From: Bilabrum cf. latius | Taxonomy: Eukaryota | Direction of reading: 5' to 3' | Assembly: GCA_965178125.1 (NCBI GenBank) | Contig: OZ237750.1 | Coordinates: forward strand, 372,001 to 436,000 | Length of the DNA stretch: 64,000 bases | In this document: piece after piece, positions 1 to 64,000 of the stretch | How the letters are laid out: each line of letters opens with the position of its first letter | Position numbering within the stretch: the first letter of the stretch is position 1 | The notes under the pieces: model-generated | The model's database searches: none | Seen by the model: only the letters and a program-made list of their open reading frames with translations | What the model was told of the DNA's origin: nothing | Translations under genes and position numbers: made by a program

Positions 1-1
1 G

Positions 2-2524
2 CGCCAGCTAGATGTGCAGCGCAATGCTCGCCTGGAGGAGCAGGCCCGGGCCCTCGGCCACTCGATCTTCGCTCCGGGGGGCGACGCGGCGGCTAAGGAT
101 GGAGAGCTGCCGACGCTGGAGGACAAGGCCTTCGGGATCCCAGCACCGGCAGACCACCCCGTGCTCGGTTGCCTCCGCTGCGCGCTGTGCACCAGCAACC
201 TGCCGCTCGAAGACGTCAAGGAGCGCGACCCGTACCACTACCTCAGGGCGCCTATTGATCCGTGCCCGCCCACCAGGTCAGCTGGCTGGAAGCTCTACAA
301 GGTGGACAGCGGGACAGGCACTGTGCTCACGAGAATCCAGTGCCTCCGAGCTCTTCAGAACGTCCTGACTGCCCCTGAAAAAGAAGGTGGTGCTGCGCTG
401 CCCCTCGACGCCGGTCAGAAATGGCTGGTGAAGATCTTCGCCCACCCGGATGAGGAGGAGAGGGAGCGCCTTGAGAACTACTGGTTGATGTGCTTCTCCT
501 GCCCTTGGAACCAGCCAATCGACGCAATCAGAGAGTACGCAGGAGAGAAAGTGGCTTTCCTGAACTTCTTCACGGCGTATCTGACCTACAGCCTCGCGTT
601 CCCTACCGTGATCGGCCTGGCGCTGTTCGTCAACCAGGTGCTGTTCGAGGCCCCCGGTGTCATCTGGGCCCCCATCTACGCTGCGGTTGTGTCGCTCTGG
701 GCTGCGCTCATGTACGAGTTCTACAAACGCGCTGAGAACAACACCTCGCAGAAATGGGGCATGACAGGTTTCAAGCAGCGCGCCGCCATGCGGCGTGAAT
801 ACTTGGATGCGGACTGGGTAGAGAACACGAGGTCACCGGTGACCGGGCTCCCTGGGCACGTGGTCGCGAACCAGTGCTGGAAGGGCATCCGCAGCTGCTT
901 CTCGTCGAGCGTGTTTTCCCTGCTGCTCGGCATCGTGATCGTGACCTTCATCTCGACTTTCTTGGCGAGGATTTACCTGGTCAGGGCCGAAGAGGATGGC
1001 GACATCGAGGAGAACTGGGGCGGGTACGCCGCGAGCATCATCAACGCAGTGGTGATCGCCTTGCTGTCCTTCGTCTACAACCAGCTTGCCCAGCTGCTGA
1101 CCAGCTTCGAGGTGCAGCCCACCGACCTCGCGCACGAGGAATCACTCATTGTGAAAGGGTGCTCCTTCCAACTCATCAACAGCTTCTTCCCGCTCATCTA
1201 CGTGGCGTTCATCAAGCCAAGTGTTAGGAGCCTCTATGGTGTGGAGTCCGAGGGCTGCCAGCTCAACGAGAACGGGGAGCCAGATTGCCTCGCTGAGCTG
1301 CAGTCCCAGCTCGCGATCCTCGTCATCACGCGGCTCATCGTCAACAACATCATGGCACTTGCCAATCCGTACATCTTCCCCACTGTGATGTGGTTGCTAC
1401 GCCGACTGTTTTGCCTGCAGTGCGGGTGTATCCTCGGCGAGGATCTGGGTGCGGCTCACCCGCGGGAGAGTCCAGCAGACAGGGAGGCCAGGAGGGTGCA
1501 ATTCAGCACGTACGACCAGACCATGGAGCAGCTGATCCTGTTTGGATACGCTTCGCTGTTCGTCTCGGCCTTTCCTCTAGCGCCACTGATCTGCCTGCTG
1601 TCCAACTACATCGAGCTCCGCGTGGATGCGATCACCTTCCTGCACTACAGCGCTCGCCCGCTGCCCGCTGGCGCCTCCGGCATCGGGGCTTGGGGTCGGT
1701 TCGTCGGCCTCGTGTCGTTCGCGTCCTGTGCGACGAACCTCGGTGTGACGATTTTCACGAACCCGGAGCCGCTCTTCGGCGAATCTGACCTCGGCACTCG
1801 CACCGCGGTGTTTATCGTCGCGGAGCACGTGCTGCTGCTGTCCGTCTTTGTCATCGCCGGTTGGATCGGGGACGTGCCGCAGCTCACGCTGAATCGCGCT
1901 GCCAGGAACGAGTACCTGCAGGCAAAGCACCTCAAAGGCGACATCGACAGCCTCGACGACGTCCTCGTCGCGTCTGGTGTGGTGCCCACGCTGGCCGACG
2001 CAGCCGCTGAGGTGGCTGCGGCGGAGGGTGTGGCGGGCACAGAGGGCACCGTGGAGCAAGGCGATGAGGACGGAGATCTTTCGACCGACATGCTGCGACG
2101 GAGGACCACCGATGCCGACAGCCTGAGAAAGCTACAGGGGATCGGCGGTCTCTCAGTACGTCTGCAAGTAGGCCACGCAGTGGGGGACAGCGAGTCTGGG
2201 GAAGGCGGGGGTGAAGAGGGGCAGCAGAGGGACCTGGTGGAGCGAACTCGCGTGGTGTCTTTGGCGCACGTGGACGTGCCCGCGCTTCGGCAGACAATAG
2301 AGCTCGCAGGTACGGCCTTGATCGGATCCTCGGCCTACTCGAGCACTGTACTGCGCGCACCATCGGTTGAGTCTGGCTTCAACTCGCATTTCGCAACCAA
2401 GAGCGATACTCCAGGCGGAGGCAAGCCCGAGGTCGGGGCGAAGCTGGACATGGCTCTAACTGGCACTAGCATCGGCGGGTCTGGGGCGGGCGGACGCGGG
2501 GGTGCCGCGGCAGCAGAGTAGTAA
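2..2524 (+). CDS. Anoctamin/TMEM16-family Ca2+-activated chloride channel or scramblase (5' truncated)
   Basis: Anoctamin motifs QPIDAIREYAGEKVAF, LFGYASLFVSAFPLAPL, NYIELRVDA and GIGAW, plus several TM helices. Ends GAG TAG TAA (TAG 2519-2521, TAA 2522-2524). Confidence 0.92.
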
Positions 2525-2668
2525 CTTGTAGTAGCCACATAGGCGTATCTCGTGCGTGATTTGACAAGTGGGGCTATGTCGACTCTCTGGCGTACAAAAT
2601 CACGGTGATAAAAGTCATAATCGGTGTCGGATTAAAGGCAAGTTGTGGCATTTACAAAGCAGCAATAC

Positions 2669-5600
2669 TCATGCCTCTTCTTCATCAAAAGCAGACAGTA
2701 TCAGACCATCCGCAACTCGAGTGAGTGTGCCTGCTGCAACCCACACAACTGGGGACCAGCCGAGGCCAAGGAGAAGCCGGCTGAAGTCGCTTGGCCAGCC
2801 ATGCACACCCAGCCCGTCTACGAGGCAGCACATGTAGCAGAGCCCGAGCTAGAGCCCATACGTGCTCAGCGCCATTCGGATTGCTTTTCCGCGTACCTTA
2901 AGCCCGCACACGTCGAGGACAACGATCGAAGCATCGCCATGCCGATCAAGCTGGTCGTCCTACTCCACATGAAGCCTGTCTTTGACTTTTGGAATCGAAA
3001 GAAGCGTGTGTATGAATCCCCGTGGAGTCGGTGTCAAGTGAGCAATCAGCGGCACCCATATGAGCAGCACGGAAGCAATCGTGGGCTGCAACAGTCCCCA
3101 CCACGTCGTGTCTTGCAACGCAACCACGGTCGAAATGCCGCCGCTGGCCTCCTCGCGCACGGCAACCGCGTGCCTCAGCCCGCAGAATCGCATGTCAATC
3201 CTGTCTGCACTACCAACCGAGCGCACGCTGCCACTGCCGACCTAACGGCTACCACCTGCTTGCATAGAGTCAGCAACCTGGGAAGCATCAAGGACAAGGT
3301 CTCCTACAATTCTAGAGCACTCTCCGATGCTGAAATACCCGCCTCCCTGGCTCCCTACCCAGTCACCGAGGGTATGCACCACCCTAGGAAACGTTGGCTC
3401 GGTGGCATAGGCCTGGTCTCCCACGAATAGCCGAAGGACAACTCGAAATGGAGCTGTCAGAGCAGCGAATACAGGCGAACCGCCCGAGGGATCTCCAGGA
3501 TTTGCTGCCTACTCGCTTGGCTCCGCTGAAACCGTCTCGCCGCCTTGCAGGCCCTGCACAGCCGGTGACGACTCTTCCCAGCTGCCAGCATTCACGCACC
3601 GCACGATACCATTCCCGGCGTCCAAGTGTGCGAAGATACCAGAGGCTGCGTCGGTCTCATTGCGCTCCATTGTATGCCCCATGCGAGCAAGTGACGATCG
3701 CAGCGCATCTTCGCTGCACTCTCTGCTGTACTTGCGCGCGATCCCGGGATCGCTCATTCGGGCGACGTGGTGCATCGATGCAGACAGGGCAGAGAGAACA
3801 TTGAAGTGCGCGAGCAGTCTCAACGGTGACTGCTGCCACTCCTGGTACCCAGTCCTGGCGCCTGCAACGAGGGCGTCTGAAGGCATGCCCGAGTGGTCGA
3901 CCGAGATGGCTAGCAGCGCACCGAGCAGGAACAAGCAGAGGGTTCCGCCCGCTGATTTGATCGCTCCAATGATCATCTGCATTGCAACGCTAAGGACAGA
4001 GAAACAGCCCCATATCGCGTCTTGTGCAGCTGCCATGCTAAGCCTTGACCCGTTCCCTGGCCTCCTGCCGACAGCGTTCATACGCAGCCCAGCATAAAGC
4101 TGGGTCAGCCCAGCTAGGACCATGGACACACCGACAATTCCTGCCAGCAGCAGCGGGCACTGATACACTCTCAATGGGACCAGGAAGTACACTGCCTAAG
4201 CTGCAAAGGCCTGCCCGTGGAGCTCGATAGAAAGAGGAGCCTGTCTGAGAGTACCCGCTGGCTCGTCCCTAGGCAGGCCCCACTCCATGCCAACTGCCAG
4301 CGCTGGTGTGGTTTTCAATGCGCTTTCTACCTCTATCCCAGTTAAATTCAATCGATTCAAGCTTGCATCCGCGGAGGCGGGCCAGATCGAGGCGTCGGAC
4401 CCGCCCTCTGTGACGGGGACTCTAACGATTGAGCCAAGGATCGGGCTCAGGGAAGCGAGGTCGCCACTGTAGTACCAATCCAACGATAGAAGTAGAGCTA
4501 GGCAGGTGATGGCTGCAGTGACGGCTGGCACCACGAAATGCGATGCCCATGCTGCTCTGAGCATACCGCCGATGCCAACGCTCACAATGGAAGCCATTAC
4601 CACAGCAAAGATGACGACCGGCGCAACCACAAAGGAGTAGAACTCGATGGTTGCTTGGAGGTCATTCCCATGGATGCCAGCCGCCAGCGAAGACGTAGAC
4701 TGCCTGCCAACAGCTGCAGCTGCATCAGAGGCAGACAGCGTCGAGGCGCTGTGAATCCACGTCGCTGAAGGGCCCACATGGCGCGGAAAGTGAGACCCGA
4801 GACCCAGACTTGCAATGGGCATCGAAGGATAAAATACCGAACTAGGTGGCTGCGCCTCCTTGTCGTGATAGCGGGAATGGCTATTTCTGCTCGTGGTGCT
4901 GGCACTCTCTGATTGGCGGCTTGACCCCACAGAGGCAGATGAGGAGGTGCTGCCGCTAGTGCGACCCGAGAGCAGCCATACAGAACCAGCCGCAGCACCT
5001 GGCACACCGCCTGGGGCAATCCCTTGACCTATACTGCCCACGCTGCTGCGTGTGCTTCGAGGATCGTAGAGCATGCCACCGGCGGGATCGCTGGCAGCAT
5101 CCCAATCCAGACTCTGCATGCTACCGCTTGCAGCGACCCGCGCAATGATAAGGAGATGCCTAAGATACGCGATTCTGCCTTCGTGCCCGACAGCTGGTAG
5201 TAACCCTTTGCAGCTGCCCTAGGTTCCCGTGCCGTGCTGGCAGTCGTCCAGCGTGTCCTGAAGTACAGCCACATAGCTTGGCACAGCCGGGCTGGCTGCA
5301 GTTACAACCGATCCCGGCGACTCTGGGGAAGGAATCGTGTCCAGCGCCAGAGCTTTGCCTGCTTCCTGTTCTAATTCTGTCTAGTTTGACCTTGTCTGGG
5401 CGATAGTCTCATCTGGCTTGGTGCTGGCAGCAGCAAGCACCACCGCACTCGCAGATACAGAGGCTTTGGCAGACGCGACGATATTTCCCAGTGGCATCTT
5501 GCACTGGGAGCATATCGCCTTCGATGTTCCCTGCCAGAAATCCGTCCTGCTCCACGCGCTCGCCCCACCCGTCAGGCACGAATCCGTCCAAGGGTTCACC

Positions 5601-6175
5601 GCCATCCCAGCCGCATCTGCAGACTCTGTCGGTGTGGGTAGTAATGAGGATTGCATACTAACTAAAATAACTGTAACCACCGCACACGCGCACACAAGCA
5701 CTGCAGCTCCAAGGTGCGTGGCCAGCAGTCTGGGAACCGCAGGGAAGCTGGACTGCAGCGATGGAACCACAAGCGAGGGTAGCCCCCTACCAACAGATCG
5801 AATGAAACGAACGAACTACCAAAAGCTCAGTTCTGTAGATTTTGGCGCATCTTTGCTTTCCTGTCTGTCTGCACTAGACTCTGCCTGTTCAGATTCTCCC
5901 TAGCGCTTCACGTCTCGCAGGGTCGCATGTTTGCGTATTGTGGCCTCAAGTAACCTCCTGCTTTCTGAAGCACGGAATTCTGCTGCTTCAAGTCTCTTTT
6001 TAAGCTCCGCAACTTCACTCTTGCTTTCCTTCAATCGACGAATCAGTGCTGTAGAAGCTGATTGGGATGCTTGCAATGCAGAAAACAGGCTTGGAGGGCC
6101 ATCCGACGGTTCCGATAATACACCATTATCACGTATTGCCACTTGCCGTCCTTTAACGTCGCTGAAATCGTCCAT
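2669..6175 (-). CDS. Large multi-pass membrane protein of unknown function (~1168 aa, N-terminal coiled coil)
   Basis: Minus-strand ORFs 5900-6223, 5381-5770, 4196-5119, 3509-4192, 3242-3424 and 2960-3226 share one frame and are separated only by 9 TAG codons. ATG at 6175, TGA at 2669-2671. Many hydrophobic segments. Confidence 0.7.
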
Positions 6176-6439
6176 GAACTTCGATCGAAATGATCCAGTT
6201 GACGTTCGTGAAATGGCACGCAACCGCGAAAAAGTGTTGAATTCGTGTGATGCTCACTGCTTGATACAGAATGGAACCCTCACATGGTTAGGAACCTGTT
6301 GATATGTCAAAAAGTTCCACTGAAGTGGCTTCTGCCTTGCCATCGAAGGTGAAGGGTAGCTTGGACAGGCTGCTGAGATGGCAGAAGCGCCCTAGGGCTG
6401 CGGCAAGTCAACCCCTGAATACAGGGTTTTCTGAGGGTG

Positions 6440-9400
6440 ATGGAAGCTATTGGGACCGATGGATCGGATCACCTAAGCCTGCAAACTTGGGTGAAGGGTT
6501 TCGACGGGTATCGTGAGTTTTACAGACGTGGATATGCTGGTGCTAGCAGCAACAAGCGTGGAGCCGTGATGGTACCGATTCTAGCCCCATTGGTTGACCG
6601 ACATCGCAGGGGTGGATTTAAGGCGTCTAAGACTCCAGCTTCAATGCCGCGGCATATATCTACCGGGGACTTTTCTCACAGTGGCCGGCGACGAAGCGTA
6701 GTCTAGTCTTCTTTGCTTGACCGACTTGCGAACAACTTCGGGCTCGCTGCTGAGGCACAGAAAGACGAGGCACCAACGCTAGCATCAACGAAAAACCTGG
6801 GAAACCTCTCGTTTGTGGACCCTGCCTTGTACAGAATCGAGTAGGATGGATGGGTATCTGCATCAGAGCAAGCGCGAGCGCACAGGGACGCCGCGAGGAA
6901 GGCTAGACGCAGTGAACGAGCAGCAATCATCCCAGTCAGACCCACCAAAGATTCACAGGAAGGTGATATTTATGCGCACTATCGGTTTCAGAGACTCGCC
7001 GAGTCAGTGTACCCGGGCCTCCGGGAAGACGACGATGGGCTTGAATCTGTTACTTTTCCAGAGGGGCGACCGGCCTCAGCACCGGTATTCCCGAGGACAG
7101 CGGAGGCACAAGACAGCTACCTGCTATCACAGGGACACGGCACGATGCTACGACCGGCTGCTTTGCGGAAGTCTGCCGCTGCCTCTGCAATTGGCCCCGC
7201 AGAACCCGCACAGGGGCTTGGGTTACACAGTGGCACGCATCCCCAACAAGGGGTGCAACCCAAGCTGCTGGGCGAGCCAAGTTTAGAGTCAAAGATAGGC
7301 ACGATCATGCAATCGCATGTGAGAGTGTCAGGCACCGGCACGAGCGGGTCTCGCGCAGCTAGGAAACGGCAGAGCACGAGACTGTCCCTGCCCTTCGTTG
7401 GCTTGGATGGCTCGCAGCCCCAACAAGCTAGGCCAAGCACAGCGGAAGCAGATGCTGAAGTGTCTCTGTAGAGGAGGAGACAAATGCTGCACCAGGGGCT
7501 TTTCACAGTCACTGCAGCTCTTGGGGCTCGCGCAAAGAGGCTACACCAACAGGCCAAAGCCGGCCACTAGGACGTCCCCAACAAATGTGATCCGCCACGC
7601 TTATAGTGGCCAGAGAGCACAGTCGCTACGTATGTTGCACAGCAGCGAAAGACAGGGCTGAGACCGGAGGGGCTAATTGCAATGGCTAGACACGAAGTCG
7701 CAGCAAGCGAGGACATGGGCGCCGAGCCAGGGCAGGAGGTGGGCGGTCTAAAACGAACTTTGCGCGGTCTTGGGCCTACAGCTCAACACTTCGGTGCGAG
7801 TTCAAGCAGAAGAAGTACTTTGGTGAGGCTAGATTTGGCCCACATGAGCATTGGTTCACTGCGCTGTGCTGCCATCGCCAGAGGACTGCGGGCAGCTGGT
7901 ACTTCAACCGTCAGCCTCGAGTCGATCGACATGTCAAACAACAGGTTAAAAAGTGCTGATATCGGGGCACTGTGTGCGTGCATCGCAGCACACGCTAATC
8001 TTGGCCGCGTCAACTTCTCCTAGAATGACCTGCGCGCCACCATGTCTGACAGTCGCAAGCACGGGGATGCAAGCTCCAAACGCGGTCGTGGGCACCAAGT
8101 GAGCACGTACCCTCCTGGAGCAACTTTAGGCGAATTGTACAGCTATGAGTCACCGCTCGCGACAGAAGGCGTCCGAATGCTTTTGTTGCAGTGTTCGAAG
8201 CTGCAAGCTCTGGACCTAGGCCAGACGAATTTAGGGTTTGAAGCGGCGGCGGCGATCGCGCACTCGATTCCACGCGCAAAGGCCCTATCGACGCTAAGCC
8301 TTGCCGGAAATAGTATTGGGTCTGAGTGTCCCGAAGGTGGTTCTGGTGTGGAGGCTATCGGATCCATGTTCCGCGCCGTCTGCAGCTGCCCACAGCTCTG
8401 CTCACTTGACATTTCGAACAACGGGATCAGCAGCTAGCACTGGGAGGAGCTCCTGCAAGCACTCCAGCACGCCCACCACCTAACAGTGCTTGATATATCC
8501 TAGAATCGGCTTGGTATGGAGGGATCATGCGCATTGGCAGCCGATTTGCCCAATCTGCTTTCGTTGGAGCGTATTGTCCTTCGTCAAGCCGAGCTGGACG
8601 AAGGCCTCGCAGTGCTTGTTGCAAACGGCATTATGGCCTCCAGCAAGTTGAAGAGGGTGGAGATGGACGGAAACAGAGTAGGATCTCTGGCCGCCACGGC
8701 ATTGATGTATTGGTCGCTGCAGGAAGACCGCAGCATTGCCATGTCCAACTGTGGCTTACTCACCCCAATCAGTGGCAGCACGCACCTCTGGTGGACTTCC
8801 CCAGAGCACCTCCATGCTGTTCCGTAGGAGGATGACCCTGCCGCAGCGAGCTTGAAAGCTATTAGCCAGATAGAGATTGAGGATCCTGCGGGCTACTTCG
8901 AGTTGTTTGCGCTCCACCCTGTGTAGCGGTCCGTGGCGTGCATCCTGGCTAGGCTGTGCAAGCAGTGCAGATGCTACTCCCTGGAGGAAATGGAAATTCG
9001 ACCCTCTGGGAAGTTCGGAATTCCTTGTCCACGCACAATAAGTACCGATTCAGATCGCCTGCAGACCGGACGAAGCGCTCCAAACCCTGACTCTTTGCTA
9101 GAGTCTCTCCCCCTTACCGGCACATCCTTGGGTCAAACAGCCCAAGCTCAGATCATGCAAGAGATCCAAGAGCAGTCTCGCAGCTGGAGACGATCCATGC
9201 GAGAAGTTTTCCCCGGTGCAATGTATCCGATATCGTGCGGACCGGTGATCCGCCTTCGACTCCGTTTCAAGCCACGAGCCGAGGCATCGGAGGGCAGCAC
9301 TTCCTCGGCTACAGCAGACCATGTGATCGAGCAAGTCAAGCAGCTGATCCAGACCAATAGCTTCACAGAGGCAGAACGGGCCTGGATCGTGAAGCTCGCA

Positions 9401-11335
9401 TCAAGGAACGCGCTGTTTACCCCGGAATAGGCCAGGCAGCTCCTTGCAGTTGTGACGCAATCTGCGCTAGATGAAATGGATCCCGACCGCATTATGCCGG
9501 GCGTTCGCTTTTCGATTGCCAGGACTGCAGCCAGAGTGGTGGCAGGAGCTCATAGGCTGGATATCCTTCGCTCGCTAATGACGAGAATGAGTACGGAAGG
9601 AGGCGGAGCCAAACTGGTCAAAGCGGTAGTTGCTGCAGCCGACCGGCAGGCTGTGCGCCAAGAGCTCGGACAGCTCGCGTAGTTCGTTCCATCAAATCCA
9701 ACAGGCTCCTACTCTTTGCGCCTTTCCGATCAAAACGATCGCACTGTTCTGGAGCAGCTGCTTGCTGTGGAGAGTGAGTGCAAGCAACAGCTAAAGTCCA
9801 TCCCCAAGGAGTTCAGGAGGCACGACACGAGCCAGCACGGGGACATGTCAAACTTCCGGAACGTGACTCTGGACAAGAAGGCGTTCAGAATCGCCAAGGG
9901 AGCAACGCCTGTCTCGCTCATGAGACTCGGCACTCAGCTGGAATTCGACTTCGTGTCCACGATCCGACCAGCGCAGGACTCCAAAGTGTTCACGTCATGC
10001 CAGCTGTGCGAGTTGCTTGAGGGTCTGGACATGCTGCTGGCTTGTGAGGAGTCCAGCAAGGAAGTGAGCACAGCTAGACAAAAAGCAAGCAGTCACATAT
10101 CATCAGGAGCGTATACTAGTGCGTCAAGCAGGTTGCACGAAGATCCCGTCAGCATCGACCGTGATGACCTCGAGCAGTCCTTCCCACACCCAGAGCTGCT
10201 GTCGGCAAGTTTCACGCTTACCCTTCGCAAGTGGCAGCACTTCTATGAGGATAAGGGTGATCCCGTCGACATGTTCGCGCCTGCAATTGCAGGCGGCCTC
10301 GGCAGATCGGAGTCTCGAGCAGCCATAGCAGGCAGGAGCAGGAGGGGTCCGCTGGTCGGTGCAACCACCGGAGTGGGAGGAGCCGTGAGCCGGGGCAGGC
10401 CCACCTCGAGATCGAAGCCGCAAAAGAACGACGCTGGTAGCGTCGGTGATAGATCAAGGGCAGGATCGTCACCAGGATCAGCTGCAAAAGGGGGTGCAGC
10501 ACCCGGAGTCCAAGCCGGCTCGGGGACGGCAGGCCGCGGGCGTCGCTTCAGCGCCACACCAATGAGCCAACGCTCGACATCAGCAGGCGTTTCGTCGGGA
10601 GTCGGAGCAGCGCTGGGCATGATCGATCCTCTCGAGATAGGCATGCGTCGCATAGGGAACGCTCTCTTGTTTCTCCGCAAGATGACGTCACAGCTGTACC
10701 TGACCCACGAGCAGGCCATGGCGACCATCCAAGCTTTTCCGGCTCACCTTCCCTTTGCTAGGGTCGAAGCGGCCGTCGTGCTCTTCGGCCGGCTTCATGA
10801 CCTGCAGCACTTCTGGATCAGCGGCTTGAATCTGCTTGCGAACGAAGAGGCCACGGTGGAGCTCTTGAACAGACTAGGGTGGCTCAACGTCGCCAATCCG
10901 GACTACCCGGACCGTTACTTTGAGCTCGACCTCAGCTTCAGGGACGACAGAGAGGTCGCAGACGTGATGACCGTCCTTGCCGTGGCCGAACCAGGCGAGA
11001 ATTTCCTGGGGGAGGCGTTCGCGAACCCCAAGCCGATACCGGGTTGGGAGCTGCCAGAGTCGTGGTACACCACAGGGCCGCCCGAGTCAGGGCGACTGAA
11101 TTTCACCTACACCAGCAAGGGACCGGGGTGTATGGCAGACTGGGATACAAGAGCATCGCTGCGAAGGCGGTTTCTGGTCTTCAACAACTGGATCGACTGG
11201 GACCCGCTGAATTCGCCGAGCGTGCTGTCCGAGGAAGGTGGGCTCAGTGTGTCGGGCAGCAAAAGCTAGTTTTTGTTGTCAAACGGACTAGTGAACCGAG
11301 ACGTGGGGCAGGGCTAGGATGGCCTGCACTTCTAA
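6440..11335 (+). CDS. RI-like leucine-rich-repeat protein (~1631 aa) with repeated NPxGxYxLxLS-type C-terminal modules
   Basis: One 4.9-kb frame with 14 TAGs and no internal TAA/TGA. LRRs include LESIDMSNNRL, VNFS*NDL, LQALDLGQTNLG, LSTLSLAGNSIG and LTVLDIS*NRLG. Also FVPSNPTGSYSLRLSDQNDR and NPDYPDRYFELDLSFRDDR. First non-TAG stop is TAA 11333-11335. Confidence 0.8.
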
Positions 11336-11495
11336 GCGGCGAATGCTGGAGTTAATTGTTCAAAAAAGTTTGCTAGAATCGAGATCCGACCCGGCGGAAT
11401 CACCGGAATGTGATGAGCGAATTCAACATCCACCGCATCTGTCAGTTTGTCAAAGGCTGCAATACATCTATCGCGCCCCTCTTAGTAGTAGACTT

Positions 11496-12035
11496 ATGAG
11501 GCGATTCGTTGGTAGAATTGCTCGTATTGGCGGGGCCTGTCAGACGCGTGCCATGGCGCCGCAAGTTCAATGTGCGATTCGCACAACTGCAACTACAAGC
11601 ACACCGCAGCTAGTCCGGAAGGGGTTCGTCATGAAAGTCAATAAGGGGTGCGAACAGGAATACAAACGCCGACATGACGAGATTTGGCCAGAACTTGCAG
11701 CAATGCTGAAGAAGGCGGGGGCGCAGAATTATTCCATATTTTTGAACCCAGCAACCAACCAGCTGTTCGCATATGTTGAACTTCGGGACGTCGAAGAGTG
11801 GGACAACTTAGCTAAAGACTAGGTGAGCATGTCTCTTTTTCAAGTCCTGGTTGAGTTGATCGTATATACCCATGCAATATCAGGATGATCGCACATGCCA
11901 GTTTTCGAATAGTTTTACATTCCTCCCGCGCAGATCGTCCAAAAGTGGTGGACTCACATGAAAGACATAATGCCTTCAAACGAAGATGGCAGCCCAGTAG
12001 CGGAGGACATCCATGAGGTTTTCCACCTTGCTTGA
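11496..12035 (+). CDS. rhaM: L-rhamnose mutarotase with N-terminal extension (2 exons)
   Basis: RKGFVMKV...EYKRRHDEIWPEL...NYSIFL...LFAYVE in exon 1, which ends in TAG 11820-11822. Intron 11823-11933 (GTGAGC...CAG). Exon 2 reads IVQKWWTHMKDIMPSNEDGSP...EVFHLA-TGA. Confidence 0.9.
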
Positions 12036-12233
12036 ATGTCACCTACTACTGATCTGAACATGCTGCTTGCCGTACACAACTATATGAGATATACCAGTGC
12101 AGCAAATATAGAGTTAAAACACAGCTGATCACCACACGGTATTCTTGCACCGGCCTGCAATCCTCGCATATGCCAACAAGGACAGAGACTCCTGATGAGA
12201 CACACGGGGGACCATCTTTTCAAGGACGTGTCG

Positions 12234-15200
12234 TCAGACCTTGTCGTCATCGTCACCAAGGAGCATGTTCATGTTGGTCTCGATCGACTAGCTGGGCTCC
12301 ACCCAATCTGTGTTAACCATGAAGCTCGTAAACATCGGGATCCGGGTCACCAACCGGTCGGGCAGCAGGCTCAGCACGAACCGGTACCTCTTAGTCTGCT
12401 TTGTGAAGGAGTGCACAAACACGTAGTAGTAGCGCAGGAATGCAATCGTTACGACCACAAACACGCCCGCCATGCCAACGATCAGCGTGGTCACATACTA
12501 GTTCGCCCAGTCTTCGAACAGGCTGGCGTATAGCCTGGGCAGGTCACGGATGCCAAAGTACGGAGCAGCTGTGTACAATGGACTGACGACGTCACGGAGC
12601 CGCAGGTGCTGCACGTATATCTTAAACCCTTCGTCGATCCCATTCGGGCCGAAGAAGTACTCCTCTAGCCGCGACGAGGTCGATATGCCGGGCACGTCTT
12701 CCTCGGCACAGCCGAACACGACGCACCTGTGCAGGCGTTCCCCTTCATCTGCCATGATGTCGAGGATACCCTGGTCCCACGTCAAATTGTAGTTGTACCA
12801 CGTTTCGAGCCCTAGGTCGGGCACACCTAGTACGTCTGGAAAATTCGAATAGGAAACCACCCGTTGCGCCTTGGCAGTGAATGTGAGGTACTCGAACGAC
12901 GACCGGGTGATGGTGACCAGCCACCTGCCCATCACATCGAACTGAGAGATGATTTCAGAGGCGCGCAGGTACATGAGTGGCAGCAAGATGGCGATCACGG
13001 TGGTTGCCACCCACATGATGCCACTGGCCCCGAGCACGCGCCACAAGTCGAACCGAAACCACCAGTCCTCCTCGTGCAGCTACCGAATCTCATCCACAAG
13101 CAGCAACAACGGATCCATGTCAGCTCGCTTGTTCCCCTCGACTGCTGCCGCACCGCTCGAGCCTGTACGATTGACCCGCCCAGATGAGGAGGCTGCGTTG
13201 CCATCACCATCCCACAAGTCGCTCGTGCCGGAGGACGGTAGCCTCCCAGCAGCCGCACCGGCACTCGGGGACGGATTGCCCGCTGCCCTCTTTTGCTCGC
13301 CGAAATCGCCCTCGGGACCACCTTGAGAAGGGAGGGAGGTGCCAACAGCGGCAGCACCGGCTCCTGCGCTGCCCGTCGCAACCGTCCCGATGGCACCTGA
13401 CATGGTCGACTGCCGCCCGGGCGGCCCATCATGGCGCAAGGCACCGTGCATGATTCCGTCAGGCTCAGCCATGGAGTCGTGTGCGGTTCCAAAACCCGCC
13501 ACATCCTCGATGATGAACTCCATCCGCTCTTTGAGTCGCTCGATGGCCGCGTGCATGATGCTGCCAGGCCGCGCAGGCTGCGACCCGAAGATGTGCTTCA
13601 GCTTTGACGTGTCGGCGTTCTAGATCTGCGACATGGAGTCTTCGTGCTTTCCTGCCAGTTCCCTGACATCTTCGAAAGAGTCTTGTCTGTGCATCTCTCC
13701 CGCTTCCGTGATACCGTCTGCCTGCGCACCATCAAGGCGATCAAGAACAGCCTCGAAGGCAGACAGCGGGACAGCATCCAGCAAATAGTAGCCCGCCGCG
13801 TGCTCCATGTGAGCTGCCCGCAGTCCCCAATACAGAAAGAATGGCAGCGAGCTGAACACACCTACGAGGAGAACGCTTGTCATACTCAGCACCACGAGAA
13901 AGGTAGTATCGCTCGACCGCACCGCCGCTTCGTACACGTCTGTTGAACGACTCAGTGCGTGACCAACACGATGCACATTGTATACCACGCCTGCCCACCC
14001 GTTGACCGCTTCGCTATACTCGGGCTACGTCATCGCTGGAACGATACACGACTTGTTGAAGTGCTGCAGCAGGGCCGCCACCTGAGTCGGAGGAGCTACA
14101 AATTCTGCGCCCACGAGCCAGTGCGTCTCCTGGGAGATCACCGTGCCCCAGCCCGTGCCGGGGTAAGACTAGGTCACGTTGGCTGTCGCCCGTCGTATGT
14201 CGTAGATGATTTTTTGTGTGTAGTCATCTGTTAGCAGATCCCGTCCGAAAGCCACCAGCGAGAACTCTCCGGTCGTTTCGTTGATAGAGGCCGTCAGGTC
14301 GTCCACTCGAATACTCTCATCTCTCGTGAGACTCGTCGCTAGGTCACCTGAGGGGCACCCTGTAGGAAACTGGTTCGAAAACTCCCTGTAAGTGTTGAGG
14401 TTCTCGTGGGGCTCGTCGCAGAACACGAGCCTGTGCTGGATGAAGGACAGCTCGCCGATCGCCTCTGCCGGGTCGAGCAGGAACGCCGGCGGGATGCCTT
14501 CAATCCCAGGGCTGTTCCCGCAGTCCTCTAGCCTCTCCACGTGGGCCAAATAGGAGCTGAGCAGCCAGAAGACCTGCTCTCTCCTGCCGCTCGATGCGAC
14601 CTTTTGCAGGTTGCGCTGGAGCTTGGACAGCTCAGTGACGCTGATCGTGAACGGGATGCACAGCGTGGCAAGGACAACCGCATAAAGCGCGCACAGCACG
14701 CAACGCATGCGTCGGATCCCTGGGAACTCCCGCGGCCGCTCAGCTTCGCTGTCGCATCCCTTGCTCTTCTTGCATTGCTTGCTGCGGGTAGCCCCCTTGG
14801 TTGCCTCCGCCACTTCATGGTACGTTCTCTTCTTCTTATTTTTCTTCTTCCGTTCCCTGCGTCCTCTATCGCTCGTGAAGGAACTTCTCCGGGACCCTCC
14901 CCGACCCAGGTGCCTCTTGCTCTTGCCCTTGCCACCCGGCCCCATCTGACCGTGGTCCTCACCGGACCGGTCACTGCCAATGGAAGAGTCCGCATCGAAG
15001 CCGCTCGTTGACACGGACCGGGCGGACAGCTTGATGCCTCCGAAAGACACCCGACTGGCACGCGGCTGCTCATTTAAAACGCTCGGACCCGGGGGTTTCA
15101 AAGCAGCGCTACTAGGCGGCGTATCTCCTTGCTTGCGCTCAACGTCTCCGTCATCTGCAGACTCCACAGGTAGCCGAGGCACGACGTGCACTCCTGATTC

Positions 15201-18200
15201 CTACGCGCTTTCTCTCGCGTCAAGCTCAGCCTTCTCGGCCTTGGACTCGCTGCCACCATGCGGGTGTGTACCCCCATGGACCAACATCGGCGGAGCGGGC
15301 AAGGGCGTTCGTTCGCCCGGGGCGGGAGACTCGAGCTCGTGCAGGATGGCCGATGCCTCGCCCGCGCTGACGTTCCTATTCCTGAAGCTGCTCTCCTCGT
15401 CCTAATTTGGGATGGGCTCTTGCACCTCGCCAGGTAGTGCGGTGCTCTCAGCAAGGGCCGCGCCACCAGAGCTGGCTTCACCAATGCCGTCACGGTTTTC
15501 CCGCCGTGCGCTGTACTATCCAAGCCCCATCGCAAGTTCTTCCCGCTCGCTTGGCTGTCGCTGGACCTTGGGCCTCCTGCTGCCGCTAGCCGGTGAGAGA
15601 TCGCTCCCGGGCTTGCGAATGCGAGGAGGTTTCTCTACTGCTGACCCAGGCTGTCGTTGAGCAGACTGGCCGGGTGCATCGCGCATGGGCATGCCCAGGG
15701 CTCTTGCATGAATCCTCTCGCCAATGCCTGCTTTCGCTGTTCCAGCTTGGCCCGCCTCAGTCCCGCCAGTCTGCCGCATTGGCGGGTTGCTGTCACCCAA
15801 GTTATCCCCGCCGGCCTCGCTGCCTTCCTGCGACCCAGCAGAGGCTGCTGCTGCGCTATCCACTGAGGCTGCTTCCCCAGAGCGACCGGACCCATCTGCA
15901 GCACTGCTGTATCCCTGCATGCCCGGCTTGGAGGGGCCAACTGAGCGCTTGTAGGCACCGTTTGCACCCGGCACGCTAGCACCGGTTGCTCCTTTGTCTT
16001 TGCCCCCCCTCGTCCCAACCTGGGTCGATAGAGCAGCTGCTCGACTAGCAGCCGCCTCCTCTTCCACCGCATCGGCCAGCTCGAGGTAGTTCTGGGACTC
16101 CTCTTCCATGCCGTGCACCTGCAGCAGAAATAGGCTGTAGCTCCTGAGCACCTGCGTGCTGTAGCTGTGCTTCTGAAGGAGTGCCTCAAATGTCCTGCTG
16201 GCCTGCTCCTCGGCTGCCCCGATGCGACCCACGGCCTCTTGTACCTTGTTCGAGCTGGGGGAGTTCGTGGCAATCATCATCTGCAGAAAGTTCCTCATCT
16301 CGGCGAGCGTCTTGCGATGGAACTACTGCGCGCTCCTCAGCGATTTGGACAGGTCAAGGTATCTCACGGTGCCGACACCCTCGGCCAGCTGCTGCCTCCT
16401 CCTCTCGAACAGGTACCGGAACAGGCAATACCTCAAGTCCATGGAGGATATCTTGATTGCTGCGGCGGCCGACATGCGGATGGGCAGCGCCTGCCCGAAG
16501 AAGTGGTGCGTGTTGAGGATGGACAGCCAGAACCGGCCAGACTCCCCCAGGTCTTTGCTTGCCTTGGTGTACAGCCACTGCATGACCATCACCCTTTTCT
16601 CGAAGGAGACCCATCGCCTCTTGGAGCGTTTGGCCATCGCCCTGATCGTCTCAGTTTGGTCTCGACCCTCCTCCTGCCCGGCACCACCACCGAACTCGTC
16701 GTCATCGTCCGCATCGCCGCTGTCGAGCGAGTCATCGCCGTGGAACGTTACCCCCAGGAGGGTCAAGATAGAAAAAGCAGCGACATCGTGGTGATCGCTC
16801 CGCTGCAGCCCCACGATCCCAGAATCCGTCCTCCTCATCACGTGCCTTACCAGTATGTCCACGTCTGTCTCGCCCTGGTCCAAACCTAGCCGTTTCACCA
16901 GCGCGTCTTCCGCCCTGCCGTCACCACTAGTAATGATCTGAAGGACCTTGGAGGAGGATGGCATCCTCGATATCACCAGGTGCCAGCGCTTGAAGGCTAG
17001 GTAGGTGCCCAGGTATGCAGCCGGACCTAGGCCAAGGAGCAGGACGTCGCCTGCGATGTCCAGTGACACGCCGCCCACCCGCATGACTTCCACGACGGTG
17101 GTCCACAAAAACACAGTGAATGCGGCAGCCCTAAATTGATTCGATGCCAGCGAGTTATAGGGGAAGAAGTACAGGAGCTGGTAGAGCAGCAGCGACGCCA
17201 CGATGGGCTTCCCGATCGAAATGAGGTTCCCTGCCACCGGCTGCAGCTGCTGCAGCAGCAGCAGGGCCAGCTTGCAGACCAGTGCAACCAGCTCTGACCT
17301 CCCGTGGGTCATGCCGAAGGCCCCTTCGACGTCCACCGCGATGGTTGCGGTGGTGAAGGACACCAGCCCGAAGACCACGATGAGGAGCCAAGCGCCCACG
17401 AAGATGCCGTAGTCAATCTCCCCTTGCCCGGGGAAGGCAGCCAGCACCATGGTGCCATCATCCAGCACGTTTGGTATCCCAAAGATGGTGAGCAGCTCCA
17501 CGAGTGGCATATACAGGAACGAAATCAACGAGCACACGACGATGCGGAGAAAGTCTAACGCTCGGCTGGGAGAGCTGTTTGTGTACGATAGCCGGAATGC
17601 GACATACGCCAGAGTTACTAATACAAGCAGAATCATGCTGGTTGCCACCCAGAATTCGATCACACGTCCGTCGTAGGTTTTGCTCTGGAACACCGTTGAG
17701 ACAAGCAGGCTTGCCCGCTGCAGGACGTACACAATGCTATTCGTCGGCCACTAGAACGCAGGGGAGGTGAACGAAATAGCCAGCAACTGCAGAGGCTCCT
17801 GCGTCCAAATACTAGGTAAGGAAATCTCCAGTACTGTAGTATGCTCAGTTTGGGTGACGGCAGTCGCCAGAAAAACTCCGGAAACGCCGAGCATCTGGAG
17901 CGAAGATGCCCTCTCTCACCACTAAGAAAGCAAGAGCCAAGAGATAATCTTTGACGGAATTCTATGACATCATGCTGTATATCACCAGGAACAAGCCTGC
18001 GTAGATGCCACGGCACACAGTGTTTCGAGAGCAACGCGAAACGTATCTCACAACATTGCACGATACAACAAGCGCGCTAGACAGGACTACGGACTTACCA
18101 CGTTCTATTGATGCAACTTGGCCGCTGCCCAAAGCTCTCTAGAAGGTAGATTCCCCTGATCCCGTTGTAAATACGCTGCCACCGCCTCTAGTTCGCATTC

Positions 18201-18237
18201 CAGCAACGCTGCCGCTGCGGCCTCCTTTGACTTGCAT
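12234..18237 (-). CDS. TmcB/TmcC (tiny macrocysts)-like large multi-pass membrane protein
   Basis: N-terminal TM bundle (PLQLLAISF, HGRSEL, FFPYNSLASN) and TPR-like segment ASRTFEALLQKHSYSTQVLRSYSLFLLQV; C-terminal TM followed by VLSLLP. Introns 17997-18098 and 17799-17919. About 13 in-frame TAGs; TGA at 12234-12236. Confidence 0.75.
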
Positions 18238-18725
18238 GACGGACAGACACGCGAGTTTATAGAAGCGCGCTGAGTTCCCTCTTGTGACTACCTCCTGCGT
18301 GTAATTTAATGGTGTGTGAAACGGATACAAGTATGGCTCCACCAGTGGGTCATTTTATTTTCATCTTCATAATGCGCAGCGCCGAAATAATGATGATGAT
18401 GGAAGACGCAACCGAGGCGGTATCCAGAACGATTCGATTTGAAGGTCAGTGGTCAGTAGTCAATTCGGTGGAAGTCAACCCGGGCCTCTGAAAGGTGGTG
18501 GCACTGCGTCGCGCGATGCCGGCTGTGGTGGCGAGCTGCATATCGGGTGGGTGTGTTGCTGGCCGCGGGTTGTGGCGCGACAAATCATAGTCGAAGGTAT
18601 TGAATGAGAAGGGAAGACAAAAACGAATTTTGTGTGCTGCAACGCTCCCCCTGGCAGCCGCCTGCCAAGCCACCGGCCAGGCCGCACACTTGTGGGTATG
18701 CAACCGAGCACATTCAACTTGTCAC

Positions 18726-19457
18726 TCAGCACCCGCACCCGCCCGCTCCAACGTCAACATCATCCTTGGGTGGCTTTGGCATGACCCTGAGGTCGATCAA
18801 GTTCTGGTCTGCCACGGCGGCGTCGGCCTCCTGAGAAGGCAGCGCGTGCGCCACCCTCCGGAACAGAGCGGTGATGTTGCTGCCTTGCATTGCACTTGTC
18901 TCAATAAATAGCGTTCCGAGCTCCCTTGCCTTCGCCTACCCTTCCTCGGTTCGCACTTTTCGTCGGTCGGTCGCGTCGGTCTTGTTGCCGACGAGCATGA
19001 GGAGCACGTCCTCTCGAAGCCCTCTTACATCGTCGACCCATTGCGGCACGTTCAAGAAACTCGCTCTATTCGTGACATCGTAGACAACAATACATACCTA
19101 ACAATCTCTAATGTAGCTAGGTATCAATGACCTAAACCTCTCCTGTCCAGCAGAGTCCCAAATCTGCAACCTGACCGTGCTATCGGACAAGTACAGCGTC
19201 TTGCTTTTGAAATCGATCCCTATTGTCGTCTTGTACCTATCCACAAAAGTTCCGTGTATAAAGTGATGGATTATAGAAGTCTTGCCGACGCCACTGTCTC
19301 CGACAAACACAACCTTGTGCTTGGTGAGAGGTGCTTCAGATGGCAAGCCTATGTCTTCTCCGCCACCTCCCCCTAGAGACTCCCCTGCAGGTACTTCAGC
19401 GGTTGCGGCGGTGCCGTTGCTGCCGTCCCTTCCATCACCTCTTGCGACGCCAGCCAT
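18726..19457 (-). CDS. RAB6: Rab6-like small GTPase
   Basis: [38 protein letters not shown]. Past TAG 19098-19100 it continues [10 protein letters not shown]...VGNKTD...EEG*AKARELG (TAG 18936-18938)...ETSA and ends in the CGC prenylation motif, then TGA. Confidence 0.9.
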
Positions 19458-19959
19458 AACGAAAGGCGCTAATAGGTGGCAGACAAACTGTCAAATTCGA
19501 CCCAAAGTTCGCAATAGGCCAGTATATCTCCCTGATTAAGTGTCTTAATCAGTTCAACGCAGCTGCGCTAGTTCGAGAATCGCAGTACTTTTGGATATTG
19601 ACCTCATCCTCCCGTTGGCTTTCCTCGGGCTTTGGGAACGTTCCATCGCCACAAGCCGCCAGTCTCTCCTGGGTGTTGTCATGCAACGAGTCGGGGGCTC
19701 GTTTTTGTGCGTAATGGCTCATTTGTTGATTTAGATTCGTGAGTGGTGCTGCAAGATCTGACTATACTGCTGCGGTAATCTCGATTTCGCTGAAGACCTG
19801 CACTGCATCCAGTGCATGATCCCCCTGTGACAAGACCACAGCCCCAACCCACGGTCCTGCGACCCTTCCTACTATAAGAACCTACAATCCAAGATGAGCC
19901 CTGCGGCTACCACTGAAAATGTCTCTGTGGCGGCCGCCGAGCTGAGCTGTCGACCCAGC

Positions 19960-20548
19960 TCACTCGCGGTCGGCGCGCTTCTTCTTGTGCATCTGGGCGC
20001 GGCGGCCAGTACCCCAAGTGGTGCGCTTCTTCTTCTTCAGCTCCTTCCAGGCAGCGCGGGTCTTGCTGCGGGACTCGCCCAGACCCTCACGCACCAGGCG
20101 GTGCGTCGGCTCCACCTTCTTTGCCTCGTCCACCGAATCGTAGGCAGATCCGAAGCCAGTGCTCTTGCCGCCACCGTATGCGACACGGAATCCGTACAAG
20201 ATCACAGCATCCTCAGCGACGTTGCCCAGGGACTGCGACACAAATAGCAGAGCAGCAGTTGCAGCAAAACCACGGTATGCTGAAAATCAAGCCCTTAGGG
20301 AGGTATCGTCCCAGCTTGCACGCACATCGGCCGTATTTAAGCAATTCATACTTAACTTTGATTACTTTAGTGCTCAAGTGGGGTACAACATAGCCTCAAG
20401 GGCAACTCACATCGGCAATCATCTTCTTCAGGGTCTTCTTGGACACGGGCGCCTTATCAGGGTGGTGCACCTGCACCACGAACTGCCTACGCTTGAGAAG
20501 AGGGTTGCGCATAACCTTGCGCAGCCTTACGACCACTCCATCCGACAT
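19960..20548 (-). CDS. RPS24: 40S ribosomal protein S24 (eS24), 2 exons
   Basis: Exon 1 MSDGVVVRLRKVMRNPLLKRRQFVVQVHHP...; intron 20233-20410; exon 2 ...YGFRVAYGGGKSTGFG...KKVEPTHRLVR; TGA stop. No TAG codons. Confidence 0.95.
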
Positions 20549-20718
20549 GATTCGGACTAAACCTTCGACAATGCTGAAAAACGTACTCGGTGGTATGTGA
20601 TCTGGTAATCATCATCCGATCTCAAATATACACGTCACAATCTACTATGATCATTCGTGGAATCTTTACCCAACAATGTATTTCTGTATTTCATTCGGAG
20701 TAAAATACGAAGGCAACA

Positions 20719-23589
20719 ATGAATGCAGAGAAAGGCGCGGATACAATGGATGATGCCCTATTGGAACTGGTAGATTGCTTTGAATCAAACGTATGGAGGG
20801 AGAATCCTTCCAAAGTTCACAGTAAACTGTCTTCGATTGCTTCCGTATCAGTCAAGCACCGCGGTGCACCAACTGCAAGTGCTCTCAGCAGCATTGATTT
20901 GCTTTCGCGGCTATTGTTTCAACACTCTGCGCTCGCAACAGAGGATAAAGAGCATGGTGATACCATCGTTGCTACTGTTGCTCAATTTTATGGACTACTA
21001 TCGGCACTTCAAACCATGTCAGCGGGGGCTGCAACTGCAACTCTACGCAAGTCGCGCAACCTGGCTACTCTTTCGCTCCAAAGGGCTGTGGATAGAAGCT
21101 TAAGTGACACTATGGGTGGATTTGCCGTTTCTAACAGCAGAATTAGGCTGTTGTCAGCAGCGGTAAAAGAGAGTGTTGGACTTGGAGCCCACAGCACACC
21201 TGGTGGTGAGGCAGCGACAGCTCGGGTTCTCGCCACATCGCTAAAACTCGCAGTGGAACTATGTAGAGACCATGCATCAGATGTGACGGCCGCAGGCCCA
21301 CGATCGGTTGATACTGCTAGCCAGGATATCGACAAAGCAGCGGTATCCGCGAGTGGAACCAGCACAGAATAGGAAGCTATTGCGAGCATCAGAAGCAGTG
21401 ACGCGCGCCTGGTGGCATGCGCTGAATTTGCATCAGCCACTTCTGTCGTGCTGCAGTCGTACCTCAGAGCTCGCACAGAGAGAGATATCCTGGACTGCCT
21501 CAAGCAGGCGAGCGAGCACAAGGAGAGCAGTGGGGGTGCATGTGACGAGTGGGCCCGGCACCTGATGCCGCTGCTGGTGGTGCTACCGAGCAGCGACGGA
21601 GCAGTCGAGTCCTGCTTGCAGCTAGCCCTGGGAAACGAATCCGACTCGAGCCGCGCTGCCAGCGCACCCCAGGCGACCGTGTCCCGGATCAGGCGGGTGT
21701 CGGCTGCTCTCTTTGCTTAGCAGGCGGCTGCAGTGGGCGGTGAGGACGCGGGGCCATCTCAATCTGCAGGGAGCCACAAGGAATAGCATGATCAGGGAAT
21801 GCCCGAAGTGCCGATGGCCATCGCGCTCATTCCGGCCGTCCTGTTAGCCATCCGTGGCGACTCCGCGCATGGCTCCGCGCTTGCGACGACACCCGCTGGT
21901 ACCTCGCCGGAGAGTACCCCCACAGAGGGAGACGACACACCCGATGCATCCATTGGTGGTATCGCCAAGGCCGCTTCTGAAAAGGCCCGGCTGGCGGTTG
22001 GGAGCTCGACGGGTCAGACGGCACTGCTGTGGGGGAGGCTCGTGCAGGACCTGTGCGAGGCAGCCGGCCGAGGTGTCCTTGATTCCAGTGCTGCTGCTGG
22101 TGGCGCTTCTGGTGCTGCCGATCCAGCTGCTGAGTCAAAGGAAGAAGAAGATTCGGTGGAATCATATCCCATTGAAACCGCTTTCGTGGGACCCAGGGAG
22201 GTGCTAATGCGGCCGGGGCAGCTGGGTGCAGCTCGGTCCGTTGCCGTGCTGCTTGGCGCTGCACTGCCGTACGACCTCTTGGGCGCGGCGTGCAGGCGAG
22301 CAAGTGAGACCATCGACACCCGGCCGATGGTTCGTGCCCTGCTGGACGCAATCGTGCTGGCGAACGCTATCTCGCGAGGGATGGGCACAAAGGCGGAGGT
22401 GGAGGCCGTCCTCCTCCTGCTACAGGCAGCATCCGCATGCGCGACCTGCGTGGCGGCAGGCATTGCAATTGGCACTGTTACACGCGGAAAATATGAAGCT
22501 GTCGCGGGAACAAGTCTTGCCGCGGCTTGTGCTGCTTGTGCTGACCACACGCTGGGATGGGTGAGGTCTTTGGCGAAGAAGGAGCAGGCTGCCGCGAAGC
22601 CATGGTTCTACCAAAGCATGGTGGCGTGCTGTGCCGGCGTGGAGGCTGGCTCGGTGCTGGCGGACGTCGCCAATCCTGGTGGCATCACTTGGCAGCTGCC
22701 TGACAGCCGAGGTGCCGCAGCTCTCGCCAAACAGCCTGTTGCAAGCAGGCTGGCGGCCGTGCGAGCCGCCTGGGGTCGGTGCTGCGCTGGCGGGAGCGCC
22801 GAGCTACCTGAGCGTGAAAGTGCCAAGGGCGGCGTTGCTGGCGTGGCAGACGGCTTGGGCAAGTTGGTGCGAGCTTCGATGCAAGTCAGCAGGATGGCCC
22901 CTTTTGTGGGACAGCAGGTGCTCCCATCTCTGGCTGGTGCAGCCATGGCTGCCGCTGTGGCATATGCTGGTGGCGGCTCGACAGGCGCGTCGATTGGATC
23001 CCTTGCCAGCGGAGCTCGGGAGCTGGTGGCGCTGGACAGCACGGCCGGTGACCAGGCCTGCAGTGCACTGCTTGCAGCAGCGGCATGGCAGGGCAGCGTT
23101 GGCGAGCCGGCCGCAGGTGCTGCTGACCCAGCTGCTTCAACAGCGGGCGATGCTGGTGGAGAATTAGAAGATGGTGAGGGTGTGAGTCGGGACCTAGCAA
23201 GTATGGATGAGGTGGTGCAGCGGTGCGCTGGTGTTGCGGCCACGCATGCCGTCTAGCACATGGCTGTGGCGGACGAGGGCTACGGGCATCTGTCGGCAGC
23301 TCTGGAGCGGGATGCGGAGGCGACTGGTGTGGCAGTGAAGGTGCCAGACAGCTTGCGGCTGCCCGATGGGCCAGCAGCCGTGCAGACAGCTGTCTGCCTC
23401 CTGCGCGCGTGCAGGCTGTGTGCAGGCAGCTCGTCATCAGCAAGCTCACGCGCGGTGGAGGAGTCGTTCGAGCGGGTTCGAAAAGTAGCGGGTGCGTATC
23501 GCGATAGTCTCGGGCGTGATGGCAGGCCCTAGTTCGAGGAGGACCGAGCCATCATGGGGGCACTCGAGCCCATCATGGGAGCCTCGTGA
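20719..23589 (+). CDS. Ala-rich hypothetical protein (~956 aa)
   Basis: ORFs starting at 20719, 21412, 21799 and 23260 share one frame, joined by 5 TAGs; ends TGA 23587-23589. No recognised domain. Confidence 0.65.
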
Positions 23590-23759
23590 CGACCCGGATG
23601 ATCGGCCTCGTCGCCCATCGGTGCAGCCTTGCGGCTGTGCTCAATCTGAATGCAAACATGATAGATAGGCAGTCGATGGCTAGCACAAATAATGAGGCAC
23701 GAATAGGCACACTGCAACGCCCACGAGTCACCTGTCTGTTTGATGATTCCAGCCCTCAT

Positions 23760-25390
23760 TCAGTGATGGATCACCTCCACGTTCGGCAAGGCATATATCT
23801 TGGCTCCCATGTCCCTAGCCATCATTGCGAGCCCCTCCGTCTCAATGTACCTCCTGTACGGGAACGGGGGGAACACCAGCCCATCCCTATGCAAATCCGC
23901 CCGCACCAGCAGCATGGCTCCACCCACCGAGTCGATCTCAACCAGCAGGTCCTTGGACCCGTCCCCCCTCAGCTTGTGGATGTGCTTGTTCCCCGAGAAA
24001 CCGTACCCCTCCAAAAGCACCTCGGGTCCGTCTCCGGCCTGGCTGCCCGCCCCCGTGGTGTACAACACAGAGGCCGCACCGCCAGCGCCAGACGACTACG
24101 CCATCAAGTCGCCTGATGGGGCTGCCCAATGCTCCCTGCATTCCAGCTCAACGGAGGTGCCAACTGACCCCCCATACTTTACCACCGCTTTCTGCTTCGC
24201 GGACATGCCCGCTGCTCTAAGTGCGGATTCCCTCAGGCAGGTGCCCAACCCGATGGGCATGCTCGCCTTGGCCTTCACCTGCGTCCAGTCCTCGTCTGTC
24301 ATTGTGGCCAGGGCGCTGGGAAGAGAGACCATCTCGGACTCAAGTGCTGCAGCAATGCTTTGCAATTTGTCGGGGGACGGAAACGAGGTTTCTCTTGAGG
24401 AAGGAAGCCCTTTGGTCAGCCTTAGCTGAGCACCGCACGCCTCGAGCAACTGCTTCGTGGTCATCGCTGAGAGTGCCTGCGCCGATACGTCCATGGCGGG
24501 GAATCGCACCTCGTACTCTGGCGGGGGCTGGGGCCGCTTCCACGAATTGAGGTCGTAGGACCGCTGTCCCGGACCCATGACGCAATTCGGAATCACAATG
24601 TCCTTCCTCGGCCCGGTCAATCTCTCGATGATGTCTGCGGGGTAGCTCTGCAGATCGCTGTCGATCCAGAGCACCCATTCTTCGTCTTGGATGGCCTGTG
24701 ATGCATGGGATTGGCACGTTGGAATTGTACTGCGTCGCTAGTGGTCGTACCTGTCGGCGCAATAGTGCTACACAACGCGGCTCTCGGCGCACTCACCCGA
24801 GCAGCGAGCTGATTTCGCGAGCGGGCCAGGACGGCACGGCGTTCAACCTGCTTATTCTTGTCGTGCCTCTAGCTTCTCGATAGGCTAAGGCCATAATGCT
24901 ACTCGAAAATCGAAATTCGCCTGAACTCTCCCCGAAGCTTGCGTTGCGCGCTCTTCAGCATCCCAAGCGTCGTAGTCCCGGCCGGCGCTCCATGATCGTC
25001 GCTATCAGAGTCCAGAAATGCAATACTAATCTTATCGTGTGGGTAAGACATTTTCTATATATTCCTGAAGTAGCGGTCCAGGTGCTTCCATGCATTCTTT
25101 ACCGGAGTAAGGATCAGCACAGTGCCGGGTCGAACTGTCGTGTTTAAATCTAATTTCTCGCAGTTGCTCTCATGAAATCCTCTATTTGTAATATCCACTT
25201 CAGCTCTGTCGATAAGCAGCCCTCCTTTAGCTTCTTCCTATCGAAGCACAGGGCCACTTTGACTTGCCATATTCAATGTGTGTGACAAGATCCAGCCCAG
25301 CACAAAGCTAACGAATATGGCGAGCCCTGTAGCGAGCTCTGGCCTCACGTAGCTGCTCAAACCTTTCCGCCGCAGAGTTGATGTGACCAT
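23760..25390 (-). CDS. Anp1/Mnn9-like (GT62) glycosyltransferase, type II membrane protein
   Basis: N-terminal TM, then VLILTPVKNA...SYPHDKISIAFLDSDS, RH...QVERRAVLARSRN, EWVLWIDSD (DxD), SYDLNSW and DSVGGAMLLVRADLHR...IETEGLAMMA. Intron 24696-24796; at least 4 TAGs; TGA stop. Confidence 0.88.
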
Positions 25391-25543
25391 TTGCTGCTAC
25401 GCGCCAGCACAATTGCAGTATATCGACGGCCGTGTGGCCCAGTTGCACCTGCAGTGCACTGCTCCAGCCTACCGGATTTAGCTGCAAGCAGTGGCAATGG
25501 CAATAGATCTATCGTGTTGAATGCACATTCTATTTATATAAAT

Positions 25544-28500
25544 ATGTCTGGATGGCTCACGGAGTCAACCCTGCGACCGCGAAAGCACCGGCCAGTAATT
25601 GCTGATGTGAAGGCTGCGGTGAGCAAATTGCACAGCGTCTACTCGGCCTGGCGATGTTTGTGTGCGTGGAAGCCCAACATGGATTGCAAAATCTTCATTA
25701 TCCGGATCGCAGGCAGGCAACCTGCGTAGCATGGTAGACGACGCCCGGAGTAAGCGGGGGAAAAAAAGATCTTGGAAACCAATCGCTGATCAGCTTGCAG
25801 CACAGGCTGGTCCACCAAAGAAGCAGTTTCGTGCAGAGGACAAATCAAAACTGATCTCTGAGCCGGGCGGGCTTGAGTCGGGCGAACGTAACGCAGAAAG
25901 GCAATAGGAAAATGCCGCGGAGATGTCGTACGAAGCGTACCTGGCGTAGCTGGCATCTGGCGGGGAGTCATCAAAGAGCAAGAAAGGAAAGCGAAAACAT
26001 AAGCGCGACAAAAAATCAAAACCACTTCGCGGAGTCTCATCCGCACGCTCGCGCAAGTCGAGAATAGAGGGCAAGTCCAGCGCAGCAGCGACCAAGGCGG
26101 AAGGTAGTAGCAGTCCCCATGGCGGACGGCCCGGGAGTGATGCGATTGCAGCTGCATAGGGCACAACAATAGACCTCAAGGCACCACCGTTGCCAAGCAG
26201 CAGCCCATCGGGAGATTTGGCCGCGAAGGAGCAGGAGATCGACGGCGGCGGGGGGAGAAGCAAGAGCATGAGGTCAGTGGTGGATGAGTTCGGCAGGCGT
26301 TCCAAGGAGAAGCTACCGACGGTGTCCGAAGAGTACCTGAAATTCAAAGCGGAGCAAGCGAAAGAGGCTGCTCGATCTGGAAGGTTGTGACATGATGGCA
26401 TCAAGTATGGGGGTCGTAAGTGGGGTGTGGTTAGTGGCGAAGTGTGCTGATGCATTTTGTGCCATGGCCTGAGGCGATGCACCGGGCGGGCATAAGTGAG
26501 GTCGGCCTCTGTAACATGCAATGATGCCTTGACTCGTTATCGGCCGAGCAGACCCGATGCCATCAGTGCCACAGTGATGAGCACCGGCGGTGGTTGCAAC
26601 CGCCGGTAAATTCTGGCGCTCGACTCCGCATTGCACCCTGATGCTGATGCAATTCCACTAACTTCTACGAATGGACACTTTAGAGCTGTAGTGTCGATTG
26701 CGCGACTGCAAGACCCAGAGTGGGGTGGATGCAGTGGCAGCAGCCTTCGGCAGGACGGCATTGCCGAACCGCGCTGGACTTTGTTCGATTTATTCGATAG
26801 GATCCTGACATAGTGACTCGAATCGAGTATCATGTAGCTGTTGAGTTAGAGAAGCGAAAATTCGAGGAAGCGAACGCGCGAGCCGGTGGCTTTTTGGGTC
26901 GATTCATGGCAGCTAATGCCGCGGCAGCAAAGATACTGTCCGAGGCTGTAGCCAGAGGAGAAGCAACCGAAGTTGCGAAGGCATTGGATGAGATCGAGAA
27001 GTCAAGACCACCGACAAGAGAGGAGTTTACGAACGTGATTGGCGACGGTGAGGACGCCTTGCTCCGATTCGATCATGTCCTCGCGAGGTATCCCCACTCG
27101 CGGCATAGACAATCGGTGCTTGCTTCCATTTCTGGGGGGCGAGATGCGTGGTCGCAGAATAGCCCGCGCGAGGAGGAGCGGGCCACGACAGCGACGGACA
27201 TGAAGCGCAAGTTTGAGACTCCGCTGTCTCGCGCTCGCACGCTGACACGAGACATGCTTCAACGAACGGCAACCAGCCAGGGATTATTCGCATCAAAGCT
27301 GTCATCATCAGCTAGAAATGGACCTTTAATATTTTGGTCTGATGTCAGCTCTAGCAAGGGCATGAACGCTCTCGCGATCGCAGCCGTGGCAAACAACCTC
27401 CAGCTCGTGGAGCGGCTGCTGCGGCTGGGCGCCAGCCCCAACGCAGCATGCGCCTCAAGTCGCGACGCAGTCACAATCGCGGCAGAGAACGGATTCATGC
27501 TACCGTTGCGAGCAATGATTGTGTCGGGCAAGGCAGACCTCGGCCACAAGCAACTCCTCAATCAGCTCCGCGACACGGACGAGCTGCTCGCCAAGCCTGT
27601 CGGTTTCCTTACCGTCAATACGGCCCTCCCCCTCGTTGCCGCGTCCAAAGCAGGGCACATCAATGCGGTCAAGGCTTTGCTGCAGGCGGTCCGGGAAGAG
27701 GCAGTTGCGACCACTTCCGGCCCCGCCCTGCACCGAGGCAGCATCGCCAGGCAGCACCACTGGTCCACACGCGTGCTCCACTGGTTCCACGCCAGGGACT
27801 CCTCCGGGCAAACGGCGATACAAGCCGCAGCAAGCGATAAAATGCTCTCGCTACTTCAATCGTTCGAAAAGAAACTCATGGGGTCCGTGCATCGTGTTGC
27901 GGCTGACAGGGCGGGCCAGCAGGTGGTTCGCTGCGGTCAATGCGGAGTCAGTTTGCGTCGCGAGGAGATGGACCGTCATTTGGCCTACCTTTGCGCGTTC
28001 GCCCCGCTGCGGGATCGGCTGCCAATAGGTGCACCAAAGCACGTAAAGCTGCCCGGGTTGTCTCTGGGCGAGCGGCTGCTCAGGCTGAAGAGGCCTCGGC
28101 TGTATCATGCTCGTGTCACAGGCATCGAGGTGCCAGAACGCGGCACCCTGCAGTCGCTCGAAGTTACGCATGCATAGAAGGGCAAACCTGGACAGCACCA
28201 TAACGTAAAGGTGCACTACTGTGACATTTTCTAGCCTGCCCTGCTGACTGGGGCAGGCAAATCAAGTGCTGTCAGTGTATCCAACCAACCAAGCCATCAG
28301 GAATCTGCCGGAAAACTAGAGGATGGCAGGAGATTTTCTTCCTTTGAGCTTTCCTTTGGAGGTGGGCTAGCCCGAAAATTGTCCCAGCGTTAGGCTATCA
28401 GTTTCGTGGCGGTGACCCAGGGCCGCCTTGAGGGGGACGGCACGTCCACGGGGCACGTGATGGACGAGCGGGTGGCTGCCATCGACCTGGCTGGGGCCAA

Positions 28501-31500
28501 GCTGAGCGCGAGCAGCCTAGTCAGAAGAAGCGAATCAATGTCAGGATAGAAGTTACCAGGAGATCCCGGCGAGCGGGTTGCATCCAGCCGAAGAACTGAG
28601 GTCTTCCCTAGCCCGGCAGAATACGTAAGCAAGTCCGCATCATGTCCGTTGGGCTGCGGCATGGTGCTGAGTCAGACACACATAGGCGAGCATGTCCAAC
28701 ACCGCTGCCCTTTACGTACTAGGCTGTGCCCAGACGGGTGCGGGGAGCGAATCGAAGCAAGGATGGCGATGGAGCACTCGGCCATATGCTCGCATCGCGT
28801 GATCGCATGCGGCTGCGGTGCAACTGTAAGGCAGTCTACCCTCACAACGCACCTCGCCATCGAGTGTCCAAGGGCTGAAATTCAGTGCTTGAACGCGTGT
28901 GGTCTCACGATCCGGCGGGATGCGATGCAGGAGCACTTGCAGATGACCTGCCGTCGAAGGGTGCAGCCGTGCCCGCAAGGATGCGACGAGCTCGTGATTG
29001 CTTGCCACCTTGACAGGCACCTGGCCGACGAATGCAAAGAAAATCTCATCGCGTGTCCGCACGGCTGTGCCATGATGCTGCACCGGAGGGAGCTTGCTAG
29101 GCACTCGCTGCACTGCTCCGAGGCGAAACGAAGGTGCCCTCACGGCTGCGGCTCGATCGTGATGCACGGCGACCAGAAGCTGCACGATTTGGATTGCCCT
29201 GCAATAAAGAGGGAATGCCCTATGGGCTGCGGTCTCGTGCTGATGAATCGCGATTTGGATAGACACGCGAAATCCAGTTGTCCTCGGCGGATGGTGAGCT
29301 GCAGGTTACATTGCGGAGCAACAGTTCGGCTGTGCGACACCCAAGCGCATGAGTCACAGGACTGCTTCAATGGGTCAATTCAGTGCAGTGAATGCGGTCA
29401 ATTGCTTCTCCGACGGCTTGTAGAGAGCCATGCGGCCGTTTGCGATGCAAGGCAGCTGGCATGCGGCCACGGCGGAGCCCGCTGCACTCGAAGCATACAA
29501 TCGTGGCTGTCGAAACAAGGCCGAGGCAAGGAACCTCGACTGCATCGTTGCATCGAGCATGGCGCCTCCCCGTTCACTTAGGCCGCAGTGCTCGGGGATG
29601 CAACGCTGCTGGCCCACATGATCGCCCTGGTGGACCCAGCCGAGCTGGACCTCGACCACGGCCTCGGAAAGTCACCCCTTGTCCGAGCAGCCGAGCTCGG
29701 TCTTGTCCCTGCGATTCACGCGCTCATCGACGCAGGCGCAGATCCTAACGCAGAGACAGCCAAAGGCAGGTGGCCCCTGGGCGCAGCGGCAGAGGCCGGG
29801 CAGCCGCTGGCCGTGAGGGCGCTGCTTGACCGGGGCGCCAAGGCGTCCAACAGGAACCGACTGCGCCGAAATGCGCTGCAGTATGCAGCCGCTGGTTCCG
29901 AGTCGTTTGAGATTCTTCGGCACGAGCTCAAGCAGAACGTACTGCTGGGGCAGTTATTCCGCAGCGTGGCACTGGGTGATGCACTGGCTCTTGCCAGAGC
30001 ACTAGGGGGTGACACCCTGCAGCGGTGGACGCAGGGCATGATAACCGGTGTGAGCGAACATCTCGCAAACAGTGGTAGCTCGCTAGCACTAGAGGGTCCG
30101 CGACAGTAGTTCCCAGCAGTGATCAGGCGCCTGCCGAAGCGGGCCTACGCTGGGGTGTTCCACGTGCAGGACCACCTACAGGCACAGGCCCAGCAAAGTG
30201 GCTAGCTTGTGAAGAAACTGCAGAGAGATATTCTGCGAATCCAGTGCGACGCGCTGCGGAAGAAATTCAGCCAGAGAGGAGGAAAAACAAAAAAATTTGC
30301 CGACAAGAAGACTCTAAAGGGCGCTGCGTTAACTCCTGCTCCTGCATCTGCAGCCCCTGGCGCAAGCAAAGAGTCTGCCATCCTGTCGCTTCCACCCGAG
30401 GGTCCGCAAGAGGGGGGCATGGACCCAACTGCTGCTGGAGGCAAGTATCCAATCGTACGGAAGTCTCTGGCTGCTCCACGTCGAACAATGGCATTCATCC
30501 GACGCCAGCAGAGGGAAACCCAGGCAAAGCTATCCGCAGCTCAGGACGCGAGCGAAGAAGCCTTGACTGTTCGCGACACGCAGAGGGTACTATTCCGGAA
30601 AACGGAATGCGGGCACAGCCTCATATCGTTTGCTGCCGCTGTTGGTGACGTGCAGTGCCTTGCGGTGCTGCTTCTTGCAGGCGGTACGTGTGGTATCCAG
30701 CCGGCCTGCTACGAGGCAGCAGCCAGGTTGGTGCAGGCTGCGTGGAGGCGGCGCAGAATTGCCGTGCCTCGGGCCATAAAACAGGCCATGGCCCCCGATG
30801 CTAAATGGAAGCAGTTCTAGCTGGAGCTGGCCGGGATTCTGTCCCTCAGGCGCTAGTTGAATGCTTGGAGGATGGTCTTGGCACAGCAGCCGCTTCCGTT
30901 GCACCAGGCGATCTTCAGCGGGAACGTGCAGGCCGCCATGCTGCTGGTGCACTGCGGATTCCCAGTGACGCTGCGATCGTACATGATGCCACTGCGCGCC
31001 CCACCTCAGGTTCTGGGTGGCTCAGGTGTCCTCACCGTCAAGGTGAGGGTGCCGGCCCTTCAGGCGGACGGGACGCTTTCGGAGAGGGACGACCCTACAT
31101 CGGAATTCTTTGAGGAAGATGCCGATGCAGCGCCGGTCGTTCGCAAGGAAGGTACCTCAATGCTATCTCGTGGGCTGTCAATAGCAGAGATAGCTTTCGC
31201 TGGCTGCAGGCTGCTGTGCCGTAAGAGCTTCGTGGAAGGGGTGGGCTGGACCTCTCGCAATGCGCACGTGGACGCGCTTGACGCCTGCCAGCATATCCTA
31301 CGGAGCAGAGCTCTCCGCATGTCCAGATTTCATGCGTCAAGGCAGCAAGTGCTTACACTCGCAGCCAAAAAGCAGGCACGAGAGACAGAGGGGATTGCCA
31401 TGGAGAGGTGTGCACTAGCTCGCGATACCCGTGGCATCATCGACTGCTTGGAAAGGGGCGCTAGCCCCGGGTACACACTTCGAAATGGATACACGGCCAT

Positions 31501-32341
31501 GTGCATGGCGGCGCGATACAGGTGCATCCTACGAGACAAGTCAAGTGGGCTGAAGAAACCGGCGGTGGTGTACATTTCCGATCGATTCTCTACCTCTGCT
31601 GCTGCGCAGGCGTCGCACGCCAGTGTACTGGGTGTGGGTCCATTGCACATTGCAGCATTTCATGGGTCGGTGCAGTCTATCCGTGACCTGCTGCTGCAAT
31701 GTCATGTGCCACCAGATCACAGGGCCAGGGCACCGTAGCGAGGGTACGAGCAGCTGGCAGAGACCTAGTTCAAGATCGGTGCGGACCAGATCAATGGCAC
31801 AACCGCGCTTGCATTCGCTTGCATGAACGGCCAGCGCGCAGCTGTGCGCGAGCTATTGCTGGCGGGCGCCAGCCTCTTTGACGTGAATGGCGCTGGAGAC
31901 AGCGCCGTGCATGTATGCGAGAGGCACGGCTCTCTTCGATGCCTTTAGCTGCTTCGGGAGGCAGAGCTGGCGGCAGGGCCTGGTGCGGGACGCCGGCTGC
32001 CTGCGATAGCGGACGCAGCAGTGTCTTCGGCAATGCATGATCCAGGCACGGCTGCGGCAGAGTCGAAGGGTGTAAGCACGGGAGGATCCCGCCTCGCAGT
32101 GCACCGGTGCAGCTGCGGTGCGACTGTCACGCGCCTGGAAGCAGCAGCGCACGACCGTTCGTGCCAGGTCTCTGAAATCGAGTGCACAGCGTGCAAGCAG
32201 GCTGTAATGCGAGGCAACTATAGAAAGCATCAGTTGAATGATTGTCCCGAGCGACTCGTCGGGTGTCCCAAGGGCTGCAGGGCGGCACTGAGGGCCAAGG
32301 ACGTTGCGAGGCACCTGGAGAACAAAGAGTGCATCAAGTGA
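25544..32341 (+). CDS. Giant ankyrin-repeat / TRAF-type zinc-finger / IQ-motif protein (~2100 aa)
   Basis: Ankyrin repeats (GMNALAIAAV...LLRLGASPN, GKSPLVRAAELG, GPLHIAAFHG), a tandem C-x3-C...H-x3/4-C array at ~28640-29480 and IQ-like AARLVQAAWRRRR. Continuous frame 26813-32341 through TAGs only; TGA stop. Intron 25619-25712; a second intron at ~26385-26680 is less certain. Confidence 0.8.
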
Positions 32342-32445
32342 TGCGAGGGATCCGCTTCTTGTCATGATATCCGTAGACTAGATTCTCATATATCGAAACG
32401 GACAGGATCATATCTCAGCTTGTTAGTATGGGGTATTAGGCACAC

Positions 32446-35291
32446 TCACGCAATCGCAGGTCGCTTTACCGCACGCCGCCACACGTGCGCCAGGCGGTCT
32501 CGGTCCACGTCGAACGGCTCCCTGTAGTCGGGCGCACTCTGTGCCACCATACCTTCGCCATGCATGATAGGCCCCCTTGCCGTAAACACGAGTGCATCCA
32601 TGGCGTCCTGCTCGGTGAACTAAGGCATGGATCTAGCCTGGGACGCGCCTTCCTCATCATTGTCGCTGTCCTTGTGGTCCGGGCGTAGAGATAGGTACTC
32701 CTGCTCCTCCACGTCGCCGCACGCAGTGCCGCACAGCGGCAGGCACCCGTGAGCCCCACAGAAGATGCCACCACAGCAGAACAAACAACCAAACGACGTG
32801 GAACAGCAGGACCGCAAGAAGACCACAGTGCTGCCGCAGCACGACATGAACACGCGGCAGTAGTTGCAGCACAGGATGCCAAGGCAGCCGCCAACACAGC
32901 CGCGCACTGTCCTATTGCACCTGCTGCAGATGTTGTCGCAGCATCGCACGGTGCCTATGCAGGCGCAGCACGCAACTGAGCAGCACCTCTCGCCCAACCT
33001 CCGCGCACCAGCCGCCCCGCAGCACATGATCTGCTTCTAGGCCTTTCGCTTCCCAGCAAGGAATGCCGTCATGCTTCTCGACACCATGCGACAAGCAGAG
33101 CACAGCAGCGGTGCCACTTGTAGAGCGGAGCATATCCATGTCATGGATGTCGCCATTGCAACTTTCTGCAGCAGGTCTGCTCTGCCGCAACGCTGCCCTG
33201 GCGATACGCAGAACCCGCCGTGCGGGAAGCGAATGAGGCACTTTCCGACTCTTTCCGCAGCGATGGCGCAGCTGCCCCCCTACGGTTGCGACGCAGATTG
33301 CCGATAGTCACTGCCACCGCTTCCACTCTGCGCTGGGAGCCCGAGCGCAGCCGAGAGCGGGTCGTTGCTGACACCCGATTCGTCTTTGGGCCTCCTGCCC
33401 TCATTGTGAGACTCTGGAGGGGTGAGGAATGCACCATCGGGCAGCACCACGACCTCAGCGAAAGCGTTGGTCAAGCAAACGCAGGAAAAGATCCCAATGG
33501 TCAGGATGAACATGGTGGTGACAGTTGCCGCGTAAGTCTCCTGCCCTGACTCGCTCTCTGCTTCCAGGCACACGCCCTGCCCCTCAGTGAAACCAATGGC
33601 CAGGGGCAGCACCAGCAGCATGACAAAGGCCCCCACGCCCCTCACCAGCGGAATAGTATTCACCAGCAATCCCGCGTTGCGCATGACCCGGGAGTTTCCT
33701 ACACGCACCCACCCGCCGTGCACGATGGGAGTGAAACAGCAGTACGTGCACAGGCCGGTGAGCGTGCCGCCGATCGCCATCATGGCGAGCGCTGCCACAA
33801 TCAGATACAGCGCAGGCACAACCAGGAGCCTCAGCCAAATCCGCACGGGGATTGTGAAGCACTGCCTCACTGGCGAGATCAAAGGAAGCGTGACGTAGAC
33901 GTATGCGCCTGGTCTCGCAGCCACCTGCGCGGCAGTTCTTGGCACTGACCCGTCAGACTTGCGAAGGACCATGGCAAGCCTTTGCCCGCTGGGTCTCTCA
34001 ACGTACGGCCCGAAGATCCCATCCACCCTGCTCCTGAGTCTCTGCGCCACCAAGCTGCCACCCATCTGGCCCATGTTCAGCATGGCGGCCTTGGCCACAA
34101 TTGCGCCAGCTCTGGCCTGGGCCTGCAGGTCCTGACTGATCCCGTTGAAGTAGCATCGAGACCTCTCCGTGCTACTGATGCTGGACAAACCGAACGAAAT
34201 GGCACCCCTCTGGATGCTCGCCTGCTCCAGGCCGGATATGTTGAGGAAGGTCGTATCGAATGCCGTGCTGTCGGTGGAATCCGACAGGGCTAGCCCGTTG
34301 TGCATCCCACCCACCAGACCGTCATCCGCCTCCTCAAAATCCCTGAACGCGTCGTCATCGGACCCGGACCCGGGCATCAGCAACGTGCTCGCCCTCTCTC
34401 TCTGCGCTGTTGTGGCGGCTCCAGCCTCCCGCGCCTCCTCGGGCCACTCCTGGTTGCTGGGACCCCCCGTTTGGGCTTCTTCCCTGAAGGCGAGCACGAC
34501 GCCTGGACCTTCTCCTCGCTGCGCCAATGTCTGATTGAAGAACAGGTCGAAGGGCCTCGCCAGCGGCCGCACCAGCACGTCCTCGGCGAGGAAAGCAATG
34601 CAGGTGCCGCCGTCGAACCGGGCCTCTGCGCCCTGTCCGGGGCTCAAACTGAAGAGAGATGGCTGCAGCTCGCTAGGATCTGCACTGCTCAAAGTGTCAA
34701 CGCACCCGGAGGCGGCAAGCCTGGCTCCCCCAGACCCGGCGCCCTCGCACGACTGCAACCGGGAGACGCTGCCTGGGCAGGGCCTCAGGATGTCCCAAGA
34801 ATCGGGCTGCGAGCAGTCCAGGCAGCCCGAGCTGAACTTTGCGAGGATGGTAGCATTTCCGCCAGCGCCAAATGGCGCATCGGCATCAACGCCACCGAGG
34901 CTTCGAAGCCGCGTCTCGCACGTATACTCTGGTGCAATGACTTCAAGCGGGCAATTCGTGCTGCAATCTGGGCCGGTAGGGACAACCACCACTAGGGTAT
35001 ATATCATTGTCATTCCAAACATGATGCCTTGAACAAGCTGCATGCAGCCAAGCCTGCGCAGATTTGCGTGGGGTGCAGTGAGCATACTCAGCAATAGTGT
35101 TCACGGCGTGCAAGAGGTCTGAATGGAAGTACGCAGATCTTACAGTCCCGATCGAACACCCATTTTAGAGAGTTACCAGTTATCTGTAAGTCAGCATGCG
35201 TGACAGCTAGTTGCAACGTGTAGGTCCTTGTAAGCTGCTTGCGAACCAGAGAGCCGGCTGGCGTTCGCAGCGAACCCCGAGGTGTCTTCAT
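32446..35291 (-). CDS. Multi-pass membrane protein with Cys-rich extracellular region and very Cys-rich C-terminal tail
   Basis: ORF 33280-35094 continues through TAGs at 33280, ~33040 and 32620 to TGA 32446-32448. The 5' exon and start (~35291) are uncertain. Confidence 0.6.
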
Positions 35292-35327
35292 GCTTGGGAG
35301 GCATAAACATATGTATCCAATCAAATA

Positions 35328-37280
35328 TCACCCAACCTCGTGATCCCTCGGTTCCTATCCCTTCCTCCTACGCCCCAACCCCGCCCCTTTCTTCTTCCTC
35401 AGCGCCCTCGCCTCCTGCAGCCCGTCCAGCCCCTCCTTCACCCTGCGACGGAGCAGGCTGGTGCCCGCGCGGGGGGACGCTCCGCGCTGCCGCTGCTGCC
35501 AGGGAGCAACACCCTCCCACGGAGCAATATCAGCACCAGCATCCTACTGCCCATTCGCGACCACAAGCCCAGCGCCGCCACCGTCCCCGCGCAGAATACC
35601 TTCATCCAAGCCGACGGACTCCCCCAGCAGCCCACCTCGCGCCTCTCCGTTCGATCGCATGCGAGACTTCGCCACCTCCCACGCATCTGGATCGGCCGCT
35701 GCCCTGCGAGCCAGAGCTGCTTGCTGCAGCAGGTCAGCCGGCCTGGCCCCGAGCCACTTCTTGAACTTGAGCTGCATGGCGAATTTCAGCGGCATGTTCC
35801 CGGCGAGCAGCCGCTGGATGAGGCCGGCGTGCCTATCCAGGGCTCTTCCCATCCTATCAGCCTGATCGGCGGCCGCTGGATCCATGTCATACAGCGCCCT
35901 GTCCGCCTCGTCCTCCGCTGCTTCGAGGACGCGCTTCGTGGTGGACCGCTTTCGGGCGCTCTTGGCCCTCGCCTGACGGTGCAGCTGCTGCTGCGCAAGT
36001 GCACGCTACAATCGACTCGCTCCAGGCCCCAGAGGGTCCACGGCCAGGTCTTCCGATCCACTCGCTGAGTAGTGCGTCGCTCTCGCGTAACCCCCCGAAA
36101 CCGCGCCGGGCTGCGGCCTGCCGCCAGCGCCATCAGGCCGAGATGCGCCTCGGGCGATCGTCGTCCAGTCGATCCCGTACTGGGTCAGCAGGTCCGTGTG
36201 ACGAGGGTCCGGCAGCACCCTCCTGGCCGACGATTTCCGCACGTGCTCCTTTGCGCGATCGACGCGGTGCTGCTCCGCTCTGGTTAATGCCTCACGCGCG
36301 AGACCGCGGGACACGTCCTGGAGCGAAGCAAACCCGGCATCCGAGGCTCGCGCCGCCGCCTCTAATCCAGCCTTCCGGACGGGTCCCATTTGCAGCGCAT
36401 CGCCGGCATTGTTCCCTGCCAAACCATCCACGAGCGGCGGGCTCCACCGCACGATGGCGGTGCGCGCGTCAGCTGACACCTCCACGTCAGCGATGACGGG
36501 AGGAAATCCCTTGGGGTACAGGTCGGAGTCTCTGCGGAGCTCAGCTGCCCCCTGCGACCGAAATATGAGCTCCAGCTGCCGCACTGCCTCGCTTTCAATC
36601 CTGGAAAGTCTGGTTCTCGCTCGGATGGTCCGGCTGATGAGTTCCGGTGGCGCGCCGGACTCGACGAGCGCGTCGACGTCCCGCCTCCGGGACTTGACGG
36701 GCCTCAAGGGCATGTTGAGCTTGCGCTGCTCCTGCCTCTCGCGGACCAGGCGCTCTTGCTCGCGCCGTCTCTGCCACTTTTTCTGGTACAGCTCCACGAG
36801 TTCTTCCCATTTGCGCACTTTCGATGGCATCAGCTCCTGCCGTACTGCTTGCACGGCTCTCGGGTCTGTCACCGGCGGGTTGCTCGCAAGTGACGCAGCT
36901 GTCATGGGATTAGGCTGCATTCTATCTAACTACGTCTGGTAGCGCCTATCCCGCGGCGTGAACTCTCCACGCTCCACGATTGCGTGCTGCCTCGCAATCG
37001 TCTCCTCCACTGCTTCGTCCGCCTCCAGCTGCTGCTCCAACTGCCTGCTCAAGGCTGATCCACCCGATTGAATTGAATTATTCGATGTTGTGGCAACATC
37101 CTTTGAGCCAGGTCTATTTACGCCCCGACGATTGGCATACCGAGCAGCGCTAGTGCTAATTCCAGCAGCGCTCGCGCTGCAATTCGACGAAATACGACTG
37201 CAGCGTGAGTATCGCAGCACAACGTCACGAAGCGAATCCTTCCAAAGGTTGTAAGCTGCTGTAGTCCATCTTTGCTGCAT
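35328..37280 (-). CDS. RBFA: Organellar (probably mitochondrial) ribosome-binding factor A-like protein (~650 aa)
   Basis: RLSRIESEAVRQL...VIADVEVSADARTAIVRW and later LDRHAGLIQRLLAGNMPLKFAMQLKF match the two halves of the RbfA KH fold. Arg/Ser-rich N-terminus; 4 TAGs; TGA 35328-35330. Confidence 0.7.
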
Positions 37281-37453
37281 TTTGGCTGGAGTGAAGGGTG
37301 CACAAGTGCAGCTCCAGCTTGTGTTCGCTGCCACACCGCAGAACGTTCGTTCTGCGACGAAATCGTTAAATTCCGAAATGCAATTCCACTGCACGCCGCA
37401 AGGGTCCAGCGATACGACGGCGTTAATTGCGGCCGACTAGGCAAGGACTCAGA

Positions 37454-40400
37454 ATGGCGGAAGCTGGGGGGGAGTCTCCAATGACTCCGGTGGAGAGATA
37501 TAAGGTCCGCAAGAAGATTGGCAGCGGGAGCTTTGGCTCGGTGTACATCGCTGACGACCAGCTAGAGAAGGGCGTTGTAGTCGTCATTAAGAAAGTTGAC
37601 CTGAATGGCCTGGATGAAAAAGATAGACAGCAGGCGATGGCCGAAGCCGTCATGTTGAAGGTTCTCAAGCACCACAACATCGTTGGCTTTCGTTCCGTAT
37701 TCATGCAAGATGACACGCTGAACATCGTAATGGAGTTTTGTGATGCGGGCGACTTGGCCAGTCATATTAAGAAGCGAAAGAAAGCGGACGAACCGTTCAC
37801 CGAGACCGAGGTGATGGACTACTTCGCGCAGATGGCTTTGGCCGTTTTCTACATGCATTCATAGAACGTGCTGCACAGGGACCTGAAGACCCAAAATATA
37901 TTCTTGACGAGACGTTCGGTGGTGAAGATTGGAGACTTCGGCATCGCCAAGGTGCTGGACACGACCGCCGAGCAGGCCAAGACTGTGCTGGGCACCCCGT
38001 ACTTCATGAGCCCGGAGCTAACGCAAGGCGTGCCCTATGGTAAGAAAAAATCTAGCGGACATTTACTGCATTTACTGTATTTTGCATGGGCTGGGTCTTG
38101 CCCCTGCATATCCTGCGAGGACAGCACTGCTTCCCTTTGAAGTGATACATCGAATCGATATCCGTTGCTGTGCTCAATGCTATTACTAGTGCGCAGGACG
38201 TGCCTCTGACATCTGGGCACTCGGCTGCATTCTCTTCGAGCTTTGCTCGCTCTAGCACGCATTTCAATCCGTGAGGCTGTTTGGTACGGCGCTGGTGCTA
38301 GGAGTTCTGTTATTGTGTGTGCTACCACCTGCGCTCGTTCTTCCAGGCCTGTCAGTCGGTTGGAGTGCAAAGCGACTCACTAGCAGCTGAATGCATGCGG
38401 CTGAACGCCTGCACTGCGACTGCCTATGCCAACGCCTTCTAGCGCTTGCATCATCACTCTCACTCACTCCAAGCTGCGTTTCTCACACTCCGCGGGTGCA
38501 CCGCCCATTTCCCCTTCCCGCCTCCCCCCCCTTTTGCAATTGCCTCCGCAGGACAACTTGCTTGGACTAGTGTTCAAAATCGTGTCGCAAGACGTGCCCC
38601 CAGTTCCTGATAGATACAGTGCTGATGTGCGCTAGCTCGTTGCCGATCTCCTTGTCAAAGACCAAGAGAAGCGACCGTCAGCCAGGCAGATTCTCTCGAG
38701 GCCGTGCGTGCGAGCGGCACTTAAGAGGCTGGCGGACAGCAGCGGCGCTGTTGGTGGAAAGATCGCTCGGCCTAGGCTAGACACAACGAAGGGGAGACAG
38801 GCGTACCAGTGAGAAAAATGCGGTGGCGTGGCATCAGCGCTGTGGCGACCCTGTTTGCACTGGATCGCCGGTTGTTGCCATCTTCTTGCATTTGTCCTGA
38901 ACAGCACACCCATTGCCTCATTGGTATGATGCTCATTCGCGCGTTCGCAGCAAGGAGCTAGAGAGGGAGAGACAGCGGGAGGCCATGTCGCAGGCAGCGG
39001 CGCATGCGCAGAGGGAGCGCAGGCAGCGGGGGCAGACTGGGGCGAGTCCGTTCGCCACCTCGCAGGATAACCCGCTGGCTAGCCCCGGGCGGTAGCGGGG
39101 CAGGGTCAGTGGCAAGAGCCAGGAGGGCGCGCACGACGAGGGTCGGGATAGCTTCGCGTCGACTCGAGTGGTCGACCAGGAGACGGGCGAGGTTGCAACA
39201 GTGTCTGCCCGCGGCTCGAGGCCGAACTCGGCCGACAGCTCTGCACCCTCCATGTATGGGGCCTCGGTGATCTCTAGGACCGGTGACCTGATCGAGGGCC
39301 TGCCCATGGGTCCCGACGCCGGGATGCATGGTGGCATTGGCGGTGGCCGGGGGCACGCGGGCGGAGAGGAGAACACTCGGGGCGGTATAGGCGCGGGTGT
39401 GCGGAGGCAGGCGAGGCCCAAGACCTCCGGCGGTGGTCTTTCGCACCACCGCAGATCTGAGTACGACGACGCCCGTCGGGAGGCGGCTGCCGACCACCTC
39501 GCAGCAACCAGCGCGGCCCAGCCTGGCAGGGCTGGCGCCCATGGTGCAGCTGTGGATCGTCCCATACAGGCCAAGGGTTACTACAGCATCGGCGATGCCG
39601 GCCAGGCAAGCCGCCCGGATGAGGACAGACCCATTCGGAGCAAGGGCTTCTACGACACGAGCGGGGCGGGCCTTGGGACAGGCAGTCGTGGCGACGGCCG
39701 AATGGGCGTGTCCTTCGAGTTTGCGGACGATGCCGCGGATGGGTCGCGTGACTTGGAGGCATCGCTAGAAGCAGCGCCTGACGGGGATTCGGGTGCGGAT
39801 GCAAGCGACGACTTTGGGCAGGTTGGATCCAAGGGGTTCAACCACGAGATTTATGGGAGCTCGTCTGGGCCTGCAGCTGCTGGCGCTGGCGAAGGCAAGC
39901 AAGACGACAGCGGCAATGAGGATGAGGAGGAGGAGGATGACTATGACGATTACGAGGACGACGACTTTGAGGACGACGACGATGATTCTGATGCCGGGGC
40001 TGACCCGCAGGCTTCGAGCATGAGGGCGGCAGCAGGGGCCGCCCTGGGTTCGGACGGTGACGCGACTCCAACTGCCGTAAGGGCGGAAGCTGCCGCGAGA
40101 CACGAGCAGAGGAAGGCCTACGTGAAATCGAGGGACAGGCACGACCTTGGCGCCGTGCAGCAAGGGGCTGCGGCCGCACTGCGCGAGATGGATGAGGCCG
40201 AGAAGCGAGGGGAAGATTGGTCGGAAGCCAGGGACGATGGGGCTGTCGGTGGCGGCGCACGTGGTGGGGCTGTCGACGAGGAGGGGTACGGCCTGGGCCA
40301 CGCACCTCAGGCTGGGAGTGCCGCGAGACCTGCGGCGGCGGCTCGCAAGCCCAGGTAGAGTGTGGCCGTGTAGGTCCGCACTCAGGTGGATCGGATGAAA

Positions 40401-41123
40401 GAGGCCGCCGACGAGGCCGAGAAGGAGAGCATGCGGGTGCTAGGCCCTGCCTTGTACAGGTCTGTCAAGCAGGCCATCGAGGAGCTGCTTGCAGATGGAG
40501 ATGGCGTGGTGGAGGACGAGGACATCAGGCAGCTGGTCGGAGATTCGAAGGAGTGCATCAAAGCCGGGCGGGACATTGCCAGTATGATCGCCCTTAGGCA
40601 GCTGTCGAGCCAGGCGGCACCTCTTGGTGGATCTACCGGTGGATCGGGCGGTGCGGGTGCTCGGGATACATCCAGATCCAGATCCAGATCGAGGTCACGC
40701 TCTCGCTCTCACTCGTCAAAGCCGGGAGGTGCAAGCCACCCGCACCCGAACCCGAAATACGCCTCGGGATACACGCCCGCTGCAGGCAGCCGGCGGGGCT
40801 CGGGCACCTGGGCCGGAGCCGGTCGTCTTGGTGCTCACCGGTCTACTGGCATGGGCGCGGGGACCTCGGGTGGTGGTCAGTGGGGCGGGGCGTCGCCGAG
40901 CCGTAGGCCCGGATCTGGCGGCAGCGCGCGGAGCGGTAGCAGCAGGCCAGGTAGCTCGGGCCACCGCAGGAATAGTCGCGGCGGCGGAGTTGGTGGGATG
41001 GTAAATGCAGGTGCAGGTGCAGGTGCAGGTGCAGGTGCAGGTGCAGGCGGTGCGGTTGGCGTGGTGCGGAGGTCAGACGCGGGAGGCAGGATGCGGCCGC
41101 ATGTGAGGCGAAAGCTGGGTTGA
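37454..41123 (+). CDS. NIMA-related (NEK) Ser/Thr protein kinase with long low-complexity tail
   Basis: IGSGSFG, VIKK, MEFCDAGDL, HS*NVLHRDLKTQNIF, DFG, GTPYFMSPE, SDIWALGCILFELCSL*HAF and KRPS. Introns 38040-38196, 38271-38551, 38809-38950. 6 TAGs; TGA stop. Confidence 0.93.
41007..41048 (+). repeat. (GCAGGT)n microsatellite encoding Ala-Gly repeats in the NEK tail
   Basis: Six GCAGGT units followed by GCAGGC. Confidence 0.9.
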
Positions 41124-41323
41124 GCTATTTGTCGCAAACCAAATATATCTGCGATGCATACTCACTGGCATTGCGAAGCAAATCACTGTACAAAGATAAC
41201 TTTAATTCAGGCAAAGCAACTAGATCTACCACAAAAGCAAGAGTGCAACTGGTGTTGCCCGGATCGGATATGGAAGACTGACTAGCGAGATGGGCACCAG
41301 GGCCTAGTGGGCACTGCTCCAGA

Positions 41324-42478
41324 TCAAGATCGGATATGGTCGTTTGCACCGCCGGCGGTCACGGCCCATGTCACCGACCCCGACTAGGTCTTCTCGTCGT
41401 AGGTCGCCACCGTCCCGCTCTCGAAGTGGCGCGTGTACACCTGCCCGCTGCGAGTCGCGGCCCCCAGCGGCTTCCCCAGCGGGTTACTGTACTCGTCCTG
41501 CCACCCGTTGCAGCCGAGGAGGCCGCCCTCCTCCACGGCCACCAGGAACTTTGCGACCAAGTCCTCCGAGCAGCTGCCCATCGTCCTGCTCGGGTCCCAG
41601 TCGGTTTGCTGGTCCTGGGAGGGCACCCAAAGGTACTTGAGGACGGGGTCTGCCACCATCTTTTGCATCTATGTGATCAGCGCAGCGGCAGAGTTTTTCT
41701 TCGCGCCGGGCCAATACTTGGCGGTCCCGTTCACCGTGGCGACGATGAATCCGCCCTGCTGCTGGTACAGCTGCATGGCCTCGCTTAGCAGCCTCGCTTT
41801 GCCCTCGTTGTACGATCGGCCATCAGAAGCGGTGATCTCGCCGCAGGCCTGCTCCCACGTGTGCTTGCCGGGGCCCGTGGCATCCTCGCAGAGGTTCCAA
41901 TGCCCCGTCTTATTCACGAAGGCGAATACATTGGGCTTGTCAAGGAAGGTTCCGTCGATACCCGCGGCGATCAGCGTCTTGTGCCAGTCCATCCACTTCT
42001 TCACCGCCTCCGGCTTCGACAGCGCAAATACCGGCACATCCAGCATGCCATTATCGTTCTCCATGCCAATCACGGAACCATTTGATGCCCGCTGGTTCAG
42101 ATCCTCATCCGCGAACGACGCCTCGAGCTGTTGGAATTTCCAGTCGTAAAGACTGTTCTAATAATACGCAGTCGCCACGTTGGGGTTTGCAGTCTTCACA
42201 CGCTTGAGTGTATCTAGCATATACTGCTCGCCGCCGCATGCGGGATCGCATGGCACTCCAATGGTGTTATTCTTGATGCAGGCATCCCAGCAAGGCCCCT
42301 CCCACTTCTCGATCATCACTGCTCGCATCTTGGCTAGCATGGCGATATTATCATCTCCTCTGTGGGCCGAATTACCGCCAAAGTACACTACCGGAAGAGT
42401 GGCGAGGGAGGTGTTGATGGGCGTAAGGGCGCTCGAACAGACCGCGGCGGCAGCTGCAACCGACACAAACGTGCGCAT
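41324..42478 (-). CDS. Secreted putative glycoside hydrolase (GHL15/GH168-like)
   Basis: Signal peptide, then LPVVYFGG, IEKW, KRVKTANPNVATAYY*NS, IDGTFLD and C-terminal YSNPLGKPLG...YTRHFESGT. 3 TAGs (42158, 41669, 41384); TGA 41324-41326. Family assignment is tentative. Confidence 0.65.
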
Positions 42479-43237
42479 GGCGAAGTACTGCGAGCCGATG
42501 GGACGAATCGGTATGATAAATGAAATTTCATGCGTATCAAGTCAAGATTTAGACGCAACTGGATAGGGAGCCTGGAGTCCATTGCGTCGTTCGGCTCGAT
42601 GGAGTCGTGCGACGGACGCCCGCCTGCCCATCTTTCTTGGTGTGTGCCGGCAAATATCTGAAGCATGCGCGTATATGACAATCTTGCAAGTGATGCGGCA
42701 ACTCACGTGCTCAGGGGCCCTCGAGATTGACCAGAAGACGCCCGGTCGTCTGCATTATTATCGAGGTAACGCGCAGTTTTGAAGTTGGCCCGCTCCAGCC
42801 CCCGGGGAGCCCCTCCAGCCTTGAAATTTGTCCATCACTGAGTTTTGTGCCCGCCAAAAGAAGTGAAGCATACTTCTTCAGCTAGGACTGAAGCCAATCA
42901 CATCGTGGCACCTGATTGTATTGCTGCGATCCGCGTGCAAAGATCGGGCCTGCGATGGCCAGTGGCCAGGCGTACTGCAACCGGTTGATCCATGGATCTT
43001 TGGTGGCTGTCCGAATGCGCACATGCGCCCGCGGCAGGATCAAGTGGGCAAGTACCCCCGCCTCTCGGCCCGTGGCCTAGCTGCTTGGGGTCCCTGCGCT
43101 CGAGACAAGCGGTAGGGCCTAGGGCTAGCTGGCTCTGGCCATGGTAGCGTGCTAAATTCTAGCTTGCCGTTCGCGACGACCACAACAGGACGGCATTACC
43201 AGTCAATCATTGGCCTATCGGCTCAGATCTGGTCATC

Positions 43238-44992
43238 ATGATAACTGTAATGATCGTTCTAGTACAAATGTTGTCCAATCCAGCCCAAGCCCTCGATAAT
43301 GGGCTGGGACTACTGCCAAAAATGGGTTCGTTCATGTAGCACGCCTTTAACCACGTTTCGATAGATACCATGTCTTGATCATTGCAATCAAATTAATTCA
43401 ACATTTGGATGACGTTCGCAGGCTGGTCGAGTTGGAATGCTTTCGGTGAGACATCAGGGCAGTGCAAATCGTAGCAGTTGCACACCGCAAATTGATCCAG
43501 TTCTACCTCGACTACACGAGCCCTTGCAGGTTGCTCGGATGCAATGAACGAGACCAGCATCTAGATGATTGCAGATTTCATGGCATCGAGTGGTCTGCAA
43601 GCCGCAGGATATGATTTGGTTGCGCTCGACGACTGCATGGTCGCTGCAGAAAGGAATTCCTCTGGCTTTCTTGTTCCCGACCCCGACAGATTCCCATCTG
43701 GCTTCACGTCTTTGTCTAAGTATCTCACGTCTCGAGGATTTGATTTCGGGGTTTACGAAGACCGAGGCCTAAAGACCTGCGCCAAGCGGGCCGGCTCGTA
43801 CGGGCATTGGTAGCAAGACGCCACTCAATACAAGGAATGGAACGCGACGTGGTTGAAATACGATGAGTGAGTCTACATGAAGAGTGCATGCTGGAGATAC
43901 CCGCATCGCTCGCGGTCGCGGGAGGCCCACGCGGACTGGCCGGGCGGTGTAGGCATGGCATGAAGTGCAACTGCTGCTCTGATGACTGCCATTGGACTCA
44001 CTGCCTGTGCCTATGGCTGGACGCATTGCCAATTATAAGGCTGGACTCATAGGAATGCCCTTCGCCCACCTTGCAGCTGCAACGATCCGCCAGGGTACGA
44101 TTTGAACACGTACTATCTCAACGAGCAGATGGCCAAGGCGCTGAACGAGAGCGGGCACCGGATGTGGTTCTACATCAAGAACGACCTCATGCCCGGCGGG
44201 TATGCCTCCATGAGCAGAGTTTCGAACTCACACCGGATCGGCAACGACATCAAGCCGCTCCCGAGCGACACTGGAAGGACAGCAGACGCGCTTGCCCCCA
44301 TCCAGCGGTATTCCGGGCCGGGTTCCTGGAACGACGCGGACTCTCTAGAGATCGGAAGCCCCATCCCGCCGGGCCACGTAAAGTATCCCGGGCTCAGCCT
44401 GCAGGAGCAGAAGATCCAGATGCAGCTCTTCTCCATCGCAACAGTCCCGCTCATCGCTGGGTTCGACTTCAACATCACCGAGGAGCAGCTGGCCATCCTG
44501 AAGAACAAAAATTCCATTGCGATCAACCAGGACCCGCTCGCTGTGCCAGGTCAGAGGCTCCACAACACGCACAACGTGGTTGCGGAGGTCTGGGCCAAGC
44601 CGCTGGCCGATGGGTCCTTCGCTGGGTGGCTCTGGAACAGGAACCACCAGTACGAGGGCCGGACGTATTCTCTCGACCACGGCATCTGGCTCGATTTTGA
44701 GGAGCTGGGCTTCGAAGGTTCTGCCGACGTGTTCGACATCTGGCCCGACCCACCGGTTCACATGGGCAAGCATCAGGGGTTCGTGGGGAACCAGACGCTT
44801 CCTGTCGGAGATTCGATGTTCCTGAAAATCGTTCCCGTGGCTGGGGAACACGTGCTGACGGGGCAGGGGTTCTGGGGATAGCAGGCCACGAGGGCACCAC
44901 CGGGGGAAGGTCTTGGAGTTGGTGACGGCGACTGCGGCGTGCCTGAAGGGATCCATCGCAGGCGCTACTACTGGTGCGCGGAGCAGCCGTGA
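43238..44992 (+). CDS. GH27 alpha-galactosidase / alpha-N-acetylgalactosaminidase (4 exons)
   Basis: Signal peptide, then LDNGLGLLPKMGWSSWNAF, LDDC, PDPDRFPSG, LKYD nucleophile, RIGNDI acid/base, WNDADSL and INQDPL. Introns 43326-43421, 43446-43529, 43867-44076. TAGs at 43562, 43811, 44879. Confidence 0.93.
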
Positions 44993-45169
44993 GAAACAGC
45001 ATATGGAAGGGTGATTGACTGTTGACAGAGCATGCAGAATGTTCGTAGGCGTGCATGGCATCACCACAGGCAAGGATGGCAGGCAGGCGGCTTTCGATGG
45101 CCCCAAATTGCATTCGGAGCCAGAAGTCCGCAAATTTGTCGAACGATTATACGCATTTAAGCTCTAACC

Positions 45170-47165
45170 ATGGCGGCATTTGAAGCATCTACTTAGCGCA
45201 TGCACTGGTTGTTTGATGTTATTGCTCTTCGTGAGGGTGATTGCTCGCCAGCATCACGCTGTTTTGTAATTTACTCCACACTTTGAATATCGGCCTAGAC
45301 TTCCAACATCGCAGGGGTCAAGAGATTAGCAAGGTACAAGCGGGCTCAAAATGCTTTGCGTGTGAGTTATGAAGTGTCGTTTAGCTACATTTAGCAGATG
45401 TTCCAGCAGCAAATTTTTGGCAGCAGCTGGTACATGGATGCCATCTCATTTCTAGCAGGCTGAGATAGCATACACGAAAAAGCACGGTAATAGCGACAGC
45501 CCATCGAGCAAAAAGGCGAGGATTGAGTCAACTGGACAATCTGAATCGGTAGAGGTGGATGTGCCTTCCATCGATACCGAGCAAGCTGCTATCCGCGCCG
45601 CCGAGATTCGCATAAATAATATTTGCACACGATGCCGCTTTAGGCGAGATATCAATGCAACTGCGGTTGTGTTTATGAAACGATTCTTCTTGATTGCGTC
45701 GCCATTGGAGTACCCACCCATGGAAATGGTCGGGTCGTGCATCTTTCTCGCGATCAAGACGGATGCCTGTCCTAACACCGAGGTGCAGCCATTTCACAAG
45801 CGCCTGGTGCAGGCCATGGGGGTGCGAGAGGACGAGCCTTCGAAGCTAGAAATGCACTTGCTGATGGCGCTGCAGTTCATGCTCACGGCGCACCACCCGT
45901 TCGACCACGTGATCGGGATCATCGACATGGCCGTGGAGGACATGCTTGCAAAGGAGGCGGGTGAAGGGGAAGAAAGAGAAAAAAGAGCGTCTGCACCCGT
46001 CGAATCGAAAGTTCCAAGCGCAGAGTCGGATGCAGGACCGGCCTCTAGCGCCAGTGCTGGATCGAAGAGGGGTGCTGAGGATGGTGCCCCAGCAGCCGAC
46101 CTAGCCGAGGCCGAAGCGGTCGCAAGTGCGAGACGGATCGCAGGAATGAATGCCGCCTTGGAGAACCTCTAGCAGCGTGCCTTGGATGCGTGCGACGCAG
46201 CCTACACCACCGACGCGCCCCTGCTCGTGTCCCCGGCCCAGCTGGCCCTGGCTGCCATCGCGGTGGCCGCGGCCGGCCTCGTGGATGATTCGGGCGCGTG
46301 GGCCCCGACCAGCCCCCGTGGCGGGTCAGGTGTGTCTGATGGTGTGACCAGTGCAGATAATGGCAGATCAGTATCGGCGGACGGGGCACCAAAAGCCAGC
46401 GGTACCAGCAGTAGTGCAGGTGCCGGTGATGGTTCCAGTCGAGCCGACCCTGATGCCGCTGCCACGGATTTTGCAGATGCAGGGGTATCCCCCGACGCAG
46501 TGCGCATGCTGGGTGCAGTCATCGACGGCGAGCTGGGCGGCGGAACCTTCTCTGGGCTGATCCGAGAAGCGAAAGAGGCTGCGAGTGCGGTCGGGACGGG
46601 CCGCGGGTCGGGGTGGATCGGTGCATCTATGCCGACGGGATCAGCGGGAAGTGATGAGAAAAGCGATAGGGAGGGTACGGGGAAGAGTGTCTCCGCTCGA
46701 GCAAGTGCTCTTGCTCACTCTTCGTCTTCGTCCTCGTCGTCTTCGTCCTCGTCTTCGTCCTCGTCTTCTTCGTCTTCGTCCTCGTCGGCTTCGTCTTCGT
46801 CTTCGTCTTCGGCTTCGACTGCCGTGGGCCATGGTTCCGCGGGCGATAAGCCGGAACATGTTACTACCCCTGAGGACAGAATTGCGCTCAGCAAGACGCG
46901 GTTGGCGATTCCCTTTGTGTGCTACGGGCTGGCTCGAGCAAGCAGCGAGCCGGGAGGGGACGAAGCACTTGCTTCGCTGGAGCGAGTGCGCAACCCGGCC
47001 TTCGTCGAAGGCACAGTTGCGTACGTTCGGAGAATAAGCGTAGCAGAGGGAGTAGAGCAGGCGAGACAGGAGCAGAAAGCTCGTGTCAAGGCGGCCGACA
47101 GCAGGCTGTTCGAGAGACTGGCAAAGGAGGGCGGTGCAGGGAAGAAAAACGGGTCCGAATCATGA
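45170..47165 (+). CDS. CCNH: Cyclin H (CAK/TFIIH subunit)
   Basis: N-terminus MAAFEAST*RMHWLF; cyclin box ATAVVFMKRFFL, CIFLAIK, LEMHLLMALQFMLTAHHPF; TDAPLLVSPAQLALAA. Probable introns 45231-45314 and 45362-45458. TAGs at 45194 and 46170; TGA stop. Confidence 0.9.
46719..46817 (+). repeat. TCN trinucleotide tract encoding poly-serine in cyclin H
   Basis: Alternating TCT/TCG/TCC codons giving about 30 Ser residues. Confidence 0.9.
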
Positions 47166-47469
47166 GTTCGCCTCTGGTACCAGACACATACGGGTATCTG
47201 TTGACTTGTATTAGACTCACTTTCGGTAGCTATCGACACTCTGCAGCACACGCACGCGAAATAGCGCATTTGCACGGAGCAAATTTGTAACGTGCATAAT
47301 TGACGAACAAAAATTCAGAAACTGCTGCTGTCGCGGATCGCAAGAGGCAGCGGAAAGTCTTGGCCGCGGACTGCGGGTTTGACTCTCTTGGCGGTATTCC
47401 CTGTATCTGATAAAGGTGCCGCTCCGAGGCCTGACGGAAATAGAGTCTGGTTCTAGCCCAAGCCTTGCC

Positions 47470-50425
47470 ATGAGCGGGATTGCAGCTGTAGGGTTTCATG
47501 CTGCCATGATCAGCATGTCCTTCATCCTTCTGATGTCGAATGCAGCCCCATTCATATCAATTCATGAGGCACTCCTGGGGTCGATTGCCTTGGGAACCGT
47601 GTTGGGCTCCTGGATGGTATTCCTGGTAGCGTGTGTTACAGGTCATCTTGAGTGAGCACAACCCACAGCATGCTATCGCTTTTACCGGTGATTGTATGAA
47701 GCAAGTCTAGCGTTGCAGTTAATCGCGTCCCGCCCTAGACTTTGGCTTGGTCTGGTTAACCATCTGATTGTCGAATCCATGCGTCCGCGTTCAAGTTCTA
47801 CCTTGCTCCACCCACGCTCGCAGCGAAGTATCGGTCGGCTTGGCGCTTGTGATTATGGCCTTATTTGCGGCCGACCACTTCATGCCTGCCATGCGTCATG
47901 TACAAGCGGAGTTGTTCTCGCCGGCAGACCGCCTCGCGGCCGCTGCCCATGCCAAGGGCGGCAAGTCAGCAACCGCCCGGGGGCTGAACGATGGCATCAC
48001 GCGGCCCGCCGCTGCCCTCTTGTGGGTTTCTCTCATCATCATGGGGGTATTCTTCTGGCCGCTGTGGTCAACGCGGTTCCTCCCTGAGAATCCCGATGGC
48101 TCGGTGCGGTCCGGCGGGTCGTGCTGGGCTGACCTCCCAATCCACATGCACATGATGCAGGCATTTTTGGTGGGCAGGAACCAGGACATCAGCTTCTTTG
48201 GGCTGCATTCTCCCATTTTTGCGGGCCGCCCGATGTCCTACCCCTTCATCCCCGACTTCCACAGCGCCATCCTGGTCAAGCTGGGCTTCAACATGCGGTG
48301 GGGCATGCTGCTCCCGGGCTTCATGATGTTCATCTCGTGCATGGGACTTGCGTACTGCCTCGCGTATCGCGTGTCCAGGTCCTCGTTGGGCTCGCTCACG
48401 GGGTGCATCATCGTCATTTTGAGCGGCGGTGTGGGTGGGATCAACTGGCTGCTCAAGAACCCCGAGCAGGCGCCCAGCCACGACCCCATGCAGGACGACC
48501 CTAGCTCTGGGAGAGGCAACGGGTCCGTGTTCTGGTTCGCGTTTCTGCCTCACGTAATGATGCCTCAAAGGGCGGCAACATACGGGTACCCCGTGGCGCT
48601 GCTGGCGGTGATTATCACGTGGCTCAGCATCAAGTCGCAGTCCACGCTCAAGCTGGACACGAGGCGCAGGCTGCTCCTCGTGGCTGCCATCATCTGCGGG
48701 CTGCTCCCGCTCGTGCACGCCCACAGCTTCGTGTGCATGGCCGTCATCGTCGGCTCGCTGTGCCTGATGGACTTGCACGCGTACGGCGCCCAGCCCATGC
48801 AGATGACCGCCTGGCTGCCTGCGGGGGTCACCTGCCTGCTCATGTTCCTGCCGCAGTTTATGCTCATCAAAAAGATGGAGGAGGAGGACACGGGCAAGCA
48901 CACCATCGAGCCCGCGGTGATTTTCCAAGGCCACGACAAGGGAGACGTGGCGTGGGCGCTCGGCAAGGTGGGCATGGCATTTCTGGCTCGGTACATCCCG
49001 CGGTTCTGGCGAGATTTCCTGACTTTCATGTTCAGGTCGACCACATTTACGGGCCTGCTGTACTTCATTGGCGTGGCGTCGTTCATCCCGTACATCCTGG
49101 TGACCCTCCGAGCAGCCTTTGTGTACGTCAGGTCCGGAGACATCCCTGCTGGGCTCGTGGACCCGAGCATGCGCCAGGCCCTGCTGCTCGAGGCCGGCGG
49201 CCGCGCCAAGAAGGACGACGATGCCAGGAAGGCGAAGGGCGAGGGTTCCTTCGCCGACGAATCCGTGTACGTCACCAAGCTCCAGGACGTTAACAGGATC
49301 AGGAGCCGGATCTGCGCGGAGCCGAACAAGGAAGTGACTCGCTTCGATGACGTGCTCGCTGCCGCCGACATGGTGGGTCCCTCACGGCGCATCGCAGGTG
49401 CAAAGCTGGGCGTTGCGACGGTGATCCTGCTGTTTGTGGGTCTTTTTATCAAGTTCCAGCCCTGGGACAAGGACAACACGAAGCTTTACCTCTTGTGGCT
49501 GCTCATATCAGCCGGGTATGTCGGCGGCGCGGTCATGTGGCCCATCGACGCGGCGCTTGGGCCTATCCTGGACCAGGTCGCGGGTGCTGCGGACGGTGTG
49601 ATTGACAGCGTGCTTGGGACCGGAGTGATCGAGGCGTCGCCCACCAAGGAGAAGGTCGAGGACGAGACCGCTGTGGGAGGCGCGAAGGATGCAGGAGAAG
49701 CAGGGGCGCCCGATGGCAAGAGTCTCGCTGAGGCAGGTGGCAGCTCTGGCCTCCGCGTCCGTGCGAATCGCAAAGCAGGGCTGGGTAGCGGCGGCAAAGA
49801 GGGGGAGGCGGATGACGCCGGCAGCGACGGGAAAGATTCCAAGGCAGAGGGAGCGAGTCCGGGCGCCAAGCCGGGCACGGGCAAGGCTCCCGGCGGGCCC
49901 AGCATCGTGTTCCGGGGAGTGTACCTCCTCCTTGGCCTGTGCGGGGTCGCACTCGCCGCCGTTTCGTGCGTCTCTGGCTGGATGAGCATCGAGCGCGAGT
50001 TCCGCATGGACCACGAGCTGTACGGCAACGACGAGAAGGACATGGCCAAGTACCTCATCGAGCACGTCTCGCCCAAGGCCGTGGTTGTGCACCAGAACAA
50101 CCACCGCGCACTCTCGGGCATGCTGGCGGGGAAGCCCTCTCTCGTTGCGTACGACGGCTGGATGTGGTCGCACGGTTACAACTACGGGGATCGGCACACG
50201 GACCGCAACATTATCGTGGACCACCTGGTCAAGGATTCGGACCCAGAGAACTACCAGAGGATGAGGCGCTGGGGAGCGAGGTACGTCCTTTCGGAGGGTC
50301 CGTACCACTGGCCAACGGAGCGCAAGGACCCCAGCGTGTTCCTCGACGGCAAGCTCAAGCGGGTGCACCAGTCGGGGCGCTACGAGCTGTTCGAGGTCCT
50401 CGGCTACGGGTTCGAGCCGACATGA
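47470..50425 (+). CDS. Polytopic membrane protein, probable GT-C-fold glycosyltransferase
   Basis: Many TM helices; loop WADLPIH...AFLVG...PIFAGRPMSYPFIPDF, PQRA, LLPLVHAHSF, FQPWDKDNTKL and C-terminal LAGK...YDGWMWSHGY. Intron 47652-47823; no TAG; TGA stop. Confidence 0.7.
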
Positions 50426-50846
50426 GCGAGCAGTTGGTTGGAAGGTCGAAGGGAGGAAGAGGTTGTGTGGTACACGATGGAGACCTAGGGCTTTCTTCGA
50501 TCTGATTTGTCCAGGTGGGTTGGCGCGCAGTTGGCAGAACCTGTTGGGCTTGTGTTTGCCCTAGCCAGCAGTTGGTGGATTTTGAGATGGGTGAGATGCG
50601 CAAGAGCATGATACTTAACCAACTTCACGAAAAGGCACCCTAGCGTGCACGCATTTGCATAATTCGGTCTGGATTCCAGACTCAGCATTGGTCTAACCCG
50701 CCCAACCCCTCGTGATTCGATGTGAGTCTGGTCCTTGAGCAGAAACCCGTTGCGCGGCGCCCAACGACTGCAAGAATACTGGCAGCCGAAGACCACTGAC
50801 CCGGTTCATAGACCATCCACTGCAATCGAAAACACCAAAAGCCTCC

Positions 50847-52181
50847 TCAATCTCCTCCAGCCCGGTGGTTGTCGACCTCCTTGAAGCAGGGCGGCACGGG
50901 GCGCGTGCCGCCGGTCGCGATGCCCTGGGTGGCCTCGCAGATGTAGTACTTGTCCCCCAATGGATTTAGGCTGGGGTTGTTCACCACCACGTTGTCGAAT
51001 AGGACGCCCTCCATGACGTTGGTCTGGTTCCCAAGGATTACACCAGGGCTCGTGGAGCCCCCGTTGACGGTGATATCCCTGAGAGTTATGTTGCTCCAGG
51101 TCATCTCCGAAGGGACGGGGCACGGCAAATCAGGGTCATCCGGCCACAGGAGGTTGCAGGCACCCCCGTAGAATGCCTGCTGCGGCCCGATCCAGATGGA
51201 CCACTAGCTCGCGTTGTTGATGGTGATGTTCTGGAACAGCACGTCTGTGATCTCGCCCGTGTCTGTGGGGTTGTCCGTCGGCCTCGATTTCATGTAGATC
51301 CCCTTGAATGTGTTCACCATCTCAGAGTCCCTGAAAGTGATGTTCTTCACGCACGTGTGGTGCGCCGAAGGTCCAATGGAGCCGATCGTGAGGCCCACTC
51401 CCGAGGCGTTCACCCGCTCCACCAGCCAGTTCTCGGAGCACTTCGCTCGCTTTGCGGTGGCGTCGAGTTCCTTGACACACACACAGTCGTCGTCATTCCA
51501 GACCGTGACATCGTGCACGTAAACGTTCGCCCCAGCGATGTCGAAACCGTCCGTATTGAATGCCCCGATATCGTCCAGGTCGTGGTAACTGGCGTTGTCG
51601 CGGTGCACTTCGATCGCACTGTCACGAATTTCAATCCCATTAATATCGTGAGCATAAAATGTCCAGTATGGGCTCTGTCGCAGCAGCAGGTTCTCAACAA
51701 GCAGGTTCCCGGCGTCCTCAATGTGCATGAGGCGCGGGCGGTTTTCGCCAATGATCAAATAGCTTATGTATCCCCACCACGGCTCACCGTTGCCGTCAAG
51801 TGTTCCTGTTCCAGACGATGTAAACGTGACATTGTCCAGATTCTCAAAATACATGCATTCCTTGACCTTGCCATCGGGCGTCGGCGTGAAGCGCGGCCAA
51901 GCTGTTTGGTTGTTTTGCCATTTCAGAGTGCCGTCAATCATGAAGGTGGCATCACTGATATTGTAGCCTTCAACGCCTCCGTTGAACCAGAACGTTTCGT
52001 TCGGCACAAGCAACGTGTCCCCCGGAGCAAGCTGGGCCAGGCCGACATTTAGCTTTGCGGTGTTTTGATTGCACACGCCCAGACCATCGTCGCCGGCAAC
52101 CACACCTAGATCACGCGCAATGTCAATTGTTCGGCCATATGTTGACCCAAAGAGAAGCGCTCCGATGGCAGCTATCCTCAT
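50847..52181 (-). CDS. GH28 polygalacturonase-like glycoside hydrolase
   Basis: Signal peptide; DGNGEPWW, RPRL, SPYW, NTDGFD, NDDDC, GLTIGSIG and GIYMKS. TAG 51204-51206 within NNAS*WSIWIGPQQ; TGA 50847-50849. Confidence 0.9.
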
Positions 52182-52310
52182 GATACGCAACAGAAATGAA
52201 TGCTCGACCGCTGGGCGAACCTAGAGGGAACCTTCGCTGCCTCTGCGCAAGCACAATAGTCTACGTGTCTTCGCTTGGAATGCTGCAAATACTTGTAACC
52301 CTCCAAACAA

Positions 52311-53492
52311 TCACAGCTCCTGTCTCCCCCCTGCGGCCCCCGAATCATCACTGGTCACGGTCGCGTCCCCGAGAGTCGCCTCGTGGCCCCTCTGCTCGGG
52401 CACCTTTGCGTCGCCTGCCTTCATCGATTTGCTCTCCTCCTCATTCGCACTCCGCGCGCATCGAATCCCGACATTGTAAGCGGACGAGTTCGCGGTGTTC
52501 TGGGTGCGGGCAGCCACGCGGTACCTGTAGCAGTAGTCCTTGTGGCACAGAAAGGAGCCCCCTTTCTTAGTCATCTTGACCTCGCCGGGGTCGCTGGGGT
52601 CAGGGCCTCTGCAGTCTGCGGGGAGTGGCCTGTCGTCCACTTTCCTGCACCACCTGTCGCTCGTCCACTCCCACACGTTTCCAGAGACGTGGTGCAGCCC
52701 CCACTTGTTCTGGGGCGGCAGGGCATCAACGGGGGCCGTCCACTTGTGGCCGTCTTCTACCGTGTTGTTCGCAGGGAACTTTCCTTGCCAGATGTTCGTC
52801 CTGAACTCCCCCCGTGGCATCAGTTTGTTCCCCCAGGGATACAGCCGGTCCTCCTTTCCCCCCCTCGCCGCCCGCTCCCACTCTGCCTCGGTGGGCAGGC
52901 GTCCCCCCGGCCGGGACCAGCGGCAGAACTCGGCGGCGTCTTTCAGCGATACATGCAGCACGGGGTGGTACTCGCGGTGACTTGTCCACACGTCGGAGTC
53001 GTTTCCTTCGGGGGAGTACCAGAACGCGTTCGGCACGGGCAGCCACCACGGCACCTGCGCGACCGCCTGATCGATCGACTTCGAAACTGCTTCGCTGAGC
53101 GCAAGCTCGTGCACAAAGGACCAGCCGTAGCTTTCGGCCTCAGTTTCATAGCCTGTAGCTTGGACAAACTCCTTGAAGCGCTCGTTGGTCACCTCGTACT
53201 TGTCGATGAAGAAAGGTTCCACCTCGGTCTTGGCGGCTGGTCCCTCTGCATCCTACTTAAACCATTCCTAATCTGTTCCAGCGCGATACACACCGCCAGG
53301 AATAAACACCTCTTCCTGCAAGTCAAGTGGCACCGATGAAATGGAATTCAAAACTCTGCTTGGGTCAGCAAGTGCAGACGTGCGGGTGACAGGTAGCAGA
53401 TGCGATTTCTTTTTGGCTGGTCTCACCTCGAACTTTGCTGCACTGGACAGCACAGTTCCATAGACGAGTAGAGCACTCATTTGGGACAACAT
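52311..53492 (-). CDS. SUMF1: Formylglycine-generating enzyme (sulfatase-modifying factor 1)
   Basis: GTD*EWFK*DAEGP, FFIDKYEVTN, WWLPV, RLPTEAEWE, GNVWEW and KGGSFLCHKDYCYRYRVAAR with both catalytic Cys. TAGs at 53268 and 53253; TGA stop. Confidence 0.95.
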
Positions 53493-53615
53493 TACAAGGC
53501 TGTCCAACACCTCCAATCCAACTAAGTGAGCCTCTGGTCTGAGAGAGACTGCCAAACCGGAAGCAGACGCTCTGCTGTGGTCGACATGGTACGTGCACGG
53601 CGTCACGGGCTCAGC

Positions 53616-55830
53616 TCACAATTTCGCCTGGTAGCTTGGCCTCCTCGCCGGCTTGTACGGCCCTGACGAGCCCAGCGCGATGCTCTCGGCACCTAGCCCT
53701 CCTTCTGCTCGAGGTGCGCCGCCCACTCCCACGCCCACTCCCATCCGGCTGAAGGGCAGCGTGGTCACCCTGGCCAGCGAACTCGCCAAGACGTACTGAA
53801 GGAACGTTCGCTACCTCCCGTGCACGTACGGCTGCCTTGCTGGCAAGATGGAGCCAAGCACCGGGGGAGGGACCCACCATTCGGTTGCAACCGGCGCGGC
53901 AGCCCCGCGGCTCAAGGCGGAGCACAGGCGCTCCGCGGTGCCAGCCGGGCTGCCGTCATCGTCGCACGCAAAGAAGCGAGCTAGCAGGTAGCAGACGGTG
54001 CCCACCGCATCCACGTTGATAGGATGATTCCCCCCCTTGATCCAGAACCCTGTTCCCTGCGTGAATCCGCGGAGCATCTGCTGAGGCGTTTCAATCCGGT
54101 AGGCCTCCTTCATCATCACAGGACGGGGGGACAGGTGCGCCCCCTCGCCGCCACCACTGGGCGGCGCTGCTGAAGGGCCACTCGTCACATTACCAAATGC
54201 ACTCGTCACACCAGATTTGGACCGCTTCCCCATGGGGGCACCGACCGGCTCGAGATCGTGGCAGTACTGGGACGGGTCCCGCGTGCCGATCGGGACGGGC
54301 GGAAATGGAGAGTGAAGGTCGTCGTCTGTTCCCCAGAGAACAAGCGATGGCCTCGTTACGGGTCTAGGCAGCTTCCCGTGGTACGCGTCGTGCTCGAGGG
54401 TGGCTATCTGCCGCATCACGCCGGAAGACGCCGCGATCTGGAAGAGCGCATGCGCTGAGAGGCTGGCAGCCAGCTGGGGAAGACGCTTCCTCAGCATCGC
54501 CTCCACGGCAGAGGCACCGAACATGAGGCTCGCTGACCGAAGCATCCTGTACCTGTGGAACCCCGCGGGGCACAGGAGACCCAGCCTGCGAATGAGGTCG
54601 GGCCTCCTGCTGCCGAGAAGGGTGGACAAATAGCCCCCGTATGAGTGCCCGATGAGGTCCACCTGTCTGTGCCCTTCCCGCCCCAGCTGGCGGACGATCG
54701 ACCGACCGAGCGCAGTCGGCGCATCCTAGCTTGCTCTGCCGGCCGATGCACTCGTCACACGCGGACTGCCAGTACTCCGCCGGCCGAGCAAGGTCTCGAT
54801 CAGGTGCTCGATGGACTGCGCCTGCTCAGTCCAGCCGGGCAGCTTTCGTGCCGTTCTTGCACTCGGTGTCAGGTGCTTGCCACGCGCCGACTCGGAGCCA
54901 GAACCCAAACCCATCGCTGAAGCTTCCTTCTACTCCACGGAGTCGTCTTGCTCGCCTCCCGCCTGTCCCCTCGATGGGATGGAATGCGCGAAATCGAAGC
55001 CAAGCAGGTCGGGCACCAGCACGGTCCTGTCGGGGAAGGCAGCGGCGAGAAGCGCGGCCACGAGTAGCATTGACTGAGCCGTGGTGAACAGCCCATGCAC
55101 CACCACAATGGGCGGCCCGCCCTACGGCAGGGGGTAAGGAGAAGCGGACTCGGGTTTCAGTCTCGCACCTGCCCTAGCAGCAATCCCACCAGCCCTGCCT
55201 GCCATGGATCGAGCAACGTACATGTGAAATATCCCGTGCCCTTGCACCGGTACATAGGCATGCTCCAGGCCAAGCAATGGGCTGATCGAGCGCACGGCTT
55301 CCGCAGCTGCTGCCATCGTCCACCGGGTGGCCGGCGGCATGGGTGAGTGCAGCTGCCAGATCGGCTTGGCATCAGGGAGGCGGGGGGGCGACAAAAAAGG
55401 CACGAGCGCGCGCGCTTGCAGCACACGAAGCGTAGGTCTGCGACGTACGGTGGTGGGGGGCTTCCCATCGCGCGCACCGGCGGATCTTGGGACCGAACCC
55501 TGCGGCGATGCCAAGTCCCGAGCACTGCTGCCGGCGGGGGCATCGTGAAGCCGCTGCCATTCTTGGGCTGCACTGGCAACCGCTTGTTGCGCCTTGAATC
55601 CCAGCAAGAGCTGCACGCCAAGACCATCCAGCACGGACCGAGCAATCGAGCGGCATTGCTGCTCGGACCAGTGGTGCCCCGTGGGACTCTAGGCTTCCCT
55701 TGGAAACCGGATACAGAGGCATCTGCGAACAGCTTCAGTCAAGTCGTCTTCTCCCAGGGCCCACCTTCCGCTCCTTTGCACCGTATCGTCCACTAGAGCA
55801 TCCATTAGCTCCTAGCACACTTGAATGAGG
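53616..55830 (-). CDS. Alpha/beta hydrolase with C-terminal PTS1 (-AKL); 5' end unresolved
   Basis: PIVVVHG, VLVPDLLG, GHSYGG nucleophile elbow, VLWGTDD and GNH. One frame through TAGs at ~55812, ~55690, 55122, 54726 and 53811 to ...SYQAKL-TGA. Further 5' exons probably lie above 55830. Confidence 0.8.
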
Positions 55831-56771
55831 CCTAAACTTGGAAACAATACACGCCAACCGGGGGAAGAGCTGCCTAGTTGCCGAAATCCTTTGCCATACA
55901 AAGTCATTTCCAATGCAGTCGCGTGGGGATGCTCACCAGCCACTGCGTGCAGGGCATGCTCAAGCTAATGAGATTTTGTAAAGTGCTGCCGCGGTCCTGC
56001 AAGCGTCTTTAGCAAAATTCGCGATGTTTGTTGCCTGTTTATAGACATAGATACAAGTTGCTTCGTCGATGATCCAAATTTCCTCCTATCTGGAGCTACT
56101 GGTGCAGATTTCTGGCCTCAGGTCTGAAGATTCGGAGCTGAATCATTGCCGACCCATCGACGTGGCCTGCTGTGCACCCGTTCGGAAGAAGAGCAGACGC
56201 ATTGACCGGCAGATTTTGGCAGTCCAATGGGCGAACAAGATGCAGGGTGCTCTGCTCAGAATACTAATGCTGCTTCAATGGCTGCTGCGTGGCGCACTGT
56301 ACGATGGCGCGGAGCTTCAGGTTCGGAACGAGTAGCGTGTGGAAACGACGGAAATACTGGTAAACAGCGACCTGTTTCCCCCTGGCCAGATTTGACTTGG
56401 AAACTAACCATGCCGAGGAGAACTAGAGGAAGTCGATCGAAGAACAAGAAGCCATCAGGCACGAGCGAGTCAAAGGCCGGTGTAAGCATTGTGGGGTGTT
56501 GGGAATACCACGGCACGTCGCCAGCGAACGACATGAAGTTACTTTCGATACCGTGGCTGGCAACTCGCATATTACGCCCCAAGAAGCATTGCATTTATTG
56601 ATGTTTACAGCATTGGTGATTCGCGCTTGCGTAGGAATCAATGGATAGATTTGATCCTGACATCGAGTTCCAAGCTGAGCCAACCGATCTACGCCCAGGT
56701 CTTCGTCGCAGGCTGATAAAACCGATGCAGCGTAGCCTCTTGTAGGTGCAGGGGAGTCTGCGCCTGTTGCA

Positions 56772-59225
56772 ATGCCATCTCTTGGCAAGCCAGTGATGGA
56801 TCCGCAATCTCAGCTGAAGCGGTCAGGTTCTGCTTGGGGCAGCTCCAGCCTAAAGGCCAAAATGGCAACCAGCCGCTCCACCACACCGCAGTCGCAGCGA
56901 AGTGTGGCAGACAGCATCGCTATGGAGTCCCCAGCGCGTGCAGCGAGCGCAAATTTGACGCACCTCAGCCCGGCCGGCCCGAGCCCGGCGCGCGCCACAC
57001 CCGCCATTCCAAAGAGCAGGGAAATCGACATTCACGGCGTGGATGGCCTCACCGGAAGCGCGAATAAATCTCGCAGCTCCACTCGCCATTCGTCACCCTC
57101 GGCTCAACTGCCCCAGGGACGCTCGCCAGCGCAGCAGCTGGACCACGCCGAGAGGCTTGCGAGGATCGCCACGGGCACTTCCTCGGACCTCAGAGAGGCA
57201 GCGGGGCTGGGCGAGAGCTCCGCTGCCCCCGACATGGACAGCATCATCGACATGCCCCTCGGGGCAGGCACGCCCCCTCGGCGCAGCACCGCCCCTGCAC
57301 CGCCCGCAGCTGACACCCTGAGCTCCCCCCCTGCGGCAGGCCTCGCAAGCGTCCCCCCAGGACTCGGTGTGTCTGCCGGCGCCGATGCTCTGCGAAGCGA
57401 AGACGCCGAGCACATCCAGAACTTGTCAGACATGGTCAAGACTTTGCAGAGCGACCTGGTCTAGCACAAGGCGAGGGTGCAGAAAGCAGAAGATGCAGCC
57501 GCTGATGCGGACCAGCAGCTTCGGGAGGCGGAGCAGAGGGCAGAAGCGGCGGAAAAGGCGGAGGAACAGGCAGAGGATCAGCTCCAGCAGATTAAGGAAC
57601 AGCTCAAACGTGCGTAGGCTGAAGCAGAGGCAGCCAAGCAGGAGCAGGCCAGATCTGGAGACTCTGCAGAATAGGCAGCTGCAGCCGAACAAGAGCTGGC
57701 GCAGGTCAAGCAACAGCTACAGGATGCCCTGGACACCGCATCAGGAACGGCCGATGCGGAGCAGCAGCTGGATGATGCAAAGAAGCTGGTTGAGTCGCTC
57801 AAGGAGGAACTGTTGGCAGCGCAGTCCGCTCGGGACGAGGCCAAAGAAGCTCACTCCGAGGCGTAGCAGGCCGCCAGCGATGCTTCGGCTGAGGCAGCCG
57901 AGGCAACGGCAAAGAGCAGTGGGTTGGAGGAGCAGCTGAAGCAGCTCAAGGACGAGCGGGACCAGCTGGCATCAAGCGAAAAGCGTGCTTTGGAGCAGGC
58001 GGAATCCGCCGAGGCTGCCGCGGCCGAGCTGAGACGCAGGGCCGAAGAGGCGGAGGAGGCGCTGAGAGAGAAAGAGCGGGAGCAGGCCTCGGCCGCCACC
58101 TCGGGAAATGATGCGGTGGCTGCAGCTCGCGCCGAGGCGCAGGCAGCGAGGGACGAGCGGGATAGCGCGCACGCTCTCGTGCAGGAGAGCCAGGAGGCCG
58201 CGCGACGCGCCGAGGCTGCGCTCGATGAGGCACAGGCAGCGCTCGGTCAGAAGGAAAGGGACCTTGAAGGGATGCAGAAGGAGAGGAACGCTGCTCGTTC
58301 AGCTCTAGATGCGGCGCAGGACGAGGCGACGAGCCTCAGGGTCCAGCTGGACAGCCTGAAGGCTTCCTCCGAGGCTCAGCGCGCCCAGCTGGTGGAGGAG
58401 CACGCGAGCAGGGAGGCCCGGATCGAGTAGCAGCTCGAGAGCTTGCGGTCCATGGCAACGCACAGCGACAGCGAGACCAAGCAGCAGGCGGCTGCTGACG
58501 TCAAGCGCGCGGAGGAGGCAGCGGAGAAGGCGGAGCAGCAGCTGGACAAGACGCGGGCAGAGCTGAGGGCCGTGAAGGAGCAGCTATCCGCGGCGACAAG
58601 CGGTGCCAAGTCCAGCAGCGACGATGTGGGCCGCCTCGAGGAGCAGCTGCGCGACGCTCGCGCAACCCTTGACTCCGAGCGGAGCAGGCTGGAGGGCCAG
58701 GTGAAGCAGACGGAAGCCGAGCTGGAGTCGGCGAGGCGCACCGCGGATGAAGCCAACCGGAGCAGCGACCGGGCCCTTGAGACGCTGCAGGGCGTAGAGA
58801 AGGAGAGGAACAGTCTCATGGAACACGTGCAGACCCTGCTGGCTTCGTCAAAGGCAATGGAGGCGCGACTGGAGGAGGCAGAGAGGGCGAGGGACGGACA
58901 GAGCGGGAAGGCGGCAGAGGGCGCACGCGCCGCGCATGCGGCCGCCGACAAGTTGGTGGCCCAGCGAGACAGCCTGCAGTCGCAGGTGACTGGGCTGCGG
59001 GCACAGCTGGCTAGGGCGGAGCAGGAGGCAAAGCAGGCCACGGCCAAAGCAAAGCAGCTGGAATCGCAGAGCTTGCAAGCGAGCGGCGGAGCGGAGCAAG
59101 CTGTGAGCGGAGGCTACGTCAAGTGGGCCACTTTGGGCGCCGTGGGTGGCGCTCTAGCGGGTGGTGCTGCCACGGTTGCTTTCGGATTTATGTAGGGAAA
59201 GCTGCGCAACAGCGGGGGCAGATGA
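56772..59225 (+). CDS. Long coiled-coil tail-anchored membrane protein (golgin-like architecture)
   Basis: E/Q/A/R-rich heptad region continuous through TAGs at 57462, 57615, 57672, 57864, 58428 and 59193. C-terminal TM WATLGAVGGALAGGAATVAFGFM, then short basic tail; TGA 59223-59225. Start codon uncertain. Confidence 0.75.
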
Positions 59226-59349
59226 TGTGCGGTTGCTTTTCGGGCGATTGTACAGACATGCCAAAAAATTTAAAAACCACAAGTTCTCTTTTGAGTGGAT
59301 TCATCGCAAGATCACTGATACCGGCAGCAACCAGGGTTAGGGCAACCGC

Positions 59350-62300
59350 TCATCCCCTCAGGGGCAGCTGGCCAACTAGCGGCCTCGAAGCCGCCTTGGC
59401 TGCGGCTGCCTTGCGAGCGCCACGCTCGCCCTCCTCCCTCTCACGAAGCGCCGCCTCGAACGCGTCTGCACCTCCCCTTGTCCTTGCCATGCCAGGCGCG
59501 AGGTACCCAGCCAAGCCGGCACCCGCAGCGTCCGACCCTCCCGCCCGCGATCCGATGTGACTGGCGTCAGTGCCCAGCGCCTTGGCAAGCATGTGCACGT
59601 AGGACCCATCGGTGGCAGAGGCGCTCATCAGCTCGTCACCCACCAACGGGCGGTAGCTCTCGCCCCACCTGGGGAACACGCGCTTGTACAGGGACAGGCA
59701 GATGGTGTCGTGGGGCTGGATCACCCTGTTGAACGAGCATTTGAACTTGCCGTGCGTGCCCACCGGACCCCTGAAATTCCCGGTCAGCCCGTGCTTCGTG
59801 GTGAGCTGCAGCTTCTGGAACCACCTCACATCGTCAGGGTTGTAGAACATGAACTTGACGACCGCCTTGTTGTTCTTGCAAGCGACGGGCAGGCCCGTCA
59901 GCAAGACACGCTTGAGCACCAGCTTGTCGGGGGCAGCGCCGAGGATGGTGCCGGTAGCCACAAGTGTCGGCCCGCTGCCGGCGGGCCCAGCACCGCCCGC
60001 ACCGCTGCTAGCACCTCCAGCCGTGCCGTCCTTTGGTCGCCTGTACACGAGAACGGGGCCAGGAGGGAAACTCACGGGCCCAAACACGGTCGCAATGTGC
60101 TGCTCACCGGGCTGCAGGAACCTGCTCATCCGAAGGCGGTCGCTCTTGTGCCTCTCCTGGGAGAAGATGGGCCTAGCATCGAACGACCGGAAGCCGACGT
60201 GGAACTCAAGATCGTCCTTGCTCTTGACCACCTCGTCCTCCTCGACGCCAGGCAGCATCTTGATCCTGTAGTGCATCACAGAGGTGACGTGCTCGTGCTG
60301 CAGCAAAGTGGATACCACCAGCGGCTCGTGCGCAGGCCTGGCTCGAACGGCGGCTGCGGGCACCCCAGCGATCTCGATGGTGACAAACTGCCCAGACGCG
60401 ATCCATCCCCGGCCCGCCCTCGCTCGGAGAGCCGCCGTGGTGCTGGCTGCCGTGGATCGCGAAGAGGCGAGAGACCCGAGGCTGCCCGCCATCGAGCTCA
60501 TCTCTGAAGTTGCGGCCCCAGACCCGTGCCGGGCACCGGAGGCGAAGTCCAGCTCATCTCGGCCGTCGAAATCGCCCACCATGCCTCCTACGGACCCAGC
60601 GTCATCGTCATCGCCGGCGCCTGCCTTGCCATACAACGAGTCGGCATCGCCTCCGTACACAGACTCGCCGGCCAGCCCGCGACCACCCATCACCGACCCC
60701 GCGACCGAAGCGCCGCGCCGGCTCATCGCGGCTCGCGACTTGGCGGCGTGCGAGGCCGTCCTCGCCACAGCCCGCTCCACTTCCATCTAGCTGGCAGCCA
60801 CTCCCTCGAGCTTGTCCGCCGCCGCCGACATCACGCGCTCCACCCGCGCGGCAGTTCTCGCGAAGTCCTTGAGCTGGAAGAGCCGTCCGTAGGAGCGAGG
60901 GAGGCTCTCATCGGTCCTCCATTCCGACCTGCTCTCGCTCTTGAGGCCCCTGTACTTGCCAAATCGGTGCGCAGCCGGCACGTCGATGGGTGTCTCCACC
61001 TCGTCTGGGAACTCCTTCTCCTCCTCGCGGAGCGCCCTTCGCGCCTCCATCTCGGCTAGCTTGGCAGCTGCGAGTGTCCGAGCCGTCTCGCCGTCCTCGT
61101 CCTCACCCTCCTCTGGAAACCCGCCATTCCCGTACGTCTCGGCGTCGTCTTCATCCTCGTCCTCGTCATCGTCGTCCTCGCCCATCATCCACGCCCTCGC
61201 AAAATCCTTCTCGTACTCCTTGCCCAGCTTGGCCGCCTCTGAGGAAACACCCATAGACCCGGGCCCGGGCGCGTCCCCTGCTTCCATGGCTGCCGCCCCC
61301 GAGGACGACGAAGCCGATGATGACGATGACGATGATGATGCTGATGGTGCGGCTGGCTCCCCGTCCATCGCCGCAGTGCCGGTGCCGGCCCCATCGCGAC
61401 CGGCAGCTGCCCCCCTCGCTCCCCCGACCGGCATACCCTCCTCATCCAGACCACTCTCGGCCTGCCTCATCTCCTCCATCGTGGGCCACGTCTGTTCCCC
61501 GCTCGTTGTGTCTTCCGGCGCCAGCGAAGCAAGCACAGGCCCGGCGGACTTGCTCGAAGCTGCCGCAGATGCGGGGCTGATCCCGCTCGCCAGCTTGGGC
61601 GCCTCGCCGATGGTGTCCCCTCTCGCGAACGCATCCAGTGCTGCCTTCATCTTGTCCGCGGCGTCGGCGCCGCTGGCCATGGGAAACGGCTGTGGAGGTG
61701 CGAGCACCTTACCCGGCAAGAAAGTGCCAATGCCCGCAAGGTGCAGCGCCTGCCTCTCGTGCAAAGGCCTGCCCCTGAGGTACCCGCTGACAGTGAGGGT
61801 TACGGTCTCCGGAGAATCGACAACCTTGCCGCTTGCTATCGCTTGACGGATGCACACGGCCGCCTCTGGTGCTAGCGGCTGCCCGGCCGCTGCCATGACC
61901 TCGGCGGCGGTCTTGGCTCCTGCCGCGATGGCAGCCGTGGTACCTGCTTCGTCCTTTTTGACGTGCGTGTGCACCGCCACCAGGTGGGACCGCCTGTCTC
62001 GCCACGTGAGAGGCCGGGGACGAGCCCCCGCGATGTGTCTCAGCAGCTGGTCGGAGCTCTCGGCGTCAACGAGCTTGCAGTCCGGTCCGATCTCAGTGCT
62101 GAACAGCCGCCCCGCCCACTTGCGTGCCTCCCCCTTGCGCTTACCCGCTGCCGACAGGCCCTGCACCGCGCCGATGGGCGAGGGCAGGCCCGCTGCCTTG
62201 ATGGCCGTGAGGCAGTCGTACGCGTGTTCCCCGAGGGCTTCATCGGGCCCGCGGCTGAGGTCCACGGCCATGACGAGTGCGTCGCAGACTCGCACAGTGG

Positions 62301-62880
62301 CAAGGCATGCTTCCACGGTCAAGGTGGGGACCAGGGTGAACGTGAATCGCTGCTTGAGCTTTACGTAGGAAGCAGTCACGAACTTGCTTTGGCTGACGGA
62401 TCCGTTGCTGAGCGTGGCCTGAACATCCGCCGAGCTGGCGAGAGAATCGATCAGGGCGCCCAGCCCGGTGCCACCGTGCGACAGAGAGATGAATCCGACA
62501 ACTTTAGGCGTTCCATGACCACCACCTACGCCGAGACGCCGCTTTACCCTCAAGTTTCTCTGTTTCTCCAGCCGCTTTTGGGCTAGCTAATTGGTTCTAG
62601 CTTGCCGGCTCGACTACGAGTTGGTTCTGCGCAGAAAGCTAGAGCCAATGTTTCAGATACAATAGCGTGAGATCCCATGCATGCACAAGAAGTGTTATGG
62701 ATGATTTGCGAAAGCTCACTTGGCCATCGCAGCATACTTTGCACCAACGATACTCCTACCGGAACTCTCCACCCTGCCTCCGCTCTTCCGGTCCAAGGCG
62801 CGCTTTGATGCATGGCCTCCCCCTTTATGTGCCTTGTTCCTCTATTTCTTTCGTCCCGAGCGGTGGTGGTGACCTGACAT
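59350..62880 (-). CDS. TSR1: Pre-rRNA-processing / 40S assembly factor TSR1
   Basis: MSGHHHRSGRKK*RNKAHKGG; intron 62627-62719; SGYLRG, HLAGIGTF, FPDEVETP, RFGKYRGLKS, VKSKDDL, RPIFSQ, KRVLLTG, FMFYNPDDVRWF, GTHGKFKC, LYKRVFPRW. 4 TAGs; TGA stop. Confidence 0.95.
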
Positions 62881-62999
62881 ACGGTTAGCGCAGAATGTGA
62901 GCGAGTTGCACTACAGAGGAGAACAGTAGTGCACGCTGCAGTGCAATGAAATTCATCAACACAATTTCGATGATCCTTCGAGCCCCACTGCCAGGGTGC

Positions 63000-63275
63000 A
63001 TGGCAGAAGTACCGGTTGCATTTGACGTTACTATACTGCTGTTTGCATCTGCTCGAGAGGCGTGCGGATCGAGCTCTCTCGAGGTATCGCTTCCAGGCCC
63101 GACATCCATCGCGGAAGTTCGCGAAGCCCTGAAGTCTATTGAAGAGCTGGGAGGAATACTGAAGGGGCAATCAGCTTTATTTGCTCTTAACGAGGAATAC
63201 GTCTTAGACGAGACTTCGGCAGTGGTAAGAAAGGGGGACAGCCTTGCATTGATTCCGCCGGTATCCGGGGGCTGA
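63000..63275 (+). CDS. MOCS2A: Molybdopterin synthase sulfur-carrier (small) subunit
   Basis: ILLFASARE...ALNEEY...GDSLALIPPVSGG-TGA; ubiquitin-like MoaD with C-terminal GG. Confidence 0.93.
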   Translation: MAEVPVAFDVTILLFASAREACGSSSLEVSLPGPTSIAEVREALKSIEELGGILKGQSALFALNEEYVLDETSAVVRKGDSLALIPPVSGG

Positions 63276-63313
63276 GAGTCCTTGAGACCGCTTGAACGCG
63301 ATATCTTCGAAGA

Positions 63314-64000
63314 ATGGAAGGAACAAGTGATAGCAAGGATACCACAGAGCCAGTTACCAGCTCTAGCAAGTGCCCCATCACGGTGCGGCTTGGCCCAAGC
63401 AGCGCGGGCATCCCGGAGCCATCGGCAGCTGAATTAAAGCACGACAACATTTGGGTTAGGATTTCAGGCGACAAGATAGCCCCCGAAGAATTGATCAAAT
63501 TTTGCACAAGACCAAAAGCCGGCGGCATCGGCGTATTCCTGGGGACCACTCGCGATTCGTTCAAGGGCAAGAAAGTGGTCCGGCTAGAATACGAAGGCTT
63601 CTCCAAGATGGCCGCCGCCACGGGCGTCCGGCTGTGCCAGCAGGCGATGGATACTTTTAAACTATCCGCCACAGGCGTCTTTCATCGGCTCGGCAGCGTG
63701 CCTGTGACGGAGAGCAGCGTCGTGGTTGTGGCAAGCTCCGTGCATAGGCGTGAGGCGATGCAGGCGGCTGGGTGGCTCATTGACGAGGTGAAGGCGAGGC
63801 TGCCTGTGTGGAAGCTAGAGTGGTACTAGGGTGATGAAAGGGCCTGGAAAGAGAACTGCGAGTGCGCGTTCGAGGCCATGAAGCGGAGGGCCAGCGAGCG
63901 TGAGGCGGCAGGGGCAGGGGCAGGGACAGGGGCAGGGGCAGGGGCAGGGGCAGGGGCAGGGGCAGGGGCAGGGGCAGGGGCAGGGGCAGGGGCAGGTGCT
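63314..64000 (+). CDS. MOCS2B: Molybdopterin synthase catalytic (large) subunit, 3' truncated by window
   Basis: GGIGVFLGTTRD, LEYEG, HRLGSVPVTESSV, SSVHRREA, DEVKARLPVWKLEWY*GDERAWKENCE. The conserved WKEN motif lies after TAG 63827-63829. Confidence 0.93.
63908..63996 (+). repeat. (GCAGGG)n hexamer microsatellite, in frame as an Ala-Gly repeat in the MOCS2B tail
   Basis: About 15 near-perfect tandem units at the window end. Confidence 0.9.

Follow-up and report, generated by a model that had tools for sequence, protein, structure and literature searches.

A TAG at codon 9 of a cyclin H gene, translated and most probably read as glutamine, in a GC-rich, intron-bearing eukaryote

The first codons of a gene at 45170-45217 of the window, by which we mean the whole 64-kb stretch of DNA that was analysed, raise the question of whether a TAG can be translated within the N-terminus of cyclin H and, if so, which amino acid it specifies. 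Read directly, these positions are ATG GCG GCA TTT GAA GCA TCT ACT TAG CGC ATG CAC TGG TTG TTT GAT, which translate as MAAFEAST and RMHWLFD on either side of an in-frame TAG on the plus strand at 45194-45196, codon 9. The earlier note on this DNA had reported the sequence and the position of the TAG exactly as they stand; it had assigned the gene to cyclin H, placed the TAG on the third position of the S-[ST]-x motif with which that protein begins, and named the amino acid as Gln rather than Leu, Glu or Tyr. The analysis described here deals with the gene, its transcript, the meaning of TAG throughout the window and, finally, the residue.

The assignment to cyclin H held up well. The frame that runs from 45459 to the TGA at 47163-47165 has a single NCBIfam match, TIGR00569 (ccl1; E=1.7e-22), covering positions 34-165 of the 305 in the profile, and the absence of its first 33 positions implies coding exons further upstream. 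When the gene was compared with solved chains by phmmer, cyclin H (8.4e-07) and Ccl1 (8.6e-07) were the top matches, followed by weaker ones to a Mediator cyclin-like subunit (3.1e-05), cyclin C (7e-04) and cyclin K (2e-03). The TIGR00569 score of 80-83 bits (80.1-83.4) lies below the curated cut-off of 250 (250.35), with exon 3 alone submitted from a protein that has long inserts; the Pfam scores were 19-20.6 bits for Cyclin_N, where the cut-off is 23, and 25.5-27.1 bits for Cyclin_C_2, where it is 27. Judged from these similarities, positions 45170-47165 hold a three-exon cyclin H/Ccl1 gene, closer to this family than to other cyclins, and the protein is a divergent, insert-rich cyclin H. 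As in human CCNH and yeast Ccl1, the cyclins of the CDK-activating kinase, there are two cyclin folds and an N-terminal F/Y-x-x-S-[ST]-[Q/H]-x3-W-x-F; human cyclin H chains start MYHNSSQKRHWTF, and the same signature is found at the N-terminus encoded in the window. Unlike the human chain, which has 323 residues, the gene in the window has 604 codons, and its protein carries long Ala/Ser/Gly-rich inserts, a poly-Ser run and two TAG codons. Genes for the partners of cyclin H (CDK7/Kin28 and MAT1/Tfb3) were not found within the 64-kb window, and a metagenome scan for cyclin H relatives gave 592 pattern matches, none of which was confirmed.

The structure of the gene was defined by aligning Logan contigs of four sequencing runs (X1 to X4) to positions 44900-47400. 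One 1415-nt contig of X1 consists of 45171-45230, 45315-45361 and 45459-46766 with no other letters, thus skipping two GT..AG segments of 84 and 97 nt, and the second of these joints (45361 to 45459) is also present in a contig of X2. Exon 1 (45170-45230, plus strand as for all features of this gene) would comprise 20 codons and one base from the start ATG at 45170, which lies in the context AACC ATG G, and it is covered from 45171 by the X1 contig (record 2) and supported by its N-terminal motif in comparison with 149 homologues. Intron 1 (45231-45314, GTGAGG...CGCAG) is followed by a 47-nt exon 2 (45315-45361, X1 record 2 and X2 record 7) and by intron 2 (45362-45458, GTGAGT...AGCAG). Exon 3 (45459-47165), with contigs over 45459-46766 and 46739-47236, encodes the two cyclin folds and the long low-complexity inserts up to the TGA stop. 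Exons 1 and 2 add up to 108 nt, and the frame is thus kept from the ATG at 45170 into the cyclin box; on the 5' side it is bounded by an in-frame TAA (45158-45160), four codons before the ATG. A second in-frame TAG, codon 274 (46170-46172), lies within the second cyclin fold. Both TAGs are carried unchanged by the spliced contig of X1, and the cyclin H transcript includes the TAG at 45194-45196. The earlier note had considered transcripts beginning downstream of 45196; the spliced contig reaches 45171 instead.

That runs X1 to X3 are RNA is a guess, and it is the joined contigs that make X1 and X2 informative; in X4 the stretch is unspliced within a single 22.9-kb piece, and this run may be the source of the window. 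The introns find further support in a close relative of the organism, whose ORF P0002 (89% identical) reads through both of them in frames that differ from those of the window, and these frame shifts fit non-coding sequence. The spliced X1 contig stops one base inside the start ATG, and since the end of a contig does not mark where a transcript begins, the start site is one that we infer rather than one mapped by the contigs. The contig of the upstream alpha-galactosidase gene ends at 45154, leaving 16 nt before the cyclin H contig begins at 45171, a spacing that suggests that both the leader and the intergenic sequence are very short, with the reservation that contig ends are not transcript ends either. 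At the other end of the gene, the TCG/TCT-rich stretch that encodes poly-Ser (46664-46831) attracts hundreds of other contigs from all four runs, with a summed depth of about 100-1600, so that similar Ser-coding repeats must be common in these data sets.

The TAG in cyclin H is one of many. The total length of open frames of at least 150 aa in the window is 30,283 aa with the standard code and 53,694 aa when TAG is left open, versus 34,763 aa when TAA is, and the longest open frame grows from 885 to 1897 aa with TAG open. Sixteen long ORFs contain 86 in-frame TAGs in 15,422 codons, and the 25 ORFs of at least 400 aa end in TGA (22) or TAA (3). TAGs fall inside collinear alignments of Rab6, FGE, MoaE, GH27, Tsr1 and the second fold of cyclin H; no in-frame TAA was present in the genes that could be aligned end to end with homologues (Tsr1, Rab6, FGE and cyclin H). 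In the Rab6-type GTPase gene, a single exon on the minus strand (18729-19490) with TAGs at 19100 and 18938, the C-terminal Cys motif (...CGC) is directly followed by TGA. The same conclusion is reached from the relative, which is 80-95% identical: ten of its ORF fragments called with the standard code end at a position that is TAG in the window in seven cases, at a CAG of the window in two and at the end of the gene in one. TAG is thus a sense codon, and TGA a terminator, in this nuclear code; TAA may be a terminator as well. No tRNA gene and no Rfam match were obtained in the 64-kb window, and hence no tRNA(CUA) was seen within it. The G+C content of the window lies in the range 54-66%, at about 59%.

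One LRR protein, one TRAF-zinc-finger/ankyrin protein and one TmcB-like protein are encoded by three single-exon ORFs of 1638-1897 aa, at 6419-11335, 26648-32341 and, on the minus strand, 12234-17915, which contain 11-14 TAGs each; their counterparts from the relative are represented in public protein collections solely by pieces that break off at TAGs. The alpha-galactosidase (GH27) frame has a TAG at 44879-44881, close to its C-terminal end, and then reads through 36 further codons before reaching a TGA at 44990; TAG may still terminate in some contexts such as this one. Tails of (Ala-Gly)n and (Gly-Ala)n, encoded by GCNGGN-type repeats that resemble dinucleotide repeats, occur where the MoaE frame ends (63950-64000) and at 40900-41100 within the ORF at 38901-41123.

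Whether codon 9 itself is translated depends on where the cyclin H protein begins. A second ATG, at 45200, lies in the same frame, and if translation started there the TAG would belong to the 5' leader, where it would be plain leader sequence or would close an upstream ORF of 8 codons, and would stand outside cyclin H. This was examined with a library search that gave 307 matches at E<=0.001, from which 149 of the 150 listed representatives were aligned by MAFFT with the spliced product, written with X at each TAG; P0002 was left out, as it reads through the introns and is devoid of the N-terminus. The signature [FY]-x-x-S-[ST]-[QH]-x3-W-x-F near the start Met is present in the protein of the window: among the 149 homologues the column of F4 holds F in 53 and Y in 44, that of S7 holds S in 90, that of T8 T in 62 and S in 42, that of W13 W in 98, and that of F15 F in 80. 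The alignment thus confirms that the TAG is the third codon of the S-[ST]-x motif. A profile built from the homologues, with the sequence of the window left out, gave 208.7 bits to the full product with X at TAG, 197.7 bits to a product starting at the second ATG and 187.0 bits to exon 3 alone. The ten residues that precede the second ATG hence add 11.0 bits, and none of 200 shuffles of residues 2-10 reached 208.7 bits (mean 199.5, sd 1.4), which indicates that the TAG is translated.

Other features of the N-terminus agree with the longer product. Thirteen homologues begin with Met in the very column of the window's first Met, and the number of residues before the Ser column, six in the window, is 4-7 in 57 of the 98 homologues that bear the motif. 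At -3 and +4 the first ATG is flanked by A and G, respectively, and the second by G and C. In favor of the second ATG it could be said that the spliced contig, ending at 45171, covers the first one incompletely, and that the gene caller which produced P0002 began the relative's ORF at MHWLF; a standard-code caller, however, cannot pass a stop codon, and this explains its choice. Against a start at 45200 stand not only the 11 bits and the shuffles but also the fact that F4, S7 and T8, which it would leave untranslated, are on columns conserved in 97, 90 and 104 of the 149 homologues, and that other TAGs, in this gene and across the window, are demonstrably read as sense codons. Based on the profile gain, the shuffles, the Met column and the better context of the first ATG, the start was taken at 45170, and we regard this start, together with translation of the TAG, as close to certain; initiation at the second ATG is very improbable.

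The column under codon 9 was counted in the 98 homologues that have Trp four places downstream. It holds Q in 66 and H in 27; two rows have a gap, three doubtful rows have S, Y and R, respectively, and E and L do not occur. Over all 149 sequences the counts are Q 69, H 28, 39 gaps and, among the other residues listed, G, D, L and R twice each and M once. The profile agrees, with +3.6 bits for Q, +3.2 for H and +0.6 for E at codon 9 relative to X. The column is predominantly Gln, as the earlier note anticipated, so that its placing of the TAG on a conserved Gln is correct for the majority of the family, but the position is one of Gln or His and not of Gln alone. Likewise, of the two motifs that it gave, SSQKRHWTF is indeed found in solved human chains, whereas STQRAKWIF with Q, given for plants, was not confirmed, and several library N-termini of plant-like type (MADF.TSTH...) carry His in this column. 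Codon 9 is the best single argument for Gln; one column is insufficient to name the amino acid.

The chief competitor is Glu. Exon and read-through would be as described above, but cyclin H would then begin with S-T-E in this organism and with S-[ST]-[Q/H] elsewhere, and E is found in none of the 98 motif-bearing homologues. The case for Glu comes mostly from other genes. No data weigh more heavily against a simple Gln reading than the two TAG columns of Rab6: one of them is S or T in 79 of 80 homologues, and the other, at 18938, is E in 66 of 80 Rab6 loci from metagenomes (the rest being L in 7, Q in 2, A in 2, and G, D and K in one each) and in 60 of 70 distinct sequences, as well as in solved human and fly-type chains, although in the two closest Rab6 loci E gives way to G and A. 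Acidic residues are also seen opposite one TAG in the GH27 exon (E in 6f4c_B, D in human alpha-galactosidase A), the TAG of MoaE (E in 5mpo_C and 2qie_A), the first TAG of FGE (D) and the Tsr1 TAG at 62616 (E in the human chain). Gln is found opposite the second TAG of FGE in human SUMF1 and, for the Tsr1 TAG at 62589, in 9xaa_2, where the human chain has R and the yeast chain K. At codon 274 of cyclin H the three nearest homologues that cover the site have Q, the column varying over the homologues as a whole (Y28 R25 Q16 K12 H10 L9 E7). Cyclin H codons 9 and 274, FGE site 2 and Tsr1 62589 are thus of Gln type, while Rab6 18938, GH27, MoaE, FGE site 1 and Tsr1 62616 are of Glu/Asp type, in a sample of about a dozen sites, several of which were assessed on no more than two to five solved chains.

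Comparison of family scores with TAG read as Q and as E seemed at first sight to favor Gln. With the best family per gene segment, the score with Q minus that with E was +0.9 for Ras, +0.4 for FGE, +0.4, +0.2 and +0.3 for Pkinase, +1.0 for the first segment of Anp1, +1.4 for GHL15, +0.7 for TmcB, and +0.1 for both zf-TRAF and RIBIOP_C; it was zero for the second Anp1 segment, MoaE, GH28, Abhydrolase_1 and Cyclin_C_2, and negative for LRR_1 (-0.2), Melibiase_2 (-0.6) and TIGR00569 (-0.4). These Pfam and NCBIfam scores were discarded as evidence for Gln because the same bias appears at arbitrary positions: in a HMMER control at positions that are neither Q nor E, Q scored about 0.3 bit above E (147 positive versus 27 negative differences in one count, 158 versus 44 in another). 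Naive comparisons of this kind need calibration before they are used for codon inference. For MoaE, NF007959 gave 55.2-56.2 bits with Q, E, K, D, L or X at the TAG, with no discrimination among them.

Calibration was done on the organism's own codons, by taking Q minus E scores on the cyclin H and Rab6 profiles at its Gln and Glu positions. None of the 33 Glu codons exceeded +0.4 bit, and none of the 14 Gln codons fell below -0.8. The TAGs scored +3.0 and +1.0 on cyclin H, and +0.3 and -1.0 on Rab6, the last value being that of 18938 and below all 14 Gln codons. Glu would thus need two outliers, one of them extreme, while Gln would need a single marginal one, at the Rab6 column. On this scale Gln fits better, and the calibration favors it.

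The close relative can be asked the same question site by site. At positions that are TAG in the window it shows Q at 6842 and 8501 and E at 31766 and 31946, so that E stands at two of the four window TAGs at which it has a sense codon, and its own in-frame stops fall on window CAGs at 27155 and 31607. A window Q corresponds to Q in 46 and to E in 3 of 56 cases, a window E to E in 93 and to Q in 4 of 106, and TAG to Q in 2 and to E in 2; once transition bias and synonymous change are allowed for, these counts do not separate Gln from Glu. If TAG were Glu, the Q at two TAGs and the stops on two CAGs would require four replacements between Glu and Gln. Other residues were also considered for TAG. 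Leu occurs in 0/98 rows of the codon-9 column and in 0/4 sites of the relative, and Tyr in 1/98, in a doubtful row, and in 0/4; both were rejected. His would fit the cyclin H column, but it was rejected as well, the relative showing only Q and E. The statement of the earlier note that TAG is Gln rather than Leu, Glu or Tyr therefore stands with respect to Leu and Tyr; Glu remains in competition, since one column is insufficient and other TAG columns in the window are of Glu or Asp.

A code in which TAG is read as both Gln and Glu, through two competing tRNAs or a mischarged one, would serve both kinds of column, between which the TAG sites are about evenly split, and would agree with the two Q and two E of the relative. 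Q and E, however, often replace each other, the sample is of about a dozen sites, and an ambiguous codon is expected to avoid strongly conserved columns, while TAG sits on two of them. We give dual decoding only a slight chance. Glu alone is unlikely, with a share of the probability that is nonetheless appreciable, and our estimate for the amino acid is clearly on the side of Gln. It is the roughly even split between Gln-type and Glu/Asp-type columns that keeps the Glu and dual readings open; a reassignment of UAG alone outside the ciliates, to Glu or to Gln plus Glu, with UGA and perhaps UAA as stops, would be a nuclear code not known to us, and a rather improbable outcome, without being a negligible one.

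In the explanation that we prefer, the organism is a GC-rich, intron-bearing eukaryote in whose nuclear code TAG specifies an amino acid and TGA terminates translation. Initiation would be at the ATG at 45170, the ribosome would pass the TAG at 45194-45196 as codon 9, and the product would bear the cyclin H N-terminal signature F-x-x-S-T-x-x-x-x-W-x-F; the residue inserted would most probably be glutamine, and the decoding agent presumably a tRNA with anticodon CUA. For the model as a whole, that is, the first coding exon of cyclin H/Ccl1 with its TAG read through, most probably as Gln, we estimate a probability of about 0.68. The sequence, its splicing, the family, the N-terminal match, the sense TAGs of the window and termination at TGA were observed; where translation starts, which amino acid is inserted and what decodes the TAG go beyond direct observation.

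Several nuclear codes invite comparison, and the literature searched yielded cases from ciliates, trypanosomatids, Amoebophrya, fornicates and rhizarians. UAR is Gln (NCBI table 6) in many ciliates, in hexamitin diplomonads and in others, and it is Glu in peritrich ciliates. A GC-rich genome with spliceosomal GT..AG introns is unlike the ciliate and trypanosomatid cases. As in these UAR codes, a stop would have been reassigned here to Gln or Glu, the only residues that the relative shows at TAG; unlike in them, only TAG is seen as sense in the window. UAR is also reported to be Glu in Blastocrithidia (PMC12153298). Nuclear reassignment of UAG alone, with UAA kept as a stop, is described for Iotanema spirale, where UAG is Gln, and for the rhizarian exLh, where it is Leu, and the 2017 paper on them calls the two the first such cases (PMC5304391). 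The window resembles both in having in-frame TAGs in conserved genes and TGA as terminator, and Iotanema spirale in the likely meaning of UAG, Gln; it differs from exLh in that Leu is absent from the TAG sites of the relative. It is set apart from both by its O2-dependent and molybdenum-cofactor genes (FGE, MoaE) and its G+C content of about 59%, and these features, with the absence of Leu, argue that its source is neither of the two.

Reassignment of UAG alone is rare in nuclear genomes. With hundreds of sense TAGs in each megabase, a eukaryote that is GC-rich and bears introns would provide a further natural example of UAG being decoded apart from UGA. As a single marker the cyclin H codon serves well, but the identity of the amino acid needs more than one conserved column. 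Gene callers that follow the standard code cut the TAG-bearing genes at every TAG, as seen in the database fragments P0002-P0006 and P0156-P0160, and the separate decoding of UAG and UGA would bear both on gene calling and on the co-evolution of release factors and suppressor tRNAs.

Follow-up and report, generated by a model that had tools for sequence, protein, structure and literature searches.

UAG as a probable glutamine codon in the nuclear genome of a putative bicosoecid stramenopile

The codon UAG very probably encodes glutamine in the nuclear code of this organism, with UAA and UGA remaining as stop codons; on this reading the TSR1 gene is intact and the change is genome-wide. The window analysed is a 64,000-nt stretch (G000:C16:372001-436000, about 59% GC) of an assembly of 48.6 Mb in 111 contigs. 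The first-pass annotation of this DNA was limited to one gene, TSR1; the evidence is now that of a genome-wide code change together with a candidate decoding tRNA. The features of TSR1 are as follows, where L173 is a metagenome contig carrying the TSR1 of a relative.

62880-59350, minus strand: TSR1, 1,145 aa, with the ATG at 62880
62720..62880, minus strand: exon 1, codons 1-53 and two bases, covered by record 14 of run X6
62842..62844, minus strand: TAG, codon 13, the KQxNK glutamine; Q in 29/33 homologues, CAA in L173
62627..62719, minus strand: 93-nt GT-AG intron, GTGAGC...TTTCTGCGCAG; joint 62626/62720 in runs X6 and X7
59350..62626, minus strand: exon 2, with the stop TGA at 59350-59352
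62614..62616, minus strand: TAG, codon 58, in a variable column; Val codon in L173
62587..62589, minus strand: TAG, codon 67, in a variable column; Ser codon in L173
60787..60789, minus strand: TAG, codon 667; TAG in L173 too, and public protein records break here

The first-pass annotation had placed a TSR1 N-terminus here, with a TAG at the glutamine of KQxNKAHK. Its coordinates hold, and the Pfam domains and the human alignment agree with it. The minus strand from 62880 reads MSGHHHRSGRKK, then the TAG and RNKAHKGG. Human TSR1 aligns with HRPGPLKQQNKAHKGG here, with Q opposite the TAG (E 0.35 for the short piece alone). After the intron is spliced out, a frame of 1,145 aa is obtained that ends in TGA, and its internal 'stops' are all TAG (codons 13, 58, 67 and 667). 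The TAGs at 62614 and 62587 were present as first annotated; whereas the fourth, at 60787-60789, had been missed. Pfam searches identified RIBIOP_C (E 2.5e-81), AARP2CN and the Tsr1_G-like domain, the last at 26 bits and so slightly below its cut-off of 27. The protein has the full feature set of a TSR1 orthologue, including AARP2CN, an inactive G-like domain, RIBIOP_C and the N-terminal HR..KQxNK motif. It also contains long Gly/Ala/Ser-rich insertions (window 60200-61500), and its 1,145 aa compare with about 800 in human.

The proposed 93-nt intron is supported by the spliced contigs of X6 and X7. The joint 62626/62720 was found in two of the four runs, and X8 has no joint here. Record 14 of X6 (62720-62883) spans both exons with 0 other letters; a contig of run X5 covers 61151-63895 unspliced, also with 0 other letters. 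None of the listed runs is recorded as RNA; their RNA status is read from four joints of GT-AG type, and one of the runs may come from the assembled sample itself. The intron site is common to the relative on L173. RNA editing of the TAG codons was rejected, as no other letters were listed in the four runs and the spliced contigs keep TAG. Likewise, no TAG/CAG polymorphic sites were found between the four runs among those listed. A profile search of the assembly with RIBIOP_C (2/2 candidate loci scored) gave one further locus, on contig C5, which matched BMS1 (E 1e-83) far better than TSR1 (3e-19). No second TSR1, and so no TAG-free paralogue, was found by this search, although a copy could be missing from an incomplete assembly. 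TSR1 is therefore intact and expressed rather than a pseudogene, as the first-pass annotation had judged likely: the other RIBIOP_C locus is BMS1, the contigs are letter-identical, and the relative shows synonymous codon swaps.

At codon 13, an alignment of 43 homologues contains Q in 29, a gap in 10, S in 2, H in 1 and R in 1, which confirms the glutamine consensus at this column. In a wider set, the N-terminal motif was found in 74 of 163 proteins, and Q in 70 of these 74. Only codon 13 lies in a conserved Gln column; whereas codons 58, 67 and 667 lie in variable columns, with Q in 0, 3 and 0 of the 43 rows, respectively.

Reading frames across the window and the genome show the same pattern. 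With TAG as sense, the window contains 11 frames of at least 800 codons, compared with 2 in the standard code, 2 with TAA as sense and 3 with TGA as sense. Shuffled versions of the window read with TAG as sense gave 0 such frames in each of 20 shuffles, and therefore the long-frame excess is more than chance. The TAA-sense, TGA-sense and UAR-sense readings were rejected, since they gave no gain in long frames over TAG alone; the feature expected of table 6 (UAR=Gln), extra long frames opened by TAA as sense, was absent. A TAG census was made in 444 kb of nuclear blocks on three contigs, using the 103 non-overlapping frames that reach 200 codons and pass a codon-usage score. These contain 518 TAG in 96,168 codons; TAG is present in 80 of the 103 frames and accounts for 12% of the Gln-type codons. 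It behaves as a third, minor glutamine codon. TAG use drops with rising third-position GC (rho -0.61, 88 frames).

The residue was determined mainly from dynein heavy chains. The set comprised 10 kb at each of 19 matches, which gave 18 single TAA/TGA-free frames of more than 3,200 codons with 1-47 TAG each; the remaining locus is in two pieces, and the longer piece alone was used. Each TAG was scored against a leave-one-out profile, in columns with at least 10 other rows. Over 199 TAG sites the scores were Q +42.9, E -69.9, K -100.8, L -226.9 and Y -318.9, which puts Q ahead by 113 log units. As a control, 61 of 61 sense codons were decoded as standard, and Q was best in 1000 of 1000 bootstraps over genes. 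Taken singly, 10 of the 18 genes gave Q as best, and one favours K by 13.9. Conserved columns that are Q make up 21/54 for TAG, compared with 35/81 for CAA and 307/539 for CAG. The Ras family (30 matches) also supports glutamine, with 29 TAG sites scoring Q +24.5 and the next residue, E, +0.6. The catalytic Gln of switch II was examined in 19 Ras-family GTPases (24 motif matches, 5 removed by eye as spurious), where it is encoded by TAG in 8, CAG in 7 and CAA in 4. Other proteins provide single sites. For example, a TAG of BMS1 (C5) is opposite Q of the human and a second solved Bms1 (three alignments shown), whereas the TAG of PRP8 is opposite H, and a TAG of GluRS falls in a non-Gln column (W, Y, Y, Y in the four alignments shown).

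Several other genes in the window contain in-frame TAG codons:

53253..53255, minus strand: TAG of a SUMF1/FGE gene, aligned opposite the glutamine of human K-Q-D
18726..19490, minus strand: Rab6-like GTPase frame (L083) with two in-frame TAG; C-terminal CGC motif directly followed by TGA
63296..64000, plus strand: MoaE-domain gene with one in-frame TAG (GAG in L173), head to head with TSR1

A second TAG in SUMF1, at 53268-53270, aligns with D. A contig of run X7 joins SUMF1 to an upstream alpha/beta-hydrolase gene across a 111-nt intron at 53315-53425 (52311-56117, minus strand), which may reflect overlapping transcripts or very short spacing. The anoctamin gene (window 2-2524, plus strand) ends in TAG-TAA, where the TAG may be either a last Gln codon or the remnant of an earlier stop now backed by TAA. 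The plus strand at 47768-50425 encodes a TAG-free membrane protein of 856 aa with no Pfam match, whose nearest ESM Atlas clusters are bacterial membrane glycosyltransferase-like (score 0.98-0.99) and did not help to place the organism; upstream of it, an intron at 47652-47823 was present in three runs.

Gene ends were analysed for residual termination at TAG. TAG is used at none of the 34 gene ends that were defined by homology (95% upper bound about 8%), and TAA is used at 8 of them. In the Ras family, 20 of 30 loci end in the cysteine motif (judged by eye), followed by TGA in 16 and TAA in 4; 12 of the 19 dynein stretches reach the conserved C-terminus, with TGA in 9 and TAA in 3. The eRF1 gene ends in TAA and PRP8 in TGA. 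The stops of the 103 census frames were TGA in 87 and TAA in 16. Neither codon appears to be sense, since 18 of 19 dynein loci are free of both over at least 3,200 codons (selenocysteine UGA aside). TAG was neither enriched nor depleted in the last 30 codons of the 103 frames (16 seen, 16.6 expected), and the coding score past a late TAG (0.09) was like that past a late CAA (0.08) and above that of 3' flanks (-0.14). Ambiguity of the Condylostoma or Blastocrithidia type was not seen in the 34 ends or as a depletion of TAG, and these data are compatible with a TAG-ending fraction below about 8-10%.

A context-dependent code, in which UAG is glutamine inside genes and still a stop for a minority near the mRNA 3' end, is very unlikely. 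It would fit the TAG-TAA end of the anoctamin gene and the eRF1 motifs retained here (GTS, E55, NIKS, S70 and YxCxxxF), and the end-density test is compatible with a 10% TAG-ending fraction (P 0.10); whereas fractions of 15% (P 0.032) and 20% (P 0.009) fit poorly, no homology-defined end is TAG, the density of TAG is flat near the ends, and the sequence past a late TAG scores as coding.

The release factor itself shows changes that would fit a loss of UAG recognition. Its gene was located as follows.

L056:2551-4424 on G000:C35: eRF1, found by family search; a pelota-like gene lies separately on C20

The protein is a four-exon predicted model of 438 aa, with a splice model unconfirmed by RNA. 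It contains a TAG at 48, in a column that is Q in 115 of 117 homologues, and a TAG at 73 (human L69), where L is found in 116 of 117. The N domain changes (human numbering) are S60V, L69Q, N129S, K130H and ARGN to TKAD at A27-N30; V at position 60 occurs in 0 of the 117 homologues. Q at 69 is also found in the solved eRF1 of PDB 8ip8, and therefore L69Q alone is weak evidence. According to the accessible text of PMC4381064, L69A in yeast eRF1 increased readthrough, to a slightly greater degree at UAG, and a role in reading the third-position G was proposed for N129. The eRF1 frame itself requires two UAG as sense, one of them at the end of exon 2. If residual UAG termination exists, these codons might form a feedback loop on the release-factor level. 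Through the changes in its N domain, eRF1 may have lost or weakened its recognition of UAG.

A candidate decoder of UAG was identified in the nuclear genome.

G000:C23:907607-907679: nuclear tRNA whose anticodon is CUA; 69.8 bits with the Rfam tRNA model, complete cloverleaf, z -2.68

One copy was found by DNA and pattern search of the assembly. The tRNA census covered 63 of 780 candidates in the Rfam search, and intron-containing CUA tRNAs would escape it; the last pattern search, read among the matches listed, was no better than its control (151 vs 219 matches). The 'Pyl' label given by ARAGORN reflects the anticodon alone. This single tRNA(CUA) would pair with UAG and not with UAA, and would be charged with glutamine, presumably by the cytosolic GlnRS, whose gene is on C33. 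An arm-by-arm comparison was made with a further 35 nuclear tRNAs of this genome, a set that does not include His (its candidate was not called by ARAGORN) or several isoacceptors. Identity over the 60 core positions was 41 with Tyr, 37 with Ser(CGA), 36 with Gln(CUG), 35 with Glu and 33 with Gln(UUG). The tRNA(CUA) shares 6/7 acceptor and 4/5 anticodon-stem pairs with tRNA-Tyr; whereas 573 unrelated tRNA pairs reach at most 8/12. It has the whole T arm, D loop and G73 in common with tRNA-Ser(CGA), and the D stem (4/4) and G73 in common with tRNA-Gln(UUG). Its differences from tRNA-Tyr include G34C, A73G, G37A and U2-A71 to G2-C71, and its D stem is of the Gln type. The accessible text of PMC9976931 lists C1-G72, A73 and G34 as eukaryotic Tyr determinants and the long arm as that of Ser; its table is blank for eukaryotic Gln, and gives G73, G2-C71, G10, U35 and A37 for bacterial Gln. 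The tRNA(CUA) keeps C1-G72; neither A73 nor G34 of Tyr is present in it, nor is the long variable arm of Ser. It has all five of the features listed for bacterial Gln, whereas A36 and C1-G72 point away from Gln. As the identity features are mixed (Tyr, Ser and Gln), its charging with glutamine is read from the codon statistics.

These comparisons bear on its origin, which is most likely a tRNA-Tyr, with a tRNA-Ser or an old Gln/Glu lineage as possible sources. A simple derivation from tRNA-Tyr was weakened by the T arm, D loop and G73 shared with tRNA-Ser(CGA). Among the 35 tRNAs compared, it is not a near copy of tRNA-Gln, contrary to the prediction for this code type in the accessible text of PMC5304391. 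The sequence, the splicing, the codon statistics, the tRNA gene and the eRF1 changes were observed directly, whereas glutamine insertion, the charging and origin of the tRNA, and the loss of UAG termination are inferences.

Some further tRNA features were observed. The two copies of tRNA-Gln(CUG) on C7 (L046, L047) both have an A4.A69 acceptor mismatch and U73; tRNA-Gln(UUG) has G73, and the two Gln tRNA families are unusually unlike each other. A multi-copy tRNA-like family with a CAT anticodon (L031, L041, L045, L053) has stems closely resembling those of tRNA-Pro(UGG), which it adjoins on C3. In one copy the loop reads CAT-T. It is possibly a tRNA-derived repeat. The nuclear tRNA-Ile(GAU) and tRNA-Val(GAC) have G34 (L017, L050, L157), and those for Ala, Thr and Pro have A34. 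The eukaryotic tRNA-Ile and tRNA-Val usually have A34.

It is highly improbable that UAG encodes another residue, or is ambiguous between Gln and Tyr or Gln and Ser, as might be suggested by the Tyr acceptor and anticodon-stem pairs of tRNA(CUA), the T arm, D loop and G73 of Ser(CGA), and the one GluRS TAG in a W/Y column. None of the 54 conserved dynein TAG columns is Tyr or Ser; in a two-residue mixture the weight of Tyr was 0.0, and the TAG profile matches that of CAA, although low-level mischarging would be invisible in alignments. Moreover, A73 and G34 of Tyr and the long variable arm of Ser (as given in the accessible text of PMC9976931) are absent from tRNA(CUA), and the aligned codons of the window TSR1 and L173 contain no TAG/TAC or TAG/TAT swap.

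The relative on L173 provides a comparison that favours glutamine. Its TSR1 shares 73% identity over 638 aligned residues, and has TAG at 123 and 346, where the window gene has CAG. As judged from the aligned codons, TAG interchanges with CAA and CAG between related species. Its MoaE/TSR1 pair is arranged head to head as in the window; the tail of the MoaE gene is a GA repeat in the window (63900-64000) and an EH repeat in L173. A metagenome scan with the window TSR1 as query gave 62 pattern matches, none of them confirmed; a repeat with P0494 as query gave 296 matches, which led to one locus. The public protein records of both species break precisely at TSR1 TAGs; for example, P0330 and P0451 end at 666 and P0334 starts at 668, on either side of the codon 667 TAG. 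The last alternative, with next to no probability, is a TSR1 pseudogene, or a TAG explained by gene-specific readthrough, by editing, by use as a splice acceptor or by faulty assembly. The four TAGs in frame, of which three lie in variable columns, would give it some support if the standard code applied; it is already refuted by the letter-identical spliced and unspliced run contigs, the dynein decoding and the swaps in L173, by the absence of another TSR1, by TAG in 80/103 frames, and by the pyrimidine content before TAG (0.473, vs 0.477 before CAA), which also led to the rejection of TAG as a splice acceptor.

The organism is likely a bicosoecid stramenopile related to, and distinct from, Cafeteria. 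An eRF1 tree (66 rows, selected among 120 hits) placed it in a 10-row clade (SH-aLRT 99) that includes Bicosoecida sp. CB-2014, and in a cob tree of 55 rows it fell in a 19-row clade (100/100) that includes Cafeteria roenbergensis, the nearest named cluster to its cytochrome b (70% identity). These are single-gene trees with long query branches, mostly unnamed rows and midpoint roots. The Bicosoecida are placed by NCBI in the Stramenopiles, Bigyra. The mitochondrial contig C111 (L058, L059, L172; 38.4 kb) reads TGA as Trp and has a tRNA-UCA; in the 30 kb examined, 18 of 18 frames of at least 150 codons end in TAA, on one strand, and an rps3-like frame is 808 aa long. The assembly also contains 18S genes of two highly dissimilar kinds: C12 (L008) carries an array of copies of 1,700 nt, and the other gene is a single 1,802-nt copy.

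G000:C95:6099-7900: single-copy 18S (L007); contig C95 is 17.9 kb

The C95 18S has a signature that we take to be dinoflagellate-like, and this contig probably belongs to a co-cultured or contaminating eukaryote.

Comparison with known systems was made from the accessible text of the sources cited. The nuclear code-change lists in PMC5304391, PMC9161772, PMC11687900 and PMC10553269 name no stramenopile there, and PMC13768787 and PMC12153298 contributed no further case. A literature search outside subscription journals and supplements found no stramenopile nuclear code change, and because of this scope UAG=Gln in this lineage is put only as fairly probably unreported. Tentatively, and with less than even confidence, this might be the first stramenopile nuclear code change, common to a group of bicosoecid flagellates, with a UAG reader that would be a Tyr (or Ser) tRNA scaffold switched to Gln rather than an anticodon mutant of tRNA-Gln. 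Such an identity switch would document, in nature, an amber suppressor whose amino-acid identity changed in the course of a code change, in a genome whose eRF1 depends on two UAG.

The closest parallel is Iotanema spirale, in which UAG encodes Gln and UAA and UGA are stops (Panek et al. 2017, PMC5304391; PMC9161772). The codon meanings are equal, UAG is uncoupled from UAA in both, and a CUA-anticodon tRNA was predicted in Iotanema. However, Iotanema is a fornicate of an unrelated lineage, whereas the present genome is placed with the bicosoecid stramenopiles. For Iotanema, with a transcriptome only, the tRNA could not be identified, and a mutated tRNA-Gln(CUG) was predicted; whereas here a gene was found that does not closely copy tRNA-Gln. 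The Iotanema eRF1 carries T32G within the GTS motif; this motif is intact here, where S60, L69 and N129 are changed instead. UAA is described as the dominant stop of Iotanema, compared with TGA in 87 of 103 frames here.

UAG=Gln alone is also described for the ciliates Hartmannula sinica and Trochilia petrani, and for Protocruzia tuzeti as cited (McGowan et al. 2024, PMC11687900). The code of Hartmannula and Trochilia is equal to that proposed here; UAG occurs in about 78-91% of their genes, compared with 80/103 frames here, and neither they nor this genome give a sign of dual UAG meaning. However, they are ciliates in which UAA ends 87-98% of genes, and H. sinica and T. petrani yielded no suppressor tRNA, whereas TGA is the main stop here and a tRNA(CUA) gene is present. 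The rhizarian exLh (PMC5304391) also reassigned UAG only, with Leu69 of eRF1 changed to Ala, where a TAG-encoded Gln stands here; its UAG encodes Leu, whereas Leu scores -226.9 in the dynein test. Genetic code 15 (TAG=Gln), as in crAss-like phages (PMC9523058), has an identical table that fits annotation of this genome, though the phages have bacterial release factors and phage-borne suppressors rather than a nuclear code. Standard-code gene callers break the proteins of this lineage at TAG, and therefore its genomes and metagenome bins need table 15.

Cafeteria roenbergensis (10.1101/751586) and Cafileria marina (PMC6723347) share the mitochondrial UGA=Trp with tRNA(UCA), and in these sources a non-standard code is mentioned for the mitochondrion only. 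The Cafeteria genome is 34-36 Mb with about 70% GC (10.1101/751586), compared with 48.6 Mb and about 59% GC (window) here; its mitochondrion is of the 43-kb class, compared with a contig of 38.4 kb. In nuclear codes, UAA and UAG nearly always share one meaning; the papers cited above on code changes list few exceptions, and none in stramenopiles. The decoding tRNA was not found for Iotanema, Hartmannula or Trochilia; whereas tRNA(CUA), one eRF1, GlnRS and a relative are available here in one system with a contiguous genome. Two questions therefore become testable, namely how UAG is dropped by an eRF1 that keeps UAA and UGA and whose GTS loop is intact, and the source of suppressor tRNAs. The present genome differs from the known cases in its lineage, in UGA as the main stop in a GC-rich genome, in its intact GTS, and in an identified tRNA(CUA) that does not closely copy tRNA-Gln.
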